DNA of 64,000 bases from contig NC_090378.1 in the NCBI RefSeq assembly GCF_036365525.1, positions 32,946,372 through 33,010,371 on the forward strand, read 5' to 3'. The position numbers and the translations under genes are program-made. The notes beneath the pieces are model-generated. The model saw only the letters and a list, made by a program, of their open reading frames with translations, searched no databases and was not told the DNA's origin. Position 1 is the stretch's first letter; the number at the start of each line of letters is the position of its first letter. Origin of the DNA: Heterodontus francisci (taxonomy: Eukaryota). Positions 1-64,000 of this stretch are shown here, piece by piece.

Positions 1-112
1 GAAACCCACACAGACACGGGGAGAACTTGCAAACTCCACACAGGCAGTGCCCAGAATTGAACCCGGGTCCCTGGAGCTGTGAGGCTGCGGTGCTAACCAC
101 TGCGCCACTGTG
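1..112 (-). mobile_element. HE1-like tRNA-derived V-SINE, 5' part (truncated by window)
   Basis: Reverse complement of cacagtggcgcagtggttagcaccgcagcctcacagctcc, the head seen in the other copies. Confidence 0.9.
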
Positions 113-1597
113 AAGGCAAACTAGCGGAGGAAGAAATCCCAGAAAATTCTCAAATTGAACTCCCTACTGTAAAGTTGGAAAACACTGAAATTTTAAGGAC
201 ACTGGATACCATATTTGACTATCTATCTGACCAGCAAAGGATCTAGCAATACTGCTAAGAAAATTTGAAGAAGTTTGCAAGGACAACCCAGATCGTACCT
301 CTCTAACTATACATGATGTAGACGTAGGAGAGACCCCCACCGATAAAACAAAATCCTTATCGGCTGAGCCCTGATAAATTACCTCAAGTGTGCAAAGATT
401 TCCAATATATGCTGGACAACAATTTAATTGAACCCAGCCAAAGTAGCTGGAGTTCACCCATTTTACTAATCCCCAAACCTAATGGATCAACCAGGCTTTG
501 CATTGATTACCACAAAGTAAATGCAGTAACCCGAACAGACTCGTACCCAATCCCCAGTGTTGAGGACTGCATTGACCGAGTAGGAAGCTCCACCTGCATT
601 AGTAAAATTGACTTATTCGAAGGATACTGGCTAGTCCCCATGACCACCCAAGCAAAAGAAATTTCCACATTTGTCACCCCCGTTGCCTTATCTCTATGTA
701 ATTTCTATGCCATTTGGTTTAAAGAATGCCTCAGCAACATTCCAAAGACTAGTGAACCAGGTCGTAGCTGGTTTAAACAACTGTATCATCTACCTGGATG
801 ACCCATTAGCTTACAGTGAAAACTGGGACGACCACTTGAACCATTTAAGGGAACACTTTAAGGGTTTACAGAAAGCTCACCTAGTGGCCAAATAAGCAAA
901 GAGCAAATTTGCTAAGGATAAAGTACTACTTGGACCACATTGTCGGCCAAGGTCAGGTGTTGCCAAGGGCAGCAAAAGTGCAGGCCCTGGCAGATTTTCC
1001 TGTTCCCAAAACCAAGAAGTAAATCGTACGATTCCTGGGAATGTGCAGTTTCTACAGAAAATTTGTTCCCAACTTCAGGACCTCAGCTACACTCTTAACT
1101 GCCTTACTAAAGAAAAATGTATAAGTATTATGGTCAGAGTAGTGCCTGCTGGCTTTCAAAAAAGTTGAAGGCAATTTTAATGAATGACCCAGTCATTTGC
1201 AGCTGCAAATTTTAACAAACCGTTTAAAATGGCTATTGACGTCAGTGATGTCGGAGTGGGAGCAGTCTTACTCCAAGATGATGATTCAGGCCTCGAGAGG
1301 GCAATTGGCTATTTCTCTCAAAAAAAAATAAACAAACATCAAAGAAAATATTCCGCAATAGAGAAAGAGGCATTAGGACTCCTCCTAGCCTTTCAACATT
1401 TCAAAGTTTATGCAAATAACAGACACAGAGAAATCCAAATCTATACTGAACACAAACCCCTCACATTTCTGGAAAAATTAAAAGTTAAAAATGCCAGACT
1501 GTTCCGATGGAGCCTGCTCCTCCAGCCGTTCTACTTGAAAATTGTGCTTATAGCTAGGAAGAACAACATTATAGCCAACATGCTGTCCAGAATTTAA
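113..1597 (+). mobile_element. Gmr1-like Ty3/Gypsy pol remnant (RT + RNase H, frameshifted)
   Basis: SSWSSPILLIPKPNGSTRLCIDYHKVN, MPFGLKNA..YLDD, DVSDVGVGAVLLQ, YSAIEKEALG, ending NIIANMLSRI*. No integrase follows. Confidence 0.9.
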
Positions 1598-1752
1598 ACA
1601 CTACGCTACCAGAAATCTGTAAAGAAATCATGACTGAAAGCCTGAGGAGTGCATAGGATGAATGTGTGCTATCCTTTGTCCTACTTTCTTTATGAAAAAA
1701 ACCCAAAAAATAAAATACCAAGAAATTTTATTTTTCCCCTTTTGCGGTACGG

Positions 1753-3158
1753 TGCCATGCTCATGAAGAGTGATGAAATATGAAATGAACTGAAGGAATT
1801 ATGAAATAAAAGTCAACTGTTGAACTGAACTACAAATACATATTAATGTACCAGACAAAATGGAGTAGAGGTCAGGTGACCCCTCTTGTACTGTCAATAA
1901 ACATATCTATCTGTTGAAGTTGAAACCCATTATTCACATCTGAATTAGCTTTGGGGAAAACACATTGAGATGTGAAACATGCAAACAGCGCCTATCTCCA
2001 GGAATGCAGCTAACAAAGACTGTTGTAGACAGACTGACTCCATAGTCAAGACTAAAATATGAGGTGTGAAGTAGCACCTATTCATTAGAATGGACCACGT
2101 TCAGACGCCATTGTGGAACAATGGTTCCCATATCTTGGAACATTGTGTGAATCACCCCAGGGGAGAGAGCCCTTAATCATCTAACTGACACCCCAACCTG
2201 ACAAGTTTCTACCTTAACAGGTATCTCTCAACAGGGCGGCACAGTGGCGCAGTGGTTAGCACCGCAGCCTCACAGCTCCAGCGACCCGGGTTCAATTCTG
2301 GGCACTGCCTGTGTGGGTTTCCTCCGGGTGCACCGGTTTCCTCCCACAAGCCAAAGACTTGCAGGTTGATAGGTTAATTGGCCATTATAAATTGACCCTA
2401 GTATAGGTAGGTGGTAGGGGAATATAGGAACAGGTGAGGATGTGGTAGGAATATGGGGTTAGTATAGGATTAGAATAAATGGGTGGTTAATGGTCGGCAC
2501 AGACTCGGTGGGCCGAAGGGCCTGTTTCAGTGCTGTATCTCTTAAAAAAAAATTTTAAAAAAAGAGAGAGGGGGCAGAACAGCCAAAGAAGGTGCTTTCC
2601 AGAAGAACAGCTGTGAGACTGTTCCAGACAAGCAGGTGCCCTTCTGTTTACATCGAACCACTGCAGCAGAGAAATTGCAAGGTGTCTTTGGGCCTCCCCA
2701 TCTGCGAAAGTGAACCAGAAATTTCTCCATCGACTTCGGATGGAGACTTAAACGCAAGAAGCCTGCAACACTTCATCCCTTTCAGGACAATGAACATTAT
2801 TCAGGCCTGCACCGATGAAAGAGTTCCTCTCAAATAGCTCCTAAAGGTTTTCTTAAAACAGCAAACTCTTTTCCCACAATTGGACTCTAACTACATGCTA
2901 CCACTCTTTTATCTTTTCTTGTGTGTTTGTGTGTGTAGTGTGAATGCGTGAGTGGGAGCAGTTGCAAACATTTTTTCAGTTATTGTGCAAAAATAAACAT
3001 TTATGTTTGTAAACCTACGAGAAACCCTGTCATTTGTTTATTTATTTGACCCTTACAAACACTGAGGGACTGAAATGCTATTTTTAAAACACAATTTGCA
3101 GTCACTTCAGAGGTGAAAAGTGGAATTCACCCACGCCATTTCTCCCCCCTCTATAACA
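1753..3158 (+). mobile_element. 3' LTR of the Gypsy element (SINE inserted at 2234-2563)
   Basis: tgccatg...ataaca termini, AATAAA near the end, directly downstream of pol; similar to LTR 60212-62199. Confidence 0.65.
2234..2563 (+). mobile_element. HE1-like V-SINE
   Basis: tRNA A/B boxes, V-domain ggtttcctcccaca, CR1-like tail gggccgaagggcctgtttcagtgctgtatctct, A-rich end. Confidence 0.9.
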
Positions 3159-3159
3159 A

Positions 3160-3300
3160 TTCCATTTGCCTGCCTAATTACTTGCTTCAGCCGCTTCATG
3201 CTAACCTTCTGTGATTCATGTACGACGACACCCAGAACCATCTGTACTGCAGCATTCTGCAGTCACTCTCCATGTAAATAATATTCTTTTCTATTCCTTG
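3160..3300 (-). mobile_element. CR1 LINE fragment interrupted by the Gypsy element
   Basis: attccatttgcc..ctaattacttg..ttctgtgattcatgtac..acacccaga resembles CR1 ORF2 3' region on the minus strand. Confidence 0.5.
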
Positions 3301-3529
3301 TCTGGCCTTGAGAGCCTAAGCCTCCTGGAGCACTGGTACTCAGACATGTTGAGAAAGCTGATCCTCTGCCTGTAGCCCCTGCGTGGGGGGATTGTGGGGG
3401 GGGGGGGGGGGGGTCACGATTCTCACCTTCCAGCTGGCTCTTGGTCTTCATCCCCTCAGCCCTGCGGAGGGGCATATAGCTGAAGGGAAGGCAGCTGCTA
3501 CTATTTTTGCTCCTCCTGCTGCTGGTACA

Positions 3530-3680
3530 TTTTTATTTGTTTCATGGGATATGGGCATCACTGGAAAAATCAGCATTTGTTGCCTATCCCTAATTTCCCT
3601 CGAGAAGGTAATGGTGAGCTGTCTTCTTGAACCACTGCAGTCTGTCTGGTGCGGGTACACTCACAGTGCTATTGGTGGTG
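3530..3680 (-). mobile_element. 3' end fragment of the CR1/Jockey-group LINE family of 14297-17873
   Basis: Reverse complement of the family tail (ataaatgctgg...cccacatcccatgaa). Confidence 0.75.
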
Positions 3681-3835
3681 GTATTGCTTCTTGTCTTGTC
3701 CTTTATCAGAGGTGCAAGGTGCAGCTGCATAAGCTGCTCCCATCCTGTGGTAAAACTTGGCAGCAGAGAAGTGTAGCTGAAGGTAAGTGAAGTGCTACAC
3801 AGGTGAAGTGCCTTCCAACAAATTGGTAATCACCT

Positions 3836-5905
3836 GCTAAGTGCAGGAGGGCATGCCAGGAGCAGCACCAGGCATACCTCAAAATAAACTGTCAACCTGG
3901 TGAAGCTACAACACCGAACTACTTGCATGCCAAACTGCGTAAGCGACATGCAATAGAGCTAAGCAATCCCATAAAAAACAGATCAGATCTAAGCTCTGCA
4001 GTTCTGCCACATCCAGCCGTGAATGGTGGTTGTCAATTAAACAACTAACTGGAGGAGGTGGCTGCACAAATATCCCCATCCTCAATGATGGGGGAGCCCA
4101 GCACATCAGTGTGAAAGATAAGGCTGAAGCATTTGCAACAATCTTCAGCCAGAGGTGCCGAGTTGATGATCCATCTCTGCCTCCTCCTGAAGTCCCCAGC
4201 ATCGCAGATGCCAGACTTCAGCCAATTCGATTCACTCCATGTGATATCAAGAAACGACTGAAGGCACTGGTTACTGCAAAGGCAACAGGCCCTGACAGCA
4301 TTCAAACAATAGATAGTACTGTGCTCCAGAACTTGCGGCGCCCCTAGCCAAGCTGTTCCAGTGCAGCTACAACATTGGCATCTATCGGCAATGTGGAAAA
4401 TTGCCCAGGTATGCCCTGTACACAAAAAGCAGGACAAGTCCAACCTGGCCAAATACCACCCCATCAATCTACTCTCAATCAGTAAAGTGATGGAAGGTGT
4501 CATCAGAAGTACCATCAAGCGGCACTTACTTAGCAATTACCTGCTCAGTGATGCTCAGTTTGGGTTCTGCCAGGGCCACTCAGCTCCTGACCTCATTACA
4601 GCCTTGGTTCAAATATGGGCAAAAAAGATGAACTCGAGGTGAGGTGAGAGTGACTGCCCTTGACATCGAGGCAGGATTTGACAGAGTATGGCATCAAGGA
4701 GCCCTAGCAAAACTGAGGTCAATGGGAATCGGGAGGAAACCCCTTCGCTGGTTGGAGTCAATCCTAGCGCAAAGCAAGATGGTTGTGGTTGTTGGAGGTC
4801 AATCATCTGAGCTCCAGGACATCATTGCAGGAGTTCCTCAGGGTAGTGTCCTAGGCCCAACCATCTTCAGCTGCTTCATCAATGACCTTCCTTCAATCAT
4901 AAGGTCAGAAGTGGGAATGTTCACTGATGATTGCACAATATTCAGCACCATTCGCGACTCCTCTGATACTGAAGCAGTCCGTGTAGAAATGCAGAAAGAC
5001 CTGGACAATATCCAGGCTTGGGCTGATAAGTGGCAGGTAACATTCGCACCACACAAGTGCCAGGCAATGACCATCTCCAACAAGAGAGAATCTAACCATC
5101 TCCCCTTGACATTCAATGGCATTACCCTCGCTGAATTCCCCACTATCAACATCCTAGGGGCTACCATTGACCGGAAACTGAACTGGAGTAGCCATATAAA
5201 TACCGTGGCTACAACAGCAGGTCAAAGGCTATGAACCCTGTGGTGAGTAACTCACCTCCTGACTCCCCAAAAGCCTGTCCAAGGCACAAGTAAGGAGGTG
5301 ATGGAATTAGATTAGATTAGATTAGAGATACAGCACTGAAACAGGCCCTTCGGCCCACCGAGTCTGTGCCGAACATCAACCACCCATTGATAGTGGGGAA
5401 TATTCTCCACTTGCCTGGATGGGTGCAACTCTAACAACACTCAGGAAACTCGACACTATCCAGCACAAAGCAGCTCGCTTGATTGGCACCCATCCACAAA
5501 CATTCACTCCCTCAACCACCGACGCACAGTGGCAGCAATGTGTACCATCTGCAAGATGTACTGCAGCAATGCACCAAAGCTCCTTAGACAGCACCTTCTA
5601 AACTTGCGACCTCACCCACCTAGAAGGACAAGGGCAGCAAATGCATGGGAACACCGCGACCTGCAAGTTCCCCTCCAAGTCACACACCATCCTGACTTGG
5701 AACTATATCGCCGTTCCTTCATTGTCGCTGGGTCAATATCTTGGAACTCTCTTCCTAACAGCACTGTGGGTGTTCTTACCCCACATGGACTGCAACGGTT
5801 CAAGAATGCAGCTCATCACCACCATCTCAAGGACACTTGGGGATAGGCAATAAATGCTGGCTTAGCCTGGGGTACCGACATCCCATGAATGAATTAAAAA
5901 AAAAA
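3836..5905 (+). mobile_element. 5'-truncated CR1/Jockey-group LINE (RT ALDI..FDRVWHQG), SINE tail inserted at ~5306-5390
   Basis: WKIAQVCPVHKKQDKSN, GVPQGSVLGPTIFSCFINDL, MFTDD; tail ataaatgctgg...atcccatgaatgaattaaaaa. Confidence 0.9.
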
Positions 5906-6040
5906 CAGTGATGGCACTCTCTGAGAGAAGTGCTTTAAACAGGAGCCTTTCACCTGGCCATGGTTGGAGAACATCAGTGTAACTGATCAAAGCCTTCCCA
6001 GCTTGACCGTTGCTCTGAAGAAGTTTTTCCTACTGTGCAC

Positions 6041-6920
6041 TTTTGTGAAAGTACTTCCATTTTTAAATATTTTGTGAGGGCTCGTGTTTTAAAATTGTTG
6101 GAATAGATTCCTTTGGAACACTGAAGAGATTACATAGATGCTGGACTTTTTTTAAAAAAGAAAGTCACTGGAAGGACTTTGGGACTTGGTTTAGAAACAT
6201 ACTTACTGGAAGTCACAGTAAACGGCAAACGCCTTGGTGATTAGGGGGAGTTGTTTGCAGAGAAGTGAAATGTCAAGATTTATGGTGAAGAATTGGTTTC
6301 ATTTTGGATATTGTTTTGAGTCAACAGGGGTCAGCCTGCTAAGAGAGAAGACAATAGTTCATCCTTTCTCCACCTCTGAGAAACCCTGAAAATCAAGTGT
6401 GTGGACTGAAACCCCTGATGCCGCATTTCTCCTGGAAAGCCTGCCGGACTAAGCCTCGATGTCGCCTGAAGTGAACTGATCCAAAAGATCCCAGTGACAT
6501 CCGTCTACCCGTATTTGGGATGCCAGAAAAAGGACAACTGACATCATTCCATATCTTATCCTTTTCCTTCAAGAATTAACAAGTATTTGGCCAAAGTATT
6601 TTTTTGTCTTTTATGAAGAGATCTCTGCAGAGAAAACATTTTTTGTTTAACCTGTGTGCATGCGTTGGGCTAATTTAACGGAACTTTCATATTTCATTCG
6701 ATGTGTTAATGCTTTGTATCTTTACTGAATAAGTCTTGTTTTATAATAAATTGATGATTTTGTTGTTAAAGAAACCTGGTTGGTGGATTTTATTCTGAAA
6801 TAAAACAGAGTATATAATCGGCTGTATCAGTAACTGGGTAAACATTTAAATATATGTTGTGACCCATGGAGAAGTGGATCTAGAGAAAGACAGTGCACTC
6901 CTCCCACCTTGGTGGTAACA
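6041..6920 (+). mobile_element. Solo LTR (Gypsy-type)
   Basis: Ends ggtggtaaca; 4-bp TSD gcac (6037-6040 / 6921-6924); 3' end matches reverse complement of 26034-26105. Confidence 0.8.
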
Positions 6921-8034
6921 GCACTTGTCTCAGTGATGCTGGTGAGTTGCTGACAGGCCTGGCTCGGAAATCCAGAATTGAGGGCTAAAACGGTTCACAA
7001 TTGGCTTCTTAAGTACCTTAACTTACCCGACAGATCCAGTAGGGGTTCTGTTCACCTTCAATTCCGTCCTGGTGCAACCTGATAGAGGGCAGGATGATGT
7101 AGGGATCCTAATCCAATGTCAGTTTTAGGGGATTTAACCTCCCGCACGCATGCAAACCCACCTCCTGTTGCTTGGGAAAACTCCCTCCGAAATATCTGTT
7201 TTGGTCAACCCTTAACATTATTTGTTCTTGCCCATTTACTCATTCAGCGTTCATCAGTTTGTGTCATTCTCCCTACCATTGCTTCATTGTGGTGCAATAG
7301 TGGCTTTTACAGCTTTGAGGTACTGACTCGAGGTTCTGAGGTCATCAGATTGGTGTCTTTTTCTCTTGTTTGGTTTAATATGCTATTGTGAATATTAATG
7401 TCGAAAAAAGATTCAGCAAGTATAACTGTTTCCTTTTGAGGTAGTTGACATCTTTCATAATTAGAACCCTGTGAGTGTACCAAGATTTGCAGGGATCTCT
7501 TGGATAAGTTTGAAATCGTTGCAAAGGCATGATTTCTTGATGTTGGATGTGTTCCCGATCAATGTGAGAGATTTCCTACTTAATTTTGTTTTCTCTAGGT
7601 GTGGAGGAGGAGGAGACAATTTGTATTATTTTTGACATTGTTTGCATACCTAGCCCTGTGCTCTTCTAAGAATGTCCACACAATTCTGAACATTTCCACA
7701 GATGCTTCATTTTTCCGTATTGGTACAATATCCAGTAAAAAAAAAATGATTACCAACATTTCACTGGGGTGCAGGAGGGAAAAAGAGGAGGAAAGTCACA
7801 ATTTTTGCCCTTTTATAATCAAGTTATCCTCTAATATGCTGCAAAACTTCAGCTCTTTCTCTGCTTTGCGATTAGAGCTTTTCATTGTCTTCCACACCAG
7901 ACAACTGTAAGAAAACATTTGAGGTTGATGATGTCATGAAGCAGAGTTGCAACCTGGCAGGTCTTTCCTCAAGCAAAGATTTGATGATTTGTAAAATAGG
8001 ATACATATACTGGTAAGCCTGGGAGCAAAAGATA

Positions 8035-8470
8035 CTTTGTTTACTCTTCCTGTCTTTCTCATTTCTACTTTATTTCTCTTTTACAGATACTTCCTTTTGC
8101 CTGTGCCTTCTACATTCCTTCCCTTCTGTGTTTCTGTCTCAGCTTCCATTGTTTTCTCCCTCTCTCTTCCCCCAATATCTTTGTTTTCTTATGTTCTGTC
8201 TGCTTCTACCCTCTGTTATCCTCAACTCCTTGTCTTCTGTCATTCTGTCAACTCCTTGCTTTGTGTGTGTGAATCTCTTTCTCCTCCCGCTCCCTCCGTT
8301 CTCTCTTTCCAGTTTGATCACTCTTTTCTGGTTATCTTTTCTCTCCGATTTTTTTTTTTCTCCGCTCTGTTTCCTTTCTCACTTTCTTGTTTGTGCTTTC
8401 TCCCTTTTCTGGTTTTTCTGACTGTGTCGCACTCCATTTCTGTTACTCTTTGTCGTCTTGCCCTTCTCCC
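8035..8470. repeat. Pyrimidine-rich low-complexity tract
   Basis: Mostly C/T, giving spurious F/L/S-rich ORFs. Confidence 0.8.
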
Positions 8471-8779
8471 AGCAGTAAGAATAGGTCAGGACTGTAAGAA
8501 GAAATGCTGATGAGGTGAAGAGCTAACCATGATCAACCTGACCTGCTACCAATCCAGTAATGGACAAACCTGAATTTATGACAAAAATCCTATCTCTTTA
8601 TGTATGAGCAGGCTATTGGATAGTGAGAAGCATCACTGCCAAACCCACCATCACCCATCATAAGCACACTTCTAATATTAGTTCTAGTAACTTCTAGATT
8701 GCAGTTAGGATGGGCTATCCTAGCTATTTCCCCTTTCCATTCCCCACCCGTTGCCCTTCCTTACTCAAGTGGCATTCAT

Positions 8780-9150
8780 TATTTTCTCTTTCTTCAATTA
8801 GCTTTATTGATACAGTCTCTTTCATGTCCTGAGGAGGCTCTGAATCATGTTTGATGTGTAGTCACTGTTGTAGGGAAATAATGATGAGGTAATGACCAGA
8901 TAATCTGTTCAGATATTTATTTTGGACGGGATACCAGATGAATTCACTTGCTTTTCTTCAAAATAGTGCCAGGATATCTTTGACATCCACCTGAGAAAAC
9001 AGACAAAATCTTTGTCTCATTTGGAAGATGGCACTCTGACAGGGTATCACACTGCTAGTCCTGCACTGAAGTGTTAGCCTAGATTGTATTCATGTTACTG
9101 CAGTGGGGCTTGAACCCCCAGTTTTTTAACTCAGAGGTAAGAGAGCTACT
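8780..9150 (-). mobile_element. Old DeuSINE (SacSINE1-like) remnant
   Basis: Degenerate reverse complement of 40340-40775 (ttcaaaatagtgcc..gacatccacctgag..tctcat..aagatggcac..agcctagatt). Confidence 0.6.
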
Positions 9151-9256
9151 GCTGACACCTATAGTCGCTATTGCTACTCTGCACAGACCAGGGATTGAAT
9201 CCATGACTTCCCTGATTTGTATGGCTCAACAACGCACTGAACAAATCTGCTTTACT

Positions 9257-9489
9257 AAAAGCAAAATACTGCGGATGCTGGAAATCTGAAATAAAAACAA
9301 GAAATGCTGGAATCACTCTGCAGGTCTGGCAGCATCTGTGGAAAGAGAAGCAGAGTTAACGTTTCGGGTCAGTGACCCTTCATCGGAACGTTCCGATGAA
9401 GGGTCACTGACCCGAAACGTTAACTCTGCTTCTCTTTCCACAGATGCTGCCAGACCTGCAGAGTGATTCCAGCATTTCTTGTGTTTAAT
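9257..9489. mobile_element. Penelope-like terminal (pLTR) fragment forming a perfect inverted repeat
   Basis: Same terminus as 21570 and 32341; palindrome 9297-9482; 11-bp TSD tctgctttact (9246-9256 / 9490-9500). Confidence 0.9.
9390..9424 (+). ncRNA. Minimal hammerhead-ribozyme-like motif (mirror copy on - strand at 9355-9389)
   Basis: gtt-CCGATGA-a-GGGTC act GACCC-GAAACGTT-aac: core boxes, stem II, palindromic ACGT stem III, stem I gtt/aac. Non-canonical U4>C and extra A. Confidence 0.6.
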
Positions 9490-9621
9490 TCTGCTTTACT
9501 GTTGGGATGCGCGAGGTAATTTTATGAAGATGTAGTTTTGATTATAGAGTACTTTGAATTAACTACTCTTTCCATCTTTGCTTACACTCGAGGATTATTG
9601 AGCAGGACACTTTATCTTGTT

Positions 9622-10200
9622 CAAAGTGATTACTGACAACGCAGCCGACAGCTTGCGTCATCCGACTGCGCCACGTGCGCAGATTGGTCCCTACTGTCTG
9701 CGCATGCGCTGCGTTCCGCAGTGCCAGGACTGGTTGGCGCATGCGCAGATGACGTCATCGCGGTACTGCGGGCAGATGGTGGGGGGGATCCAGGCCGGAG
9801 AGAGCAGGGGTGGGGGGAGAGAGGGTCTGGGGAGCAGGTAGAGAGCAGGTGCGGAGAGATGTGGCCAAAGACCTTGATGGTGGCGGGTGCGCTCTCCTCC
9901 TTCCCCCACCTCCCCTTCCCCGACCACTCGCTCACCGACCACTGGCTCACCTGCCCGCTCGCTCCCCTCCCCAGCCCGCTCGCGCGCTCCCTCCCCTTCC
10001 CTCACGGCCCGCTCGCTCGCTCCCCTCCAGCCATTGTGTGCTGCCATGTGTTTAGGTTGCCATCGTGTGATTATTTGAGCAGCGCCATCTTTAATCCTGG
10101 CAGCTGCCTGACGTCGCAGACTGACCTTTTAGTGGCACAGGCTGCATTTGCGCATGTGCCATTGCAGCGCCACCCAATGGTGGCGTCAGCAAACGCAGCC
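9622..10200 (+). mobile_element. Unclassified non-autonomous DNA element, copy A (9-bp TSD family)
   Basis: Termini caaagtgattaCTGACAACGCAG...gcgtcagcaaacgcagcc; TSD tatcttgtt (9613-9621 / 10201-10209). Confidence 0.85.
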
Positions 10201-13200
10201 TATCTTGTTTGATGTATGTAATGCAGTTCACCAAGACTATATTTTGAGTCTTTGCCCATGGTAAGGTATGCAGTTTTCTATGAGCACAGATTCAAACCAG
10301 TGGAAGGAAAATTGCAGGTAGCACACTTAAAATTTTTACAGTCCTGACTTGCAATATGCAAGGTACCTTGCCATGGCCAAGGAATCGGAAAAATCTACCC
10401 TCTAGTCTGATCCATCTTTTATACTGAAGATTTATCCAAGGTTTATTTGTCTAAGAAATGAGTGCTGGACTTTCATCCAAAGCCCCTCATTTTTATCATT
10501 GAAGGGCTTTAATGTTTTTATGTAAATGGCATGAAAGGTTTTTCTCAGTCAATTTAAGCCACAGCTGTTTGTGATTTGTGTTTTCTCAATGTAGACATGG
10601 CCTGATTTGATTTTAAATTACTGTGTAAATAACATTACTACAGGTTGCTTCACCTATAAAATGTGATGCCATTTCGGCAGCATTGCCTTTTTTATGGCCA
10701 GTTTTGTAGTCTCTTGAAAGGCTGTTTTTAGTTATAATGTTTTTTTGCTTAAGTTGGATTTTTAATATTGAATATAAACCATCTGATATGGATATGATGC
10801 AGTACTGTCAAGATTTTAATCTTTTCTGACCACTTCTGTATCGGTGCACTATTTGTTACTGTAATCCGAAAGATTGCACTTTAATGAATGCATGTACATG
10901 TGGACAGCCAAGAAGACGTACTATTTACTGAAACTGATTCTTCAATTGATTATTTCAATAATTGATTACAGTGTTTAGTACTGCTGTCATTCCCCAAGCA
11001 GAAGGCTAAGATGTCCAATTTGTATATAGTTTTTGGACTTCCCAATTGACCTACAATAAGTTAGATGAGTAAAGACATAGTGGACTGATTTGTCATTTGC
11101 TGCTTCCTGTGCAGCTTTTTCTACATTTTTCAGTTTATTCATGCCCTAAGACCTACAAAGTCAGTTTTAGATTGTTAGGAATTTTGGTACATTCCTTTTC
11201 ATTCTTTGCATTACTTCTCCCTCTTTCATTTACATAATTTAAAAAGGAACAATACTTTGTGGTGTTGGAGATGACATTTTTCTCCTCTTTGCCTAGTTCG
11301 ACACTTCCTTGTATCTCCTTATCTGACACACCTGAGCTGGGTGTTGCATAAGTAGAAATAGCAAAGACATTCTTCTGTATAAGTTTCTGTTACCCATTGG
11401 CTTAGGACCCCGTGTGTTTCACTAGAACAAATAAACTCAGAACAGTCTGTTGGAAATTCAGTCTTTTTCTGTACTAGGAAAACTAAAAATGAAAATTTGA
11501 AACAAGGAATGTAAAGAATGCAAAGTGGGAATATGGTGCTAAAATGATTATCAGATGATTTGAATTAAGAGGGATATACTGCATTTAGTGTCCCCATTAC
11601 ATATTTACCCAAGGTGGTTAAGTGTATAACATTTTGTATTTTATCCATATCATCAGGGTCCATGACCATTTGTCAGGGATCTAAACAGCCCATGGCCCAA
11701 AATGAAGCACATTACACTTGTGTTTATGAAATGTTTATCGATATCTTTTATTGCTGATGCTTCATTTGACGCTAAACTGAAAGTGGTGTCAAAGCCTAGA
11801 GGCAAGGCCCAATGGTGGTTAGTCACATAAAGGTGATTCTATCAGAGACTTCCCTTGTGTGCACTCATCATCACAGCTGTTACGGTGTATGAGATCCTCG
11901 GTTCTTTCCCTGTGAAAAACCTGTGATCAAGGATTTTTAATCCCACAACGGCATTACTCATATACATGTAGTATAGTCAGTGTTTTAAAACAGGAATATA
12001 TCTGGCAGCAGTGATTATGTTTGATAAAACTTAGAGTAAAATTGAGAAAAAGGACCTAACTGGTTGGAGTTACTCTTAATTGATTCCCTTTTTCCTCTCT
12101 CTCTCCCAATCCCAGAGTGGAGACAGGCCCTTTTGAATATGGAATCATTGCAGGTAACAAACACCTCCAAAGAGAGAAACCTGGAACTGATCCTGAAAAT
12201 AATTGAGCACAAAAGAAAAATTCTTAAATACAAATCTATTGCCATGTTTCTAGTACAGCTCCATTTGTTGCAATGTACCAACATCTCAGTGTTAACTGAC
12301 AAATGGCACCACTCTTTCAGACTCGAAATCATTTACCTTTCCAGGATGTCTGGAAAACTTAAGAGCATCAATGTGCATGCATAATTGAGGGAATGTGTTA
12401 TAGTGCCATCTGTGTGTGGCATCATTAATGATTTGGTGCTTTATTTGAGCAAAGTTTGAAGTACTTTTCACAGTAAAACAGAAATTTAAGACCATCTCAA
12501 TTTATATACGGACTAGTGGATTTCCTTGGTGTTGCCTGTGGTGAAAAAGTGCAAAAATAGGGCTGTTTCTGAAAATTTAAACTTATTGTAAACATTTGAC
12601 TCTCTTGTCTCTTCCACATATTTCCTTCCTTTATCCCAGTTTTTAGGTGTGATATTTATTCTTCATTGGTTTTATTGAAGCTTTCTTGAGTTTAATTTTG
12701 CTAGTTCAGTTTATTTGCTTAGCCTTTTCATTTTATTTATATTCTTTGGCTGCAGTTCTGGCCCACAGAAAAAAAAAATGCTTTGAACTCAATTATTGAG
12801 AGCAGACAGAAGCTACCATTGAACGAGAAAGATAGTGCTGTAGGAGGCAGAGCTCAACAACTGGAGCTAATGCTTGGTGGGATCAATATTTGCAATAGCA
12901 GCAATCAGTATAGAACAAAATGCAGCAGTAGCTAGTACCCAGTGCCAGTCTGAAACGAGCAGTGCAAACTGAGATTTTAAAAAGTGTAGGGCGGTCGTGT
13001 TTGAAGCAGATCCAGGGACGGAGATTGAAGCTAAGTGGATGGTGAATAGTAACAAGCTGCAGTGGGCAAGCAAACAAAATATGGTAACAAAAACCTCAGT
13101 AAAAGAAAGGAGCAAAATTCGAGCCCCAACCCGAGACTATACCAGACACCAGTGAAAAGGAAAAAAAATGACCTGTAAAGTGATCAAATAGCGAACAGGA

Positions 13201-13513
13201 GATGACAGAAGTGATAAAATATGACAAAAAGAGGTACAATGAGAATGTTAAGGAAATAAAAATACACGAAACCCAGAGGATGCGAGAATAGTTAAAGCCG
13301 AAAAGCTAATCGGAAACATTGCCAGACTGATTTGAAGGAACTTACAATTTCAAGGATACGAGAAAATCATTTGCAAAGGGACATTTTTGACTTTAAAAAT
13401 ATCCTTGTTTCACTGGTTAAATCCTGTTTTGTCTTCAAGATTCACCAAATTCTCCTCCTTGACCAAAGCAGTTCGCGTTGTTGCTTTTTGTCACAAAAGC
13501 CCAACTTCTAGCA

Positions 13514-13853
13514 ACAGTGGCGCAGTGGTTAGCACCGCAGCCTCACAGCTCCAGCGACCTGGGTTCAGTTCTGGGTCCTGCCTGTGCAGAGTTTGCAAGT
13601 TCTCCCTGTGACCACGTGGGTTTCCACCGGGTGCTCCGGTTTTCTCCCACAGCCAAAGACTCGCAGGTTGATAGGTAAATTGGCCATTGTAAATTGCCCC
13701 TAGTGTAGGTAGGTGGTAGGAGGATTGAGGGGATGTGGTAGGGAATATGGGATTAATGTAGGATTAGTATAAATGGGTGGTTGTTGGTTGGCACAGACTC
13801 GGTGGGCCAAAGGGCCTGTTTCGGTGCTGTATCTCTAAATAAAATAAATAAAA
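13514..13853 (+). mobile_element. HE1-like V-SINE
   Basis: Full head, V-domain and tail with (taaa)n end. Confidence 0.9.
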
Positions 13854-14296
13854 CTCTTTACATCCAGCAAACTAATCGAGTATTCAGGCATGGCTTTGTG
13901 GACAGCTAGTCTTTTTCTAGCCAGAAACCTCTAACAGTAAACCTTGAAAAGCTTGATAACGCCATTGACAAAGGCTTAAAAATGCTATTCTTTGGAAGAT
14001 GGACAAATTTCACATTTGTCAGGCCAGAAATTATAGGGTGCTCAGGGACTTGTCTTTAATGATTAACATGCTTCCACCATGCGCTCAAAATGTTTTGTCC
14101 AGAGATTGAATGTACTTAAAAATTGTAGAAGTTAACAAGATCACTGATTAAGCCGTAAATGCTTTCTGCAGGGTCATGTCAAAATTTTTGAAACATCTTG
14201 GCCCCTCACTTTAACAGATGAACAAAAGAGGAAGCTTCTCAGATCCAAAAACAACTTGCATTTATATAGCACCTTTAACAAAATAAAATGTCCCTT

Positions 14297-17200
14297 TCGT
14301 GGGGAGGTGGTGGCCTAGTGGTATTGTCACTGGACTAGTAACCCAGAGACCCAGGGTATTGCTCTGGGGACATGGGTTTGAATCCCACCACGTCAGCAGG
14401 TGGAATTTGAATTCAATTAATAAGTCTGGAATTAAAAGCTAATCTAATGATGGCCATGAAACCATTGTCGATTCTCGTAAAAACCCATCTGGTTCACTAA
14501 TCTGGAAATCTGCTGTCCTTAACTGGTCTAGCCTACGTGTGACTCCAGATCCACAGCAATGTGGTTCACTCTTAACTGCCCTCTGAAATGGCCAAGCAAG
14601 CCACTCATTTGTATCTGACCGCTACAAAGTCGATAAGGAATGAAACCAGACGGGCCACCCGGCATTGACCTAGGCATTGGAAACGACAACGGCAAACCCA
14701 GTCCTGTCGACCCTGCAAAGTCTTCCTTACGAACATCTGGGGGCTTGTGCCAAAGTTGGGAGAGCTGTCCCACAGATTAGTCAAGCGTAGTCATGCTCAT
14801 GGAATCATACCTTACAGACAATGTCCTAGACACCGCCATCACCATCCCTGGTTATGGCCTGTCCCACTGACAGGACAGATCCAGCAGAGGTGGCGACACA
14901 GTTGCATACAGTCGGGAGGGAGTTGCCCGGGGAGTCCTCAACATTGACTCCAGACCCCATGAAGTCTCATGGCATCAGGTCAAACATGGGCAAGGAAACT
15001 TCCTGCTGATTACCACCTACTGCCACCACCCCCCACTAACCCCCCCCCCCACCTCAGCTGATGGATCAGTACTCCTCCATGTTGAACACCACTTGGAGGA
15101 AGCACTGAGGATGGCAAGGGCGCAGAATATACTCTGGGTGGGGGAGTTTAATATTCATCACCAAGAGTGGCTCTGTAGCACCACTGCTGGCCGAATTGGC
15201 AGAGTCCGAAAGGACACAGCTGCTCGGCTGGGTCTACGGTAGGTGGTGAGGGAACCTACAAAAGGGAAAAACATACTTGACCTCGTCCTCACCGATCTAC
15301 ATGTCACAGATGCATCTGTCCATGAAAATATTGGTGGTAGTGACCACCGCACAGTCCTTGTGGAGACAAAATCCTGTCTTCACATTGAGGATACCCTTCA
15401 TCGTCTTGGGTGGCACATCCACTGTGCTAAATGGGATAGAACTCGGAACAGATCTAGTAATGCAAAACTGGGCATCCATGAGACGCTGTGGGCCATCAGC
15501 AGCAGAATTAAACTCAACCACAATCTGTAATGTCATGGCCCGGCATATCCCCCCCTCTACCATTACCATCAAGCCGGGGGATCAACCAGGGTTCAATGAA
15601 GAGTGCAGGAGGACATGCCAAGAGCAGCACCAGGCATACCTCAAAATGAGGTGTCAACCTGGTGAAGCTACAACACAGGACTACTTGCGTGCCAAACAGC
15701 GTAATCAAACAAGGGATCAGATCTAAGCTCTGCTGTCCTGCCTCATCCTGTTGTAAATGGTGGTGGACAAGTAAACAACTGACTGGAGGAGGTGGCTCCA
15801 CAAATAGCCCCATCCTCAATGATGGGGAAGTCCAGCACATCAGTGCAAAAGATAAGGCTGAGGCATTTGCAACAACCTTCAGCCAGAAGTGCCGAATGGA
15901 TGATCCATCTCTGCTTCCTCCTGAAGTTGCCAGCTTCATAGATGCCAGACTTCAGCCAATTCAATTCACCCCATGTGATGTCGAGAAATGACAGAAGGCA
16001 CTGGACACTGCAAAGCCTACAGGCTCTGACAACATTCTGGCAATAGTACTGAAGACCTGTGCTCGCGAACTAGCAGCTTCCCTAAACAAGCTGTTCCAGT
16101 ACAGCTACAACACTGGCTTCTACCCGGCAATGTGGAAAATTGCCCAGGTATGTCCTGTACACAAAAAGCAGGACAAATCCAACCTGGCCAATTACCGCCC
16201 CATCAGTCTACTCTCAATCAGTAAAGTGATGGAAGGTGTCGTCGACAGTACTATCAAGTGGCACTTGCTTTGCAATAACCTGTTCAGTGACGTTCAGTTT
16301 GGGTTTGGGTTCCACCAGGGCCACTCAGCTCATGACCTTATTACAGCCTTGGTTCAAACATGGGCAAAAGAGCTGAACTCGCGGTGAGGTGAGAGTGACT
16401 GCCCTTGGGATCAAGGCAGCATTTCACCGAGTATTGCATCAAGAAGCCGTAACAAAAGTGGAGTCGATGGGAATCAGGGAAAATGCTCCACTGGTTGGAG
16501 TGGTACCTAGCGCAAAGGAAGGTGGTTGTGGTTGTTGGAGGTCAATCATCTGAGCTCCAACTCATCACTGCAGGAGTTCCTCAGGGTCGTGTCCTAGGCT
16601 CAACCATCTTCAGCTGCTTCATCAATGACCTTCCATCCATCTTAAGGTCAGAAGTGGGGATGTTCGCTGATTGCACATTGTTCAGCGCCATTCGCGACTC
16701 CTCAGATACTGAAGCATTCCGTGTAGAAATGCAGCAAGACCTGGACAATATCCAGGCTTGGGCTGATAAGTGGCAGGTAACACTAGCGCCACACAAGTGC
16801 CAGGGAATGACCATCTCAAACAAGAGAAAATCTAACTATCTCCCCTTGATATTCAATGGCATTACAATCACTGAATCCCCCAAGATCGACTGAACTGGAG
16901 TAGCCATATAAATACCGTGGCTACAAGAGCACAGTGGCGCAGTGGTTAGCACCGCAGCCTCACAGCTCCAGGGACCCGGGTTCGATTCCAGGTACTGCCT
17001 GTGTGGAGTTTGCAAGTTCTCCCTGTGTCTGCGTGGGTTTTCTCCGGGTGCTCCGGTTTCCTCCCACAAGCCAAAAGACTTGCAGGTTGATAGGTAAATT
17101 GGCCATTATAAATTGTCACTAGTGTAGGTAGGTGCTAGGGAAATATAGGGACAGGTGGGGATGTTTGGTAGGAATATGGGATTAGTGTAGGATTAGTATA

Positions 17201-17873
17201 AATGGTGGTTGATGTTCGGCACAGACTCGGTGGGCCGAAGGGCCTGTTTCAGTGCTGTATCTCTAATCTAATCTAAGCACGCCAGAGGCTAGGAATCCTG
17301 TGGCGAGGAACTCACCTCCTGACTCCCCAAAGCTTGTCCACCATCTACAAGGCACAGGTCAGGAGTGTGATGGAATACTCTCCACTTGCCTGGATGGGTG
17401 CAGTTCCAACAACACTCAAAAAAAACTCAATACCATCCAGGACAAAGCAGCTCTCGTGATTGGCACCCCATCCACAAACATTCACTCCCTCGACTACCGA
17501 CGCACGGTGGTAGCGGTGTGTACCATCTACAAGATGCACTGCAGCAACGTATCAAGGCTAGTCAGGCAGCAGCTTCCAAACCTGCGACCTCTATCAACTA
17601 AAAGGACAAGGGCAGCAAATGCATGGAACACCACCACAAGTTCCCCTCCAAGTCACACACCATCCTGACTTGGAACTATATTGCCGTTCCTTCACGGTCG
17701 CTGGGTCAAAATCCTGGAACTGCCTTCCTAATAGCACTGTGGGTGTACCTACCCCACATGGACTGCAGCGGTTCAAGAAGGCAGCTCACCACCTTCTCAT
17801 GGGCAACTAGGGTTTGGGCAATAAATGCTGGCCTTGCCCGTGACGCCCACATCCCATGAAATGCATTAAAAAA
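14297..17873 (+). mobile_element. Near full-length decayed CR1/Jockey-group LINE (APE + RT) with tRNA-like 5' head
   Basis: A box tggcctagtgg 14311-14321, B box ggtttgaatcc 14375-14385. Endonuclease NIWGLVPKLGEL...EPTKGKNILDLVLTD..GGSDHRTV, then RT, tail and polyA. Confidence 0.85.
16929..17275 (+). mobile_element. HE1-like V-SINE inserted in the LINE
   Basis: Interrupts host ctacaagagca|...cagaggctaggaatcc; (ctaat)n tail. Confidence 0.9.
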
Positions 17874-18582
17874 CAAAGTGGATTTCTTTTCCTTTTCTCA
17901 CTATTTGGTTATGCAATTCTTAAACTATTCAGCTGGAGATATGATTTTGACAACTTTAACAAATAAATTTGTCACAGGGAATTCATCAAAGGTTTCTGTT
18001 GCAATAATCTAGGTATATCATAATTCACAACTGTAATGATAAACAGTAAGTTTATACCATGTATCTGTCATCAAATGGAATTGGATGCTGGTTTAAGAAA
18101 GCTGAAGTCAAAGGTGGTGAATGGTTGGGTTCCACACCTTTTAAATCCCAACAAACGAATGTACAACGTTAAAGAATTTGTGTTTTTACAATGGATTTGA
18201 CTGTAATTCTTTATAAACCTAATTTTAGCAACTCATGGCTAAAGTTAATGAGAATCAGGAATGTGGCATTGTTTAACTTGATACATTTGAATTGTGCCTT
18301 TGACAGTTGGTCTCTAAAACAAATTGTTTTCCTGGTAGAGATCTGTATAGTCCCAGGATTGAACCTTGGACTTGCTTGGTCCATATGCCCCATCCGGTCC
18401 CAGGACTTCTTATTTTAAATTCTAAATTTACACATCCTTTATTACGTTAGTATTAGCTTTAAATAGGTCTGCAATGTTTTCTGATAGTTCTGATTCTGCA
18501 TGAACCTGCTGTGTTAAGGTTTGCATGTGTTTTGAGATAAATCTAGGCAGTTGGACTAATCTGCAACACTGATATTTTGCAG

Positions 18583-18728
18583 CTGTGCCAAGTTTTATCC
18601 GAATCCCTGTGGATCAGATTGGAATTTCTGGAGGAGTGGCTTCATTTGTATGCCAAGCAGAATCAGAACCTAAACCTCGTATCACCTGGATGAAGAAAGG
18701 GAAGAAAGTCAGCTCTCAGCGCTTTGAG
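18583..18728 (+). CDS. PTPRF: Internal coding exon of LAR-family receptor tyrosine phosphatase (Ig1 N-terminal half)
   Basis: ttttgcag|CT...GAG|gtaaaa; 146 nt, phase 1 to 0. Translates [48 protein letters not shown], matching [39 protein letters not shown]. Confidence 0.95.
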
Positions 18729-19569
18729 GTAAAACTCTGTCCCTTAAACACTTAAAAAGCTTGGGAGAGCCATGCATCAAACCTTGTTACAATGATGAAA
18801 CTGTGACTGTAATTATACCTTTTTTGGTTAGCTAAGTGATGCATTCAGAAATTCATTACCATGTTTAACAGTCTCCAATTCAAGTTACTAATGAATGTCA
18901 ATGCACCTGAAGTGTTTGCTTTGCCCATTTCACTTATTCTAGTCCAGAAGCGCAGGTTGGCAGATCTCAAGGCTCAGGGACTCTTGAATGTGTGCAGAGA
19001 TACCGCTGGAGTTTACCCAGTTAAAACTGTGCAGCTTCAGAGCTGTTTCATGCTGCTTGTTCAACTGGGACTATCCTACCTGTTGGGACGTTGGCTTGTA
19101 GCATTATTTGGAGCCAAGTGTGAAAAGTCCCAGCCCTATGTCAGGTCTATCCTCCCTGTTCAACCAGGGATTCTTGTGGGGTAAAGGCACAAGCATGCCT
19201 CTAACTGTAGAATTGTTACTTGTGCTACAAGGGGAATGTGAGTTAGGAGAGGTAGGTAATGCTGCTGCTCAGTAAAATGACCAGGATTGTGCACCCTTGT
19301 TCTGGACCCCCCCCCCCCACTAGTGGAAATAGTTTCTCAGTATCTACCCAAACAAATCTGTTTTATCATTGTAAATACTTTGATTATTTCTCTGCTGTAA
19401 ACTTAAGGCATACAAACCAAATTTATGAAAACTGTCTTCATAATTTAGCTCTTTAAGCCTGGGTAAATTTTTGATGAATCTGTGCCGTTCCCCCATCAAG
19501 GCCAATATAATCTTCCTGAGGGTGCAGTTCCCAAAACTGAACACAGTACTCTCGATGCTCTTGACAGTA

Positions 19570-20483
19570 CCTTCCTTCAATCATAAGGTCAGAAGTGGGG
19601 ATGTTCACTGATGATTGCACAATGTTCAGCACCATTCGTGACTCCTCAGATACTGAAGCAGTCCGTGTAGAAATGCAGCAAGACCTGGACAATATCCAGG
19701 CTTGGGCTGATAAGTGGCAAGTAACATTCGTGCCAGGCAATGACCATCTCCAACAAGAGAGAATCAAACCATCTCCCCTTGACATTCAATGGCATTACCA
19801 TCACTGAATCCCACACTAACATCCTAGGGGCTACCATTGACCAGAAACTGAACTGGAGTAGCCATATAAATACCGTGGCTACAAGAGCAGGTCAGAGGCT
19901 AGGAATCCTGCGGCGAGTAACTCACCACCTGACTCCCCAAAGCCTGTCCACCATCTACAAGGCACAAGTCAGGAGTGTGATGGAATACTCTCCACTTGCC
20001 TGGAAGGGTGCAGCTCCAACAACACTCAAGAAGCTCAACACCATCCAAGACAAAGCAGTCCGCTTGATTGGCACCCCATCTGCAAACATTCACTCCCTCC
20101 ACCACAGTGGCAGCAGTGTGTACCATCTACAAGATGCACTGCAGCAACGCACCAAGGCTCCTTTGACAACACCTTCCAAACCCGCGACCTCTACCAACTA
20201 GAAGGACAAGGGCAGAAAATGCATGGGAACACCATCACCTGCAAGTTCCCCTCCAAGTCACACACCCATCCTGACTTGGAACTATATCGCCGTTCCTTCA
20301 CTGTTACTGGGTCAAACTCCTGGAACTCCCTTCCTAACAGCACTGTGGGTGTACCTATCCCAAATGGACTGCAGCAGTTCAGGAAGGCAGCTCACCACCA
20401 CCTTCTCGAGGGCAGTTAGTGATGGGCAATAAATGCTGGCCTGGCCAGCGACGCCCACATCCCATGAATGAATAAAAAAAAAG
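19570..20483 (+). mobile_element. 3' fragment of the same LINE family, inserted among CR1 remnants
   Basis: MFTDDCTMFSTIRDSSD...YKAQVRSVMEYSPLAW; family tail plus polyA. Confidence 0.9.
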
Positions 20484-20489
20484 TTGAAG

Positions 20490-21160
20490 CACCACTTGCT
20501 GCTTTTAATATTCCATACCTCTTGAGGTAAAAGCCAGTGTTCTGTTAGCTTTTTTGTTACTTTTTGTACCCATGCACTAGCTTTTAGCTATTTGTGTACA
20601 TGGATACCTAAATCCCATTGATTCTCCACAGCCCATAGTTTTTCTTCATTGAGAAAATATTCTGATTTGTCTTTTCTCAGATCCAAAGTGGATGACTTCG
20701 TACTTCCCCACTTTGAACTCCATCTGCTGTAATTTCGCCCACTCGCAGTCTGCCGCTTTGTAACCTGCTGCTCCCATCCACGCAAATTACTGTGCCACCT
20801 AACTTGGTGCCATTTATAAACTTGGATATTCCTTCAGCCAAATCCGCAATATATATGGTTAAAAAGCCGGGGCCTCAGTACAGATCCCAGGGAATATGAG
20901 TTGTCATATCCCACCAATCCGAGCATGTTTCCACTATCCCTACTCTCTGTCTCCTATCCGCCCAACCAATTACTGACCTATGCTCCAAGGTTCCCTCTGA
21001 TTCTGTACACTTTAATTTTTGCTAATAGTCTCTTGTGCAAAATCTTATCAAATGCCTGCTCCAAGTCCATATAGACAACAGTCATAAACACTTTCTTATC
21101 TGCCATATTAATGGTCTCCTCAAAAATTCAACTTTGTTAGTCAGATTACCAAATCCATGA
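20490..21160 (-). mobile_element. Degenerate CR1 RT fragment (continues at ~19310-19565)
   Basis: DLGIHVHK; aatcttatcaaatgcc..aagtccatatagacaaca is the minus strand of VVYMD..AFDK. Confidence 0.65.
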
Positions 21161-22813
21161 ATTCCAAGTATAGTAATCTGTTGTAAATTATTTGCCTTTC
21201 AATTAGTTCAACTGCTACTTTAGCACTTCAACTCCTTCTGTTCAATTTTTGAAGTCATCACAGCCAAGCTTGATCCTGTTCTCAGCCAGTATCCACACAC
21301 CAGCACTTTGCAGCAGATATCACTGGCTAGCAGGCAAGAGTGGCTGAAACTGTGGCTGAGAATAGCAAAGTCAGCAGGGACTTTCCGTTTCATATTATAT
21401 TACATTAGGCAGTGCCTTTACATACTGGTCCATTAAAGGGCCATTGATCCAGAAATGTGCTAAACCAGTATTTATTGATGATTTACATGTAGCCTGATGA
21501 GCGATATTTCAAACGAGTGAAAGGGGCATTTGCTGGACATATGTTTGTACAAGACTAGCCCTTGTTGATATAAAGACAGAAAATGCTGAAAATACTCAGC
21601 CAGTCTGGCAACATCTGTGGAAGGAGAAACAGAGTTAACACTTCAGGTTAATGACCGTTCATCAGGAATGGGAAAGTTAGAAATGTAATAGGTTCTTAGC
21701 AAAGGGAGGGTGGGAAGAAGAACAAAGGGTCTGTGATGGGGTAGGATTGAATGACAGAACAGTTTGTCGTGCAGGGTCAAAGGGCATGGTAATGGGGCAG
21801 GAAAAGAAACAAATTATGTGCCTAGAGCAGGTATGCTGCTGTCTGATAGCAAAAATAAGAGAACAACTGAAACATGCAAAGACAGGGAAACAGAATGGGG
21901 ACAGAAATTACGGTCTGAAATTGTTAAACTCAATGTTGAGTCCAAAAGGCTGTTAAGTGCCTAGTTGAAAGATAGGGTGCTGTTCATCGAGCTTACATTG
22001 CACTTCATTGGGACAATGCAGTAGGACGAGAACAGAGAGGTCAGCTTGAGAGCATGGTGGAGAATTAAAATGACAGGCGACCGGTAGCTTGGGGTCGTGC
22101 TTGCAGACTGAACGAAGATGTTTCACAAAGCAGTCACCCAGTCTGCGTTTGGTCTCCCTAATGTAAAACTGACCGCATTGTAAGCAGCGAATACAGTATA
22201 CTAAATTGAAAGAAGTACATGTAAATTGCTGTTTAACTTGGAAGACTTGTTTGAGGTCTTGGACAGTGAGGGAGGGGAGGTAAGGGGGTAGATGTTGCAT
22301 TTCCTGTGCTTGTATGGAAAGGGATCAGGGGGAATGGGGTGATTGAGGAGTGGACCAGGATGTCATGGAGGGAATGGTCCCTTCGGAATGCTGAAAGGGG
22401 TGGGTAAGGGAAGATGTGTTTGGCAGTGGCGGAAATGGCAGAAGATGATGGGTTGAATATGGAGGCTAGTGAGGTGGAAGGTGAGGACACTGGGCACCCT
22501 GTTATAGTTCTGATAGGGAGGGGGAAGGGGTGAGAGCAGAAGTGAGGGAAATGGAGCGGACATGGTCGAGGGCGCTGTCAACCATGGTGGTGGGGGAGGT
22601 GTGTCCTCGATTGCGGAAAAAGAAAGACGTATCAGCAGCACTGATATGAAATGTTGCATCATCAGAGCAGATGCGACGGAGACTGAGAAACTGGGAGAAT
22701 GGAATGGAGTTCTACAGGAAGCAGGGTGCGAGGAAGTTTAGTTGAGCTAGCTGGGGCTTGTAATGACTATTCGTTGATAGCCTATCTCCAAAAATAGTGA
22801 CACAAGTTGAGGA

Positions 22814-25800
22814 GACATAAAGTCATTAGCGTCATAGAAAGGGGCCATTTAGCCCATCGAGTCCATGCCGGTTCTGCGCGCCAGTCAGTCCCACTCCCCT
22901 GCTCGATCCCCGTAGCCCTGCAAGTTTATTTCCTTCAGGTGCTGGTCCAATTTCCTTTTGAAATCATTGATTGTCTTGCTTCAACCACCCTCATGGGCAG
23001 CGACTTCCAGGTCATTACCACTCGCTGCGTAAAAAAAGTTCTTCCTCATGTTCCCCCTGCATCTCTTGCCCAAAACCATCAATCTGCGTCCCCTAGTCCT
23101 TGTACCATGAGTTAAAGAGAACAGTTTTTCCTAGTCTAAATTATCTAAGCCTGTCATAATCTTCTACACCTCGATCAAATCTCCCCTCAATCTCCTTTGT
23201 TTGAGGAAGAACAACCTCAGCTTTTCCAACCTAACCTTGTAACTAAAATCCTCCATTCCCAGAACCATTCTAGTAAGTCTCCTCTGCATCCTGTCAAGGA
23301 CCCTCCCATCCTTCCTAAAGTGTGGTGACCAGGACTGGATGCAGTACTCTAGTTGTGGCCTATCCAGAGCTTTATAAAGGTCATTATAATTTCTCTGCTT
23401 TTGTACTCTATGCCTCTAATTATGAAGCCCAAGATCCCATATGCTTTGCTAACCACTCTCTCAGTATGTCCTGCCACCTATAAAGATTGGAGGGCATGTA
23501 CCCCCAGGTCCCTCTGTTCCTGCACACTCTTTAGAACTGTGCCATTGAGTCTATATTGCCCCACCTATCCCTTCTGCCAGAATACATCACCTCACACTTG
23601 TCTGTATTAAATTCCAACTGCCACTTGCCTGCCCATTCTGCTAGTCTTTCTTTGCCCTGTTGCATTTCATTTGTATCATCCTCATTGTTTGCAACTCTTC
23701 CAAGTTTGGTGGAAAAGCAAATTTTGAAATTCTACTCTGTATTCCAAGATCCAAGCCATTTATATGTAGCAAAAAAAGCAGTGGTCCTAGCACTGACCCT
23801 TGGGGAACGCCACTGTCTACCATCCTCCAGTCTGAAAAACAACCATTTATCACGACTCTCTGTTTTCTGTTATTGAGCCAATTTTTTTATCCAATTAGAC
23901 TCTGACTGTCCTATTCCATGAGCCTCAATTTTGTTAACCAGCCTTTTATGTGGTACTTTGTTGAATGCTTTCTTAAAATCAGTATAGACAACATCCACTG
24001 CATTCCCTTCATCAACCTTCTCCGTTATTACATCAAAAAATTCAGTTAGATTAATCAAGCATGATCTGTCTTCTACCAATCTGTGCTGGCTATCCTTAAT
24101 TAGCTAAAACCTCTCCAAGTGTATGTTGATTTTTTTTCCCCTTGATTATTGTTTCTAAAACCTTACCCACCACTGATGTTAAACTAACTAGCCTGTAGTT
24201 GCTAGGACTGTCCTTACACCCTTTCTTGAATAAGGGTGTCACATTTGCCACTCTCCAATTCTCTGGCACCTCCCCCCACTTCCTTTAGCAACCTGAGATG
24301 CAAGCCATCTGGACCTAGTGACTTAATTATTCTAAGCATAGCCAGCCTTTCCAGTACCTCCTTCCTCTCAATTTGTACCCTATCTATTGCCTCTACTGTC
24401 TCCGCTTCTACCGTATTTTGTCAGATTCCTCTTCTTTAGTAACACCGATACACAATACTCATTAAGTATTCTAGCCTTACCCCGTGCATCTAAGCATTTA
24501 CTACCCTCTTTGTGCCTGAATAGGCCCCATTCCACCTCTTACTGCCTGCTTACTATTTACACGCCGGTGGAAGATTTTTGGGTTCCCTTTTATGTTGACT
24601 GCCATTCTATTCTCATTCTTTCTTTGCCAAACTTATTTTCCTCTTCACCTTCCCTCTCAAATTATTATATTTGGCCTGGTTTTCACCAGGCATGCATCAT
24701 ACACCCTCTTTTTTTGTTTCATCATAATCTCTATCTCCCCCGTCATCTAAGAACCCCTGTTTTTGGTTCCATTACCTTCTGTCCTTGTTGGAATGTACCT
24801 AGCCTGTACTTGAAGCACCTCTTTCTTAAAGATAACCTGTTTTTTCGTTAGTTTTGCTGGAATTTCTTTGGTTCCATTTCACCCTACATCGTTTCTTGCT
24901 TTTCTGCATTCTGTGTCTAAACCTTACAAACGATGATCACTTTTTCCCAAGTGCTCCCCCACAGATACTTGGTCCAGTTGGCCCACCTCATTTTGCAACT
25001 TCAGGTTCAGATTTGCCTCCTTTCTAGTTGGGCCAAGAATATACTGATCAAGGAAGTTCTGTTAAACACAATCCAGAAATTTCTCCCCCTTCTTTCCCTT
25101 TACTCTAAAATTATCCCAATCGATATTTGGGTAATTAAAGTCTCCCAGTATTACCACTCTAGTTCTTGCACATCTCTGATTTCCCTGAAGATTTGCTCCT
25201 CTATCTCTCGCTCATTATTTGGAGGCCTCTAGAATACCCCTTGTAGTGGGTACCTCCTCGAGGACATCCCCTCTTTCCAACACTACATTGTCTTTTCTAA
25301 TCAATACTGCCACCCCACCTCCCTTTCTTCCTTCTCTATCTTTTGTGAACACTTTATATTCTTGTATATTGAGCGCCCTGTCCTCACCATCTTAAACCCA
25401 CGTTTCCGTTATTGGCACTGCATCATATTCCCAGACTGCTGTTTGTGCTTGTAGCTCACCAACTTATTCACTACATTTGGTGCACATATATAATATATAT
25501 ATAGTAATCCTGTCTTTGCATTCCTCATAGCCCTTCTCAGTCTGCTGCTATCTAATATGTAACTATTTCCTTCTCTAGTACTGTCCAACACTCTCACATT
25601 ATGCACCTTATTCCTCCTTTCTACTTCTATATGCTTTTTTTAATATTCATTCGTAGGGTGTGGACATCACTGGCTAGGCCGGCATTTATTGCCCATCCCT
25701 AATTGCCCTTCAGAAGGTGGTGGTGAGCTGCCTTCTTGAACCATTGCAGTCCTTAGGATGTAGGTACACAAACATGCTGGTGCCCATCTCCCTGCCAATT

Positions 25801-27207
25801 TAGTTTAAACCCTCCCCAACTACACTAGTGAACCTCCCAGCAAGGACAATGGTCCCAGCCCTGTTGAGGTGCAACCTGTCCCTTTTGAATCGGTGGCTTC
25901 TGCCCCAGAACGGGTCCCAATGCCCCAAGCATCTGAAGCCCTCCCTCCTGCACCATGCTTCAAGCCACAGATTGATTCTCCCTATCTTCCAATTCTCCTC
26001 ATGCTGCTGCGCAGCACTGGAAGTAATCCAGAGTGTTACGACCAAGGCAGGAGGAGGGCACTGTCTTTTCTAGTTCCACTTCTCCACAGGTCACAACATA
26101 TATGTTTTTAAATGTTTACCCAATTACCAATGCAGTCAGTCATATACTCGTAATCTCAGAATAAAATACATCAACACACATTTCTTTAATAAATAACAAA
26201 ATTACCAGTTTATTATAAAACAAGACTTAACCAGTAATGAAGCAAAGCATTAACACACAGATTGAAATATGAAAGTTCCCATTTTGAAATTAACCACACA
26301 CAAACTCTCAGACACACTGAAAAAAATACAGAAATTCTTTCTGCAGAGGTCTGTTACCAAAAAAAGGACATAAAACTGAATACTTTGGCCAATACTTGCT
26401 AATTCTTAGAAAAAAGAGAATGTCAATTGTCCCTTTTTGGTCAGACGTCCCAAATACGTGTAGATGACTGTCACTGGGATATTTCTAGAGCAGTTCTTTT
26501 CAGGCGACGTTGAGGATCAGTTTGGCTGGTTTTCCAGCAAAAATGCGGCATCAGGAGTTTCTGGAAGACTTTTCAGGAGAAATGCAGCATCAGTTTCTCT
26601 GTTTCTTACACTTGATTCTCAGGGAGTTCTCAAAGAGATGGAAGAGGGTGAGCTGATGGGGCTGCTCTCTTGGCTGGTTTTCTCCAACTTTCTTCATAAC
26701 AGTTCACGCCCCAAAACATTGTCCAAAGCGAAACCAAAAACAATATCTCGAGAGTTAAGCCTCCGGACCCCTATAAATCTTGACCTGTCACTTCTCTGTC
26801 AACATCTTCTCCAGGTCACCAAGGTTTCTGTTTATTGCTTAAAGCACATGACTTCCAGCAAGGCTGTTTTTAAACAACATCTCAGTGTCCTTTCAATGAA
26901 CAGTTAACGACAAAGCAAAGCCTAGCTTCTATGAAATCTTCAGCCTTCCCGTGAATCCATCTTCACAATTTAAATATAAGTCCTCAAAAACATATACTGA
27001 ACAAAAAATATAGAAGCTCTTTCATAACGAGATTACTACCTTCGCGTTCCTACTCTTTAACTTCCTCCCTAGCTCCTGAAAATCTGAATGTAGGACCTCA
27101 ATACCTGCCCTTGCTATGTCATTGGTACCAATGTGTGCCACAACCTCTGGCTCATTTCCTTCCCTCTGCACAATATCCAGTACCCTTTCGGTGATGTCCT
27201 TTACCAG
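22814..27207 (-). mobile_element. Decayed near full-length CR1 LINE (ORF1 SGNH esterase + ORF2) inside Penelope
   Basis: SGVPQGSVLGPLLF, DVVYTDFKKAFNKVPHKRL; ORF1 motifs VVAHIGTNDI and FKRDRLHLNRAG. Confidence 0.85.
26034..27028 (-). mobile_element. Solo LTR inserted in CR1 ORF1
   Basis: tgttacgacc...tcataac; interrupts CR1 gtaatccagag|attactacc with gag duplicated; related to 6041-6920. Confidence 0.8.
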
Positions 27208-27525
27208 GGAGGCAAGGGAAGAGAAGAGTTGGCCATGTGCAGGCGAGAGAAAGATGGAAATTGGAAACAAAGTTGTTGAAATTTTCCAGAAAAATGCGAG
27301 AGCAGGAAATGGCACCAATACAGTCATCAATGTACTGGACTGGTCTGGCGGCGAGTATTTCCAGTATTTTCTGTGTTTATTTCAGATTTCCAGCATCCAT
27401 AGTATTTTGCTCTTGTATCAGCCCTTGTTGATGCTTGGCTAAAGTTGTGAATCTATTCATATTGAAGGAAAATCTTTTCTATGGCTCCCGATATAGAGGT
27501 CTTCTTTGACCCCTTCCATCAGTTT

Positions 27526-29631
27526 TTTTTTAATTCCTTCATGGGAAGTGGTGTCACTGATAAGGCCAGCATTTATTGCCCATCCCTAATTACCCTTGAG
27601 AAGGTGGTGGTGAGCTGCCTTCTTGAACTCCTGCAGTCCATGTGAGATAGGTACACCTACAGTGCTGTTAGGAAGGGAGTTCCAGGATTTTGACCCAACG
27701 ACAGTGAAGGAACGGTGATCTCGTTCCAAGTCAGGATGGTGTGTGGCTTGGAGGGGAACTTACAGGTGGACGTGCTCCCATGCAACTGCTGCCCTTGTCC
27801 TTCTCGGTGGTAGAGGTCGCTGGTTTGGAAGGTGCTGTCTTAGGAGCCATGGTGCATTGCTGCAGTGCATCTTGTAGATGATGCACACTGCTCCACTGTT
27901 AGTCGGTGGGGAAGGGAGTGAATGTTTCTGGATGGGGTGCTAATCAAGTGGGCTGCTTTGCCCTGGATGGTGTCGAGCTTCTTGAGTGTTGTTGGAGCTG
28001 CACTCATCTAGGCAAGTGGAGAGTATTCCATCACACTCCTGACTTGTGCCTTGTAGTTGGTGGCTTTGGGGTGTCAGGAGGTGTTATTTGCTGCAGGATT
28101 CCTAGCCTCTGACCTGCTCTTGTAGCGACGGTATTTATATGGCTGCTCCAGTTCAGTTTCTGGTCAATGGTAACCGCCAGGATGTTGATAGTGGGGCATT
28201 CAGTGATGGTAATGCCATTGAATGTCATGGGGAGATGGTTAGATTCTCTTTTGTTGGAGCTGGTCATTGCCTGGCACTTGTGTGGTGCAAATGTTACTTG
28301 CCACTTATCAGCCCAAGCCTGGATATTATTCAGGTCTTGCTGCATTTCTACACGGACTGCTTCAGTATCTGAGGAATTGTGAATCATGCTGAACATTGTG
28401 TAATCATCAGCAACCATCCCCACTTCTGACCTCTGCGCAAGGTATGACTCCAACCAGCGGAGGGTTTTCCCCCAATTGCCATTGACTCCAGTTTAGCTAG
28501 GGCTCCTTGATGCCATACTCAGTCAAATGCTGTCCTGATGTCAAAGGCAGTCACTCTCACCTCACCTCTTGAGTTCAGCTTTTTTGTCCACGTTTGAACC
28601 AAGGCTGGAATGAAGTCAGTAGCTGAGTGGCCCTGGCAGAACTAAACTGAGCGTCACTGAGCAGGTTATTGCTGAGCAAGTATCACTTGATGGCACTATC
28701 GGCGGCATCTTCCATCACTTTGCTGATGATTGGGAGTAGACTGGTGGGGTGGTAATTTGCTGGGTTGTATTTGTCCTGCTTTTTGTGAACAGGACATACC
28801 TGGGCAATTTTCCACATTGCTGGATAGATGCCAGTGTTGTTGCTGGACTGGAACAGCTTAGCTAAGGGGCGCGGCTAGTTCTGTAGCACATGTCTCCAGT
28901 ACTATTGCTGGAATGTTGTTGGGGCCCGTAGCCTTTGCAGTATCCAGTACCTTCTGTCATTTCTTGATATCACGCGGAGTGTATTGAATTGGCTGAAGAG
29001 TGGCATCTGTGATGCAGGGGACTTCAGCGAGAGGCAGAGATGGATCATCCACTCGGCACTTCTGGCTGAAGATGGATGCAAATGCTTCAGCCTTATCTTT
29101 TGCACTGATGTGCTGGGCTTCCCCGTCATTGAGGTTGGGGAGATTTGTGGAGCCACCCCCTCCGGTCAGTTGTTTAATTGTTCACCACCATTCACGACTG
29201 GACGTGGCAGGACTGCAGAGCTTGGATCTGATCCGTTGGTTGTGGGATCACTTAGGTCTGCATATCGCATGCTGCTTCCGCGGTTTGGTACGCAAGTAGT
29301 CCTGTGTTGTAGCTTCACCCGGTTGACAGTTTATTTTGAGGTATGCCTGGTGCTGCTCTTGGCATGCCCTCCTGCACTCTTCACTGAACCAGGGTTGATC
29401 CCCCAGCTTGATGGTAAGGGTAGAGTGGGGGATATGCCGGGCCATGATGTTACAGATTGTGGTTGAATACAGTTCTGCTGCTGCTGATGGCCCACAGCGC
29501 CTCATGGATGCCCAGTTTTGCGTTGCTGATCTGTTTTGAATCTATCCCATTTAGCACAGTGGATGTGCCACACAACATGACGGAGAGTATCCTCAATGTG
29601 CAGATGGGACTTTGTCTCCACAAGAACTGTG
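27526..29631 (-). mobile_element. CR1/Jockey-group LINE (family of 14297), antisense, ending just upstream of the exon acceptor
   Basis: Minus-strand RT motifs (EVGMVADD, AWADKWQVTF); polyT at ~27524. Confidence 0.9.
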
Positions 29632-29664
29632 CATTTAATTAGGTGTTCTTTAATTGATTTCTAG

Positions 29665-29806
29665 GTTATAGAATTTGATGATGGCACTGGATCAGTGCTT
29701 CGAATTCAACCACTAAGGGCACCACGAGATGAAGCAATTTATGAATGCACAGCAACTAATAGTATTGGGGACATAACGACAAGTGCCAAACTAACAGTAC
29801 TAGCAG
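29665..29806 (+). CDS. PTPRF: Next coding exon of PTPRF (Ig1 C-terminal half)
   Basis: tttctag|GTT...GCAG|gtaaga; 142 nt, phase 0 to 1. [47 protein letters not shown]; CTATNS favours PTPRF over PTPRD/PTPRS. Confidence 0.95.
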
Positions 29807-30318
29807 GTAAGAACTTTGTTTTATGTTTGTGCTGTAGTACTTAATTTATTAATGCAACTTTGAATCTTATTATGGCATCAATAGATGCAGTATCTCACTG
29901 TAGTTCAGTTGTTAACATGACACGGGGCACATGTGTAGAGATGTGAGTGGTCAGTTAAAAAGAAAATATTTCACTTGGTATGATAATGTGGAGTTATACA
30001 GAACTAAAAAGAGGCCAGCTTATTAAAGACAGAAATTAATGTCGTGAAAGCAATGAGCGATCTTGCAGCAGGAGCATCCATTCATTTTGCAAACTGTTCA
30101 GCCTGCACTGATCACCCAGGTATCTAAAGCTATATTGACCTCAATGATTGCATGGAGCTGACCTCTATTATTCAATGCCCCTCTGAGAATTGTTTTTTTC
30201 CAGTGATGGGTTCATTGATTTGAATGTGTGAGCTTATACTAAGAATTTGGATTCATTGCATGAAGTCTACATGAACATGTATGGAGTTAGCATGCAGACG
30301 TATTGCATATGTATATAT

Positions 30319-30628
30319 GTCATAGTCATAGTCATAGAGATACAGCACTGAAACAGGCCCTTCGGTTGTGCTGACCAACAACCACCCATTTATACTAACC
30401 CTACAGTAATCCCATATTCCCTACCACCTACCTACACTAGGGGCAATTTATAATGGCCAATTTACCTAACAACCTGCAAGTCTTTGGCTGTGGGAGGAAA
30501 CCAGAGCACCCGGCGAAAACCCACACGGTCACAGGGAGAACTTGCAAACTCCGCACAGGCAGTGCCCAGAATCAAACCCAGGTTGCTGGAGCTGTGAGGC
30601 TGCAGTGCTAACCACTGCGCCACTGTGC
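30319..30628 (-). mobile_element. HE1-like V-SINE
   Basis: Reverse complement of head and tail; (gtcata)n at the tail. Confidence 0.9.
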
Positions 30629-30739
30629 TGCACTGTAGTTTCCCTTGTATTGTTTCATACTGAGAGGTTTTGGTATACAGGGTAGCATGCTTTGGATGAC
30701 ATTGGATAGACCACAGAGATACATTTGAAATATATTTCT

Positions 30740-31500
30740 CAAGCAATTACACCATGTCACCGACTCCATCCTTCTCCCTGGCAACTGACTGAGACTGAAC
30801 CAAACCATCCACAATCTTTGTGTCGCATTTGATCCAGAGATGAGCTTGTGGCCATATATTCGCTCCATCAGCAAGACCACCTATTTCCACTTCCATAACG
30901 CCGCCTGAATCTGCTGCTGCCTCAGCTAATCAGCTGCTGAAACCCTCATACATGTCCTTGTTACCTCTAGACTTGACTATTCCAATGCTCTCCTGGCCTG
31001 CCTCCCACCTTGCACCCTACATGAACTTGAAGCCATTCAAAATTTTGTTGCTGGTATCCTTACTCCCACCAAGTCTTGTCATCTATCACTCCTATGATTG
31101 CTGACCTACATTGACACCCGGTCAGGCTACAACTGAATTTTAACATTCTCATCCTTGTTTACAAATCTCTCTCGCCCTTCCCTATCTCTAGCCCTACTAC
31201 CTTCAAGATCTCTGTGCTCCTCCAGTTCTGACTTCCTGAGCATTCCTAATTTTAATTGCTCCATCATTGGCAGCCATACCTTCAGCTGCCTAGGCCCTAA
31301 GCTATGGAATTCACTCTCTAAATCTCTCTGCTTCTCTCTTTAAGATGCTTCTTCGAACCTGCCTCTATGACCAAGCTTTTAGCCATCTGTCCTAATATCT
31401 CCTTATGTGGCTTGGTGCCACATTTTGTTTGATAACGCTCTTTGAAGCATTTTGGGATATTTTACTATGTTCAAGGCGCTATGTAAGTGCAAGTTGTCTT
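30740..31500 (+). mobile_element. L2 LINE 3' fragment
   Basis: ttgttacctctagacttgactattccaatgctctcctgg (LVTSRLDYSNALL); tail aaggcgctatgtaagtgcaagttgt. Confidence 0.75.
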
Positions 31501-32638
31501 TGCTTGTGGATTAAAATGATATTTGTTTTGAGTTTTTGCAAATTTACTTCAATTAAAAGCAATACCTATCAATAGTTAGCAAGAGCAAAAATAAACAACA
31601 GATTAGTCAGCATTTATAAAGAAAAAAGTACACTGAACATTCCAGGTGTAAAGCTTTATGGAGTTCAATGGGGTATAGAGTAAATGCAATGTGTTTAAAG
31701 CATTTGCAGTTCTTTTTTCTTTTTCTTTCATACAGTAACATCCTTTTTGTTACCTTCATTCTGGGACTGGTTTGAAAAGCAGACATTTTACTCCTTTTAT
31801 GCAACATGTTGGTGATTCTCCTTAGTCGACATTTGGTCAACTCTTTACTGCCATTTGACTAAAAGCATTCCATTTAACTCAAGGATTTAGAATTTAAGTT
31901 CAAAGCATTGCTGAAGTGAATAACAACTGTACTGTATTTGCATTAAAAAGTATAATTTTTTCATGAACTTGCATTAGTTTTGTCGTTTAAGAGTTTCACC
32001 TGCAGTTACTTGCTTTTCTGAAGAGACTGAATAAAATGAGGAAGTCAAGATGGATACAATGAAGAAGGCCATTTGCTCACTGTATTCAAGAAGAAATACA
32101 GTCCCCAATTGTAGCATCTAACTGTTAAATATTAAGTCTGGTATCCTACCCAAAAGTCTATTCAGCCATTGATCATTTTTTGTGTTAGTATTTGAACTTG
32201 TGCCTCCTTCTTCAGAGTTTCTCCTGTATTTCTGCATAACTCAGCCTTCAGATACTCGGGATCATTCTTATAATTTTTTTTCTCTCTACTTGAAAGTCTC
32301 TTTTGTGTCCATGTAGCTAGGACTGAAACAGCACTCTGATAACAAAAGCAAAATACCATGGATGCTGGAAATCTGAAACTAAAACAGAAAATGCTGGAAA
32401 TACTCAGGTCAGGCAGCATCTGCGAAGAGAGAAACAGTTAATGTTTCCATGATGTATCGCCAGAACTGGAACAAGTTAGTAATGTTTCAGTTTTTAAGCA
32501 AGCGTAGAGGCAGGGAAAAGTAGCAGGGGTGAGTGGCAGGGTAGGAATGAACAAACAACAACTACTTATATTTATATAGTGCCTTCAACGTAATAAAACG
32601 TCCCAAGGTGCTTCACAGCAACATTATAAAACAAAATG

Positions 32639-33806
32639 CAAAGTGATTCCTGACAACGCAGTGGCCCACTGACGTCATCAGAGTGCGCCAACGTCATCGC
32701 GTATCTGTGCAGCTACAGCTTGTCAGGACTAAGTGGCGCATGCACGGGATGATGTCATCACACAGCACCGACGTCATCGCGTAACTGCGCCTGGTTCATC
32801 TTCACACATGCGCTATAAAGTGTCATCGGGTATCCACCCCCCACTCGGTTGGAGGAAGCGGCTGAATAGGAGACTTTGAGGCTGGAGCTCTCCCTCCTCA
32901 GCAACTCGCTCCAGGCCTCGACACTTCCTGCCCTCAGCCACTCGCACCAGACCTCACTGCTCCCCCCCCACCACCACCACCACCACCCCCCCCAACTCCC
33001 CTAGCCCCCTAGCCAATTGTTCCTCGCTTCGCGTCACCCCGCTGTCCGGCCGCTCGCTTCCCCTCACCTGCAGCCGCTAGCTCTAGGCCGCGCCACTTCC
33101 CTTCTCTCAGCCACCCGCTCCTACGTCGCCCCGTCACCTTGTGTGACCCGCCAGCCCTTGCAACCTGCCTTGCTTCTTCAGGTGGCGCGTGGAGACTGAT
33201 CAAGCGTGGGAGCGAGTGGCCGAGAGGAGGGAAGCGGTGCGGCCTCGAGCTAGCGGCTGGAGGTGGTGGGGGGGTGAGGGAAGCAAGCAGCCGGAGAGCG
33301 GGGTGGCGCGAGCGGGGAACGAGTTGGGGTGGGGTGGGGGTGGGGAGAGCAGCCAGTAGGGTGGGAGCTAGTAGTCGGGTGAAATCTGTGCTGCTCAGTC
33401 ATATAAACGAATCACAATAACAACTTGGCAGCGCATTTTATACTCTGCCCGATTTTCATTTCCATCGATCGGGGTGCCAATTCACTAACTTCCAATGGAA
33501 ATTCAATCATAAAATTCCTTTTGTATTTAATAGGATTACTGGAATATTAAATGGATCTGATGATTACAGTTAGTATCCTATAACTACATAGTAGCATATT
33601 ACTGGGCTTCCATCCAACTCAATGTAAGGTTAGTTTGCTAAAACGATCTCGCCATAAGCATTTCCTGCGATAAATTGAGCAGTGCCATCTTTAATCCTGG
33701 CAGCTGCCTGAACGTTGCAGACATTGACGTTCCAGTTGAATAGCCTCCATTTGCGCATGTGCAAGTACTGCGCCACCTAGTGATTGTGTTGTCAGCAAAC
33801 ACAGCC
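32639..33806 (+). mobile_element. Unclassified non-autonomous DNA element, copy B
   Basis: caaagtgattcCTGACAACGCAG...tgtgttgtcagcaaacacagcc; degenerate 9-bp TSD aacaaaatg / aataaaata; cleanly splits the L2 tail. Confidence 0.85.
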
Positions 33807-35781
33807 AATAAAATATGACATCAAGCCACGTAAGGAGATATTAGGTCTCGTGGCCAAAGAGGTAGCTATTAAAGAGCGTCTTAAAGGAGGAAAGCGAGGC
33901 AAAGAGGTGTAGAGAGGGAATTCCAGATCTTGGGACCTAGGCAACTGAAGGCTTGGCTACCAGTGGTGGAGCAATTAAAATCGGGGATGCTCAAGAGGCC
34001 AGAATTAGACGAGCACAGATATCTCGCATGGTTGTGCGGCTGAGGAGATTACAAAGATAGGGAGGGGCGAGGCCTTGGAGGGATTCGAAAACAAGGATGA
34101 GAATTTTAAAATCAAAACATCGCTTGACCAGGAGCCATTGTAGGTCAGCAAACACAACGGGTGATTGGTGAATGGGACTTGGTGTGAGTTAAGACATGGG
34201 CAGATTTTTGTATGACCACAATTTTACAGAGGGTAGAATGTGGAACACCTGCCAGGAGTGCCTTAGAATAGTCAAGTCTAGCGGTAACAAAGGCATGAAT
34301 GAGGTTGTCAGATGAGCTGAGATGGAGTGAAGTCAGCTGATACGGAGGTGGAAATGGATAGTCTTAGTGATGGCACCAGTTTGAGGTCGGAAGCACATCT
34401 CAGGGTTAAATGTGACACAAAAGTTGCGAACAGACTGGCTTAATTTCAGAGAGGGTTGGAGTCTAACCAGGGAACGGAGTTTGGAACGGGGACTGAAAAT
34501 AATGGCTTCAGTCTTGCCAATATTTAATTGAAGGAAATTTCTGTTCATCCAGTACTGGATGTCTGATAAGCAGTCTGATAATTCAGTAACAGTGGAGGAG
34601 TTCAAAGAGGTGGTGGTAAGGTAGAGCTGGGTGTCATCAGCGTATATGTGAAAACACTGTGCTTTCAGATGTTGTCGCTGAGGGGCAGCATGTAGATGAG
34701 AAATAAGAGGGGGTCAAGGATAGATCCTTATGGGACACCATAGCTAACGGTGCAGGAGCCAGAAAAGAAGCCAATGCAAGTGTTATTCTGGCTACGATTA
34801 GATAGATAAGAATGGAGCCAGGTGAGAGCAATACCACCCAGCTGGACGACAGTGGCGATGTATTGGAGGAGGATGGTGTGGTCAGCCGTGTCAAAGGCTG
34901 AAGACAGATTGAGAAGGACAAGGAGTTTATCTTTGTTGCAATCACAGAGGATGCCATTTGTGACTTTGATAGCTGTTTTGGTACTGTGGCAGGGTCAGAA
35001 ACCTGATTGGAGGGATTCAAGCATGGAGTTTCAGGAAAGATGGGAACGAATTTGGGAGGCGACAACACATTCAAGGACTTTCATGAGAAAAGGGAGGTTG
35101 GAGATGGGACGGAAGTTTGCAAGGATGGTGGAGTCGAGGGTTTTTTTTGAGGAGGGGAGATGATGGCAGATTTAAAGGAGAGAGGGACAACACCTGAAGA
35201 GAGAGAACCATCAACAATATCTGCTAACATGGGGACCAACAGGGGAATTTGGGCTGGTGGTAGTTTAGTGGGAATAGGGTCAAGGGAGCAGGAGGTGGGT
35301 CTCATGAACACGATGAGCTCAAAGAGGGCATGAGAGGAGATAGGAGAGAAAATAGAGCAAGATGAGAGTTTAGGACAACAGCAGGGGTGAGCATTAGAGG
35401 AAGTTTGGCCTGGTAGGCTAGTGGAAGGGAGGGATGTGACAGAGGCAGCTGATCGGATGGTCTCAATCTTGGCGATATAGAAGTCCACGAGCTCCTCGCA
35501 CTTATTGTTTGAAGGGATGGGGAGAGGGGTTTAAGAAGATGGTTTGTAGTAGAGAAAAGAAGTTGCAGGGGTGGGGGGAGAGGTTATCTTTGTATTCCAG
35601 GATGATCCTGGAATAGTGAGCATTTGTAGCAGGCGAGAGCAGGACCCGCTTGTGTTTTATTGGTCCAGCCAGTTGTTCATCATATCCTTTTAAGTCTGCA
35701 TCCCTTGGACTTAAAAGAGGGGAAATGAGGGCCGTACCAGGGAAAACAACAGAATGAGAGAGAGCAGTGGTTTTATTAGGA

Positions 35782-38003
35782 CTAGGACCACCTTTGGCAA
35801 ACGTGAGAAGCAGAATGCAGACTGGTTTCACTCTCACTTTGAAGAGCTGGAACCTGTCATAGCCGCTAAGTGCACTGCTCTGTTGAACTACAAGAAAGCC
35901 CCCAGCGAGTTAACATCCGTAGCACTTAAAGTAGCCAGAAGCGCTGCACAAAGAACAGACAGGCACTTTGCAAATGACTAATGGCAACACCTATGCAGTC
36001 GTATTCAGCTGGCCTCCGACACTGGAAACATCAAAGGAATGTATGATGGCATTAAGAGAGCTTTTGGGCCAACCATCAAGATCGCCCCCCTCAAGTCGAA
36101 ATCAGGGGACACAATCACTGACCAACGCAAGCAAATGGACCGCTGGGTGCAGCACTACCGAGAACTGTACTCCAGGAAAAATGTTGTCACGGATACCGCC
36201 CTCAATGCAGCCCAATCTCTGCCAGTCATGGATGAGCTGGACGAACAGCCAACAAAATCGGAACTCAGTGATGCCATTGATTCTCTAGCCAGTGGAAAAG
36301 CCCCTGGAAAGGACGGCATTACCCCTGAAATAATCAAGAGTGCCAAGCCTGCTGTACTTTCAGCACTCCATGAACTGCTTTGCCTGTGCTGGGATGAGGG
36401 AGCAGTATAACAGGACATGCGAAATGCCAATATCATCACCCTCTATAAGAACAAGGGTGACCGCGGTGACTGCAACAACTACCATGGAATCTCCCTGCTC
36501 AGCAATGTGGGGAAAGTCTTCGCTCATGTCGTTTTAAACAGACTCCAGAAGCTGGCTGAGCGTGTCTACCCCAAGGCACAGTGCGGCTTTCGAGCAGAGA
36601 GATCCACCATTGGCATGCTGTTCTCCCTTCGCCAGCTACAGGAGGAATGCCGCGAACAACAGATGCCCCTCTACGATGCTTTCATAGATCTCACCAAAGC
36701 CTTTGACCTCGTCAGCAGACGTGGTCTCTTCAGACTACTAGCAAAGATCGGATGTCCACTAAAGCTACTAAGTATCATCACCTCATTCCATGACAATATG
36801 AAAGGCACAATTCAGCATAGCGGTGCCTCATCAGACCCCTTTCCTATCCTGAGTGGCGTGAAACAGGTCTGTGTTCTTGCACCTACACTGTTTGGGATCT
36901 TCTTCTCCCTGCTGCTCTCACATGCGTTCAAGTCTTCAGAAGAAGGAATTTTCCTCCACACAAGATCAGATGGCAGGTTCTTCAATCTTCCCCGTCAGAG
37001 CGAAGACAAAAGTACGGTAGGTCCTCATCAGGGAACTCCTCTTTGCTGACGATGCTGCATTACCATCCCACACAGAAGAGTGTCTGCAGAGACTCATTGA
37101 CAGGATTGCGGCTGCCTGCAACGAATTTGGCCTAACCATCAGCCTCAAGAAAACGAAAATCATGGGACAGGACGTCAGAAATGCTCCATCCATCAATATC
37201 GGCGACCACGCTCTGGAAGTGGTTTAAGAGTTCACCTACCTAGGCTCAACTATCACCAGTAACCTGTCTCTCAATACAGAAATCAACAAGCGCATGGGAA
37301 AGGCGTCCGCTGCTATGTCCAGACTGGCCAAGAGAGTGTGGGAAAATGGCGCACTGGCACGGAACACAAAAGTCCAAGTATTTCAAGCCTGTTTCCTCAG
37401 TACCTTGCTCGGCAGCAAGGCCTGGACAATGTATATCAGCCAAGAGTGACTTCTCAACTCATTCCATCTTCACTGCCTCCGGAGAATCCTTGGCACAGGT
37501 GGCAGGACCAAATCTCTAACGCAGCCAGCATATACACCCTACTGAGCCAGTGGCGTTCGAGATGGCTTGGCCATGTGAGCCGCATGGAAGATGGCAGGAT
37601 CCCCAAGGACGCATTGTACAGCGAGCTGGTCACTGGTATCAGACCCACCAGCCGTCCATGTCTTCGCTTCAAAGACGTCTGTAAACGTGACATGAAGTCC
37701 TGTGACATTGAGCACAAGTCATGGGAGTCAGTTGCCAGAGGTGGTGGACAGCCATAAAGGCGGGGCTAAAGAGTGGTGAGTCGAAGAGACTTAGCAGTTG
37801 GCAGGAAAAAAGACAGAAGCGCAAGGAGAGAGCCAACTGTGTAACAGCCCTGACAACCAATTTTGTCTGCAGTGCCTGTGGAAGAGTCTGACACTCTAGA
37901 ATTGGCCTTTATAGCCACTCCAGGCGCTGTTTCAAAGACCACTGACCACCTCTAGGCGCTTACCCATTGTCTCTCGAGACAAGGAAGCAAAAGAAGAAGA
38001 AGG
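35782..38003 (+). mobile_element. RTE (BovB-like) LINE, 5'-truncated
   Basis: GKAPGKDGITPE, QCGFRAERST, FIDLTKAFD, LLFADD; tail ttgtctctcgagacaagg..(aag)n. Confidence 0.9.
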
Positions 38004-40339
38004 AGGACATCAAAGGTGGAAGTGAGGGTGCGGTTGAGCAAATCAGCAGAAATATTGTGGCGATCGGAAGGCCAAAGGCTAGACCGTTGAGATTTTGAAA
38101 GTACAGTTGTAGGTAAATTGGGGGATAATTTTTTCCAGGGACAGATGAAAAAGGAGGTAGATTTGGGGCGTGGAAGGGGAATATGGGTGGTGAGTGATAC
38201 AAGGAAATAATCAGAGATGGCCTTATCTGTAATAGATACAATGGGACTTGCAAGACCACGTGCGATGGCAAGCTCAAGGGGGTGGCTGTGAATATGGGTA
38301 GTTCTGTGATAGGGTGGAAGGCAGGAGTGATTAAATAACAAAAGGGATGATAGTACAAGACAAAAGGGCACATGGTAATGGGACCAGTGAAGAATCAAAA
38401 GATGAGTGTAGAGGAGCTATATATAGCACCAGCAGAACCCTTACCAGCACGTTGTGTCTGGGAAGGAAAAAGCAATGGTTATGATCAGAAGTTATAGAAA
38501 TCCGTTTCGAGTCTGGAAGGTTGTGAAGTGCCTAACTGATAGATGTGGTGCTGTTACTCAAGCTTCTGTTGAACTTCATTGGAACAGTGTAAGAGGCCTG
38601 AGACAGAGGGAGTGGGATGAGGAGTTAAAATGGCAAGTGACTAGAAATTCCAAGTCATGCTTGAGGACTGATCGGAAGTGTTCAACAAAGCGGTCAACCA
38701 ATCTGCGTTTGGCCTCCCCAGTGTAAAGAAGACTGCATCGTAAGCAGTGAATACTATATACTAAATTGAAAGAAGTAAAGCGACTTGTTGTTTCACATGG
38801 AAGGAATGTTTGGGGTCCTGGATGATGGGAAGGGAGGAGGTGAAAGAGCAGGTGTTGCATCGCCAGCACTTGTACCGGATGGTGAGAGTGGGTGATGGAA
38901 GAGTGGATTAGAGTGTCGCAAAATTCCCTTTGGAATGCTTAAAGGAGAAGGAAAGATGTGTTTGATGATGGCCTTGCACTCGAGATGGTGGTGGATGATC
39001 CGTTGAATGTGGAGGCTGGTGGTCTGGATGGTGCGGATAAGGGGAACATTTTTGTAGTTCAGGGAGGGAGGGGGAGATGCGAGGGCAGAAATGTGGGAAA
39101 TGGGATGGACGTCATCATGGGCCCTGTCAAACACAGTGAAGGAGAATCCTCAGTTGAGAAAGAAACACCTATTGGAAGCATTGGTGTGCAAGGGGTATTG
39201 TCAGAACAGATGTGACAGAGATGGAGGCACTGGGAGAATCGAATCAAGTCTGTCCAGGAAGCGGGTGGGAGATTGTGTAATCAAGGTAGCTGCGGGAGCC
39301 GGGTTGATGGTAGTAATTCATTGATAGCCTATCCCCAGAAATGGAGATTACGAAGTTGATAAAGGGAAGGGAAAAGATGAAGGTGAGAGAGGGGTGGAAT
39401 CAATACCAGAGCACAAGGCAGCTCTAGCACAGCTATTCTAATTTGTATCTCTTACTTTGGCTTTGTAGCTTAGTATTTCGCTTGCTTTATTAATCACTGC
39501 TGCAGAGTAACTGGGGATGTTAAACTACTGGCCCTAGATCATTTTCAGTTTCACACCCTGCTATTTCGCTATTCATGGAGTGATTATGCAATACTAAATT
39601 TCATTTTCCACTATCCTATCCGCTTAAATGTTTCATTTACATCCTTGACCAATACCTCAAATTTAACAAATTCGCATTGAGCTTCAAAGTTCAAGCTGTT
39701 CACATTAATTAGATGCACTAGAGACATAGGAACAGGAGTAGGCCATTCAGCCCCTCGAGTATGTTCTGCCATTCAATTAGATCATGGTTGGTTATCTTAA
39801 CTTCACCCACCTACCTTGGCTCCATATCTCTTTATTACCCTTGTCTTACAAAACTGTAGCAATCTATCTCAGATTTAAAAATTTAAAGTCCGAACACCAA
39901 TACCTGGACACTGTCCTGAATATCAGTTTCTAATCTGTATTTACACTGAAAACACAGGTGGGCACCAGTTGTCATAATTTAATCTTAACTGTAGTTAAAA
40001 TTCCATAACTTGCATAGCATCAGATTGTAGAAGAAATTATGGGGTTTTCCTTCATTTCTTGGGGAGAAATTGAAGACTATTGTGGATATGTATTGCCACT
40101 CTTTGATGCTAAATCTGAGTAGTTGTTTATAGTGTCACAGTGGGACACAGCTAGCTGTTGTCTTCTCCCACCCATCCACAAACCACTCCCCCCCCCACCC
40201 CCCAATGTTATAATTCATGATGGCACTCAAAACCTCCGTCCCACCCATTCAAACCCTCATTGTTCTCCCACTTCCTCGAAGTTTATGCTAATACTTCTCC
40301 TCCTCCTTTCTCCTCCCTCACCTCCACATTGGCACTCCT

Positions 40340-40775
40340 CATCAAGCGTCAGCTTGGCTTGGTGACAGCACACATTGATCTGAGCAGGTTGTTCTTGAAA
40401 CGCAATCCAGGACTTGATCACATAATCTAGGCTGACATTTCAGCTCAGTACTTATGGAAAGCTGCTTTTTTGAAGGCTCCATCTTTCAAATGAGACATTT
40501 AACCAAAGTTTGATCTGCCTTTTCTGGTATCTATAAGAGTCCATGGCACTATTTGAACAACTTGGGTAGTTCTGCCTGTGTCCTGGTCAACATTCATGTC
40601 CCAGCCATTACCATTAGATTTCTCTCATTTGGTGTTAATGGGAGCTTGCTGTGTGCAAATTGCCGCATTTGCCCACATAGCGATACTGACTGCTCTCAAA
40701 AGTTATTTATTGGTTGTGAGGTGCTTTGAGACATCCTGTGGCTCTGAAAGATACTTTATAAATGCAAGTTCTTCT
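40340..40775 (+). mobile_element. Old DeuSINE (SacSINE1-like) with L2-type tail
   Basis: Deu-like ccatctttcaaatgagacatttaacc...tgtcctggtcaacatt; tail ataaatgcaagtt. Confidence 0.65.
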
Positions 40776-42699
40776 CCTTTCCTCAGTTCTCTTCTCTTCT
40801 CTTCCCCCTCAATGCTGACACTCTTCCCTTCCCGCCATTCTTACTGTTCCTCCTCAACTCCCCCACTTCATGCTGGTACTAATCCTTACCATCCCATCTC
40901 TTCAGTCAGGTGTGATCAAGCTTAGCGTGCTTTTCTTTGTAGCTACAATGTCCAACAATAACTCTTGAAAGTTAATATGCAGCCCTGGAAAATGGCTGTT
41001 TGTAACTGCTCCTGACCAAACTTTACCTTTGAAAGTTAAATACTAACAGTTGCAGCTTGTGAGGCTGACAAAACACTTGAGTCTTCTAAGCATTTGAGAC
41101 ACCAGGGACAGTTTTATATTATTGTGCTATCAGTGTTGAAAGAGCCACGTGTCTTTTGTTGGCGGCACTTTTAACGTGAAAGTGCCTTACGTTTATTTGA
41201 GTAATGGATGTTTGTAATTCTCTTTGATTGATCTACAGATTTGGCCATTATTGGGATTTCATTGGTACATAGTTTAACCTTTTTTTAGTTGAAAATATTT
41301 TTAAAAAATTAAATTGTAACACTAAAAGACATGAAAAACTTTCCTCAATGTTAAAATGACTCAGCTGGTACTATAGTCATTCTTGAATGCTGCTGTTTGT
41401 GTGCAGCTGTATCCATAACCCTATTGGAAAATGCCTCAATATGCAGTTGACCGAAGTATCAGATTTTGCATGACACGTGATGATGGCACTTGTACATAAG
41501 AGAAAATAACCCTTCACATAGAAGTGTGATCTGCAGTTCAAGCTTGACCTGGTGGGAATTAGTCATATTACCAGTCAAATGTGCTGTGGTGCTTATTCTT
41601 TCTCTTTGTGTAGAATGTCTTTTGGTGCCCTCTTGTGGACAGAAAAAGAATCTGCTTTTTTTCACCAGACAATAGAAAACAATACCATAAAGTTCTAAAA
41701 ACAAACCAAATTTAATTTTTTTTTGTGTGGTGGAAGGGTGGGGGGGGGGGGGGGGGGGGTGAAAGCACTTTAACATTCCACAAGGCCAAGTAAGAAGTGT
41801 TTATTATGTCCAATTCTGAAGCACGACATTTACTTAACATTCTATGAACAGATTGATTTCATAGGCCAGTGTTTGGTATTCAGTTATTTAAAAACCTAAA
41901 ACAAGTATAGTCTAAAGCTATGAAAGTACAGACCAACAATGAAACATTGATCTGTTGTCAGCAAATAGGGTGCAACTTAGTCACCAAAACCTTGCCTCAA
42001 TGCCATGCATATCCGGTACTGAATTCTGTAGTAGTGTCACCCTAACACTTCGGAGGGGAACAGAACAAAGCATTACTGTTTTGACCCAAACACTTAGGCC
42101 GATGACTGCTTTGAGGTGTTGCTGTGCCCTAAGATGGCCTGAAGATCCTTTTGATCCTCAGAGCCGTAATATCAGTTTTTGTAGTGCTTTGGCACTTTCC
42201 TATTTGCATGTTGAAGGCTCAATGAATGAACATGTTGGATTACCTGCTGGAAGTTTGATCCTTCTCTTTTGTGAAAAGAAGTTCCACCTTCAAGTATGAC
42301 GTTTCATTTCAACACACTTGTTTTTCTTGTTGATGTAACTTGGAACTGTTCTGCTGTTTCTATGTTTTGTTGAGCTTGTTAGTTGAAATAGCTGCCTCTT
42401 CCACTTAAAAAAAAATAAAGACAGATTCAAATGAGCTACTGAGCAGATGAAGAGACTGCGCAAGAACAAAATATTTCAGTTGTAGTGTGTCCTCAGGTGG
42501 TTTTCTCCTCTGGTATAACAGCAATATTTTTGTCGTCCAAACATGTGGCAGCTGTAGCATTGGGAAGCTCTTGTTTTGCTGTCAAGAAGAGGTAGGAACA
42601 TTAGGAGCATGAGTAGGTCATTCAGTCCCTCAAGCCTGCTTTGCATTCCATTAGATCATGGCCGATCTGTACCTCTGTCCATTTATCTGCCTTTGGGAT

Positions 42700-44955
42700 T
42701 GGAAGGTGCCAGCCTTCACGCAGTCCACTCTTAAGTGAGAAACCACGGCTAATGCCATCATCCTGGCAACCGAACATCAATCAACGATCTCTCGGTCTTT
42801 GGAGCAACAAGTCAAGCCACCATAATAGCCCTCTTCAGGACCAAGCAAAAGAGCAGATAGGTCCTGGAACAAGTATTCTCCAACTCAATATGGAGGACTT
42901 TCCAGGGTGAAGTGAGAGAGAACATGTTAAAGATGCCATATCATCGATATCCTCACATTCCAAGAAACCCATGACTCCAATGACTAAAAAGCCAGCTGGT
43001 AGCGTGGATACAAGCTCACCATTAGCCACTACCATGCAAAGTATGACCTGGCCATATATGGAAAAACACCATTATGGATTTTGATGTCTCTGCTCCGCCC
43101 CCCCCCCCCCCTCAAACTGAAGAAGCCGCCAATACCATTGCCATCGGATAGAGGAGCTGCGCTGGTCTTTGATCTCAAATGGTGAGCAGCTTTCCACTCT
43201 GCTCTCTGACAATGCAACAACAACCCAGGCCTTGCCTCATTTCCAAAGATCAAAGCGGGAGCACACTTCATGCATCTCACACAATATTCTCGGATTGCCC
43301 CAAAAGCCAGCATAGGCTCATCACCCACATTGGCATTAAAATTTCCATGATTCTATCTAAATGAATCCCACGATGGAATCTGGCCAAAGCCGACTGGGAC
43401 TGCTATAGGGAAGCCGTCAAAAAAATGGAGATCCAAATCCCTGTTACACCTGGATGTTATCATTAATTCATTGGCCTCTTTACCGCTGGCTCCAAGAAAA
43501 TTATTCCCTCGGGCTTCCAGGAAGTATACACCCCCTGATGGACTAAAGATACCCAGGATCGGCTCTGGCAGTCCACAGATTATGACGGCCTGCTAGAGTT
43601 TCTAGACTCAGCTAGATGTCAGCAATGGATTGAGTGTGTTGAAGGTCTGCGCTCAAGTCACTGCACCTGTGCCATACTATGACGTCTTGAAGGTGCTAAT
43701 CTAATGGAATATCAGACATCAAAAGTCTGGCCAAACTCCACAAAAGGAACACTCTCAACAAAAACCCCAAGCGAGAGAGTGATCATCAGCTATACTGAAC
43801 AATTACCTCAATTTCTCCGCAGGCCCCACCGCTATCAACACAGACGAAGTGAAGGAGGTTTTAATCACAATGAAGAAAGGGAAGGTGGCCAAAGGAGATG
43901 GTATCCCCCTGGAATTTCTTCTCCAACTAAGGACTGCAATGGTTGGCAAACTGTACATCAGTGCCATGGAATGCATCCCAGAAGCATGGTGGGACGTACG
44001 TTTGCACATGTAGATGACCTTGGCTTGACAGCGTAAGCAGCCACCTTCAACAACATCAAGTCCACCTCGAATGGGCACTAACCACCATAGAGGAATATTT
44101 TTGAAAATGAAAGCTCAAACCAAACTCCCACAAAACAACAGTCACTGCATTCCATATTGATAACGAAAACACTAAGCGCACCCTGAAAGTGACCACCTGT
44201 GGCAAGACTGTGCAGCATGACCACACTCTGACCTATCTCAGAGTGAAGCTGGCTAGTCCGCTAACCTTCTGTGGCCACCTGAAGAAGGTAACTGCCAAGA
44301 TGAAGACGAGTCAACCTGGTCCGGAAACTGGCAAGCACAAACTGGGGAGCATCAGCATCAATACTTCCGACATAGTCAATGGCCCTTATATACTCTGTAA
44401 CTGAGTACCGTGCATGACCAGAAGTAGCCACACTCGACTAGTTGATGTCCAATTGAACACTGCAATGTGGCATATCAGTGGAACCCTCAAGTTGATCCCA
44501 GCACGCTGGCTGCCCGTGCTGTTGCACCTTGCTCCTGCATCCATTTTCTGCGATGCCGCAACTCTTGGGAACTGCCAGTGAACTGAGGAAAATTAATGTC
44601 TGCCCATCCACCAGTACCTCAACAACATCTCTCAACACCACTTGAAGTTGTACATGCCTTTGAATCACCAATGCAATTTCAACCCTGATGAAGCTTGGAA
44701 AGCTGAATTAAGTTCACAAGAAATTACAAACAAACACCTGGCTTTGATCTTCCATGAAGCTCGTGGACGACCCTAAACTGCATCTGCACAAACCATGCCT
44801 GATGCGGATACTTCATGTACAAATGGAAAATAAAAACTCTCCAGTGTGGAACTGTGGTCACCCAGAACAGACCATGATCTCAATGCCCGATTCACAAATA
44901 CGAAGGAGGCATCACAGCTCTGTTATTGCTGATGCAATTATCTGGCTTACCTGAT
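42700..44955 (+). mobile_element. Decayed Vingi/Ingi-type LINE
   Basis: QLNMEDF (APE start), RTFAHVDDLGL, TYLRVKL, KLASTNWGASAS, LVDVQLNTAM.ISGTLK. Confidence 0.65.
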
Positions 44956-45119
44956 GACACAAAGATCGGTAGGAAGGTAGGTTGTGAAGAGGATATAAGG
45001 AGGCTACAAAGGGATATAGATAGGTTAAGTGTGGACAAAGATCTGGCAAATGGAGTATATGTGGTGAAATTGTCCAGTTCCTTTACCTAACAAAAAATTA
45101 TCTATCTCAGTCTTGAAAG

Positions 45120-45727
45120 TTCTGCCTCCAAGAGCTGCCAGCTATTCAGTGGGCCAGCAGCTCTCAACCCCATCAGGGTCACTGGGAGCGGTGGCCATTG
45201 CTGGGACTGCACCCAGCTCCAGCAGCAAGAGGGACGCCATCCCGGAAACGAGCTAAGTTTCTGGGGCTTTGCTAGGGGCAGTCAGCTGGACCCCGGTGAG
45301 GCAAGGGAGGTTCAGTTGTGGGGTGGTGGTGGAGGGGGGCGGAGTTGGGGGGGACGTGTTGTGTAGTGGAGGTGGTTGGGCTGTAGGGGGCCCCTCCATG
45401 GGGCACAGGGTGCCCGATCAGGAGGTTGCCCCCCCCAGCCTGCAAGGAGGCTGCCAGCTTTTATTGGGCAGCCTCCTGTGCGACCTCAGCCGGCTGCAGC
45501 GGGAGGAGGCCCTTAAGTGGCAGTTAATGGGCCACTTAAGGGCCTTGATTGGCCTGGGGTGAGCGGGCAGCTTCTTGCTGCCCCTCATAAAATTGCAGCA
45601 GGGGCAGGAAAGAGTCGGGAATGGCCCCCCCACCCCCCCCCCCCCCCGCCTCCCACTAAATTTTATGATTCCCGCCCCCCCACCCACCACCAGCCTGCTC
45701 CTGTGTGGGGGCATAAAATTCTGGCCC
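45120..45727. mobile_element. Harbinger-type non-autonomous element, one end preserved
   Basis: Right end aaaattctggccc is the reverse complement (one mismatch) of the TIR gggccggaatttt at 56943; internal hairpin 45507-45545. Confidence 0.6.
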
Positions 45728-45989
45728 AGGCCTACTAGCAATTGCGACACATGCTTTGAGCTGAAGTTGTATTTCGAATTCACTTGTTTTATTCCTTATG
45801 CTATGTGCATTATATCAGATATATGGCTAACTTTAATGCTATTATCTGAACTTGAATTATTTTTATTTCATTTTGGGCTCTGACCTTTGCTGTCACCCTT
45901 TTTTTAAAATCATCTTTTGATTATCAGTTGTACCATTATTTCTCGCTGAACCATCATGCTGCATCCCCCACCCTCCCCTTTATAGCTTT

Positions 45990-46400
45990 AAGTCCTTTCT
46001 ATAGCCCTATTTATCCTTTAAGCTAGGACCTTGGTGCCAGCCCAGTTGAGATGCAGTCTGTAACAGAAGTACAGATTTTTCCTGTCCCAATTCTGGTTCT
46101 AGGTCACATGAAATTGAGCCCCTCTTTTTCACACCATTCATTAAACCATGCATTCACTTTTCTGATCTTTTTGTTTCCATGCCAATTAGCATATGACAGC
46201 TAATAATCCTGAGATTACTACCATTGAGGCTCTGCTTTTTAATTTAGCCTTTAGTAGGACCTCTTCCGTGTTTATTCCTGTCTTTGGTCCATGACAGCTG
46301 GTTCTTCACCTCGCTTTCCAGGTTCCATTCCAGTGGTTAGAGATATCTCTTAGCCTGGCACCAGGTAGGCAAAACACCCTTCGGGACTCCATTGTTTTCT
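45990..46400 (-). mobile_element. CR1 ORF1 esterase fragment
   Basis: SRRVFCLPGARLRDI on the minus strand. Confidence 0.6.
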
Positions 46401-47298
46401 GTAAAATGCTGCGCATCAGAAATAAAACAATTATGACTCCGATGTTTTGTAGAATTACACAGGATTTTTTTAAAATACCAACACGCCCGTTGCATGTTTG
46501 TGCAGGCACAGCAATTGAAATCAATAATATTTCATGTTACCATACAATATACCATAATGTTCGTGACACCAAAGTAATTATCAGTCAGACCTGTTCTGCT
46601 TGAGTGGCATAAAGTCCATTTGACTGATTAGCTTTTGCAGTCAAGGTACTGTTTATTCCAGCAACACCATGCACTGCTTCCTCTTAATAATACACAACGC
46701 AGCTGTAATGAGTGAACTTTAAGCGAATTGTGTAAATATGCACCGAGAGATTACTATGATAAGATATTTTCACACGCGATTAAAACATGATTTGTAGCTT
46801 GTGAAGATTAAATCTGTACTGTTTTCAGAAAGCAATAGGTTTGTGGGTAAAAACCTTTAACCTTTAATTGACTGCTGCAACATTAAAATTCATCAGATTG
46901 ACAAGTTTCAGAAAATTGAATATTTCTGCATTCAGGCTTGCAGCCATTTGGAATGTTGTAATTATGCATGCTATTTTGCAACATTTTATCAAAAAAGCCA
47001 ACGAGGCCTTCAGTGATATCTGATGAAAAGTAAAAGTACTTGGGGTTTGTCAGGGATGTAGCCACCCACTGAAAAATCAACATGAGAAGTCTTTGGAATG
47101 CAGAAAGTGGTTACTATATTGAAGTGGTGAATCCTAATAATATACTGATTGTCAGCAAGATCCACACAGTTCTGTGTGCATACCAATTCAGAAACATTGT
47201 TATCTTCAAAATTATCGCTGAAGCCGCAGCTGCTGTTGGTAGTAGCAGCACTGTGAAGTTAATACAGCATCACGGGCTTGACACTTCACGGCATGTAT

Positions 47299-48247
47299 TG
47301 TTATGATCAGGTGATAAAGGTGTCTAGGGGTCCCTTTCAGCCTTCACCTGGTCTTACTGTAACAGAATTTAATTTTGAACACACGGTGTTTTGAGCTCCC
47401 TCTTTGGTGAATCCTTGTTCACTGCTTTCCAATTTTAAGGCAAAGAAATGAGCACTAACAGGCTTTCTTAGGTTTAAAGAAGAAGAGTGAAATTTATTTA
47501 AACTTAAACTCTTAATACGGTTAGCGCCTACGGATACACACCACGCCCCACACTAGCATGCATACGTGATATGCACATGCAAATAGAGACAGAAAAGAGC
47601 AGAAGAAAAATAAAGTGGAGAGGTTTGAGGCAATATCTGAAGAGTTTCTTGTTACTGTGCTTCAAGCTCACTGTAGTCCTTGCTTGTAGGTAGATCTTAC
47701 TTTTCGTTGGGCCCAGTATTCTTCTTAAACCTTGTTCACTGTAGGAGACTGTTTCTCTTGGGGGTTATATGTCTTCAGTGAGTTTCAGTTCCGTGAGAAA
47801 GAGATGGAAGCAGACAGGAGAGGTTGCGGCGAGCCAGCCACGAGAGGTCTTTCAGTACAAGAGAAAACAGCTTTCCGCCAGTTCAAAACTCTGTGGCAAG
47901 TTCAAATTCAAAAAAGCTCAGGTGGCCCAGCAAGTCAGTCATGTGACTAGCTGGTGTGATCACGTCCGTTTGTGTATTCGGCCATCTTAGCAGTTAACTT
48001 GGAATGCGAGCTCCTCCACCTTCAACATCTGGTAATCAAAAGTCCATTGTGGATTAAATTGGAGCAGGGAGTAGCCCCTTTGTCTTTTCCCAGTACTGTC
48101 TGTTAATATGCAAAAATGTCTCTCCAGCCAAGGATCCATTGCGGGTTTTTTAACCAGTTCTTTCTTCACTCAGTAACAGTTTAAAATTAATGTTCACGTG
48201 GCAAAATTAATATTCCTCATTCTTTGCAGGTGGGGGCCTGCATGAGC
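47299..48247 (-). mobile_element. Solo LTR
   Basis: tgttatgatc...catgagc; TSD gtat (47295-47298 / 48248-48251); both ends reverse-complement LTR 60295-61181. Confidence 0.85.
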
Positions 48248-49288
48248 GTATGCTGAAAATAATTTGAGGTGGAGCCTGTGCCGACTATATCAGTTCACGC
48301 CTTTGAGCAATCACTTTCAATACTCAGTTGCTGTTTTTATCAGCTTCTCTATGTAAATCTGAATGTGAAGGCTCTAGTTAAGGTTGTGTATAAAGCAACC
48401 CATGGCAAGCATTGCAAGCAATCAGATTTCTGTAAATCTAACCTATTTTGCATCATCATGTACAGCCACTGTAATGACAAGTAGGAACGATCCTTTGCAC
48501 ACATGCTTAATTTTGTTCTGATTGTACTTTGGCAAGAAATGTTCTCAGTTTAACAGCATTGTATGGTATATGGATAGTAATGGAATGTCTGATTTGAATT
48601 GAGACTGCACATATGGTGATGGTTGCTTTTGATTTTGTTGAGGCTAAATTCCAAAGCTTTAATGTGAAATATTTGGTTTAAGCTCATGTTTGTGTTATGA
48701 ACACTGGAATTTGTAACATGATTATGTTTTAAAAACGGCAATTTTTGAAAAGTTTAAGGTGGAGTTAGAGAAGTCAGGTAACCTCTCATCCACTCTGTTT
48801 CAAGGAAAAACAGGAATTTTGGTTATCAGGATACAAAGATCCAAAGATTTTTGAAAGAAACCGAGACTGCAGGGGTATAGTACCTGAAGAAAGTTGGGTC
48901 TCACCCTCCCAGACCTTCGGGTCGTAACCAAGGAGTCAGTGATTCTGAGGATACAGATGTGCATGGCAGCTGCTAACACCTGGAAACAATGAAAGGCTTG
49001 GGTGGTGCTGCTGAAACCAGACTTGTGGACTTTGCATATTGGAAAAGGACAGTGGGGCTATTGACTTTTGATTCCAGATAAATTTAAGTCTGAGTTTGCT
49101 GACAATGCAGCCACTAAGAGGCACTGTACTAGCACATGCGCAAATGCAGCCTGTTCCACTAAAACGTCACAGGCTGTGACGTTCAGGCAGCTGCCAGGAC
49201 CAAAGATGGCACTAAAGATGCAACAAATCCATGGCAGTACACAATGGAAATATTGGTCACTCGGAGAACGTAGAAAGTCTCATCATTG

Positions 49289-49587
49289 GGCGGCGCAGTG
49301 GTTAGCACCGCAGCCTCACAGCTCCAGGGACCCGGGTTCAATTCTGGGTACTGCCTGTGCGGAGTTTGCAAGTTCTCCCTGTGACCGCGTGGGTTTTCGC
49401 CGGGTGCTCCGGTTTCCTCCCACCGCCAAAGACTTGTAGGTGATAGGTAAATTGGCCATTGTAAATTGCCCCTAGTATAGGTATGGGATTACTGTAGGGT
49501 TAGTATAAATGGGTGGTTCTTGGTCGGCACAGACTCGGTGGGCCGAAGGGCCATGTTTCAGTGCTGTATCTCTAAATAAATAAAAAA
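49289..49587 (+). mobile_element. HE1-like V-SINE
   Basis: Head, V-domain, tail, (taaa)n. Confidence 0.9.
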
Positions 49588-50960
49588 GTACAGCACCTCT
49601 GACAGTCCTGCACACCCTCTGTAATTCTGTGAAGTTGCCCCCGCTCTCTCCAGCCACTCGCTCCCCGCTTACCCCCCCACCCCCTCCCACCCCTCCAGAC
49701 GCTAGCTCTAGGACGCACCGCTTCCCTCCTCTCGGCCACGTGCTCCTACGTCGACTTATCACCCCTCACGGCCCCCGCCTTGCTTCTTTGGGCGGTGCGG
49801 TGTGGGAGGGAAGCGGGGAGCAAGTGGCCAGAGAGAACGGGGGGGAGTGGGGAGCGAGTGGCCCGCAGTCAGTGGCCGGGGGTGGAGGGGGGCGGGGAAG
49901 GAGGAGAGCGTTTTCCTGCGCATGCGTCGATTAGTCCGCTCTCCAACCGCTCCCCGCACCTGCCGCCGCCAAGGTCTCCAGCCGCTCGCTCCTTGCTTCC
50001 AGCCCCGGTACTACTCTCCGGCCTTTCGCTTCCAGCCCCCACCTTCCAGCTGCTCCCTCCAGGATCAGAGCGCCCACATCCAGATGCTCCCTCCAGCTTC
50101 AGAGCCCCCCATCCAGCCACCCGCTCCCCTACTTCTCAACTGGACGGCAGGTATTCCAGGTGTCTGGTCCCTGCCTTTTGCATACCTCTCTTCAGGCAGT
50201 TCTGATTTTAACTTCCTCCCCCCTCCAAGGACCACAGTTGAAAAATCTGAAATACAGTTGCAAAGTACGGAACAATATCAACAAAGTAACCTCAACAATT
50301 CCGTGTTTAATTATTGAGCAATTTTATTAAGTACATGAGGTATTAGAGACATGGCTGTGCATGGATACATGAGTTTTGTGTCACCAGCATTCCTGTGAAA
50401 CAGACAGGCCGAGTCTCTGCTATGCCGAACTGAAGAAATTGTTCCTGGAGAGCCTTGCGGTGAATGAAGGTTTGGCTCTCTATTCCACTACTGAATTGAC
50501 CATGTGAAGAAGGCAAAGTCACCAGAGTCTGGGCTGCAGATGATGCATCCTAATGTCCATATCATCCATAAAGGCAAGGTTCCTTTCCACATCGTGACCA
50601 GTTCCACAGCATGAACTAATTGCTCAGCACATCCTTGTGTCTTGTCCTACACTGCCTCCATTGTTTGAATGCCGTCCTTAAGTCTCAAGGATTGTTTTCT
50701 CGAGGGCATGTTTTACATGAAAGGAAATAGAGAAAGGGATGCACTGCCTGCACACAGCCCCGGACAACTGAAAGGGATTTTAGTGCAGTGCACTGGCCTG
50801 GAAATGGGATGCATCTCAGAGCAAACAACAGCACATCAACTTACCTTCAAGCAATCTCCTCTTTACAATAAAAATGAAGAAAACTGAAATCTCCAAAACT
50901 GCTATGGCTGCAAGAAAACTCTCCTCTTTCCAATAAAATCGCAAGAAAAGTCTCCTCTTT

Positions 50961-52284
50961 CAGTATTCACTAGTGAGAGGGACCTGGTCGTTTGTGAGGA
51001 CAGCGTGGAACAGGCTGATATGCTCGAACAGGTTGAGGTTAAGAGGGAGGATGTGCTGGAAATTTTGAATGATATGAGGACAGATAAGTCCCCGGGGCCA
51101 GACGGGATATACCCAAGGATATTACGGGAAGCGAGGGAAGAGATTGCTGCGCCTTTGGCGATGATCTTTGCGTCCTCACTGTCCACTGGAGTAGTACCGG
51201 ATGATTGGAGGGTGGCAAATGTTGTTCCCTTGTTCAAGAAAGGGAATAGGGATAACCCTGGGAATTATAGACCAGTCAGTCTTACGTCGGTAGTGGGCAA
51301 ATTATTGGAGAGGATTCTGAGAGACAGGATTTATGATTATTTGGAAAAGCATGGTTTGATCAGAGACAGTCAGCATGGCTTTGTGAGGGGCAGGTCATGC
51401 CTCACAAGCCTTATTGAATTCTTTGAAGATGTGACAAAACACATTGATGAAGAAAGAGCAGTGGATGTGGTGGATATGGATTTTAGCAAGGCGTTTGATA
51501 AGGTTCCCCATGGTAGGCTCATTCAGAAAGTGAGGAGGCATGGGATACAGGGGAAGTTGGCTGTCTGGATACAACATTGGCTGGCCCATAGAAGACAGAG
51601 GGTGGTAGTAGATGGAAAGTATTCAGCATGGAGCTCGGTGACCAGTGGTGTTCCGCAGGGATCTGTTCTGGGACCTCTGCTCTTTGTGATTTTTATAAAT
51701 GACTTGGATGAGGAAGTGGAAGGCTGGGTTAGCAAGTTTGCCGATGACACGAAGGTTGCTGGAGTTGTGGATAGTGTGGAAGGCTGTTGTAGGTTGCAAC
51801 GCGACATTGACAGGATGCAGAGCTGGGCTGAGAAGTGGCAGATGGAATTCAACCTGGAAAAGTGTGAAGTGATTCATTTTGGAAGGTCGAATTTGAATGC
51901 AGAATACAGGCTTAAAGACAGGATTCTTGGTAGTGTGGAGGAACAGAGGGATCTTGGGGTCCATGTCCATAAATCGCTCAAAGTTGCCACCCAAGTTGAT
52001 AGGGTTGTTAAGAAGGCGTATGGTGTGTTGGCTTTCATTAACAGGGGGATTGAGTTTAAGAGCCGTGAGGTTATGCTGCAGCTCTATAAGGCCCTGGTTC
52101 GACCACACTTGGAATATTGTGTTCCGTTCTGGTCGCCTCATTATAGGAAGGATGTGGAAGCTTTAGAGAGGGTGCAGAGGAGATTTACCAGGATGCTGCC
52201 TGGACTGGCAATGTTGGCCTGTCAAGGTTCGGCACAACATCGTGGGCCGAAGGGCCTGTACTGTGCTGTACTGTTCTATGTTCT
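50961..52284 (+). mobile_element. Young 5'-truncated CR1 (HER1-like) LINE with uninterrupted RT frame
   Basis: ORF 51005-52324: KSPGPDGIYPRIL, QHGFVRGRSCLT, DFSKAFDKVPH, GVPQGSVLGP, KFADD; tail gggccgaagggcctgtactgtgctgtactgttctatgttct. Confidence 0.95.
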
Positions 52285-52727
52285 TTCCAATGAAATCGCG
52301 AGAGAATGCTCCTCTTTCCAATAAAATGCCAGAAAATACAACTACGACCGCAACAAAACCTCTCCTCCTTCCACTTTCAGAAACTTTCGCCAAAGGTTGA
52401 CGCATGCGTGAATACCCGATGGCGTTGCAGTATGCGTAAAGCGCATGCGCGGAGGTCGACCAGGTGCATTATACAATGATGTACGCGTTACGCGATGACA
52501 TTTCCCGCGCCTGCGCCAGCCAGTCCTAGCAAGGTGGAACCCCGCGCACGCTCAGAGAGAAGGAGCGCATGTGCACAGCTTGGTGCAGTCTGATGACATC
52601 AGCGGGCCGCTGCGTTGTCAGGAATCACTTTGTAAATTTAACAACTTTCAGATTTTCTGAAGGCAGACAGGCTGTAAGAAAGAAAGACAACCAGTGGTGG
52701 CAGCCTCAAGGGAGAGAGTGAGGGAAC

Positions 52728-53058
52728 TAAAGTCCTGCTGCCCGACCCGGACCCGACGACATGTGTCTGGTTTGGATCAGGTCGGGTTGCATTTCCAGGT
52801 GTGGCATTCGGGCTCGGGTCGGGTCGGGCCGGATCGGACACACTCTATCACAGGTAAGTGGCTCCAATGTTAATTTAATTTTTGGACTGGAAAGGTGGTT
52901 TTGTTACAGTTAGTTTAAGCTTGTGCAGATCAGTAACAAAGTGAAAAATGGAAGGTAAGTTAACTGATGGTCGGGTTGGGCGCAGGAAAAAATGGAAGGA
53001 CTCGGGCTGGGTCGGGTTCGGGTTGGGTTTTTTTTTTGCAGACTCGAGCAGGCCTTTA
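52728..53058. mobile_element. hAT-type MITE
   Basis: TIR taaagtcctgct / agcaggccttta; 8-bp TSD gagggaac / gtgggaac; repeated ccgac/gtcgg subterminal motifs. Confidence 0.8.
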
Positions 53059-53563
53059 GTGGGAACACCTGCTCTCGGAGAAAAAAACTAATACAGCAAA
53101 AGGCTGTGAAAACTTGAACCTGTTTTGAAAGTTGAGGTTTGTGGAGAAGTAAAAGAACAACAAGATCACCAGGATTCACCTTATTCATGGATGTCCAGGT
53201 CGAAAGTGTTCAGAGAAGTGAGCGAAGAGGACATTTAGTTTGAGAAAGATCTGAAAGATCCAACCCATTGCAACTGGGAGGAGTTTGGGACTTTTAACAG
53301 TAAAAATTTCACCATCGAAGAGGACCGTATAACATTTAAGTGTGATGTGAAGTTTTCAAATGTTTTAATAAGTGAAGAAAATTAATTTCTTTGTAATTTG
53401 GGGTATCAACTACTTAAGTACAAATTAGTTAATGGGAATTTCTTTTAGTTTAGTTGCTTTCATAAAAGTCTTAATGTGAAATCTTGTGTAAATCTTGAAA
53501 TTTGGTCTGAGGGTCCATATCTCCTATTTTAAAGTTAACGGTCTCAGTGAGGTTGTAAAAAAT

Positions 53564-53583
53564 TGGGGGCTCGGGTCTGGGAT
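53564..53583 (+). other. Primer-binding site complementary to tRNA-Pro 3' end
   Basis: tgggggctcgggtctgggat versus canonical TGGGGGCTCGTCCGGGAT, right after the LTR end. Confidence 0.7.
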
Positions 53584-53686
53584 ACAAATTCAGAGGTTGT
53601 AAAATGGGTACATTGGAATTTGCTCGAATTTAAAGAAATTTAAATAGGATTTCACAATTACTGCTCTTTGGTCATAAAAGGCAGCA

Positions 53687-56600
53687 TGACGACTTTTAAT
53701 GCTCAAGCCTTTGTGGGGAGAGAAGATTTGACTCTCAATGATTTAACACAGTTAACAGTGGATGGATACAATATTGGCTATAGCAGAGCAAGTGAAGGTT
53801 AGTTTAAAATCAAAAGCTAAAAAGGCAGATATTGTTGAAGTGTTGGCTAGGCATTTTAACATTGAGGAAGAAAGGATGATCCTGGTAGCTCAGATTGAGT
53901 TAGCTCGAGTTCAGTTACAAATGAGGCAACGAGAACTTGGAAAAAAAAGAAAGGGAAAAAGACAGACAATTTCAGCTTACACTGCGAAAGTTTGAATTCG
54001 AAGAGAAAGAAAAGCCAGGAAATTTACACTGTATACAAAAAGACTTTAGATTACACATATAGGGAGTGACAGGAAGGTTTGAGGATGAATCCGATTTAAC
54101 TTCTGGTTTTGATTTGGCAAGAAATATTCGTTCAGTGCCTAAATTCAGTGAGGAAGGAGTTGAAATGTATTTTGTGTCCTTTGAAAAATTGCTACGCAGT
54201 TGCAATGCCCAAAAGAAAGTTGGACAGTTTTATTGTAAAGCGTGTTAGCAGGAAACGTTTTTGAGGTATATTCACCATTTTCAGAGAAACAGTCAAGTAA
54301 TTATGAAGTCGTTAAAACTGTAGTTTTCAATGCTTATGCATTGCTTACAGGCAAAAAGAAAGAAACAGGGCCAGACATTTATGGAATTTGCTAGAGATAA
54401 GGTATTAAAATTTGATTGTTGGTATGGGTTCCTGAAGATTGAGAGATTTTGAAAGCCTTAGGAAAGTAATCCTAATGGACGAATTTAAAAATAGCATCCC
54501 TTCAGTAATATTATTTGCTAAGTTGGTAAAATAAGGAATGCCACAGAAATGGCAGATGATTATGAATCGACCCACAAAAGTAGTAGTTACAGGTCCCGGT
54601 TAGGAGCCTTTCAGAGGAGTTGGAAAGATAGGAGGGCAGATAGTGAGAAGAGATTCTGTTTTAGTGAGAGAAAGGATAAAGGAGAGGATACAGGCGACCC
54701 CCAGAGTGGTAAAGAAAGATGGTCAGGAGACTAGGGTTGAGTCAAAAGGACTAACGTTATTTTTGTATTCAAAGAGGGCATATAAAATCAGAATGCTGGA
54801 GGTTGAAAGGCAAGCCAGTAGCTATGGTAGGTTTACTGAAAATCTGTCCTGAAAAGGATGCCCCAATGGGCGGCACTGCTGACAAGCCAGTGGATTTGGT
54901 GATGTTGGATAGTTAGCAGAAATGTGTTCCCCTGTTTACTGATGAAATAAGTCAGGTCTCTGAAGGGTATAGAAGTTTTATGTTCAGGGGGAAGGTGTCC
55001 CCATATTTGGTGAAGCAGGCAAGCCAATCATGCTGCTTAGAGATACAGAGGCAACTCAGACATTAATGATAGCAAAGGATGTAGATTTTGCCCCAAATAT
55101 CTCATATCTTTGGCCTCCTTGTCTTGAGAGACAATGGGTAAGCGCCTGGAGGTGGTCAGTGGTTTGTGAAGCAGAGCCTGGAGTGGCTATAAAAGCCAAT
55201 TCTAGAGTGACAGACTCTTCCACAGGTACTGCAGATAAAATTGGTTGTCGGGGCTGTTACACAGTTGGCTCTCTCCTTGCGCTTCTGTCTTTTTTCCTGC
55301 CAACTGCTAAGTCTCTTCGACTCGCCACGCTTTAGCCCCGCCTTTATGGTTGCCCGCCAGCTCTGGCGATCGCTGGCAACTGACTCCCACGACTTGTGAT
55401 CAATGTCACAGGACTTCATGTCGCGTTTGCAGACGTCTTTTTGCCCCAAATAGTGCTATGAATATGAAGGTCATGGTGCGGGACATTGAGGGGGGTTATT
55501 TATCCGTTCCATTGCACAAGGTTAATTTGCAATGTGATTTAGTCATGGTCCGATAACAGTGGGAATCGTCCCTGATTTGCATATTAAAATGGTGGATTTG
55601 TTACTAGGGAATGACTTAGCTGGGGATAAGGTAGTTTCGGAAAAGCCAGTTGAGATTGCTGAACTGGAAGGAGGAATTTCCTGGAATATTTCCAGATTGT
55701 GTCGTGACAAGATCCCAGGTTCATAAGACTAAAAAAGTTGAGAAGGATTCAGTTGTTGTGGAGGACAATTTGGGTGTTTGGTTGGCTGAAGCTTTTTTTT
55801 CCCCAAGGATTTGGATGGGGATGTTGGTGAAAAAGGTTCCAAAGCTAGCAATGGTGAATTGTTTAGCAGACCATCTTTTATTGAGGCACAACAGGCAGAT
55901 CCTAATTTAAGAAGTTTGTCTCAAACGTTGTGTTCTGAGGCGGAAGCTGAAAAGGTTTGTGAGTGCTATTGTATTAATGAATGACATTCTAATGAGAAAG
56001 TGGAGACTTCCCAGAGTCCTGCTGATGAAGATTGGGCTATAGTTCATCAGGTTGTTACTGCCCCGGGGTACTGTGGTGAAATTTTGAAAATTGCTCATGA
56101 GATCGCAGTGGCAGGTCATGTGGTTATTCGAAAGACGCCGGCCAGGATAAGACAGCATTTTTATTGGCCAGGCTTGCATAAGGATGTGGTTGAATTTTGC
56201 AGAACTTGCCATACATGTCAGGTAGTTGGGAAACCACAGCCTTTGATTAAGCCAGCTCCATTGATACTGATACCTGCTTTTGGCAAACCATTTAGTAGGG
56301 TTTTTGTGGATTGTGTCAGACCCTTACCCACAAATAAGTCAGATCACAAGTTTCTCCTAACGATCATGGATTTGTCCACAAGGTTTCCAGAGGCAACACC
56401 TTTGAGAAAGGTCCCAACAAAAGTTGTGATTGAGGGGTTAATACAGGTTTTCAATATGTTTGGATTGCCAAAAGAAATTCGGTCAGACCAGGTGTCAAAT
56501 TTCGTGTCCGGGTAGTTCAAGCGCTCACGTGCAATGTGGGGGTGAGACAGCTCAAATCGTCTGCTTATCACCCGCAGTCACAAGGTGCTTTGGAAAGGTA

Positions 56601-56942
56601 ACGCCAAACCCTAAGAAGTATGATAAAGGCTTATTGCTTTGTGTATCCTTATGATTGGAATAAGGGGATATCATTATTATTATTTGCCACCAGGGACACA
56701 CCAAATAAGCCCACTGGTTTCAGTCCATTTGAATTGGTCTGTAGGCATGAGGTTAAGGGTTCCCTTAAACTCATTAAGGAGAGATTTTTAATACAGGAAG
56801 AGGAAACTACTTTCTTAGATTATGTGTCAGAGTTTCAAGAGAGACTGTCAAAAGCTTGTGAGATAGCCAAGATTTCCCAGAAAGTGATGAAAACCCAAGT
56901 GGATAGAACAGCGAAAGCACACAGTTTACAGCCTGGAGACGA
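53687..56942 (+). mobile_element. Gmr1-like Gypsy internal region (gag, protease, integrase), decayed
   Basis: gag VPKFSEEGVEMYFVSFEK; protease LLRDTEATQT; integrase AHEIAVAGH..FYWPGLHKDVVEFCRTCHTCQ..VDCVRPLP..IRSDQ; no RT between protease and integrase. Confidence 0.85.
55100..55438 (-). mobile_element. RTE 3' fragment inserted in Gypsy protease region
   Basis: KDVCKRDMKSCDIDHKSWES; 14-bp TSD ttttgccccaaata (55086-55099 / 55439-55452). Confidence 0.9.
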
Positions 56943-58770
56943 GGGCCGGAATTTTACCGTTGAAAAACGGGAGTATTATGAGGCGCCCGTGACGTAAAAC
57001 GGTGGTCGATGACGTCGGGTTCCCAACGTCATGATGCACAAACGCCATTTTATGATGGTCGGACAGCAGGCGAGATCGAGGAGCCGCTCACTGTCCGCTT
57101 ACAATCAATTAAAGGGCAATTAAGGTCTTTAAAACACCAATTGACAGCCATTTTACGGTGGCTGTCGGATTTTACAGCCATAAATCGAGTCAGGGGGCGT
57201 CTCGGGAACCCAGTAGGTTTAAAAGAATGGCAGGCAGTGAATCGGTGAGGGTGTTGGAGGTACTGTCATGTTGGCTGGTAGTTCAATGTTATATCTTTGT
57301 ATGACTTTAAAGTTTGTGCTACTTTCAGATTGTTCTACAGGGTACATCTGAGTGTTACTAACTCCTGATCTGGCCCCAGAGGTATTGATTTATTGGTTGA
57401 GAGGGAAGGGGCTGTGTGTGTCTTTACTCACAGCAGGCTGATAAGACCTGAAGTAATAGCATCTGTGGAAAGCAGCAACAATGGGAATTGTGCACTCTGG
57501 AAGCGGCTCATCTAATGAGGATGTCTATGCCCCAAGGAGAGACAGGAGGACAACTGGCTAGGGGAGCACGCAAGCTGCTGGCCCAGTGCGGCCTCATAAT
57601 GGAGGAGGGGGAGAAGGTGGCAGAATGGCCCGGGTGCAACCACCTGTCAGGAGACGGGCAGGCAGGGTCAACTGCCCATGTTTGAGCTTCTACAACTGTC
57701 AAAACACCAGTGCCGAAGAAGACTCTGCTGTCATGGGAGACTGTCACATCTCTGCACGAGTTGCTGGCAGCGGAGTTTGCTTCAAACTGCGTGGGTGGCC
57801 ATCCAATGCCGGTCGCACTGAAGGTAACAGTAGCACTGAATTTTTATGCATTAGGCTCATTCCAGGCTTCATCAGCAGACATGTGCGGAGTCTCCCAAGC
57901 ATCAGCGCATCACTGCATAAAAGTTGTTACTGAAACCATTTTCAGGCATATGAACCATTTTATCAACTTCAAGACGGACCCCGCCAGTCAGGCCGAGAGA
58001 GCCAGAGGCTTCAGCACCTATGCTGGGGTCCTGATGGTCCAGGGCGTAACAGAGCACCAACAGGCCAATCGGGGGCCTTCGTTAATCGCAAGGGGTTCCA
58101 CTCAGTGAATGTTCAGCTCTTATGTGATCATTGTAAGGGAATCATGCAGGTGAGTGCACGTTACCTTGGGAGCTGTCACGATGTGTTCATTCTTAGGAAC
58201 TCCCAGGTGCCAGCATTGTTCAGCCCTCCTGCACGCCTGCAAGGAGGGATACTTGGCGACAAGGGTTATCCGCTGAAGACATGGCTGATGACACCGGTGA
58301 GGAACCCAACGAATGATGCAGGGGAACGTTACATTGCGAGCCAGGTGGCCACCAGAGTGACAATTGAACAGACTATAGGTCTTCTCAAAATGAGATTTAG
58401 GTGTCTCAATCGCTCAGGTGGAGCCCTGCAGTACTCGCCATCAAGGGTCTCCAGAGTTATTGTGTGCTGCGCCATACATAACCTGGCAATGGAGAGGGGA
58501 GATTCCCTGGAGGATGATGAAGGTCAGCGTGAGGCTTCCTCAGACGAGAATGGTGAAACATATGAGGAAGAGGGGCCGCAGCCATCTGACCAGCGGGCAG
58601 ATGGAGCTGACAGTCAGATGGAGTTGAGTGCAAGGGAGACCTGGGAGGCTCTAGTACTCAGGCCTTTCTCCTGCACAGCGCACCATCAAACATGAACCGA
58701 CATGGCAGTCTGAGTGGAGTCAATGACAGGAGCTGGAAGGGCAGAGGCACTTACCCTCGGCGGGGAAATC
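56943..58770 (+). mobile_element. PIF/Harbinger transposon remnant with HARBI1-like DDE transposase
   Basis: TIR gggccggaatttt; KVTVALNFYALGSFQ, NVQLLCD, GSCHD, LGDKGYPLKTWLMTP, TRVTIEQTIGLLKMRFRCL; frameshift near 58060-58105; right TIR not found. Confidence 0.9.
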
Positions 58771-60211
58771 TGAACTGAACCGGGACACCGTTCCATCAAA
58801 CATCATCCAGCACAAATGTGGTACATCTCAAATGGCCTTTCTTTTAACGTTCTCCTATGTAAAGGTTACATTTCGTTTTGACCTGCTAATGAGACCCGTT
58901 AATTTTTTTAATAACTTCATAATGCATGCTTCCAAAGAAAATTGGAATGGACATTGCGTGCTAATAATTCCAATGAAATTTGCTTACCAATTTTTTTGCC
59001 TTTTTACTATTTAGCATGCTAAAAGATAGACATCGTACTCTGATCAATTATCTTAATTATTTCTCCGCTCAGCCCATCCTACACATCCTGTACTTAATCC
59101 TTCACTGAAGGATTCTTGCTGGAGTACGATTCCATGGGAAGTAGAAGCCTCAAGTATTATAAATGTGAAAAATTTGATAGGTGGCAGACTCTTTGATCTT
59201 GGGGTTCAGTGTCCAGTGCCTTCCTAGTTTCATGTCCATGCACAGCTGCTAACAGCTGAATAGTAGTGAGAAAGGGAGGAACTTTTCAAATCAAGTAGTG
59301 CTGACACCAATTGTAGAGGCGCCCCAAATTACAATCCGGGCTGAGATTAACTATTGCAGCACAGACCGGGGATCAAATCTGTTTGACTGAGCTCACTGGA
59401 TTAACATATTAAATTTTCAAAATTCTTTACACGTGTCAATACTACAACAACAAGGCAGTCACCTATTCACTTGCCATTTTGTGACTGTGTGTATGTTGCA
59501 ATGTAAGACCTACTCAAGCTGAAGTTGCGCAAGGCACATTGTCTTATACCGCTGCTACATATATTTCTGTCTGTACTGTTGTTCTTTTATGAAATTGGTA
59601 TTAAATATGAGAGCACTGATGGTTTATCTTTATATTGTATGAAGCAGGATGGGTTACAAAGCATTACATCCTGTAATTCAATCTTGGGGTCCAGATGGCA
59701 AATAATTTGGTGGAATTTGTTGTCATGGTTTAATGTGTCACCTGAGCCCTTGAGTAAATCCACTCCTACGCATCTAGTATTTTAGGTTTCTTGTTTTGCA
59801 TTGTCTGAATTACATTTTCTGAAGTAACCTGAAGCTGCAGTGATAGAATTATTCACTTATTATGAGCTGTCAGATGTAAGTTACTTGTCCAGACTAGCTA
59901 AAGATCAATGAGTCATGTTACCAGATAATGAGGAATTCAATTTATTCATTGGTTTGATGCATAGGTAGTCATGTAACATAGTATTGCGGTTCAAGGTTAT
60001 ATGTGAACCATTAATGGTTTGCATGAAACCATGTTAGAAATAAATGCTTTTTGTATTCATTACACTATTAGCTAAAATGACAATGGTGATTTGGGGAAAT
60101 GCAGGACACAACACTTAACCTTGTTTGTTAACAAATTCATGCCACATATTTTAAGTTGGCACACAAGTACCAGCAAATAGTTTACCATGCTGCTTACTTT
60201 TATTGTAGAAG

Positions 60212-62199
60212 GTCACATTTACGCAAGTGCAGCGATGAAAATATAGAAACAAACAGAAGAGTTATGGAAAAATTAGAACAATTTTAAAAGACTGTGTCAT
60301 GCTGGGCCCCCACCTGCCATGAATGAGGCACATTAATTTTATCATGAACATTGATTTTATACTGTTACTGGAGTGAAGAAAGGATTTGTTAAACGGATCA
60401 GCCATGGCTGGAAAAGTCATTTGCATATTAACAGACAATGCTTGGAAGGACGAAGGGCGATTCCCTGACACATTCAACCCACAATGGACCTTGATCACCA
60501 GGTTGTGTGTAAGAGGAGCATTCCAGAGACTGCTAAGGTATACAATCCAAGACGTGGTCAGACCAGTTAGTCACATAACTAACCTGCTTGGCAACCTGGG
60601 TTTTTCTGAATTGGACATCAGTTTGAGCAGAGTGTGTCTGTTTGCTCCTGGACTGAGAAGATCTCTCCTGTCTGCTACCTTCTCTTTCTCACAAGCCTGT
60701 GAATCCACTGAAGACACATGACCCCCAAGAGAGAAAAGTCTCCTGCAGTGAACAAGGTTCAAGATGATACTGGGCCCCAATGAAAAGCAAGATCTACCTA
60801 CAATCAAGGACTCTGCAGTGAGCTTGAAGAACTGTAACAAAAACTCTTCAGATATTGCTTCAAACTTTTCCACTTTATTTTTTCTTCTCTTTTCTGTCTC
60901 CATTTGCATGCATGTATCGTGTATGCATGCTAGCGTGGGCGTGTTATGTATTCGTAGATGTTAACCAAATTAGAGTTTAAATTTAATAAATTTCAACTTT
61001 TCTTTAAACCTAAGAAAACCTGTTTGTGCTGGTTTCTTTGCCTTATAATTGGAAAGTGGTGAACGAGGATTCACCAAGGGGGAGATAAAAACACGGTGTG
61101 TTTAAAATTAAACCCTGTTATGGTAAGACCAGGTGAAGGCTGAAAGGGAACCCTAGACCTCTTTCTCACCTGGTCGTAACAACTGGTACATTTGCTATCA
61201 ACAAAATGGAGGACAAGTTATATGACCACACCAACTCCTGCACTAAAATGCACAACCATGTCTACTAGAACTAAAACCAATTAACCCTGTCTACACGGAA
61301 ATGAGACAGTTTACCACACATGGATGTGAATTATACACATAATGAACTAAGACAAAGGCACTCCCAGCTTCTACGTCTCCACCTATCCTTCTCTGCAACA
61401 GTGTGTGAACAGCCCTGAAATTATCAAAATGGGGCCATCAAAAGCTATTGTACAGCCCATCAGAAACTGAAAAATAAAGTCACATGGTTGAAACTAACAC
61501 TAATGAGTTCACCTTTAAAGGTAATTGTTTTGAAGAACAAAGCGGGGGGTCTTTCCAATTCAGTCATAAAGCCATCAACAGTAGTCTGGCCTCTCCAACC
61601 ACGGTCAACATTGAAAGTCTTCATGAATTTCAGCACAAGGCTGACAGAGAGAAAGAGAGACCAGTTCCAGCCAAGATTTGAACCCTGCTGAGACAAGTTG
61701 AAAGCCTACTGCAGCAGAGAAAAGAGAGTGCCTTTGAAACAACTCCAGCTGTGAAAACTGAACTAAGAATATCTGCACCATCTTCAAACTGAAGTGAACA
61801 GTCAGACATCTTCAGCAACCCAGCACATACAAGACAACCAGCAAACAGACCTGCAACTTTAAAACTCACCTTCCAAGAGGATCCCACAGGTTTTCCTGGA
61901 ACAACAGACCTTTACACCTTGAACTGTTAACACCTCTTACCCTTTACCTTCTAGCTATCTCTTCTTGAGTGTGCTTATGAGAGTGAATACATGTGTGGGT
62001 GGTGTTTTCATTTTGGATGATGATTATTAATTAATATAGATTTAATCTTCTGTTTTAAACCTACAAGAAAACCTGTCACTGTCTTTTTATTTGGCAAACA
62101 AAACACAGGGGCCGAAACACTATTTAAACAAAAACACTGTGATCTTATGGAAGATAAATAGTGAAAAAGAGTGACACCATCACCCACCTAGCCATTACA
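60212..62199 (+). mobile_element. Solo LTR related to 1753-3158, interrupted by a second LTR
   Basis: Shares gatgaaaatat..ttatg, acaaaatgga and aaacctac.agaaa.cctgtca with 1753-3158; ends ccattaca; start approximate. Confidence 0.55.
60295..61181 (+). mobile_element. Solo LTR
   Basis: tgtcatg...tcgtaaca; TSD actg (60291-60294 / 61182-61185). Confidence 0.9.
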
Positions 62200-63649
62200 C
62201 GAATTACACATCTGTATGCCAAGCTGTGACTAAATTAGAGTAGTTTTATGCTATTCTCTGATTTGTATGTTAAACTCAGTTAAAAGTTCTACACTTCAAA
62301 AAAAACCCTTATTCCTTTCTGTGGAAGTCTCCTGCTTTTTCGGCAGTTCCTTTTGCAATTCTTTTTGAATATGTTCAATTGTAGTATGTAAATAAACTAC
62401 ATTCTAACAGTTCTGAACTTACTTTGATCAGAAAATGGATCTTCAACAAGAAAATAGGTTTGCATTATATATGCCATGCTGGTTTCATCAGAAAATAGCC
62501 TTGAGTTGGTGTGAATTGCATCCTGGAGGCTTGAGAAGGTATCGTTCTTGAGCTGAAAGTGATTGTACTGGAAATATGTCAAAGAACATGCTCACATGGC
62601 AGTGAAAGCTGAATAATTGCACAGGCTTTTGATATTTGAGTTCAGCTACATGGAATTATGCTAGGTACCAAACACACTCTTACCAGGTTTGCAACTAACA
62701 ATTGTATCAGATTCTTGAATTGAGTGCTTTGACCTATCTGGACTCCACAGCTGAAATTGTTGTGTAGTGTATTGCCTGCTATGTGACAAATCTGACCAGT
62801 AAGACCACCTGTGAATGCTGTAAATCTGAAATCTCTACAAATATCTACATAGGAATATTACCTTGTATCAACTGGTACATATAAAGTAATCAGTCTCCTG
62901 TAACATTGCACATGGGCATCATGACCAACTTCAATACTTAGCTCAACCTGTTTAAAGGTGGTTGGATAATCAAGGGATATGGGGAGCGGGCGGGAAAGTG
63001 GAGTCGAGGCTGTGGTTCGGCCATAATCGTATTGAATGATGGAGCAAGCTCAAGGGGTCAAGCAGGCTCAAGGTCAGGAAATAGGAGGTAGATGGGAGGG
63101 GAGAAGATGGAGATAGATGGAAGATGGGGAGGAGGGGCTGCAGGAGAGACATCAACATATGACCGTGAAGAGGAAAATGACCACCAGACAGGCCCCATTT
63201 CTTCACAGTGGACAGGGGAGGGGGAGATGATGTCAGAGGTGGAGGGGAACAGGGAGGTGGATGAGGCAGAAGTGAATGGGAAAAGCAGGGGAGAAGAATT
63301 GGCTGATGGGGATGGAGGGGAGTACAGTCAGTAGGCAAAGATAGGGTGGTATTGGGCTGAGCCTAATCTCCCTCCGGGAGAAGGCGCTACAAAAGGCAAG
63401 GGCCCAAATCCATTTTCTGAGGGGGAAGTTTTCAGATTAGAGTGGAAGGTGGTGCTAAATTGTTTCTGGGTGAGTGGCTGCAAGAGGTACAGATTACTGT
63501 GACTTGAAGGGGAATTTACTTCTCATTGGGTGCTGGATGAGTTACTGCTCACTGTGGAGAAATGGGCCACTTTTTCTTTTGTGAAGACTGGGGTAGGTGG
63601 TGGTGGAGGGGAGCAGTGGTAAGGGGTAATGAATCAGTTATTTACAGGA

Positions 63650-64000
63650 AAGACCCATTTGGTGCTCAGCAAAGTGGTTGACTCTTAAATGCCCTCTGAA
63701 ATGGACTAGCAAGCCACTCAGTTGCATCAAACGCTACAAAGGCTAAGTGAAGGAATGAAACCAGGCGGATCACCCGGCACTGGAAATGACGATGGCAAAT
63801 CCAGCCCTGTCGACCCTGCAATGTCCTCCTTACAAACATCTGGGGGCTTGTGCCAAAATTGAGAGAGCTGTCCCACAGACTAGTCAAGCAACAGGCCTGA
63901 TCACGGAATCATACCTGGCAGACAATGTCCCAGACGCCACCATCACCATCCCTCGGTATGTCCTGTCCCACTGGCAGGACAGACCCACCAGGGAAGGCGG
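63650..64000 (+). mobile_element. 5' region of the LINE family of 14297 (truncated by window)
   Basis: Matches 14545-14890, including NIWGLVPKL.ELSHRLVKQ. Confidence 0.85.

Follow-up and report, generated by a model that had tools for sequence, protein, structure and literature searches.

A spacerless palindrome of two probable Penelope-like termini with a hammerhead motif on each strand in the genome of Heterodontus francisci

An inverted-repeat scan of the 64-kb window (the whole stretch of DNA analysed here) identified a perfect spacerless palindrome of 186 bp at 9297-9482. Each of the 93 positions of the left arm (9297-9389) pairs with its counterpart in the right arm (9390-9482), and the first mismatched pair is 9296/9483, which confirms the mismatch-free inverted repeat with 93-bp arms described in a previous reading of the sequence alone (the sequence-only reading). 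The chance expectation for perfect palindrome arms of this length is about 1e-50, and the runner-up perfect inverted repeat in the window has arms of only 15 bp. A perfect inverted repeat with 15-bp arms and a 9-nt spacer lies at 45507-45545, inside a GC-rich repeat. The sequence TCTGCTTTACT is present at 9246-9256 and 9490-9500 and absent elsewhere in the window on both strands; if extended to 9243, this target-site duplication (TSD) grows to 14 bp with one mismatch. The sequence-only reading had the 11-bp TSD flanking the palindrome. The duplication is there, but the palindrome is not its direct neighbor, as each TSD copy is set apart from it, the left by 40 nt (9257-9296) and the right by 7 nt (9483-9489). 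The insert between the TSD copies, 9257-9489, is therefore an asymmetric 233-bp segment, in which the right arm goes on mirroring the left to 9489 with mismatches at 9483 and 9488. The absence of differences over 93 bp sets arm divergence at 3.2% or less (95%), and the insertion is thus young or homogenised; the duplication and the identical arms uphold the earlier description of a young, TSD-flanked, head-to-head insertion. The features of the locus and its relatives in the window are as follows.

9246-9256, no strand: left TSD copy, 11 bp
9257-9289, minus strand: Penelope tail, a 33-nt 3′ extension on the left arm only (inner boundary at 9289-9292, from X15 read ends)
9290-9389, minus strand: left arm, a 5′-truncated pLTR end in sense on this strand, with perfect pairing over 9297-9389
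9355-9389, minus strand: minimal hammerhead motif, minus copy, with U4C core and 3-bp helix I
9389-9390, no strand: point where the two copies meet head to head with no spacer, on the 5′ border of hammerhead helix I
9390-9424, plus strand: minimal hammerhead motif, plus copy
9390-9489, plus strand: right arm, a tail-less inverted pLTR copy with perfect pairing up to 9482
9490-9500, no strand: right TSD copy
21566-22810, minus strand: longer, older copy with decayed RT-thumb/linker and GIY-YIG end (about 21914-22711), 3′ UTR and hammerhead end
27353-27414, plus strand: short 3′-end copy with tail, no inverted partner
32344-32551, minus strand: tailed 3′-end copy whose hammerhead is decayed, without inverted partner

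A little to the right of the insert, 9622-10203 is a GC-rich repeat with related pieces at 32639, 33663, 49087 and 52491; the stretch 33019-33320 is imperfectly self-inverted (69%), and a MITE-like family is possible. A Pfam scan of 69 of the 153 stop-to-stop frames of at least 85 aa (those ending before 30000, less two scanned apart) detected only retroelement-type domains. Remnants of RT and RNase H of an LTR-type retroelement occupy 328-1594. By its motifs, the frame at 55985-56515 is presumably integrase-like; we take the 478-aa open frame at 50888-52324 to resemble a CR1-type RT and the 253-aa frame at 57934-58695 to resemble a Harbinger-type transposase. A weak GDSL-lipase match at 25803-26069 on the minus strand (E 8e-5, below the cut-off) is, we presume, possibly a LINE ORF1 esterase.

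In the insert, the 3′ end of a Neptune-like Penelope retroelement, hammerhead included, is present twice in head-to-head orientation, and the palindrome is very probably a Penelope inverted-pLTR stump. The same 3′ end recurs in the window at 21566, 27353 and 32344, so that the palindromic form accounts for one of four terminus copies; for the four other Penelope pieces of the window that were checked, no inverted partner was found within 3 kb. The copy at 21566 extends 1.2 kb into a decayed frame, and its GIY-YIG portion (21914-22273) is followed, about 240 nt behind, by the shared 3′ end. This copy ties the palindrome to a Penelope-like ORF and bears out the Penelope origin proposed for the arms. 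Alone, the decayed frame produced no Pfam match; its Atlas features indicate GIY-YIG, and it matched 1,739 proteins at E 0.001 or better by phmmer. One relative, P0041, aligns to 21932-22711 in three pieces (tblastn, E 2e-29). A homologue search with longer lengths gave 0 of 27 candidates at E 0.001 or better. The relatives of this ORF are single ORFs of 772-946 aa with RT (RVT_1) and C-terminal GIY-YIG in all six long matches scanned, several of the individual domain matches falling under the Pfam curated cut-off. A CX2-5CxxC linker lies between RT and endonuclease (EN) in eight of eight relatives and is decayed in the 21566 copy. The best named protein matches come from cartilaginous fish, and the three that were looked up belong to a skate, a stingray and a sevengill shark. 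The RT plus C-terminal GIY-YIG ORF expected of an EN+ Penelope-like element was thus found through the 21566-22810 copy and its relatives, the insert itself having no such ORF, while the inverted 5′-truncated pLTR copy adjacent at the 5′ end is present in the insert. A second decayed Penelope endonuclease piece was seen at 38488-39359; it is 69% alike to the 21566 copy, keeps a CxxCxxC linker remnant near 38870 and has no match to the hammerhead end.

Read data indicated that the family is large. In run X15, in which 51,222 of 11,989,820 raw reads were placed on the stretch compared, depth on the arm was about 34,000 compared with 0-1 in the unique flank. This suggests a family of the order of 1e5 copies, a rough figure since X15 is a capture library. 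Exact-pattern scans found 0 loci in viral, genome and metagenome contig sets.

The asymmetry of the insert is explained by the ends of the family. The X15 reads end at two 3′ termini, 9256/9257 (14,304 reads) and 9290/9293 (3,287 reads). The left arm extends to the first, and the right arm stops at the mirror of the second. The 33-36 nt between the two termini are the Penelope tail, which is present on the left arm only, in keeping with the one-sided tail of 30-40 nt of EN+ Penelope-like elements. In the typical element of PMC3846280, an inverted pLTR lies next to the element, one end bears a 31-bp tail, and the TSD is 9 bp long; the paper also notes abundant head-to-head structures, with palindromes where the copies meet. 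The same inverted-pLTR, tail and TSD layout is given for Penelope-like elements (PLEs) generally in PMC8557442, and PMC11167929 places the tail between two RT start sites. The insert therefore has the published Penelope insertion layout with no ORF between the repeats, and a one-sided tail with an inverted arm calls for no new element type. In run X1, an opposite-strand joint between 9257 and 9290, from tail end to tail-less end, was observed in 10 contigs at depth 74; it is probably a tail-to-tail joint and perhaps reflects one copy inserted at the end of another.

A hammerhead motif is found on each strand, at 9390-9424 (plus) and 9355-9389 (minus). A relaxed core scan of the window returned three matches, and the full layout was seen in two of them, which are the two palindrome motifs. 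In the plus motif, helix I is formed by 9390-9392 and 9422-9424, the core is 9393-9399, an extra A follows at 9400, helix II spans 9401-9413 and is followed by GAAA (9414-9417), CG, U16.1 (9420) and H17=U (9421). The 5-bp helix II with G10.1-C11.1, the extra base after A9, the GAAA and the palindromic 15.2-16.2 are features of minimal hammerheads, and the scan substantiated both the motif as it had been written and its assignment to the minimal type I layout. The palindrome center, 9389/9390, coincides with the 5′ edge of helix I, so the fold point does sit beside the ribozyme as had been proposed. Two departures were noted. In place of an intact CUGANGA core, both arms have CCGAUGA (U4C), and helix I is 3 bp rather than 4-5 bp; the parent sequence permits 4 bp and the junction removes the fourth pair. 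The Rfam hammerhead models, which had been suggested as a check, gave no match at gathering score in the 64 kb and none among the 15 matches at E up to 10. This is weak evidence because motifs of this kind were found by descriptor in PMC4209133. The miRNA and snoRNA models among the Rfam matches at E up to 10 fall below gathering score and were discarded as reflecting the hairpin. Private decay was rejected as the source of U4C: in the reads covering 9385/9394, position 4 is U in 7,386 of 15,713 X15 reads (47%) and C in up to 53%, and C in about half of the family reads makes it a subfamily trait. In the same family, position 7 is either U or A (63% A); U occupies 11.1 in 51% and A occupies 10.1 in 20%, which fits G-C, G-U and A-U pairs in these unphased counts.

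The palindrome has a predicted fold of -188 kcal/mol, in agreement with the very stable hairpin anticipated from sequence. When the hammerhead was forced within the insert, the predicted energy was -138.6 instead of -194.0, a penalty of 55 kcal/mol. The predicted pairing probability of helices I and II is 0 in the whole insert; for an arm-only RNA it is 0.98-1.0 for helix II and 0.017 for helix I. Since the two motifs lie on opposite strands, one transcript has one sense copy and no dimer can form within it. According to PMC4209133, the minimal hammerheads of PLEs show no activity as monomers and little as dimers. The U4C change reduces activity in vitro, with one viroid tolerating it and the variants still infectious (PMC3088659), and the hammerhead of the element PAc cleaves only with protein and is dispensable for insertion in vitro (PMC11167929). 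The proposal of ribozyme action is thus opposed by the U4C core, the 3-bp helix I and the modeled pairing, and a ribozyme working in this palindrome is unlikely on these predictions. We also consider it very unlikely that the palindrome would yield a functional RNA, be it a dimer-acting ribozyme or a selected ADAR/Dicer hairpin. The well-formed helix II of the arm-only RNA, the stability of the full hairpin, the protein-assisted cleavage of PAc and the infectious viroid variants speak for such an RNA; the single sense motif per transcript, the helix I probabilities, the published inactivity of monomers and the young appearance of the insertion speak against it.

Support for the locus was sought in read and contig pieces over 8800-9420, a stretch that ends before the right junction of the insert; the rows of small share (X6-X11, X13 and X14) and the runs X2-X4 and X16-X19 stayed outside this comparison. 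Run X1 supplied a contig of 2,388 nt that is identical to the window over 8800-9279; the match crosses the left TSD and takes in the first 23 letters of the insert. Therefore, the left junction exists outside the assembly, with the proviso that X1 may derive from the assembly's own sample. Four runs of one sample (X1-X4) each contain 0.86 of the sampled words from 8400-9700. The palindrome center of this locus was bridged by none of the 24 pieces listed for 8800-9420 (73,931 more were found), and no empty allele or orthologous empty site appeared among the pieces listed. The lack of a directly bridging piece and the incomplete word content would fit an assembly or library fold-back, or arms made identical later by polishing or gene conversion. 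However, the mirror ends at a natural family terminus and is followed by new unique sequence behind an 11-bp TSD, where a fold-back chimera would be expected to keep mirroring the left flank, and the X1 contig agrees with the left junction without a difference. We take the palindrome to be a real feature; an artefact origin is unlikely, and the combined scenario of fold-back or later homogenisation appears highly improbable.

The sequence-only reading also raised a non-coding, Penelope-dependent family of palindromes. Under that explanation the source locus already has the center, its transcript snaps back and remakes the palindrome at every insertion, and the insertion belongs to a miniature family, which would account for the zero spacer and the perfect arms together. 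A contig of X12, from another organism (C), aligns over 9331-9416 at 10 differences and 1 gap; X15 reaches a depth of 118 at 9409-9420 and has 60 reads that extend past the ends; and certain joints have high depth or are shared by two organisms, as 9309 to 9388 is by X15 and X12. Against this, 13,476 X15 reads diverge from the palindrome at 9384/9389 and continue upstream into ordinary sequence, which resembles that upstream of the 21566 copy, compared with the depth of 118 past the center, and 270 reads fit both arms, enough to supply that depth. The X12 contig runs only 27 letters beyond the center, under the 31-letter rule, and in the joints listed the hammerhead edge is joined to a wide variety of partner positions. 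Same-center forms make up at most 0.8% of the X15 family depth (118 at 9409-9420 versus 15,713 at 9385), a bound that is soft both ways, as both-arm reads could supply the depth and hairpins may be under-sequenced; 0.8% of about 1e5 copies could still be hundreds of loci. As most family reads run on upstream, a dominant same-center family is not supported, and an inherited junction at this locus seems improbable. Several X1 joints have depths of 72-232 compared with about 9 in the unique flank, which hints that some junctions are themselves amplified. The joint 9309 to 9388, which X15 shows in 15 reads with 10 starts and X12 at depth 96.7 but which is missing from X1, may represent an amplified miniature whose inverted ends measure about 50 nt.

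Inversion joints from the read and contig comparison were drawn from the best 15 of 305 joints and the best 12 of 107 between-letter rows. Fifteen distinct head-to-head joints were kept (10 + 5), with direction assumed for four "opposite strands" rows; 5 + 5 rows (skips, go-backs, a flank join, tail-to-tail) and 2 duplicates were left out. In 12 of the 15, the start of the sense arm falls between -5 and +8 nt relative to 9390, and in three it falls at +22 to +26. This clustering is biased by the reference sense copy beginning at 9390, by many sides shorter than 30 letters and by the selection of rows; binomial values for it were set aside because of the row selection and the reference edge. 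The ends of the partner arm are scattered over 9278-9349. This biased sample suggests an inversion hot spot at the 5′ edge of the hammerhead. A broader proposal can be formulated, which we regard as possible but rather doubtful: the hammerhead 5′ edge would act as a constant stopping point, or as the 5′ end of the RNA, and shark PLEs would build the inverted arm there, the motif setting the fold point instead of serving as a cleavage site; the way PLEs insert could then be read from many thousands of such junctions, and in some cases palindromic junctions may spread as miniature families. A literature search, to which subscription journals for the most part and Repbase were closed, returned no paper that treats hammerhead-centered palindromes of Penelope elements in sharks or a hammerhead as a hot spot for folding.

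The palindrome was likely built during one insertion, and we tentatively favor a route with two cDNAs, which we hold somewhat short of probable and in which every step is conditional. The element's protein, acting in trans, would nick both target strands 11 bp apart. One nick would prime a cDNA from the tail-bearing start and the other from the tail-less start; both cDNAs would stop at the 5′ edge of the hammerhead and then be joined end to end. A read-through transcript of the product would close on itself as a 93-bp hairpin, with the ribozyme buried inside. The PAc protein is reported to cleave and extend both target strands and to start reverse transcription at two tail-bracketing sites (PMC11167929), and here the mirror of the second terminus, 9290-9293, is where the right arm stops. 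Both arm mismatches lie in the outermost 7 nt, beside target sequence resembling the element, as expected at a priming end. The two-cDNA route is favored because it explains the one-sided tail, the stop at the second terminus, the outer mismatches and the zero spacer. Its weakness lies in the full identity of the arms. They have a T at 9319, where 30,033 of 30,956 family reads (97%) have A, and since the arms are identical at this base too, the two cDNAs need one RNA or source locus and the same stop base. Twin priming was rejected because both arms cover the same sequence, and hammerhead cleavage was rejected as the cause of the center because the cleavage site, 9421/9422, lies 32 nt away.

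Copying one arm off the other would explain the identity of the arms, rare T9319 included, at once. In the self-priming model (Arkhipova 2013), one cDNA that ran to the hammerhead 5′ edge would have folded back or been capped by a hairpin and copied itself, and an endonuclease would have resolved it at the tail-less end, tail formation by EN resolution being the proposal of Craig 2021. PMC3846280 interprets head-to-head junction palindromes as self-priming, and one of the joints listed (9284 to 9392) has 3 shared letters. However, a zero-spacer center requires a pre-existing mini-hairpin that is missing in ordinary copies: beyond the center the parent sequence continues TGG without a hairpin, so direct snap-back cannot give a zero spacer. 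Moreover, plain self-copying predicts neither the two mismatches at the outer end nor the stop at the second RT start, and the joints listed mostly have 0-1 shared letters or 1-6 added letters. We consider self-priming an unlikely origin of this palindrome, and the two-cDNA route is retained as the working account.

By itself, a single locus with the smallest form of the published Penelope layout matters little. Its use is as a probe of PLE insertion. The abundance of the family offers enough young junctions to separate two-cDNA joining from self-priming and to test the hot spot at the hammerhead edge. Perfect palindromes of such length would also be candidate fragile sites and sources of dsRNA. 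How PLEs make inverted pLTRs and what the hammerhead does are stated to be unresolved in PMC8557442 and PMC11167929.

Among known systems, several share part of this architecture. The relatives of the linked ORF have the RT, CX2-5CxxC linker and C-terminal GIY-YIG of the Neptune clade, an assignment that rests on the linker since the window copies have no RT core. PAc, a Poseidon-clade element of Anolis (PMC11167929), has a hammerhead about 100-130 nt from two tail-bracketing 3′ termini and an AT-rich target, as here. Both-strand priming is known from PAc, a Poseidon, whereas the family here is Neptune-like, which counts against the two-cDNA route, and the PAc termini lie inside the start of the ORF while the insert has no open frame after the core, with a stop after 4 codons. 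The motif shares with the minimal type I hammerheads of metazoan PLEs (PMC4209133) the extra nucleotide between 9 and 10.1, G10.1-C11.1, the palindromic 15.2-16.2, the lack of helix III and a short helix I, and differs from them in its U4C core, 3-bp helix I and H17 = U. Non-LTR retrozymes (bioRxiv 10.64898/2026.07.22.740005) are likewise small, non-coding, hammerhead-bearing and pLTR-derived, but they are head-to-tail tandems with at least two same-strand ribozymes; the insert is head-to-head with one motif per strand and is thus not a retrozyme. Pen2a_Av (PMC3846280, PMC8557442) likewise has a head-to-head inverted 5′-truncated copy with a palindrome at the junction. Its tail is 31 nt and its TSD 9-10 bp, compared with 33 nt and 11 bp here. 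The insert differs from the Pen2a_Av layout in having neither ORF nor tandem copy between the repeats, in being 233 bp in all, and in that its arms start at the same base, with no spacer, at a junction that falls on the 5′ edge of the hammerhead.

Follow-up and report, generated by a model that had tools for sequence, protein, structure and literature searches.

Three related insertions in a 64-kb window (the whole stretch of DNA analysed, 64,000 nucleotides) are copies of a real, abundant, non-autonomous DNA transposon. We consider it probable that all three are non-autonomous members of one abundant family with a 9-bp target duplication (TSD), likely moved in trans by a DDE cut-and-paste transposase that is encoded elsewhere and is possibly of the AcademH type. 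The copies, referred to here as A, B and C, and their TSDs are located as follows:

9622–10200, plus strand: copy A, 579 bp, non-coding (from the sequence and three-way end alignments)
32639–33806, plus strand: copy B, 1168 bp, inside a host repeat (from the sequence, TSD comparison and a paralogue)
49088–52632, minus strand: copy C, 3545 bp, with a core of its own of about 1.9 kb (from the sequence and TSD comparison)
9613–9621, plus strand: left TSD of A, TATCTTGTT, a 9/9 match to the right TSD
10201–10209, plus strand: right TSD of A, TATCTTGTT (flank comparison)
32630–32638, plus strand: left TSD of B, 7/9, its length set by the paralogue test
33807–33815, plus strand: right TSD of B, 7/9 (flank comparison)
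49079–49087, minus strand: TSD of C at the element's right end, where empty-site joints break exactly at 49087
52633–52641, minus strand: TSD of C at the element's left end, 9/9

In three-way alignments, identity among A, B and C ends at the element's first and last base, which bears out the coordinates, strands and termini proposed in a preliminary description of this DNA. Roughly 140–170 bp are conserved at each end: pairs of copies have in common a left-end block of about 140 bp (76% identity between A and C; 91% over the first 53 bp of B and C) and a right-end block of 124–174 bp (75–81% in pairwise comparisons); no additional copy of either end was found within the 64-kb window. The element ends carry neither a poly(A) tail nor a TG..CA pair in any of the three copies. 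AT-rich 9-bp TSDs, two of them perfect and one matching at 7/9, had likewise been proposed, and we found the same: besides the perfect pair of A, TTAAATTTA stands at both flanks of C (9/9), and B has AACAAAATG/AATAAAATA (7/9). When lengths from 2 to 13 were tried, the longest perfect flank match was 9 in both A and C. Random flank pairs drawn from this window (400,000 draws) match at 9/9 with a frequency of 1e-5 and at 7/9 or better with a frequency of 1.8e-3. The TSDs have an A/T content of 7–9 out of 9, and 16% of the 9-mers in the window have at least 7.

Two sets of empty sites provided an estimate of TSD length and of the element boundaries. For B, the comparison was made with one sequence inside the window:

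31215–31507, minus strand: element-free paralogue of the host repeat of B (empty site), ungapped across the junction and best aligned with 9 bp removed

The element together with n further bases was removed, and the remaining sequence was compared with the paralogue (31507–31215). Ungapped identity at the junction is highest for n = 9, with 44/55, and is at most 38/55 for the other 14 values (n from 0 to 14). For C, reads or contigs of four of the eight host runs were aligned to 48900–52820. A joint from 49087 to 52649, skipping C, was present in 11 contigs of run X1 and 10 contigs of X2 (same sample as X1), as well as in X5 (50 reads with 38 starts) and X6 (300 reads with 2 starts). One side of this joint is the exact element end, at 49087; the other, 52649, lies 7 bases past 52642, the position predicted from the element plus one TSD, and a local indel in the host repeat of C likely accounts for the offset. 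The 7 bases in question (52642–52648), which adjoin the left TSD of C and are missing from the commonest empty-site paralogues, are similar to the start of the element itself; they may represent an indel in the host repeat or a filler left by transposition. Copy C, like copy B, lies in a repeat, and the empty sites of both are paralogous and do not prove insertion polymorphism. Both tests agree with the earlier proposal that this DNA transposon family has asymmetric ends and genuine TSDs of 9 bp.

The length of the TSD bears on an alternative that we regard as very unlikely, namely that the family is Zisupton or another KDZ derivative. Zisupton is known from fishes, and Kyakuja is described as having no TIRs and starting with CA, like the left end here (PMC12730594, section on these elements). 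The same section, however, puts the TSD at 8 bp in both Zisupton and Dileera and at 7 bp in Kyakuja, lengths that do not match 9 bp, and Zisupton, which the preliminary description had named as a candidate, is not supported by this comparison. An 8-bp TSD is poor in our copies: the flanks match at 2/8, 4/8 and 5/8, and the empty-site test of B gives 35/55 at n = 8. The right end reads CC, not TG.

The ends themselves have a specific structure, with a short core set back from the tips and, on the right, a terminal palindrome:

9633–9644, plus strand: left subterminal core of A, CTGACAACGCAG, at positions 12–23 of the element (core search)
33782–33806, plus strand: right-end terminal palindrome of B, enclosing the inverted core, with a 9-bp stem and a 7-nt loop (7/9 pairs)
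49088–49112, minus strand: right-end terminal palindrome of C (6/9 pairs)

The 12-bp core CTGACAACGCAG matches the window four times at one mismatch or fewer, compared to 0.22 matches expected, and none of 100 shuffles reached four. All four matches begin at position 12 of an element end; the two remaining ends, that on the right of A among them, have the core in a degraded form. When left and right ends are compared, positions 12–23 match at 7/12 in A (with a 3-bp gap), 10/12 in B and 11/12 in C, in keeping with the inverted repeat, starting at position 12 and shorter in A, that had been noticed before. The outer 11 bp had been described as unlike. This holds for positions 1–4 (0/4 in A, B and C), and does not hold for positions 5–11, where 4/7, 5/7 and 4/7 match in A, B and C, respectively; the repeat 'recessed 11 bp' may also be taken for an imperfect one set back by 4 bp. 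A long TIR is absent, the best end-to-end local alignments in the three copies being 16–18 bp. The right-end palindrome is 25 nt long and extends to the last base; the 3-bp gap breaks the version in A, and CpG decay may account for two changes in the version of B and one in that of C. No terminal palindrome of this type is present at the left end. The folding energy of the right ends is not significant (z-scores of -0.76 for B and +1.53 for C).

Helitron2/HINE elements combine a subterminal repeat with a terminal hairpin, and the ends described above recall that design. A retroposed or rolling-circle element, either SINE-like or Helentron-like with a subterminal repeat and hairpin, would nonetheless be most improbable here, given that all three copies have a target-derived TSD of a fixed 9 bp and fixed 5′-ends without a tail, and that C has no Rfam match. 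Another alternative, which we hold to be unlikely, is a DDE lineage not yet described, in which the right end, tipped by a hairpin, and the plain left end have different roles. One-end-first cleavage occurs in copy-out/paste-in elements, and by analogy ends with two roles could mean cleavage of that kind. The palindrome, present on one side only, would allow the two ends to have unequal roles; together with the unlike outer four bases of all three copies and protein searches that returned no match, it speaks for such a lineage. However, missing protein matches are expected of degraded non-autonomous copies, the folding z-scores are not significant, and asymmetric or absent TIRs are already known in VANDAL and Kyakuja.

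Movement by a DDE cut-and-paste transposase is most likely. The features seen here, constant tips, conserved blocks at both ends, freely varying interiors and a fixed, target-derived 9-bp TSD in AT-rich DNA, are the hallmarks of non-autonomous elements moved in this way; the TSDs are target-derived, because each differs in sequence. Since the core is 11 bp from the tip at either end, although the tips are unlike, we suggest that the transposase would bind the subterminal core and cut at a set distance, a fixed 11 bp outside the core at both ends. Cutting at a fixed distance would mean that the tips need not mirror each other. The element ends would then be joined to the target strands at points separated by 9 nt, and the 9-bp TSD would arise when the gaps are repaired, in agreement with the origin of TSDs by a staggered cut and gap repair (PMC10045372, passage on TSDs). 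The variable interiors may have arisen from a longer autonomous element by deletion or capture.

Several features are distinguished in the interiors of B and C:

33019–33320, strand not assigned: GC-rich inverted interior repeat in B (69%)
49292–49587, plus strand: SINE nested in C, with several more copies in the window; we take it to be shark HE1-like
50962–52283, plus strand: LINE fragment nested in C, presumably CR1, with approximate bounds and a 478-aa RT-like ORF at 50888–52324
50400–50800, minus strand: high-depth interior segment of C (X1 depth of about 13,000–22,000)

Most of the length of C is due to the nested SINE and LINE, both of which were missing from the preliminary description, and the core of about 1.9 kb is what remains. 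The types of these two nested elements suggest that the host is probably a shark. GC-rich interior sequence is shared, at 81% identity, between B (33205–33317) and C (49639–49750). The left interior of C (50900–50960 and 52290–52340) contains several repeats of about 30 bp that the nested LINE splits. After them come a GTAAG near 50845, similar to a splice donor, and, near 50770, a site similar to an acceptor; by eye, this layout resembles a promoter, 5′ UTR and first intron.

Read depth changes steeply at the ends of C. In run X1 it is about 1,500–1,900 in the flank (49052–49055), averages 30,497 in the bin spanning the right end (49031–49161) and reaches 16,421 at 52598, near the left end, with exact single-copy contigs at about 6. 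A similar step is seen in X5, from about 80 in the flank to a bin mean of about 640. These values point to thousands of related ends in the host, as an order of magnitude only, since read depth is no copy number. The high-depth segment of C (50400–50800) is carried by few contigs, the listed differences being found in 13–27, and the aligned pieces match C at about 88%. These figures suggest a subfamily that is young and homogeneous; the segment could alternatively be a captured piece of another repeat.

The copies themselves had been described as lacking a transposase, and Pfam, word searches and phmmer of the interior frames all failed to give a credible match. The 12 interior frames of B and C produced nothing above the Pfam cut-off (two matches below it had E-values of 0.12 and 0.16); the KDZ transposase domain (PF18758), the MULE domain and helicases were without a match in the frames scanned, as were three longer minus-strand frames of C in Pfam as a whole. 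Protein word searches with three minus-strand frames of C, run against longer proteins, gave no match with an E-value of 10 or less, whereas the plus-strand frames of C and the interior of B were covered by the Pfam scan only. Full phmmer on one C frame had P0001 (E 2.7e-5) as its sole match, and this bacterial Ig-repeat protein was rejected as a chance sum of ten weak repeats. One C frame we take, by eye, to resemble DUF6729 proteins; Pfam gave no match for it. The 14 read-derived differences in the C interior favour no frame (at best 6/14 are synonymous), and C has no match in Rfam. Pattern searches found the left end in neither metagenome_contigs nor genome_contigs, and did not find the right subterminal block in metagenome_contigs; the host is not expected in these collections.

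A single stretch of C bears some resemblance to a known transposase:

50480–50566, minus strand: broken frame like the first catalytic motif of the Academ transposase profile (weak, post hoc)

Read from 50566, this frame gives D-D-M-D-I-R-x-H-H and, further on, H-x-x-N. The Academ RNase H profile starts with D-N-x-D-i-k-P-l-h, and its later h-v-t-n follows at a distance shorter by one residue than that of H-x-x-N in the C frame (PMC5751038, profile in the supplement). A scan of all six frames of the 64 kb found a single match to the pattern D[ND]xD[ILMV][KR], within the high-depth interior of C. The pattern was fitted post hoc; it was matched in 6 of 5000 shuffles, and in 0 of 5000 when a downstream HxxN was included. 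A strict D-N-x-D pattern has no match in the C frame and one match elsewhere in the window. Compared to the profile, the C frame has D in place of a near-invariant N and M in place of P, and its score of about 14 bits, worked out by hand for 10 positions, would not count as significant in a profile search. Because the pattern is post hoc and the near-invariant N is missing, the motif raises AcademH only modestly.

The window contains a number of other repeats. About 125 bp to the left of copy A lies a near-perfect palindrome of 216 bp (9282–9497, 96%), presumably a Penelope-like inverted end, with partial copies near 21570–21670 and 32340–32450. Retrotransposon RT/RNase H and integrase remnants at 328–1597 and 55907–56997 are, we assume, of a Gypsy-like LTR retrotransposon. 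Inverted copies of one unclassified repeat (75%) occupy 6408–6920 and 26034–26561, and three minus-strand frames of each gave no Pfam match; another inverted pair of repeats of about 950 bp (77% identity) is found at 47298–48245 and 60297–61182. A frameshifted PIF/Harbinger-type transposase remnant is located at 57686–58695 (Pfam DDE_Tnp_4, E 2.7e-26). It was considered as a partner of the family and rejected, PHIS elements giving TSDs of 0–4 bp.

The end design is unusual but not unprecedented. No description of the family was found in the literature searched; TE libraries, where so abundant a family could well be listed as unclassified, lie outside that search. A literature search with four 12-base end motifs gave no transposon paper by title, and nothing on point linking sharks or subterminal repeats to these features was among the listings. 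We tentatively entertain, as an unlikely possibility, a vertebrate lineage that belongs to none of the named superfamilies (or else is the first MULE to be verified in a vertebrate), whose enzyme would read an internal 12-bp site, cut by distance and treat the hairpin-tipped right end differently from the plain left one. Such a lineage would have multiplied to thousands of copies, a young subfamily among them, so that an intact autonomous gene may still be in the genome. That cutting goes by distance is a prediction that follows from the fixed 11-bp offset and the unlike tips and can be tested. Because the tips do not pair, programs that search for TIRs would likely overlook the family or misplace its boundaries. 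Should the partner prove to be AcademH, the copies would reveal how the ends of this helicase-carrying lineage, so far little studied, are built in a vertebrate; a partner that is neither AcademH nor MULE would define a new lineage. A MULE partner would answer whether MULEs are truly absent from vertebrates, posed as an open question in the relevant part of PMC6446971.

As to the superfamily, we are leaning towards AcademH and file the family under neither AcademH nor MULE. The chance that the enzyme is of the AcademH type seems to us a little short of even. Kojima (2020) is said to have described this lineage of the Academ superfamily as occurring in animals. Its TSD is given as 9 or 10 bp (PMC10045372, passage on TSDs), a range that includes our 9 bp, and the earlier list of superfamily candidates stood only in part: besides naming Zisupton with its 8-bp TSD, it had left AcademH out although that range fits. 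The likeness to Academ extends to the one broken C frame that weakly resembles the start of the RNase H profile (PMC5751038, supplement); the difference is that a helicase and a transposase were not found in the interiors here.

A non-autonomous MULE/IS256-type element with short degenerate TIRs, like a non-TIR VANDAL, is possible and in our view rather unlikely. MULE TSDs are given as 8–11 bp, which includes 9 bp, and MULE TIRs as 14–500 bp, with those of VANDAL absent or short and degenerate (PMC6446971, survey of TSDs and TIRs). The repeat here is readable as an imperfect TIR from position 5, as a MULE would allow, and the variable interiors are in line with it. On the other hand, the same part of that source reports no MULE transposase confirmed in vertebrates, and the interiors gave no MULE match in Pfam. 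Compared to MULE/MuDR, including the non-TIR VANDAL and Rehavkus, our family differs in having no long TIR, a feature typical of but not required for that group (16–18 bp at best here), and no MULE domain found; it is alike in TSD range, in short or degenerate TIRs and in variable interiors. Zisupton, Kyakuja and Dileera differ from it by TSDs of 8 or 7 bp and by the right end, and resemble it as DNA transposons of fishes (Zisupton) with weak or no TIRs (Kyakuja), as characterized in the section cited above (PMC12730594).
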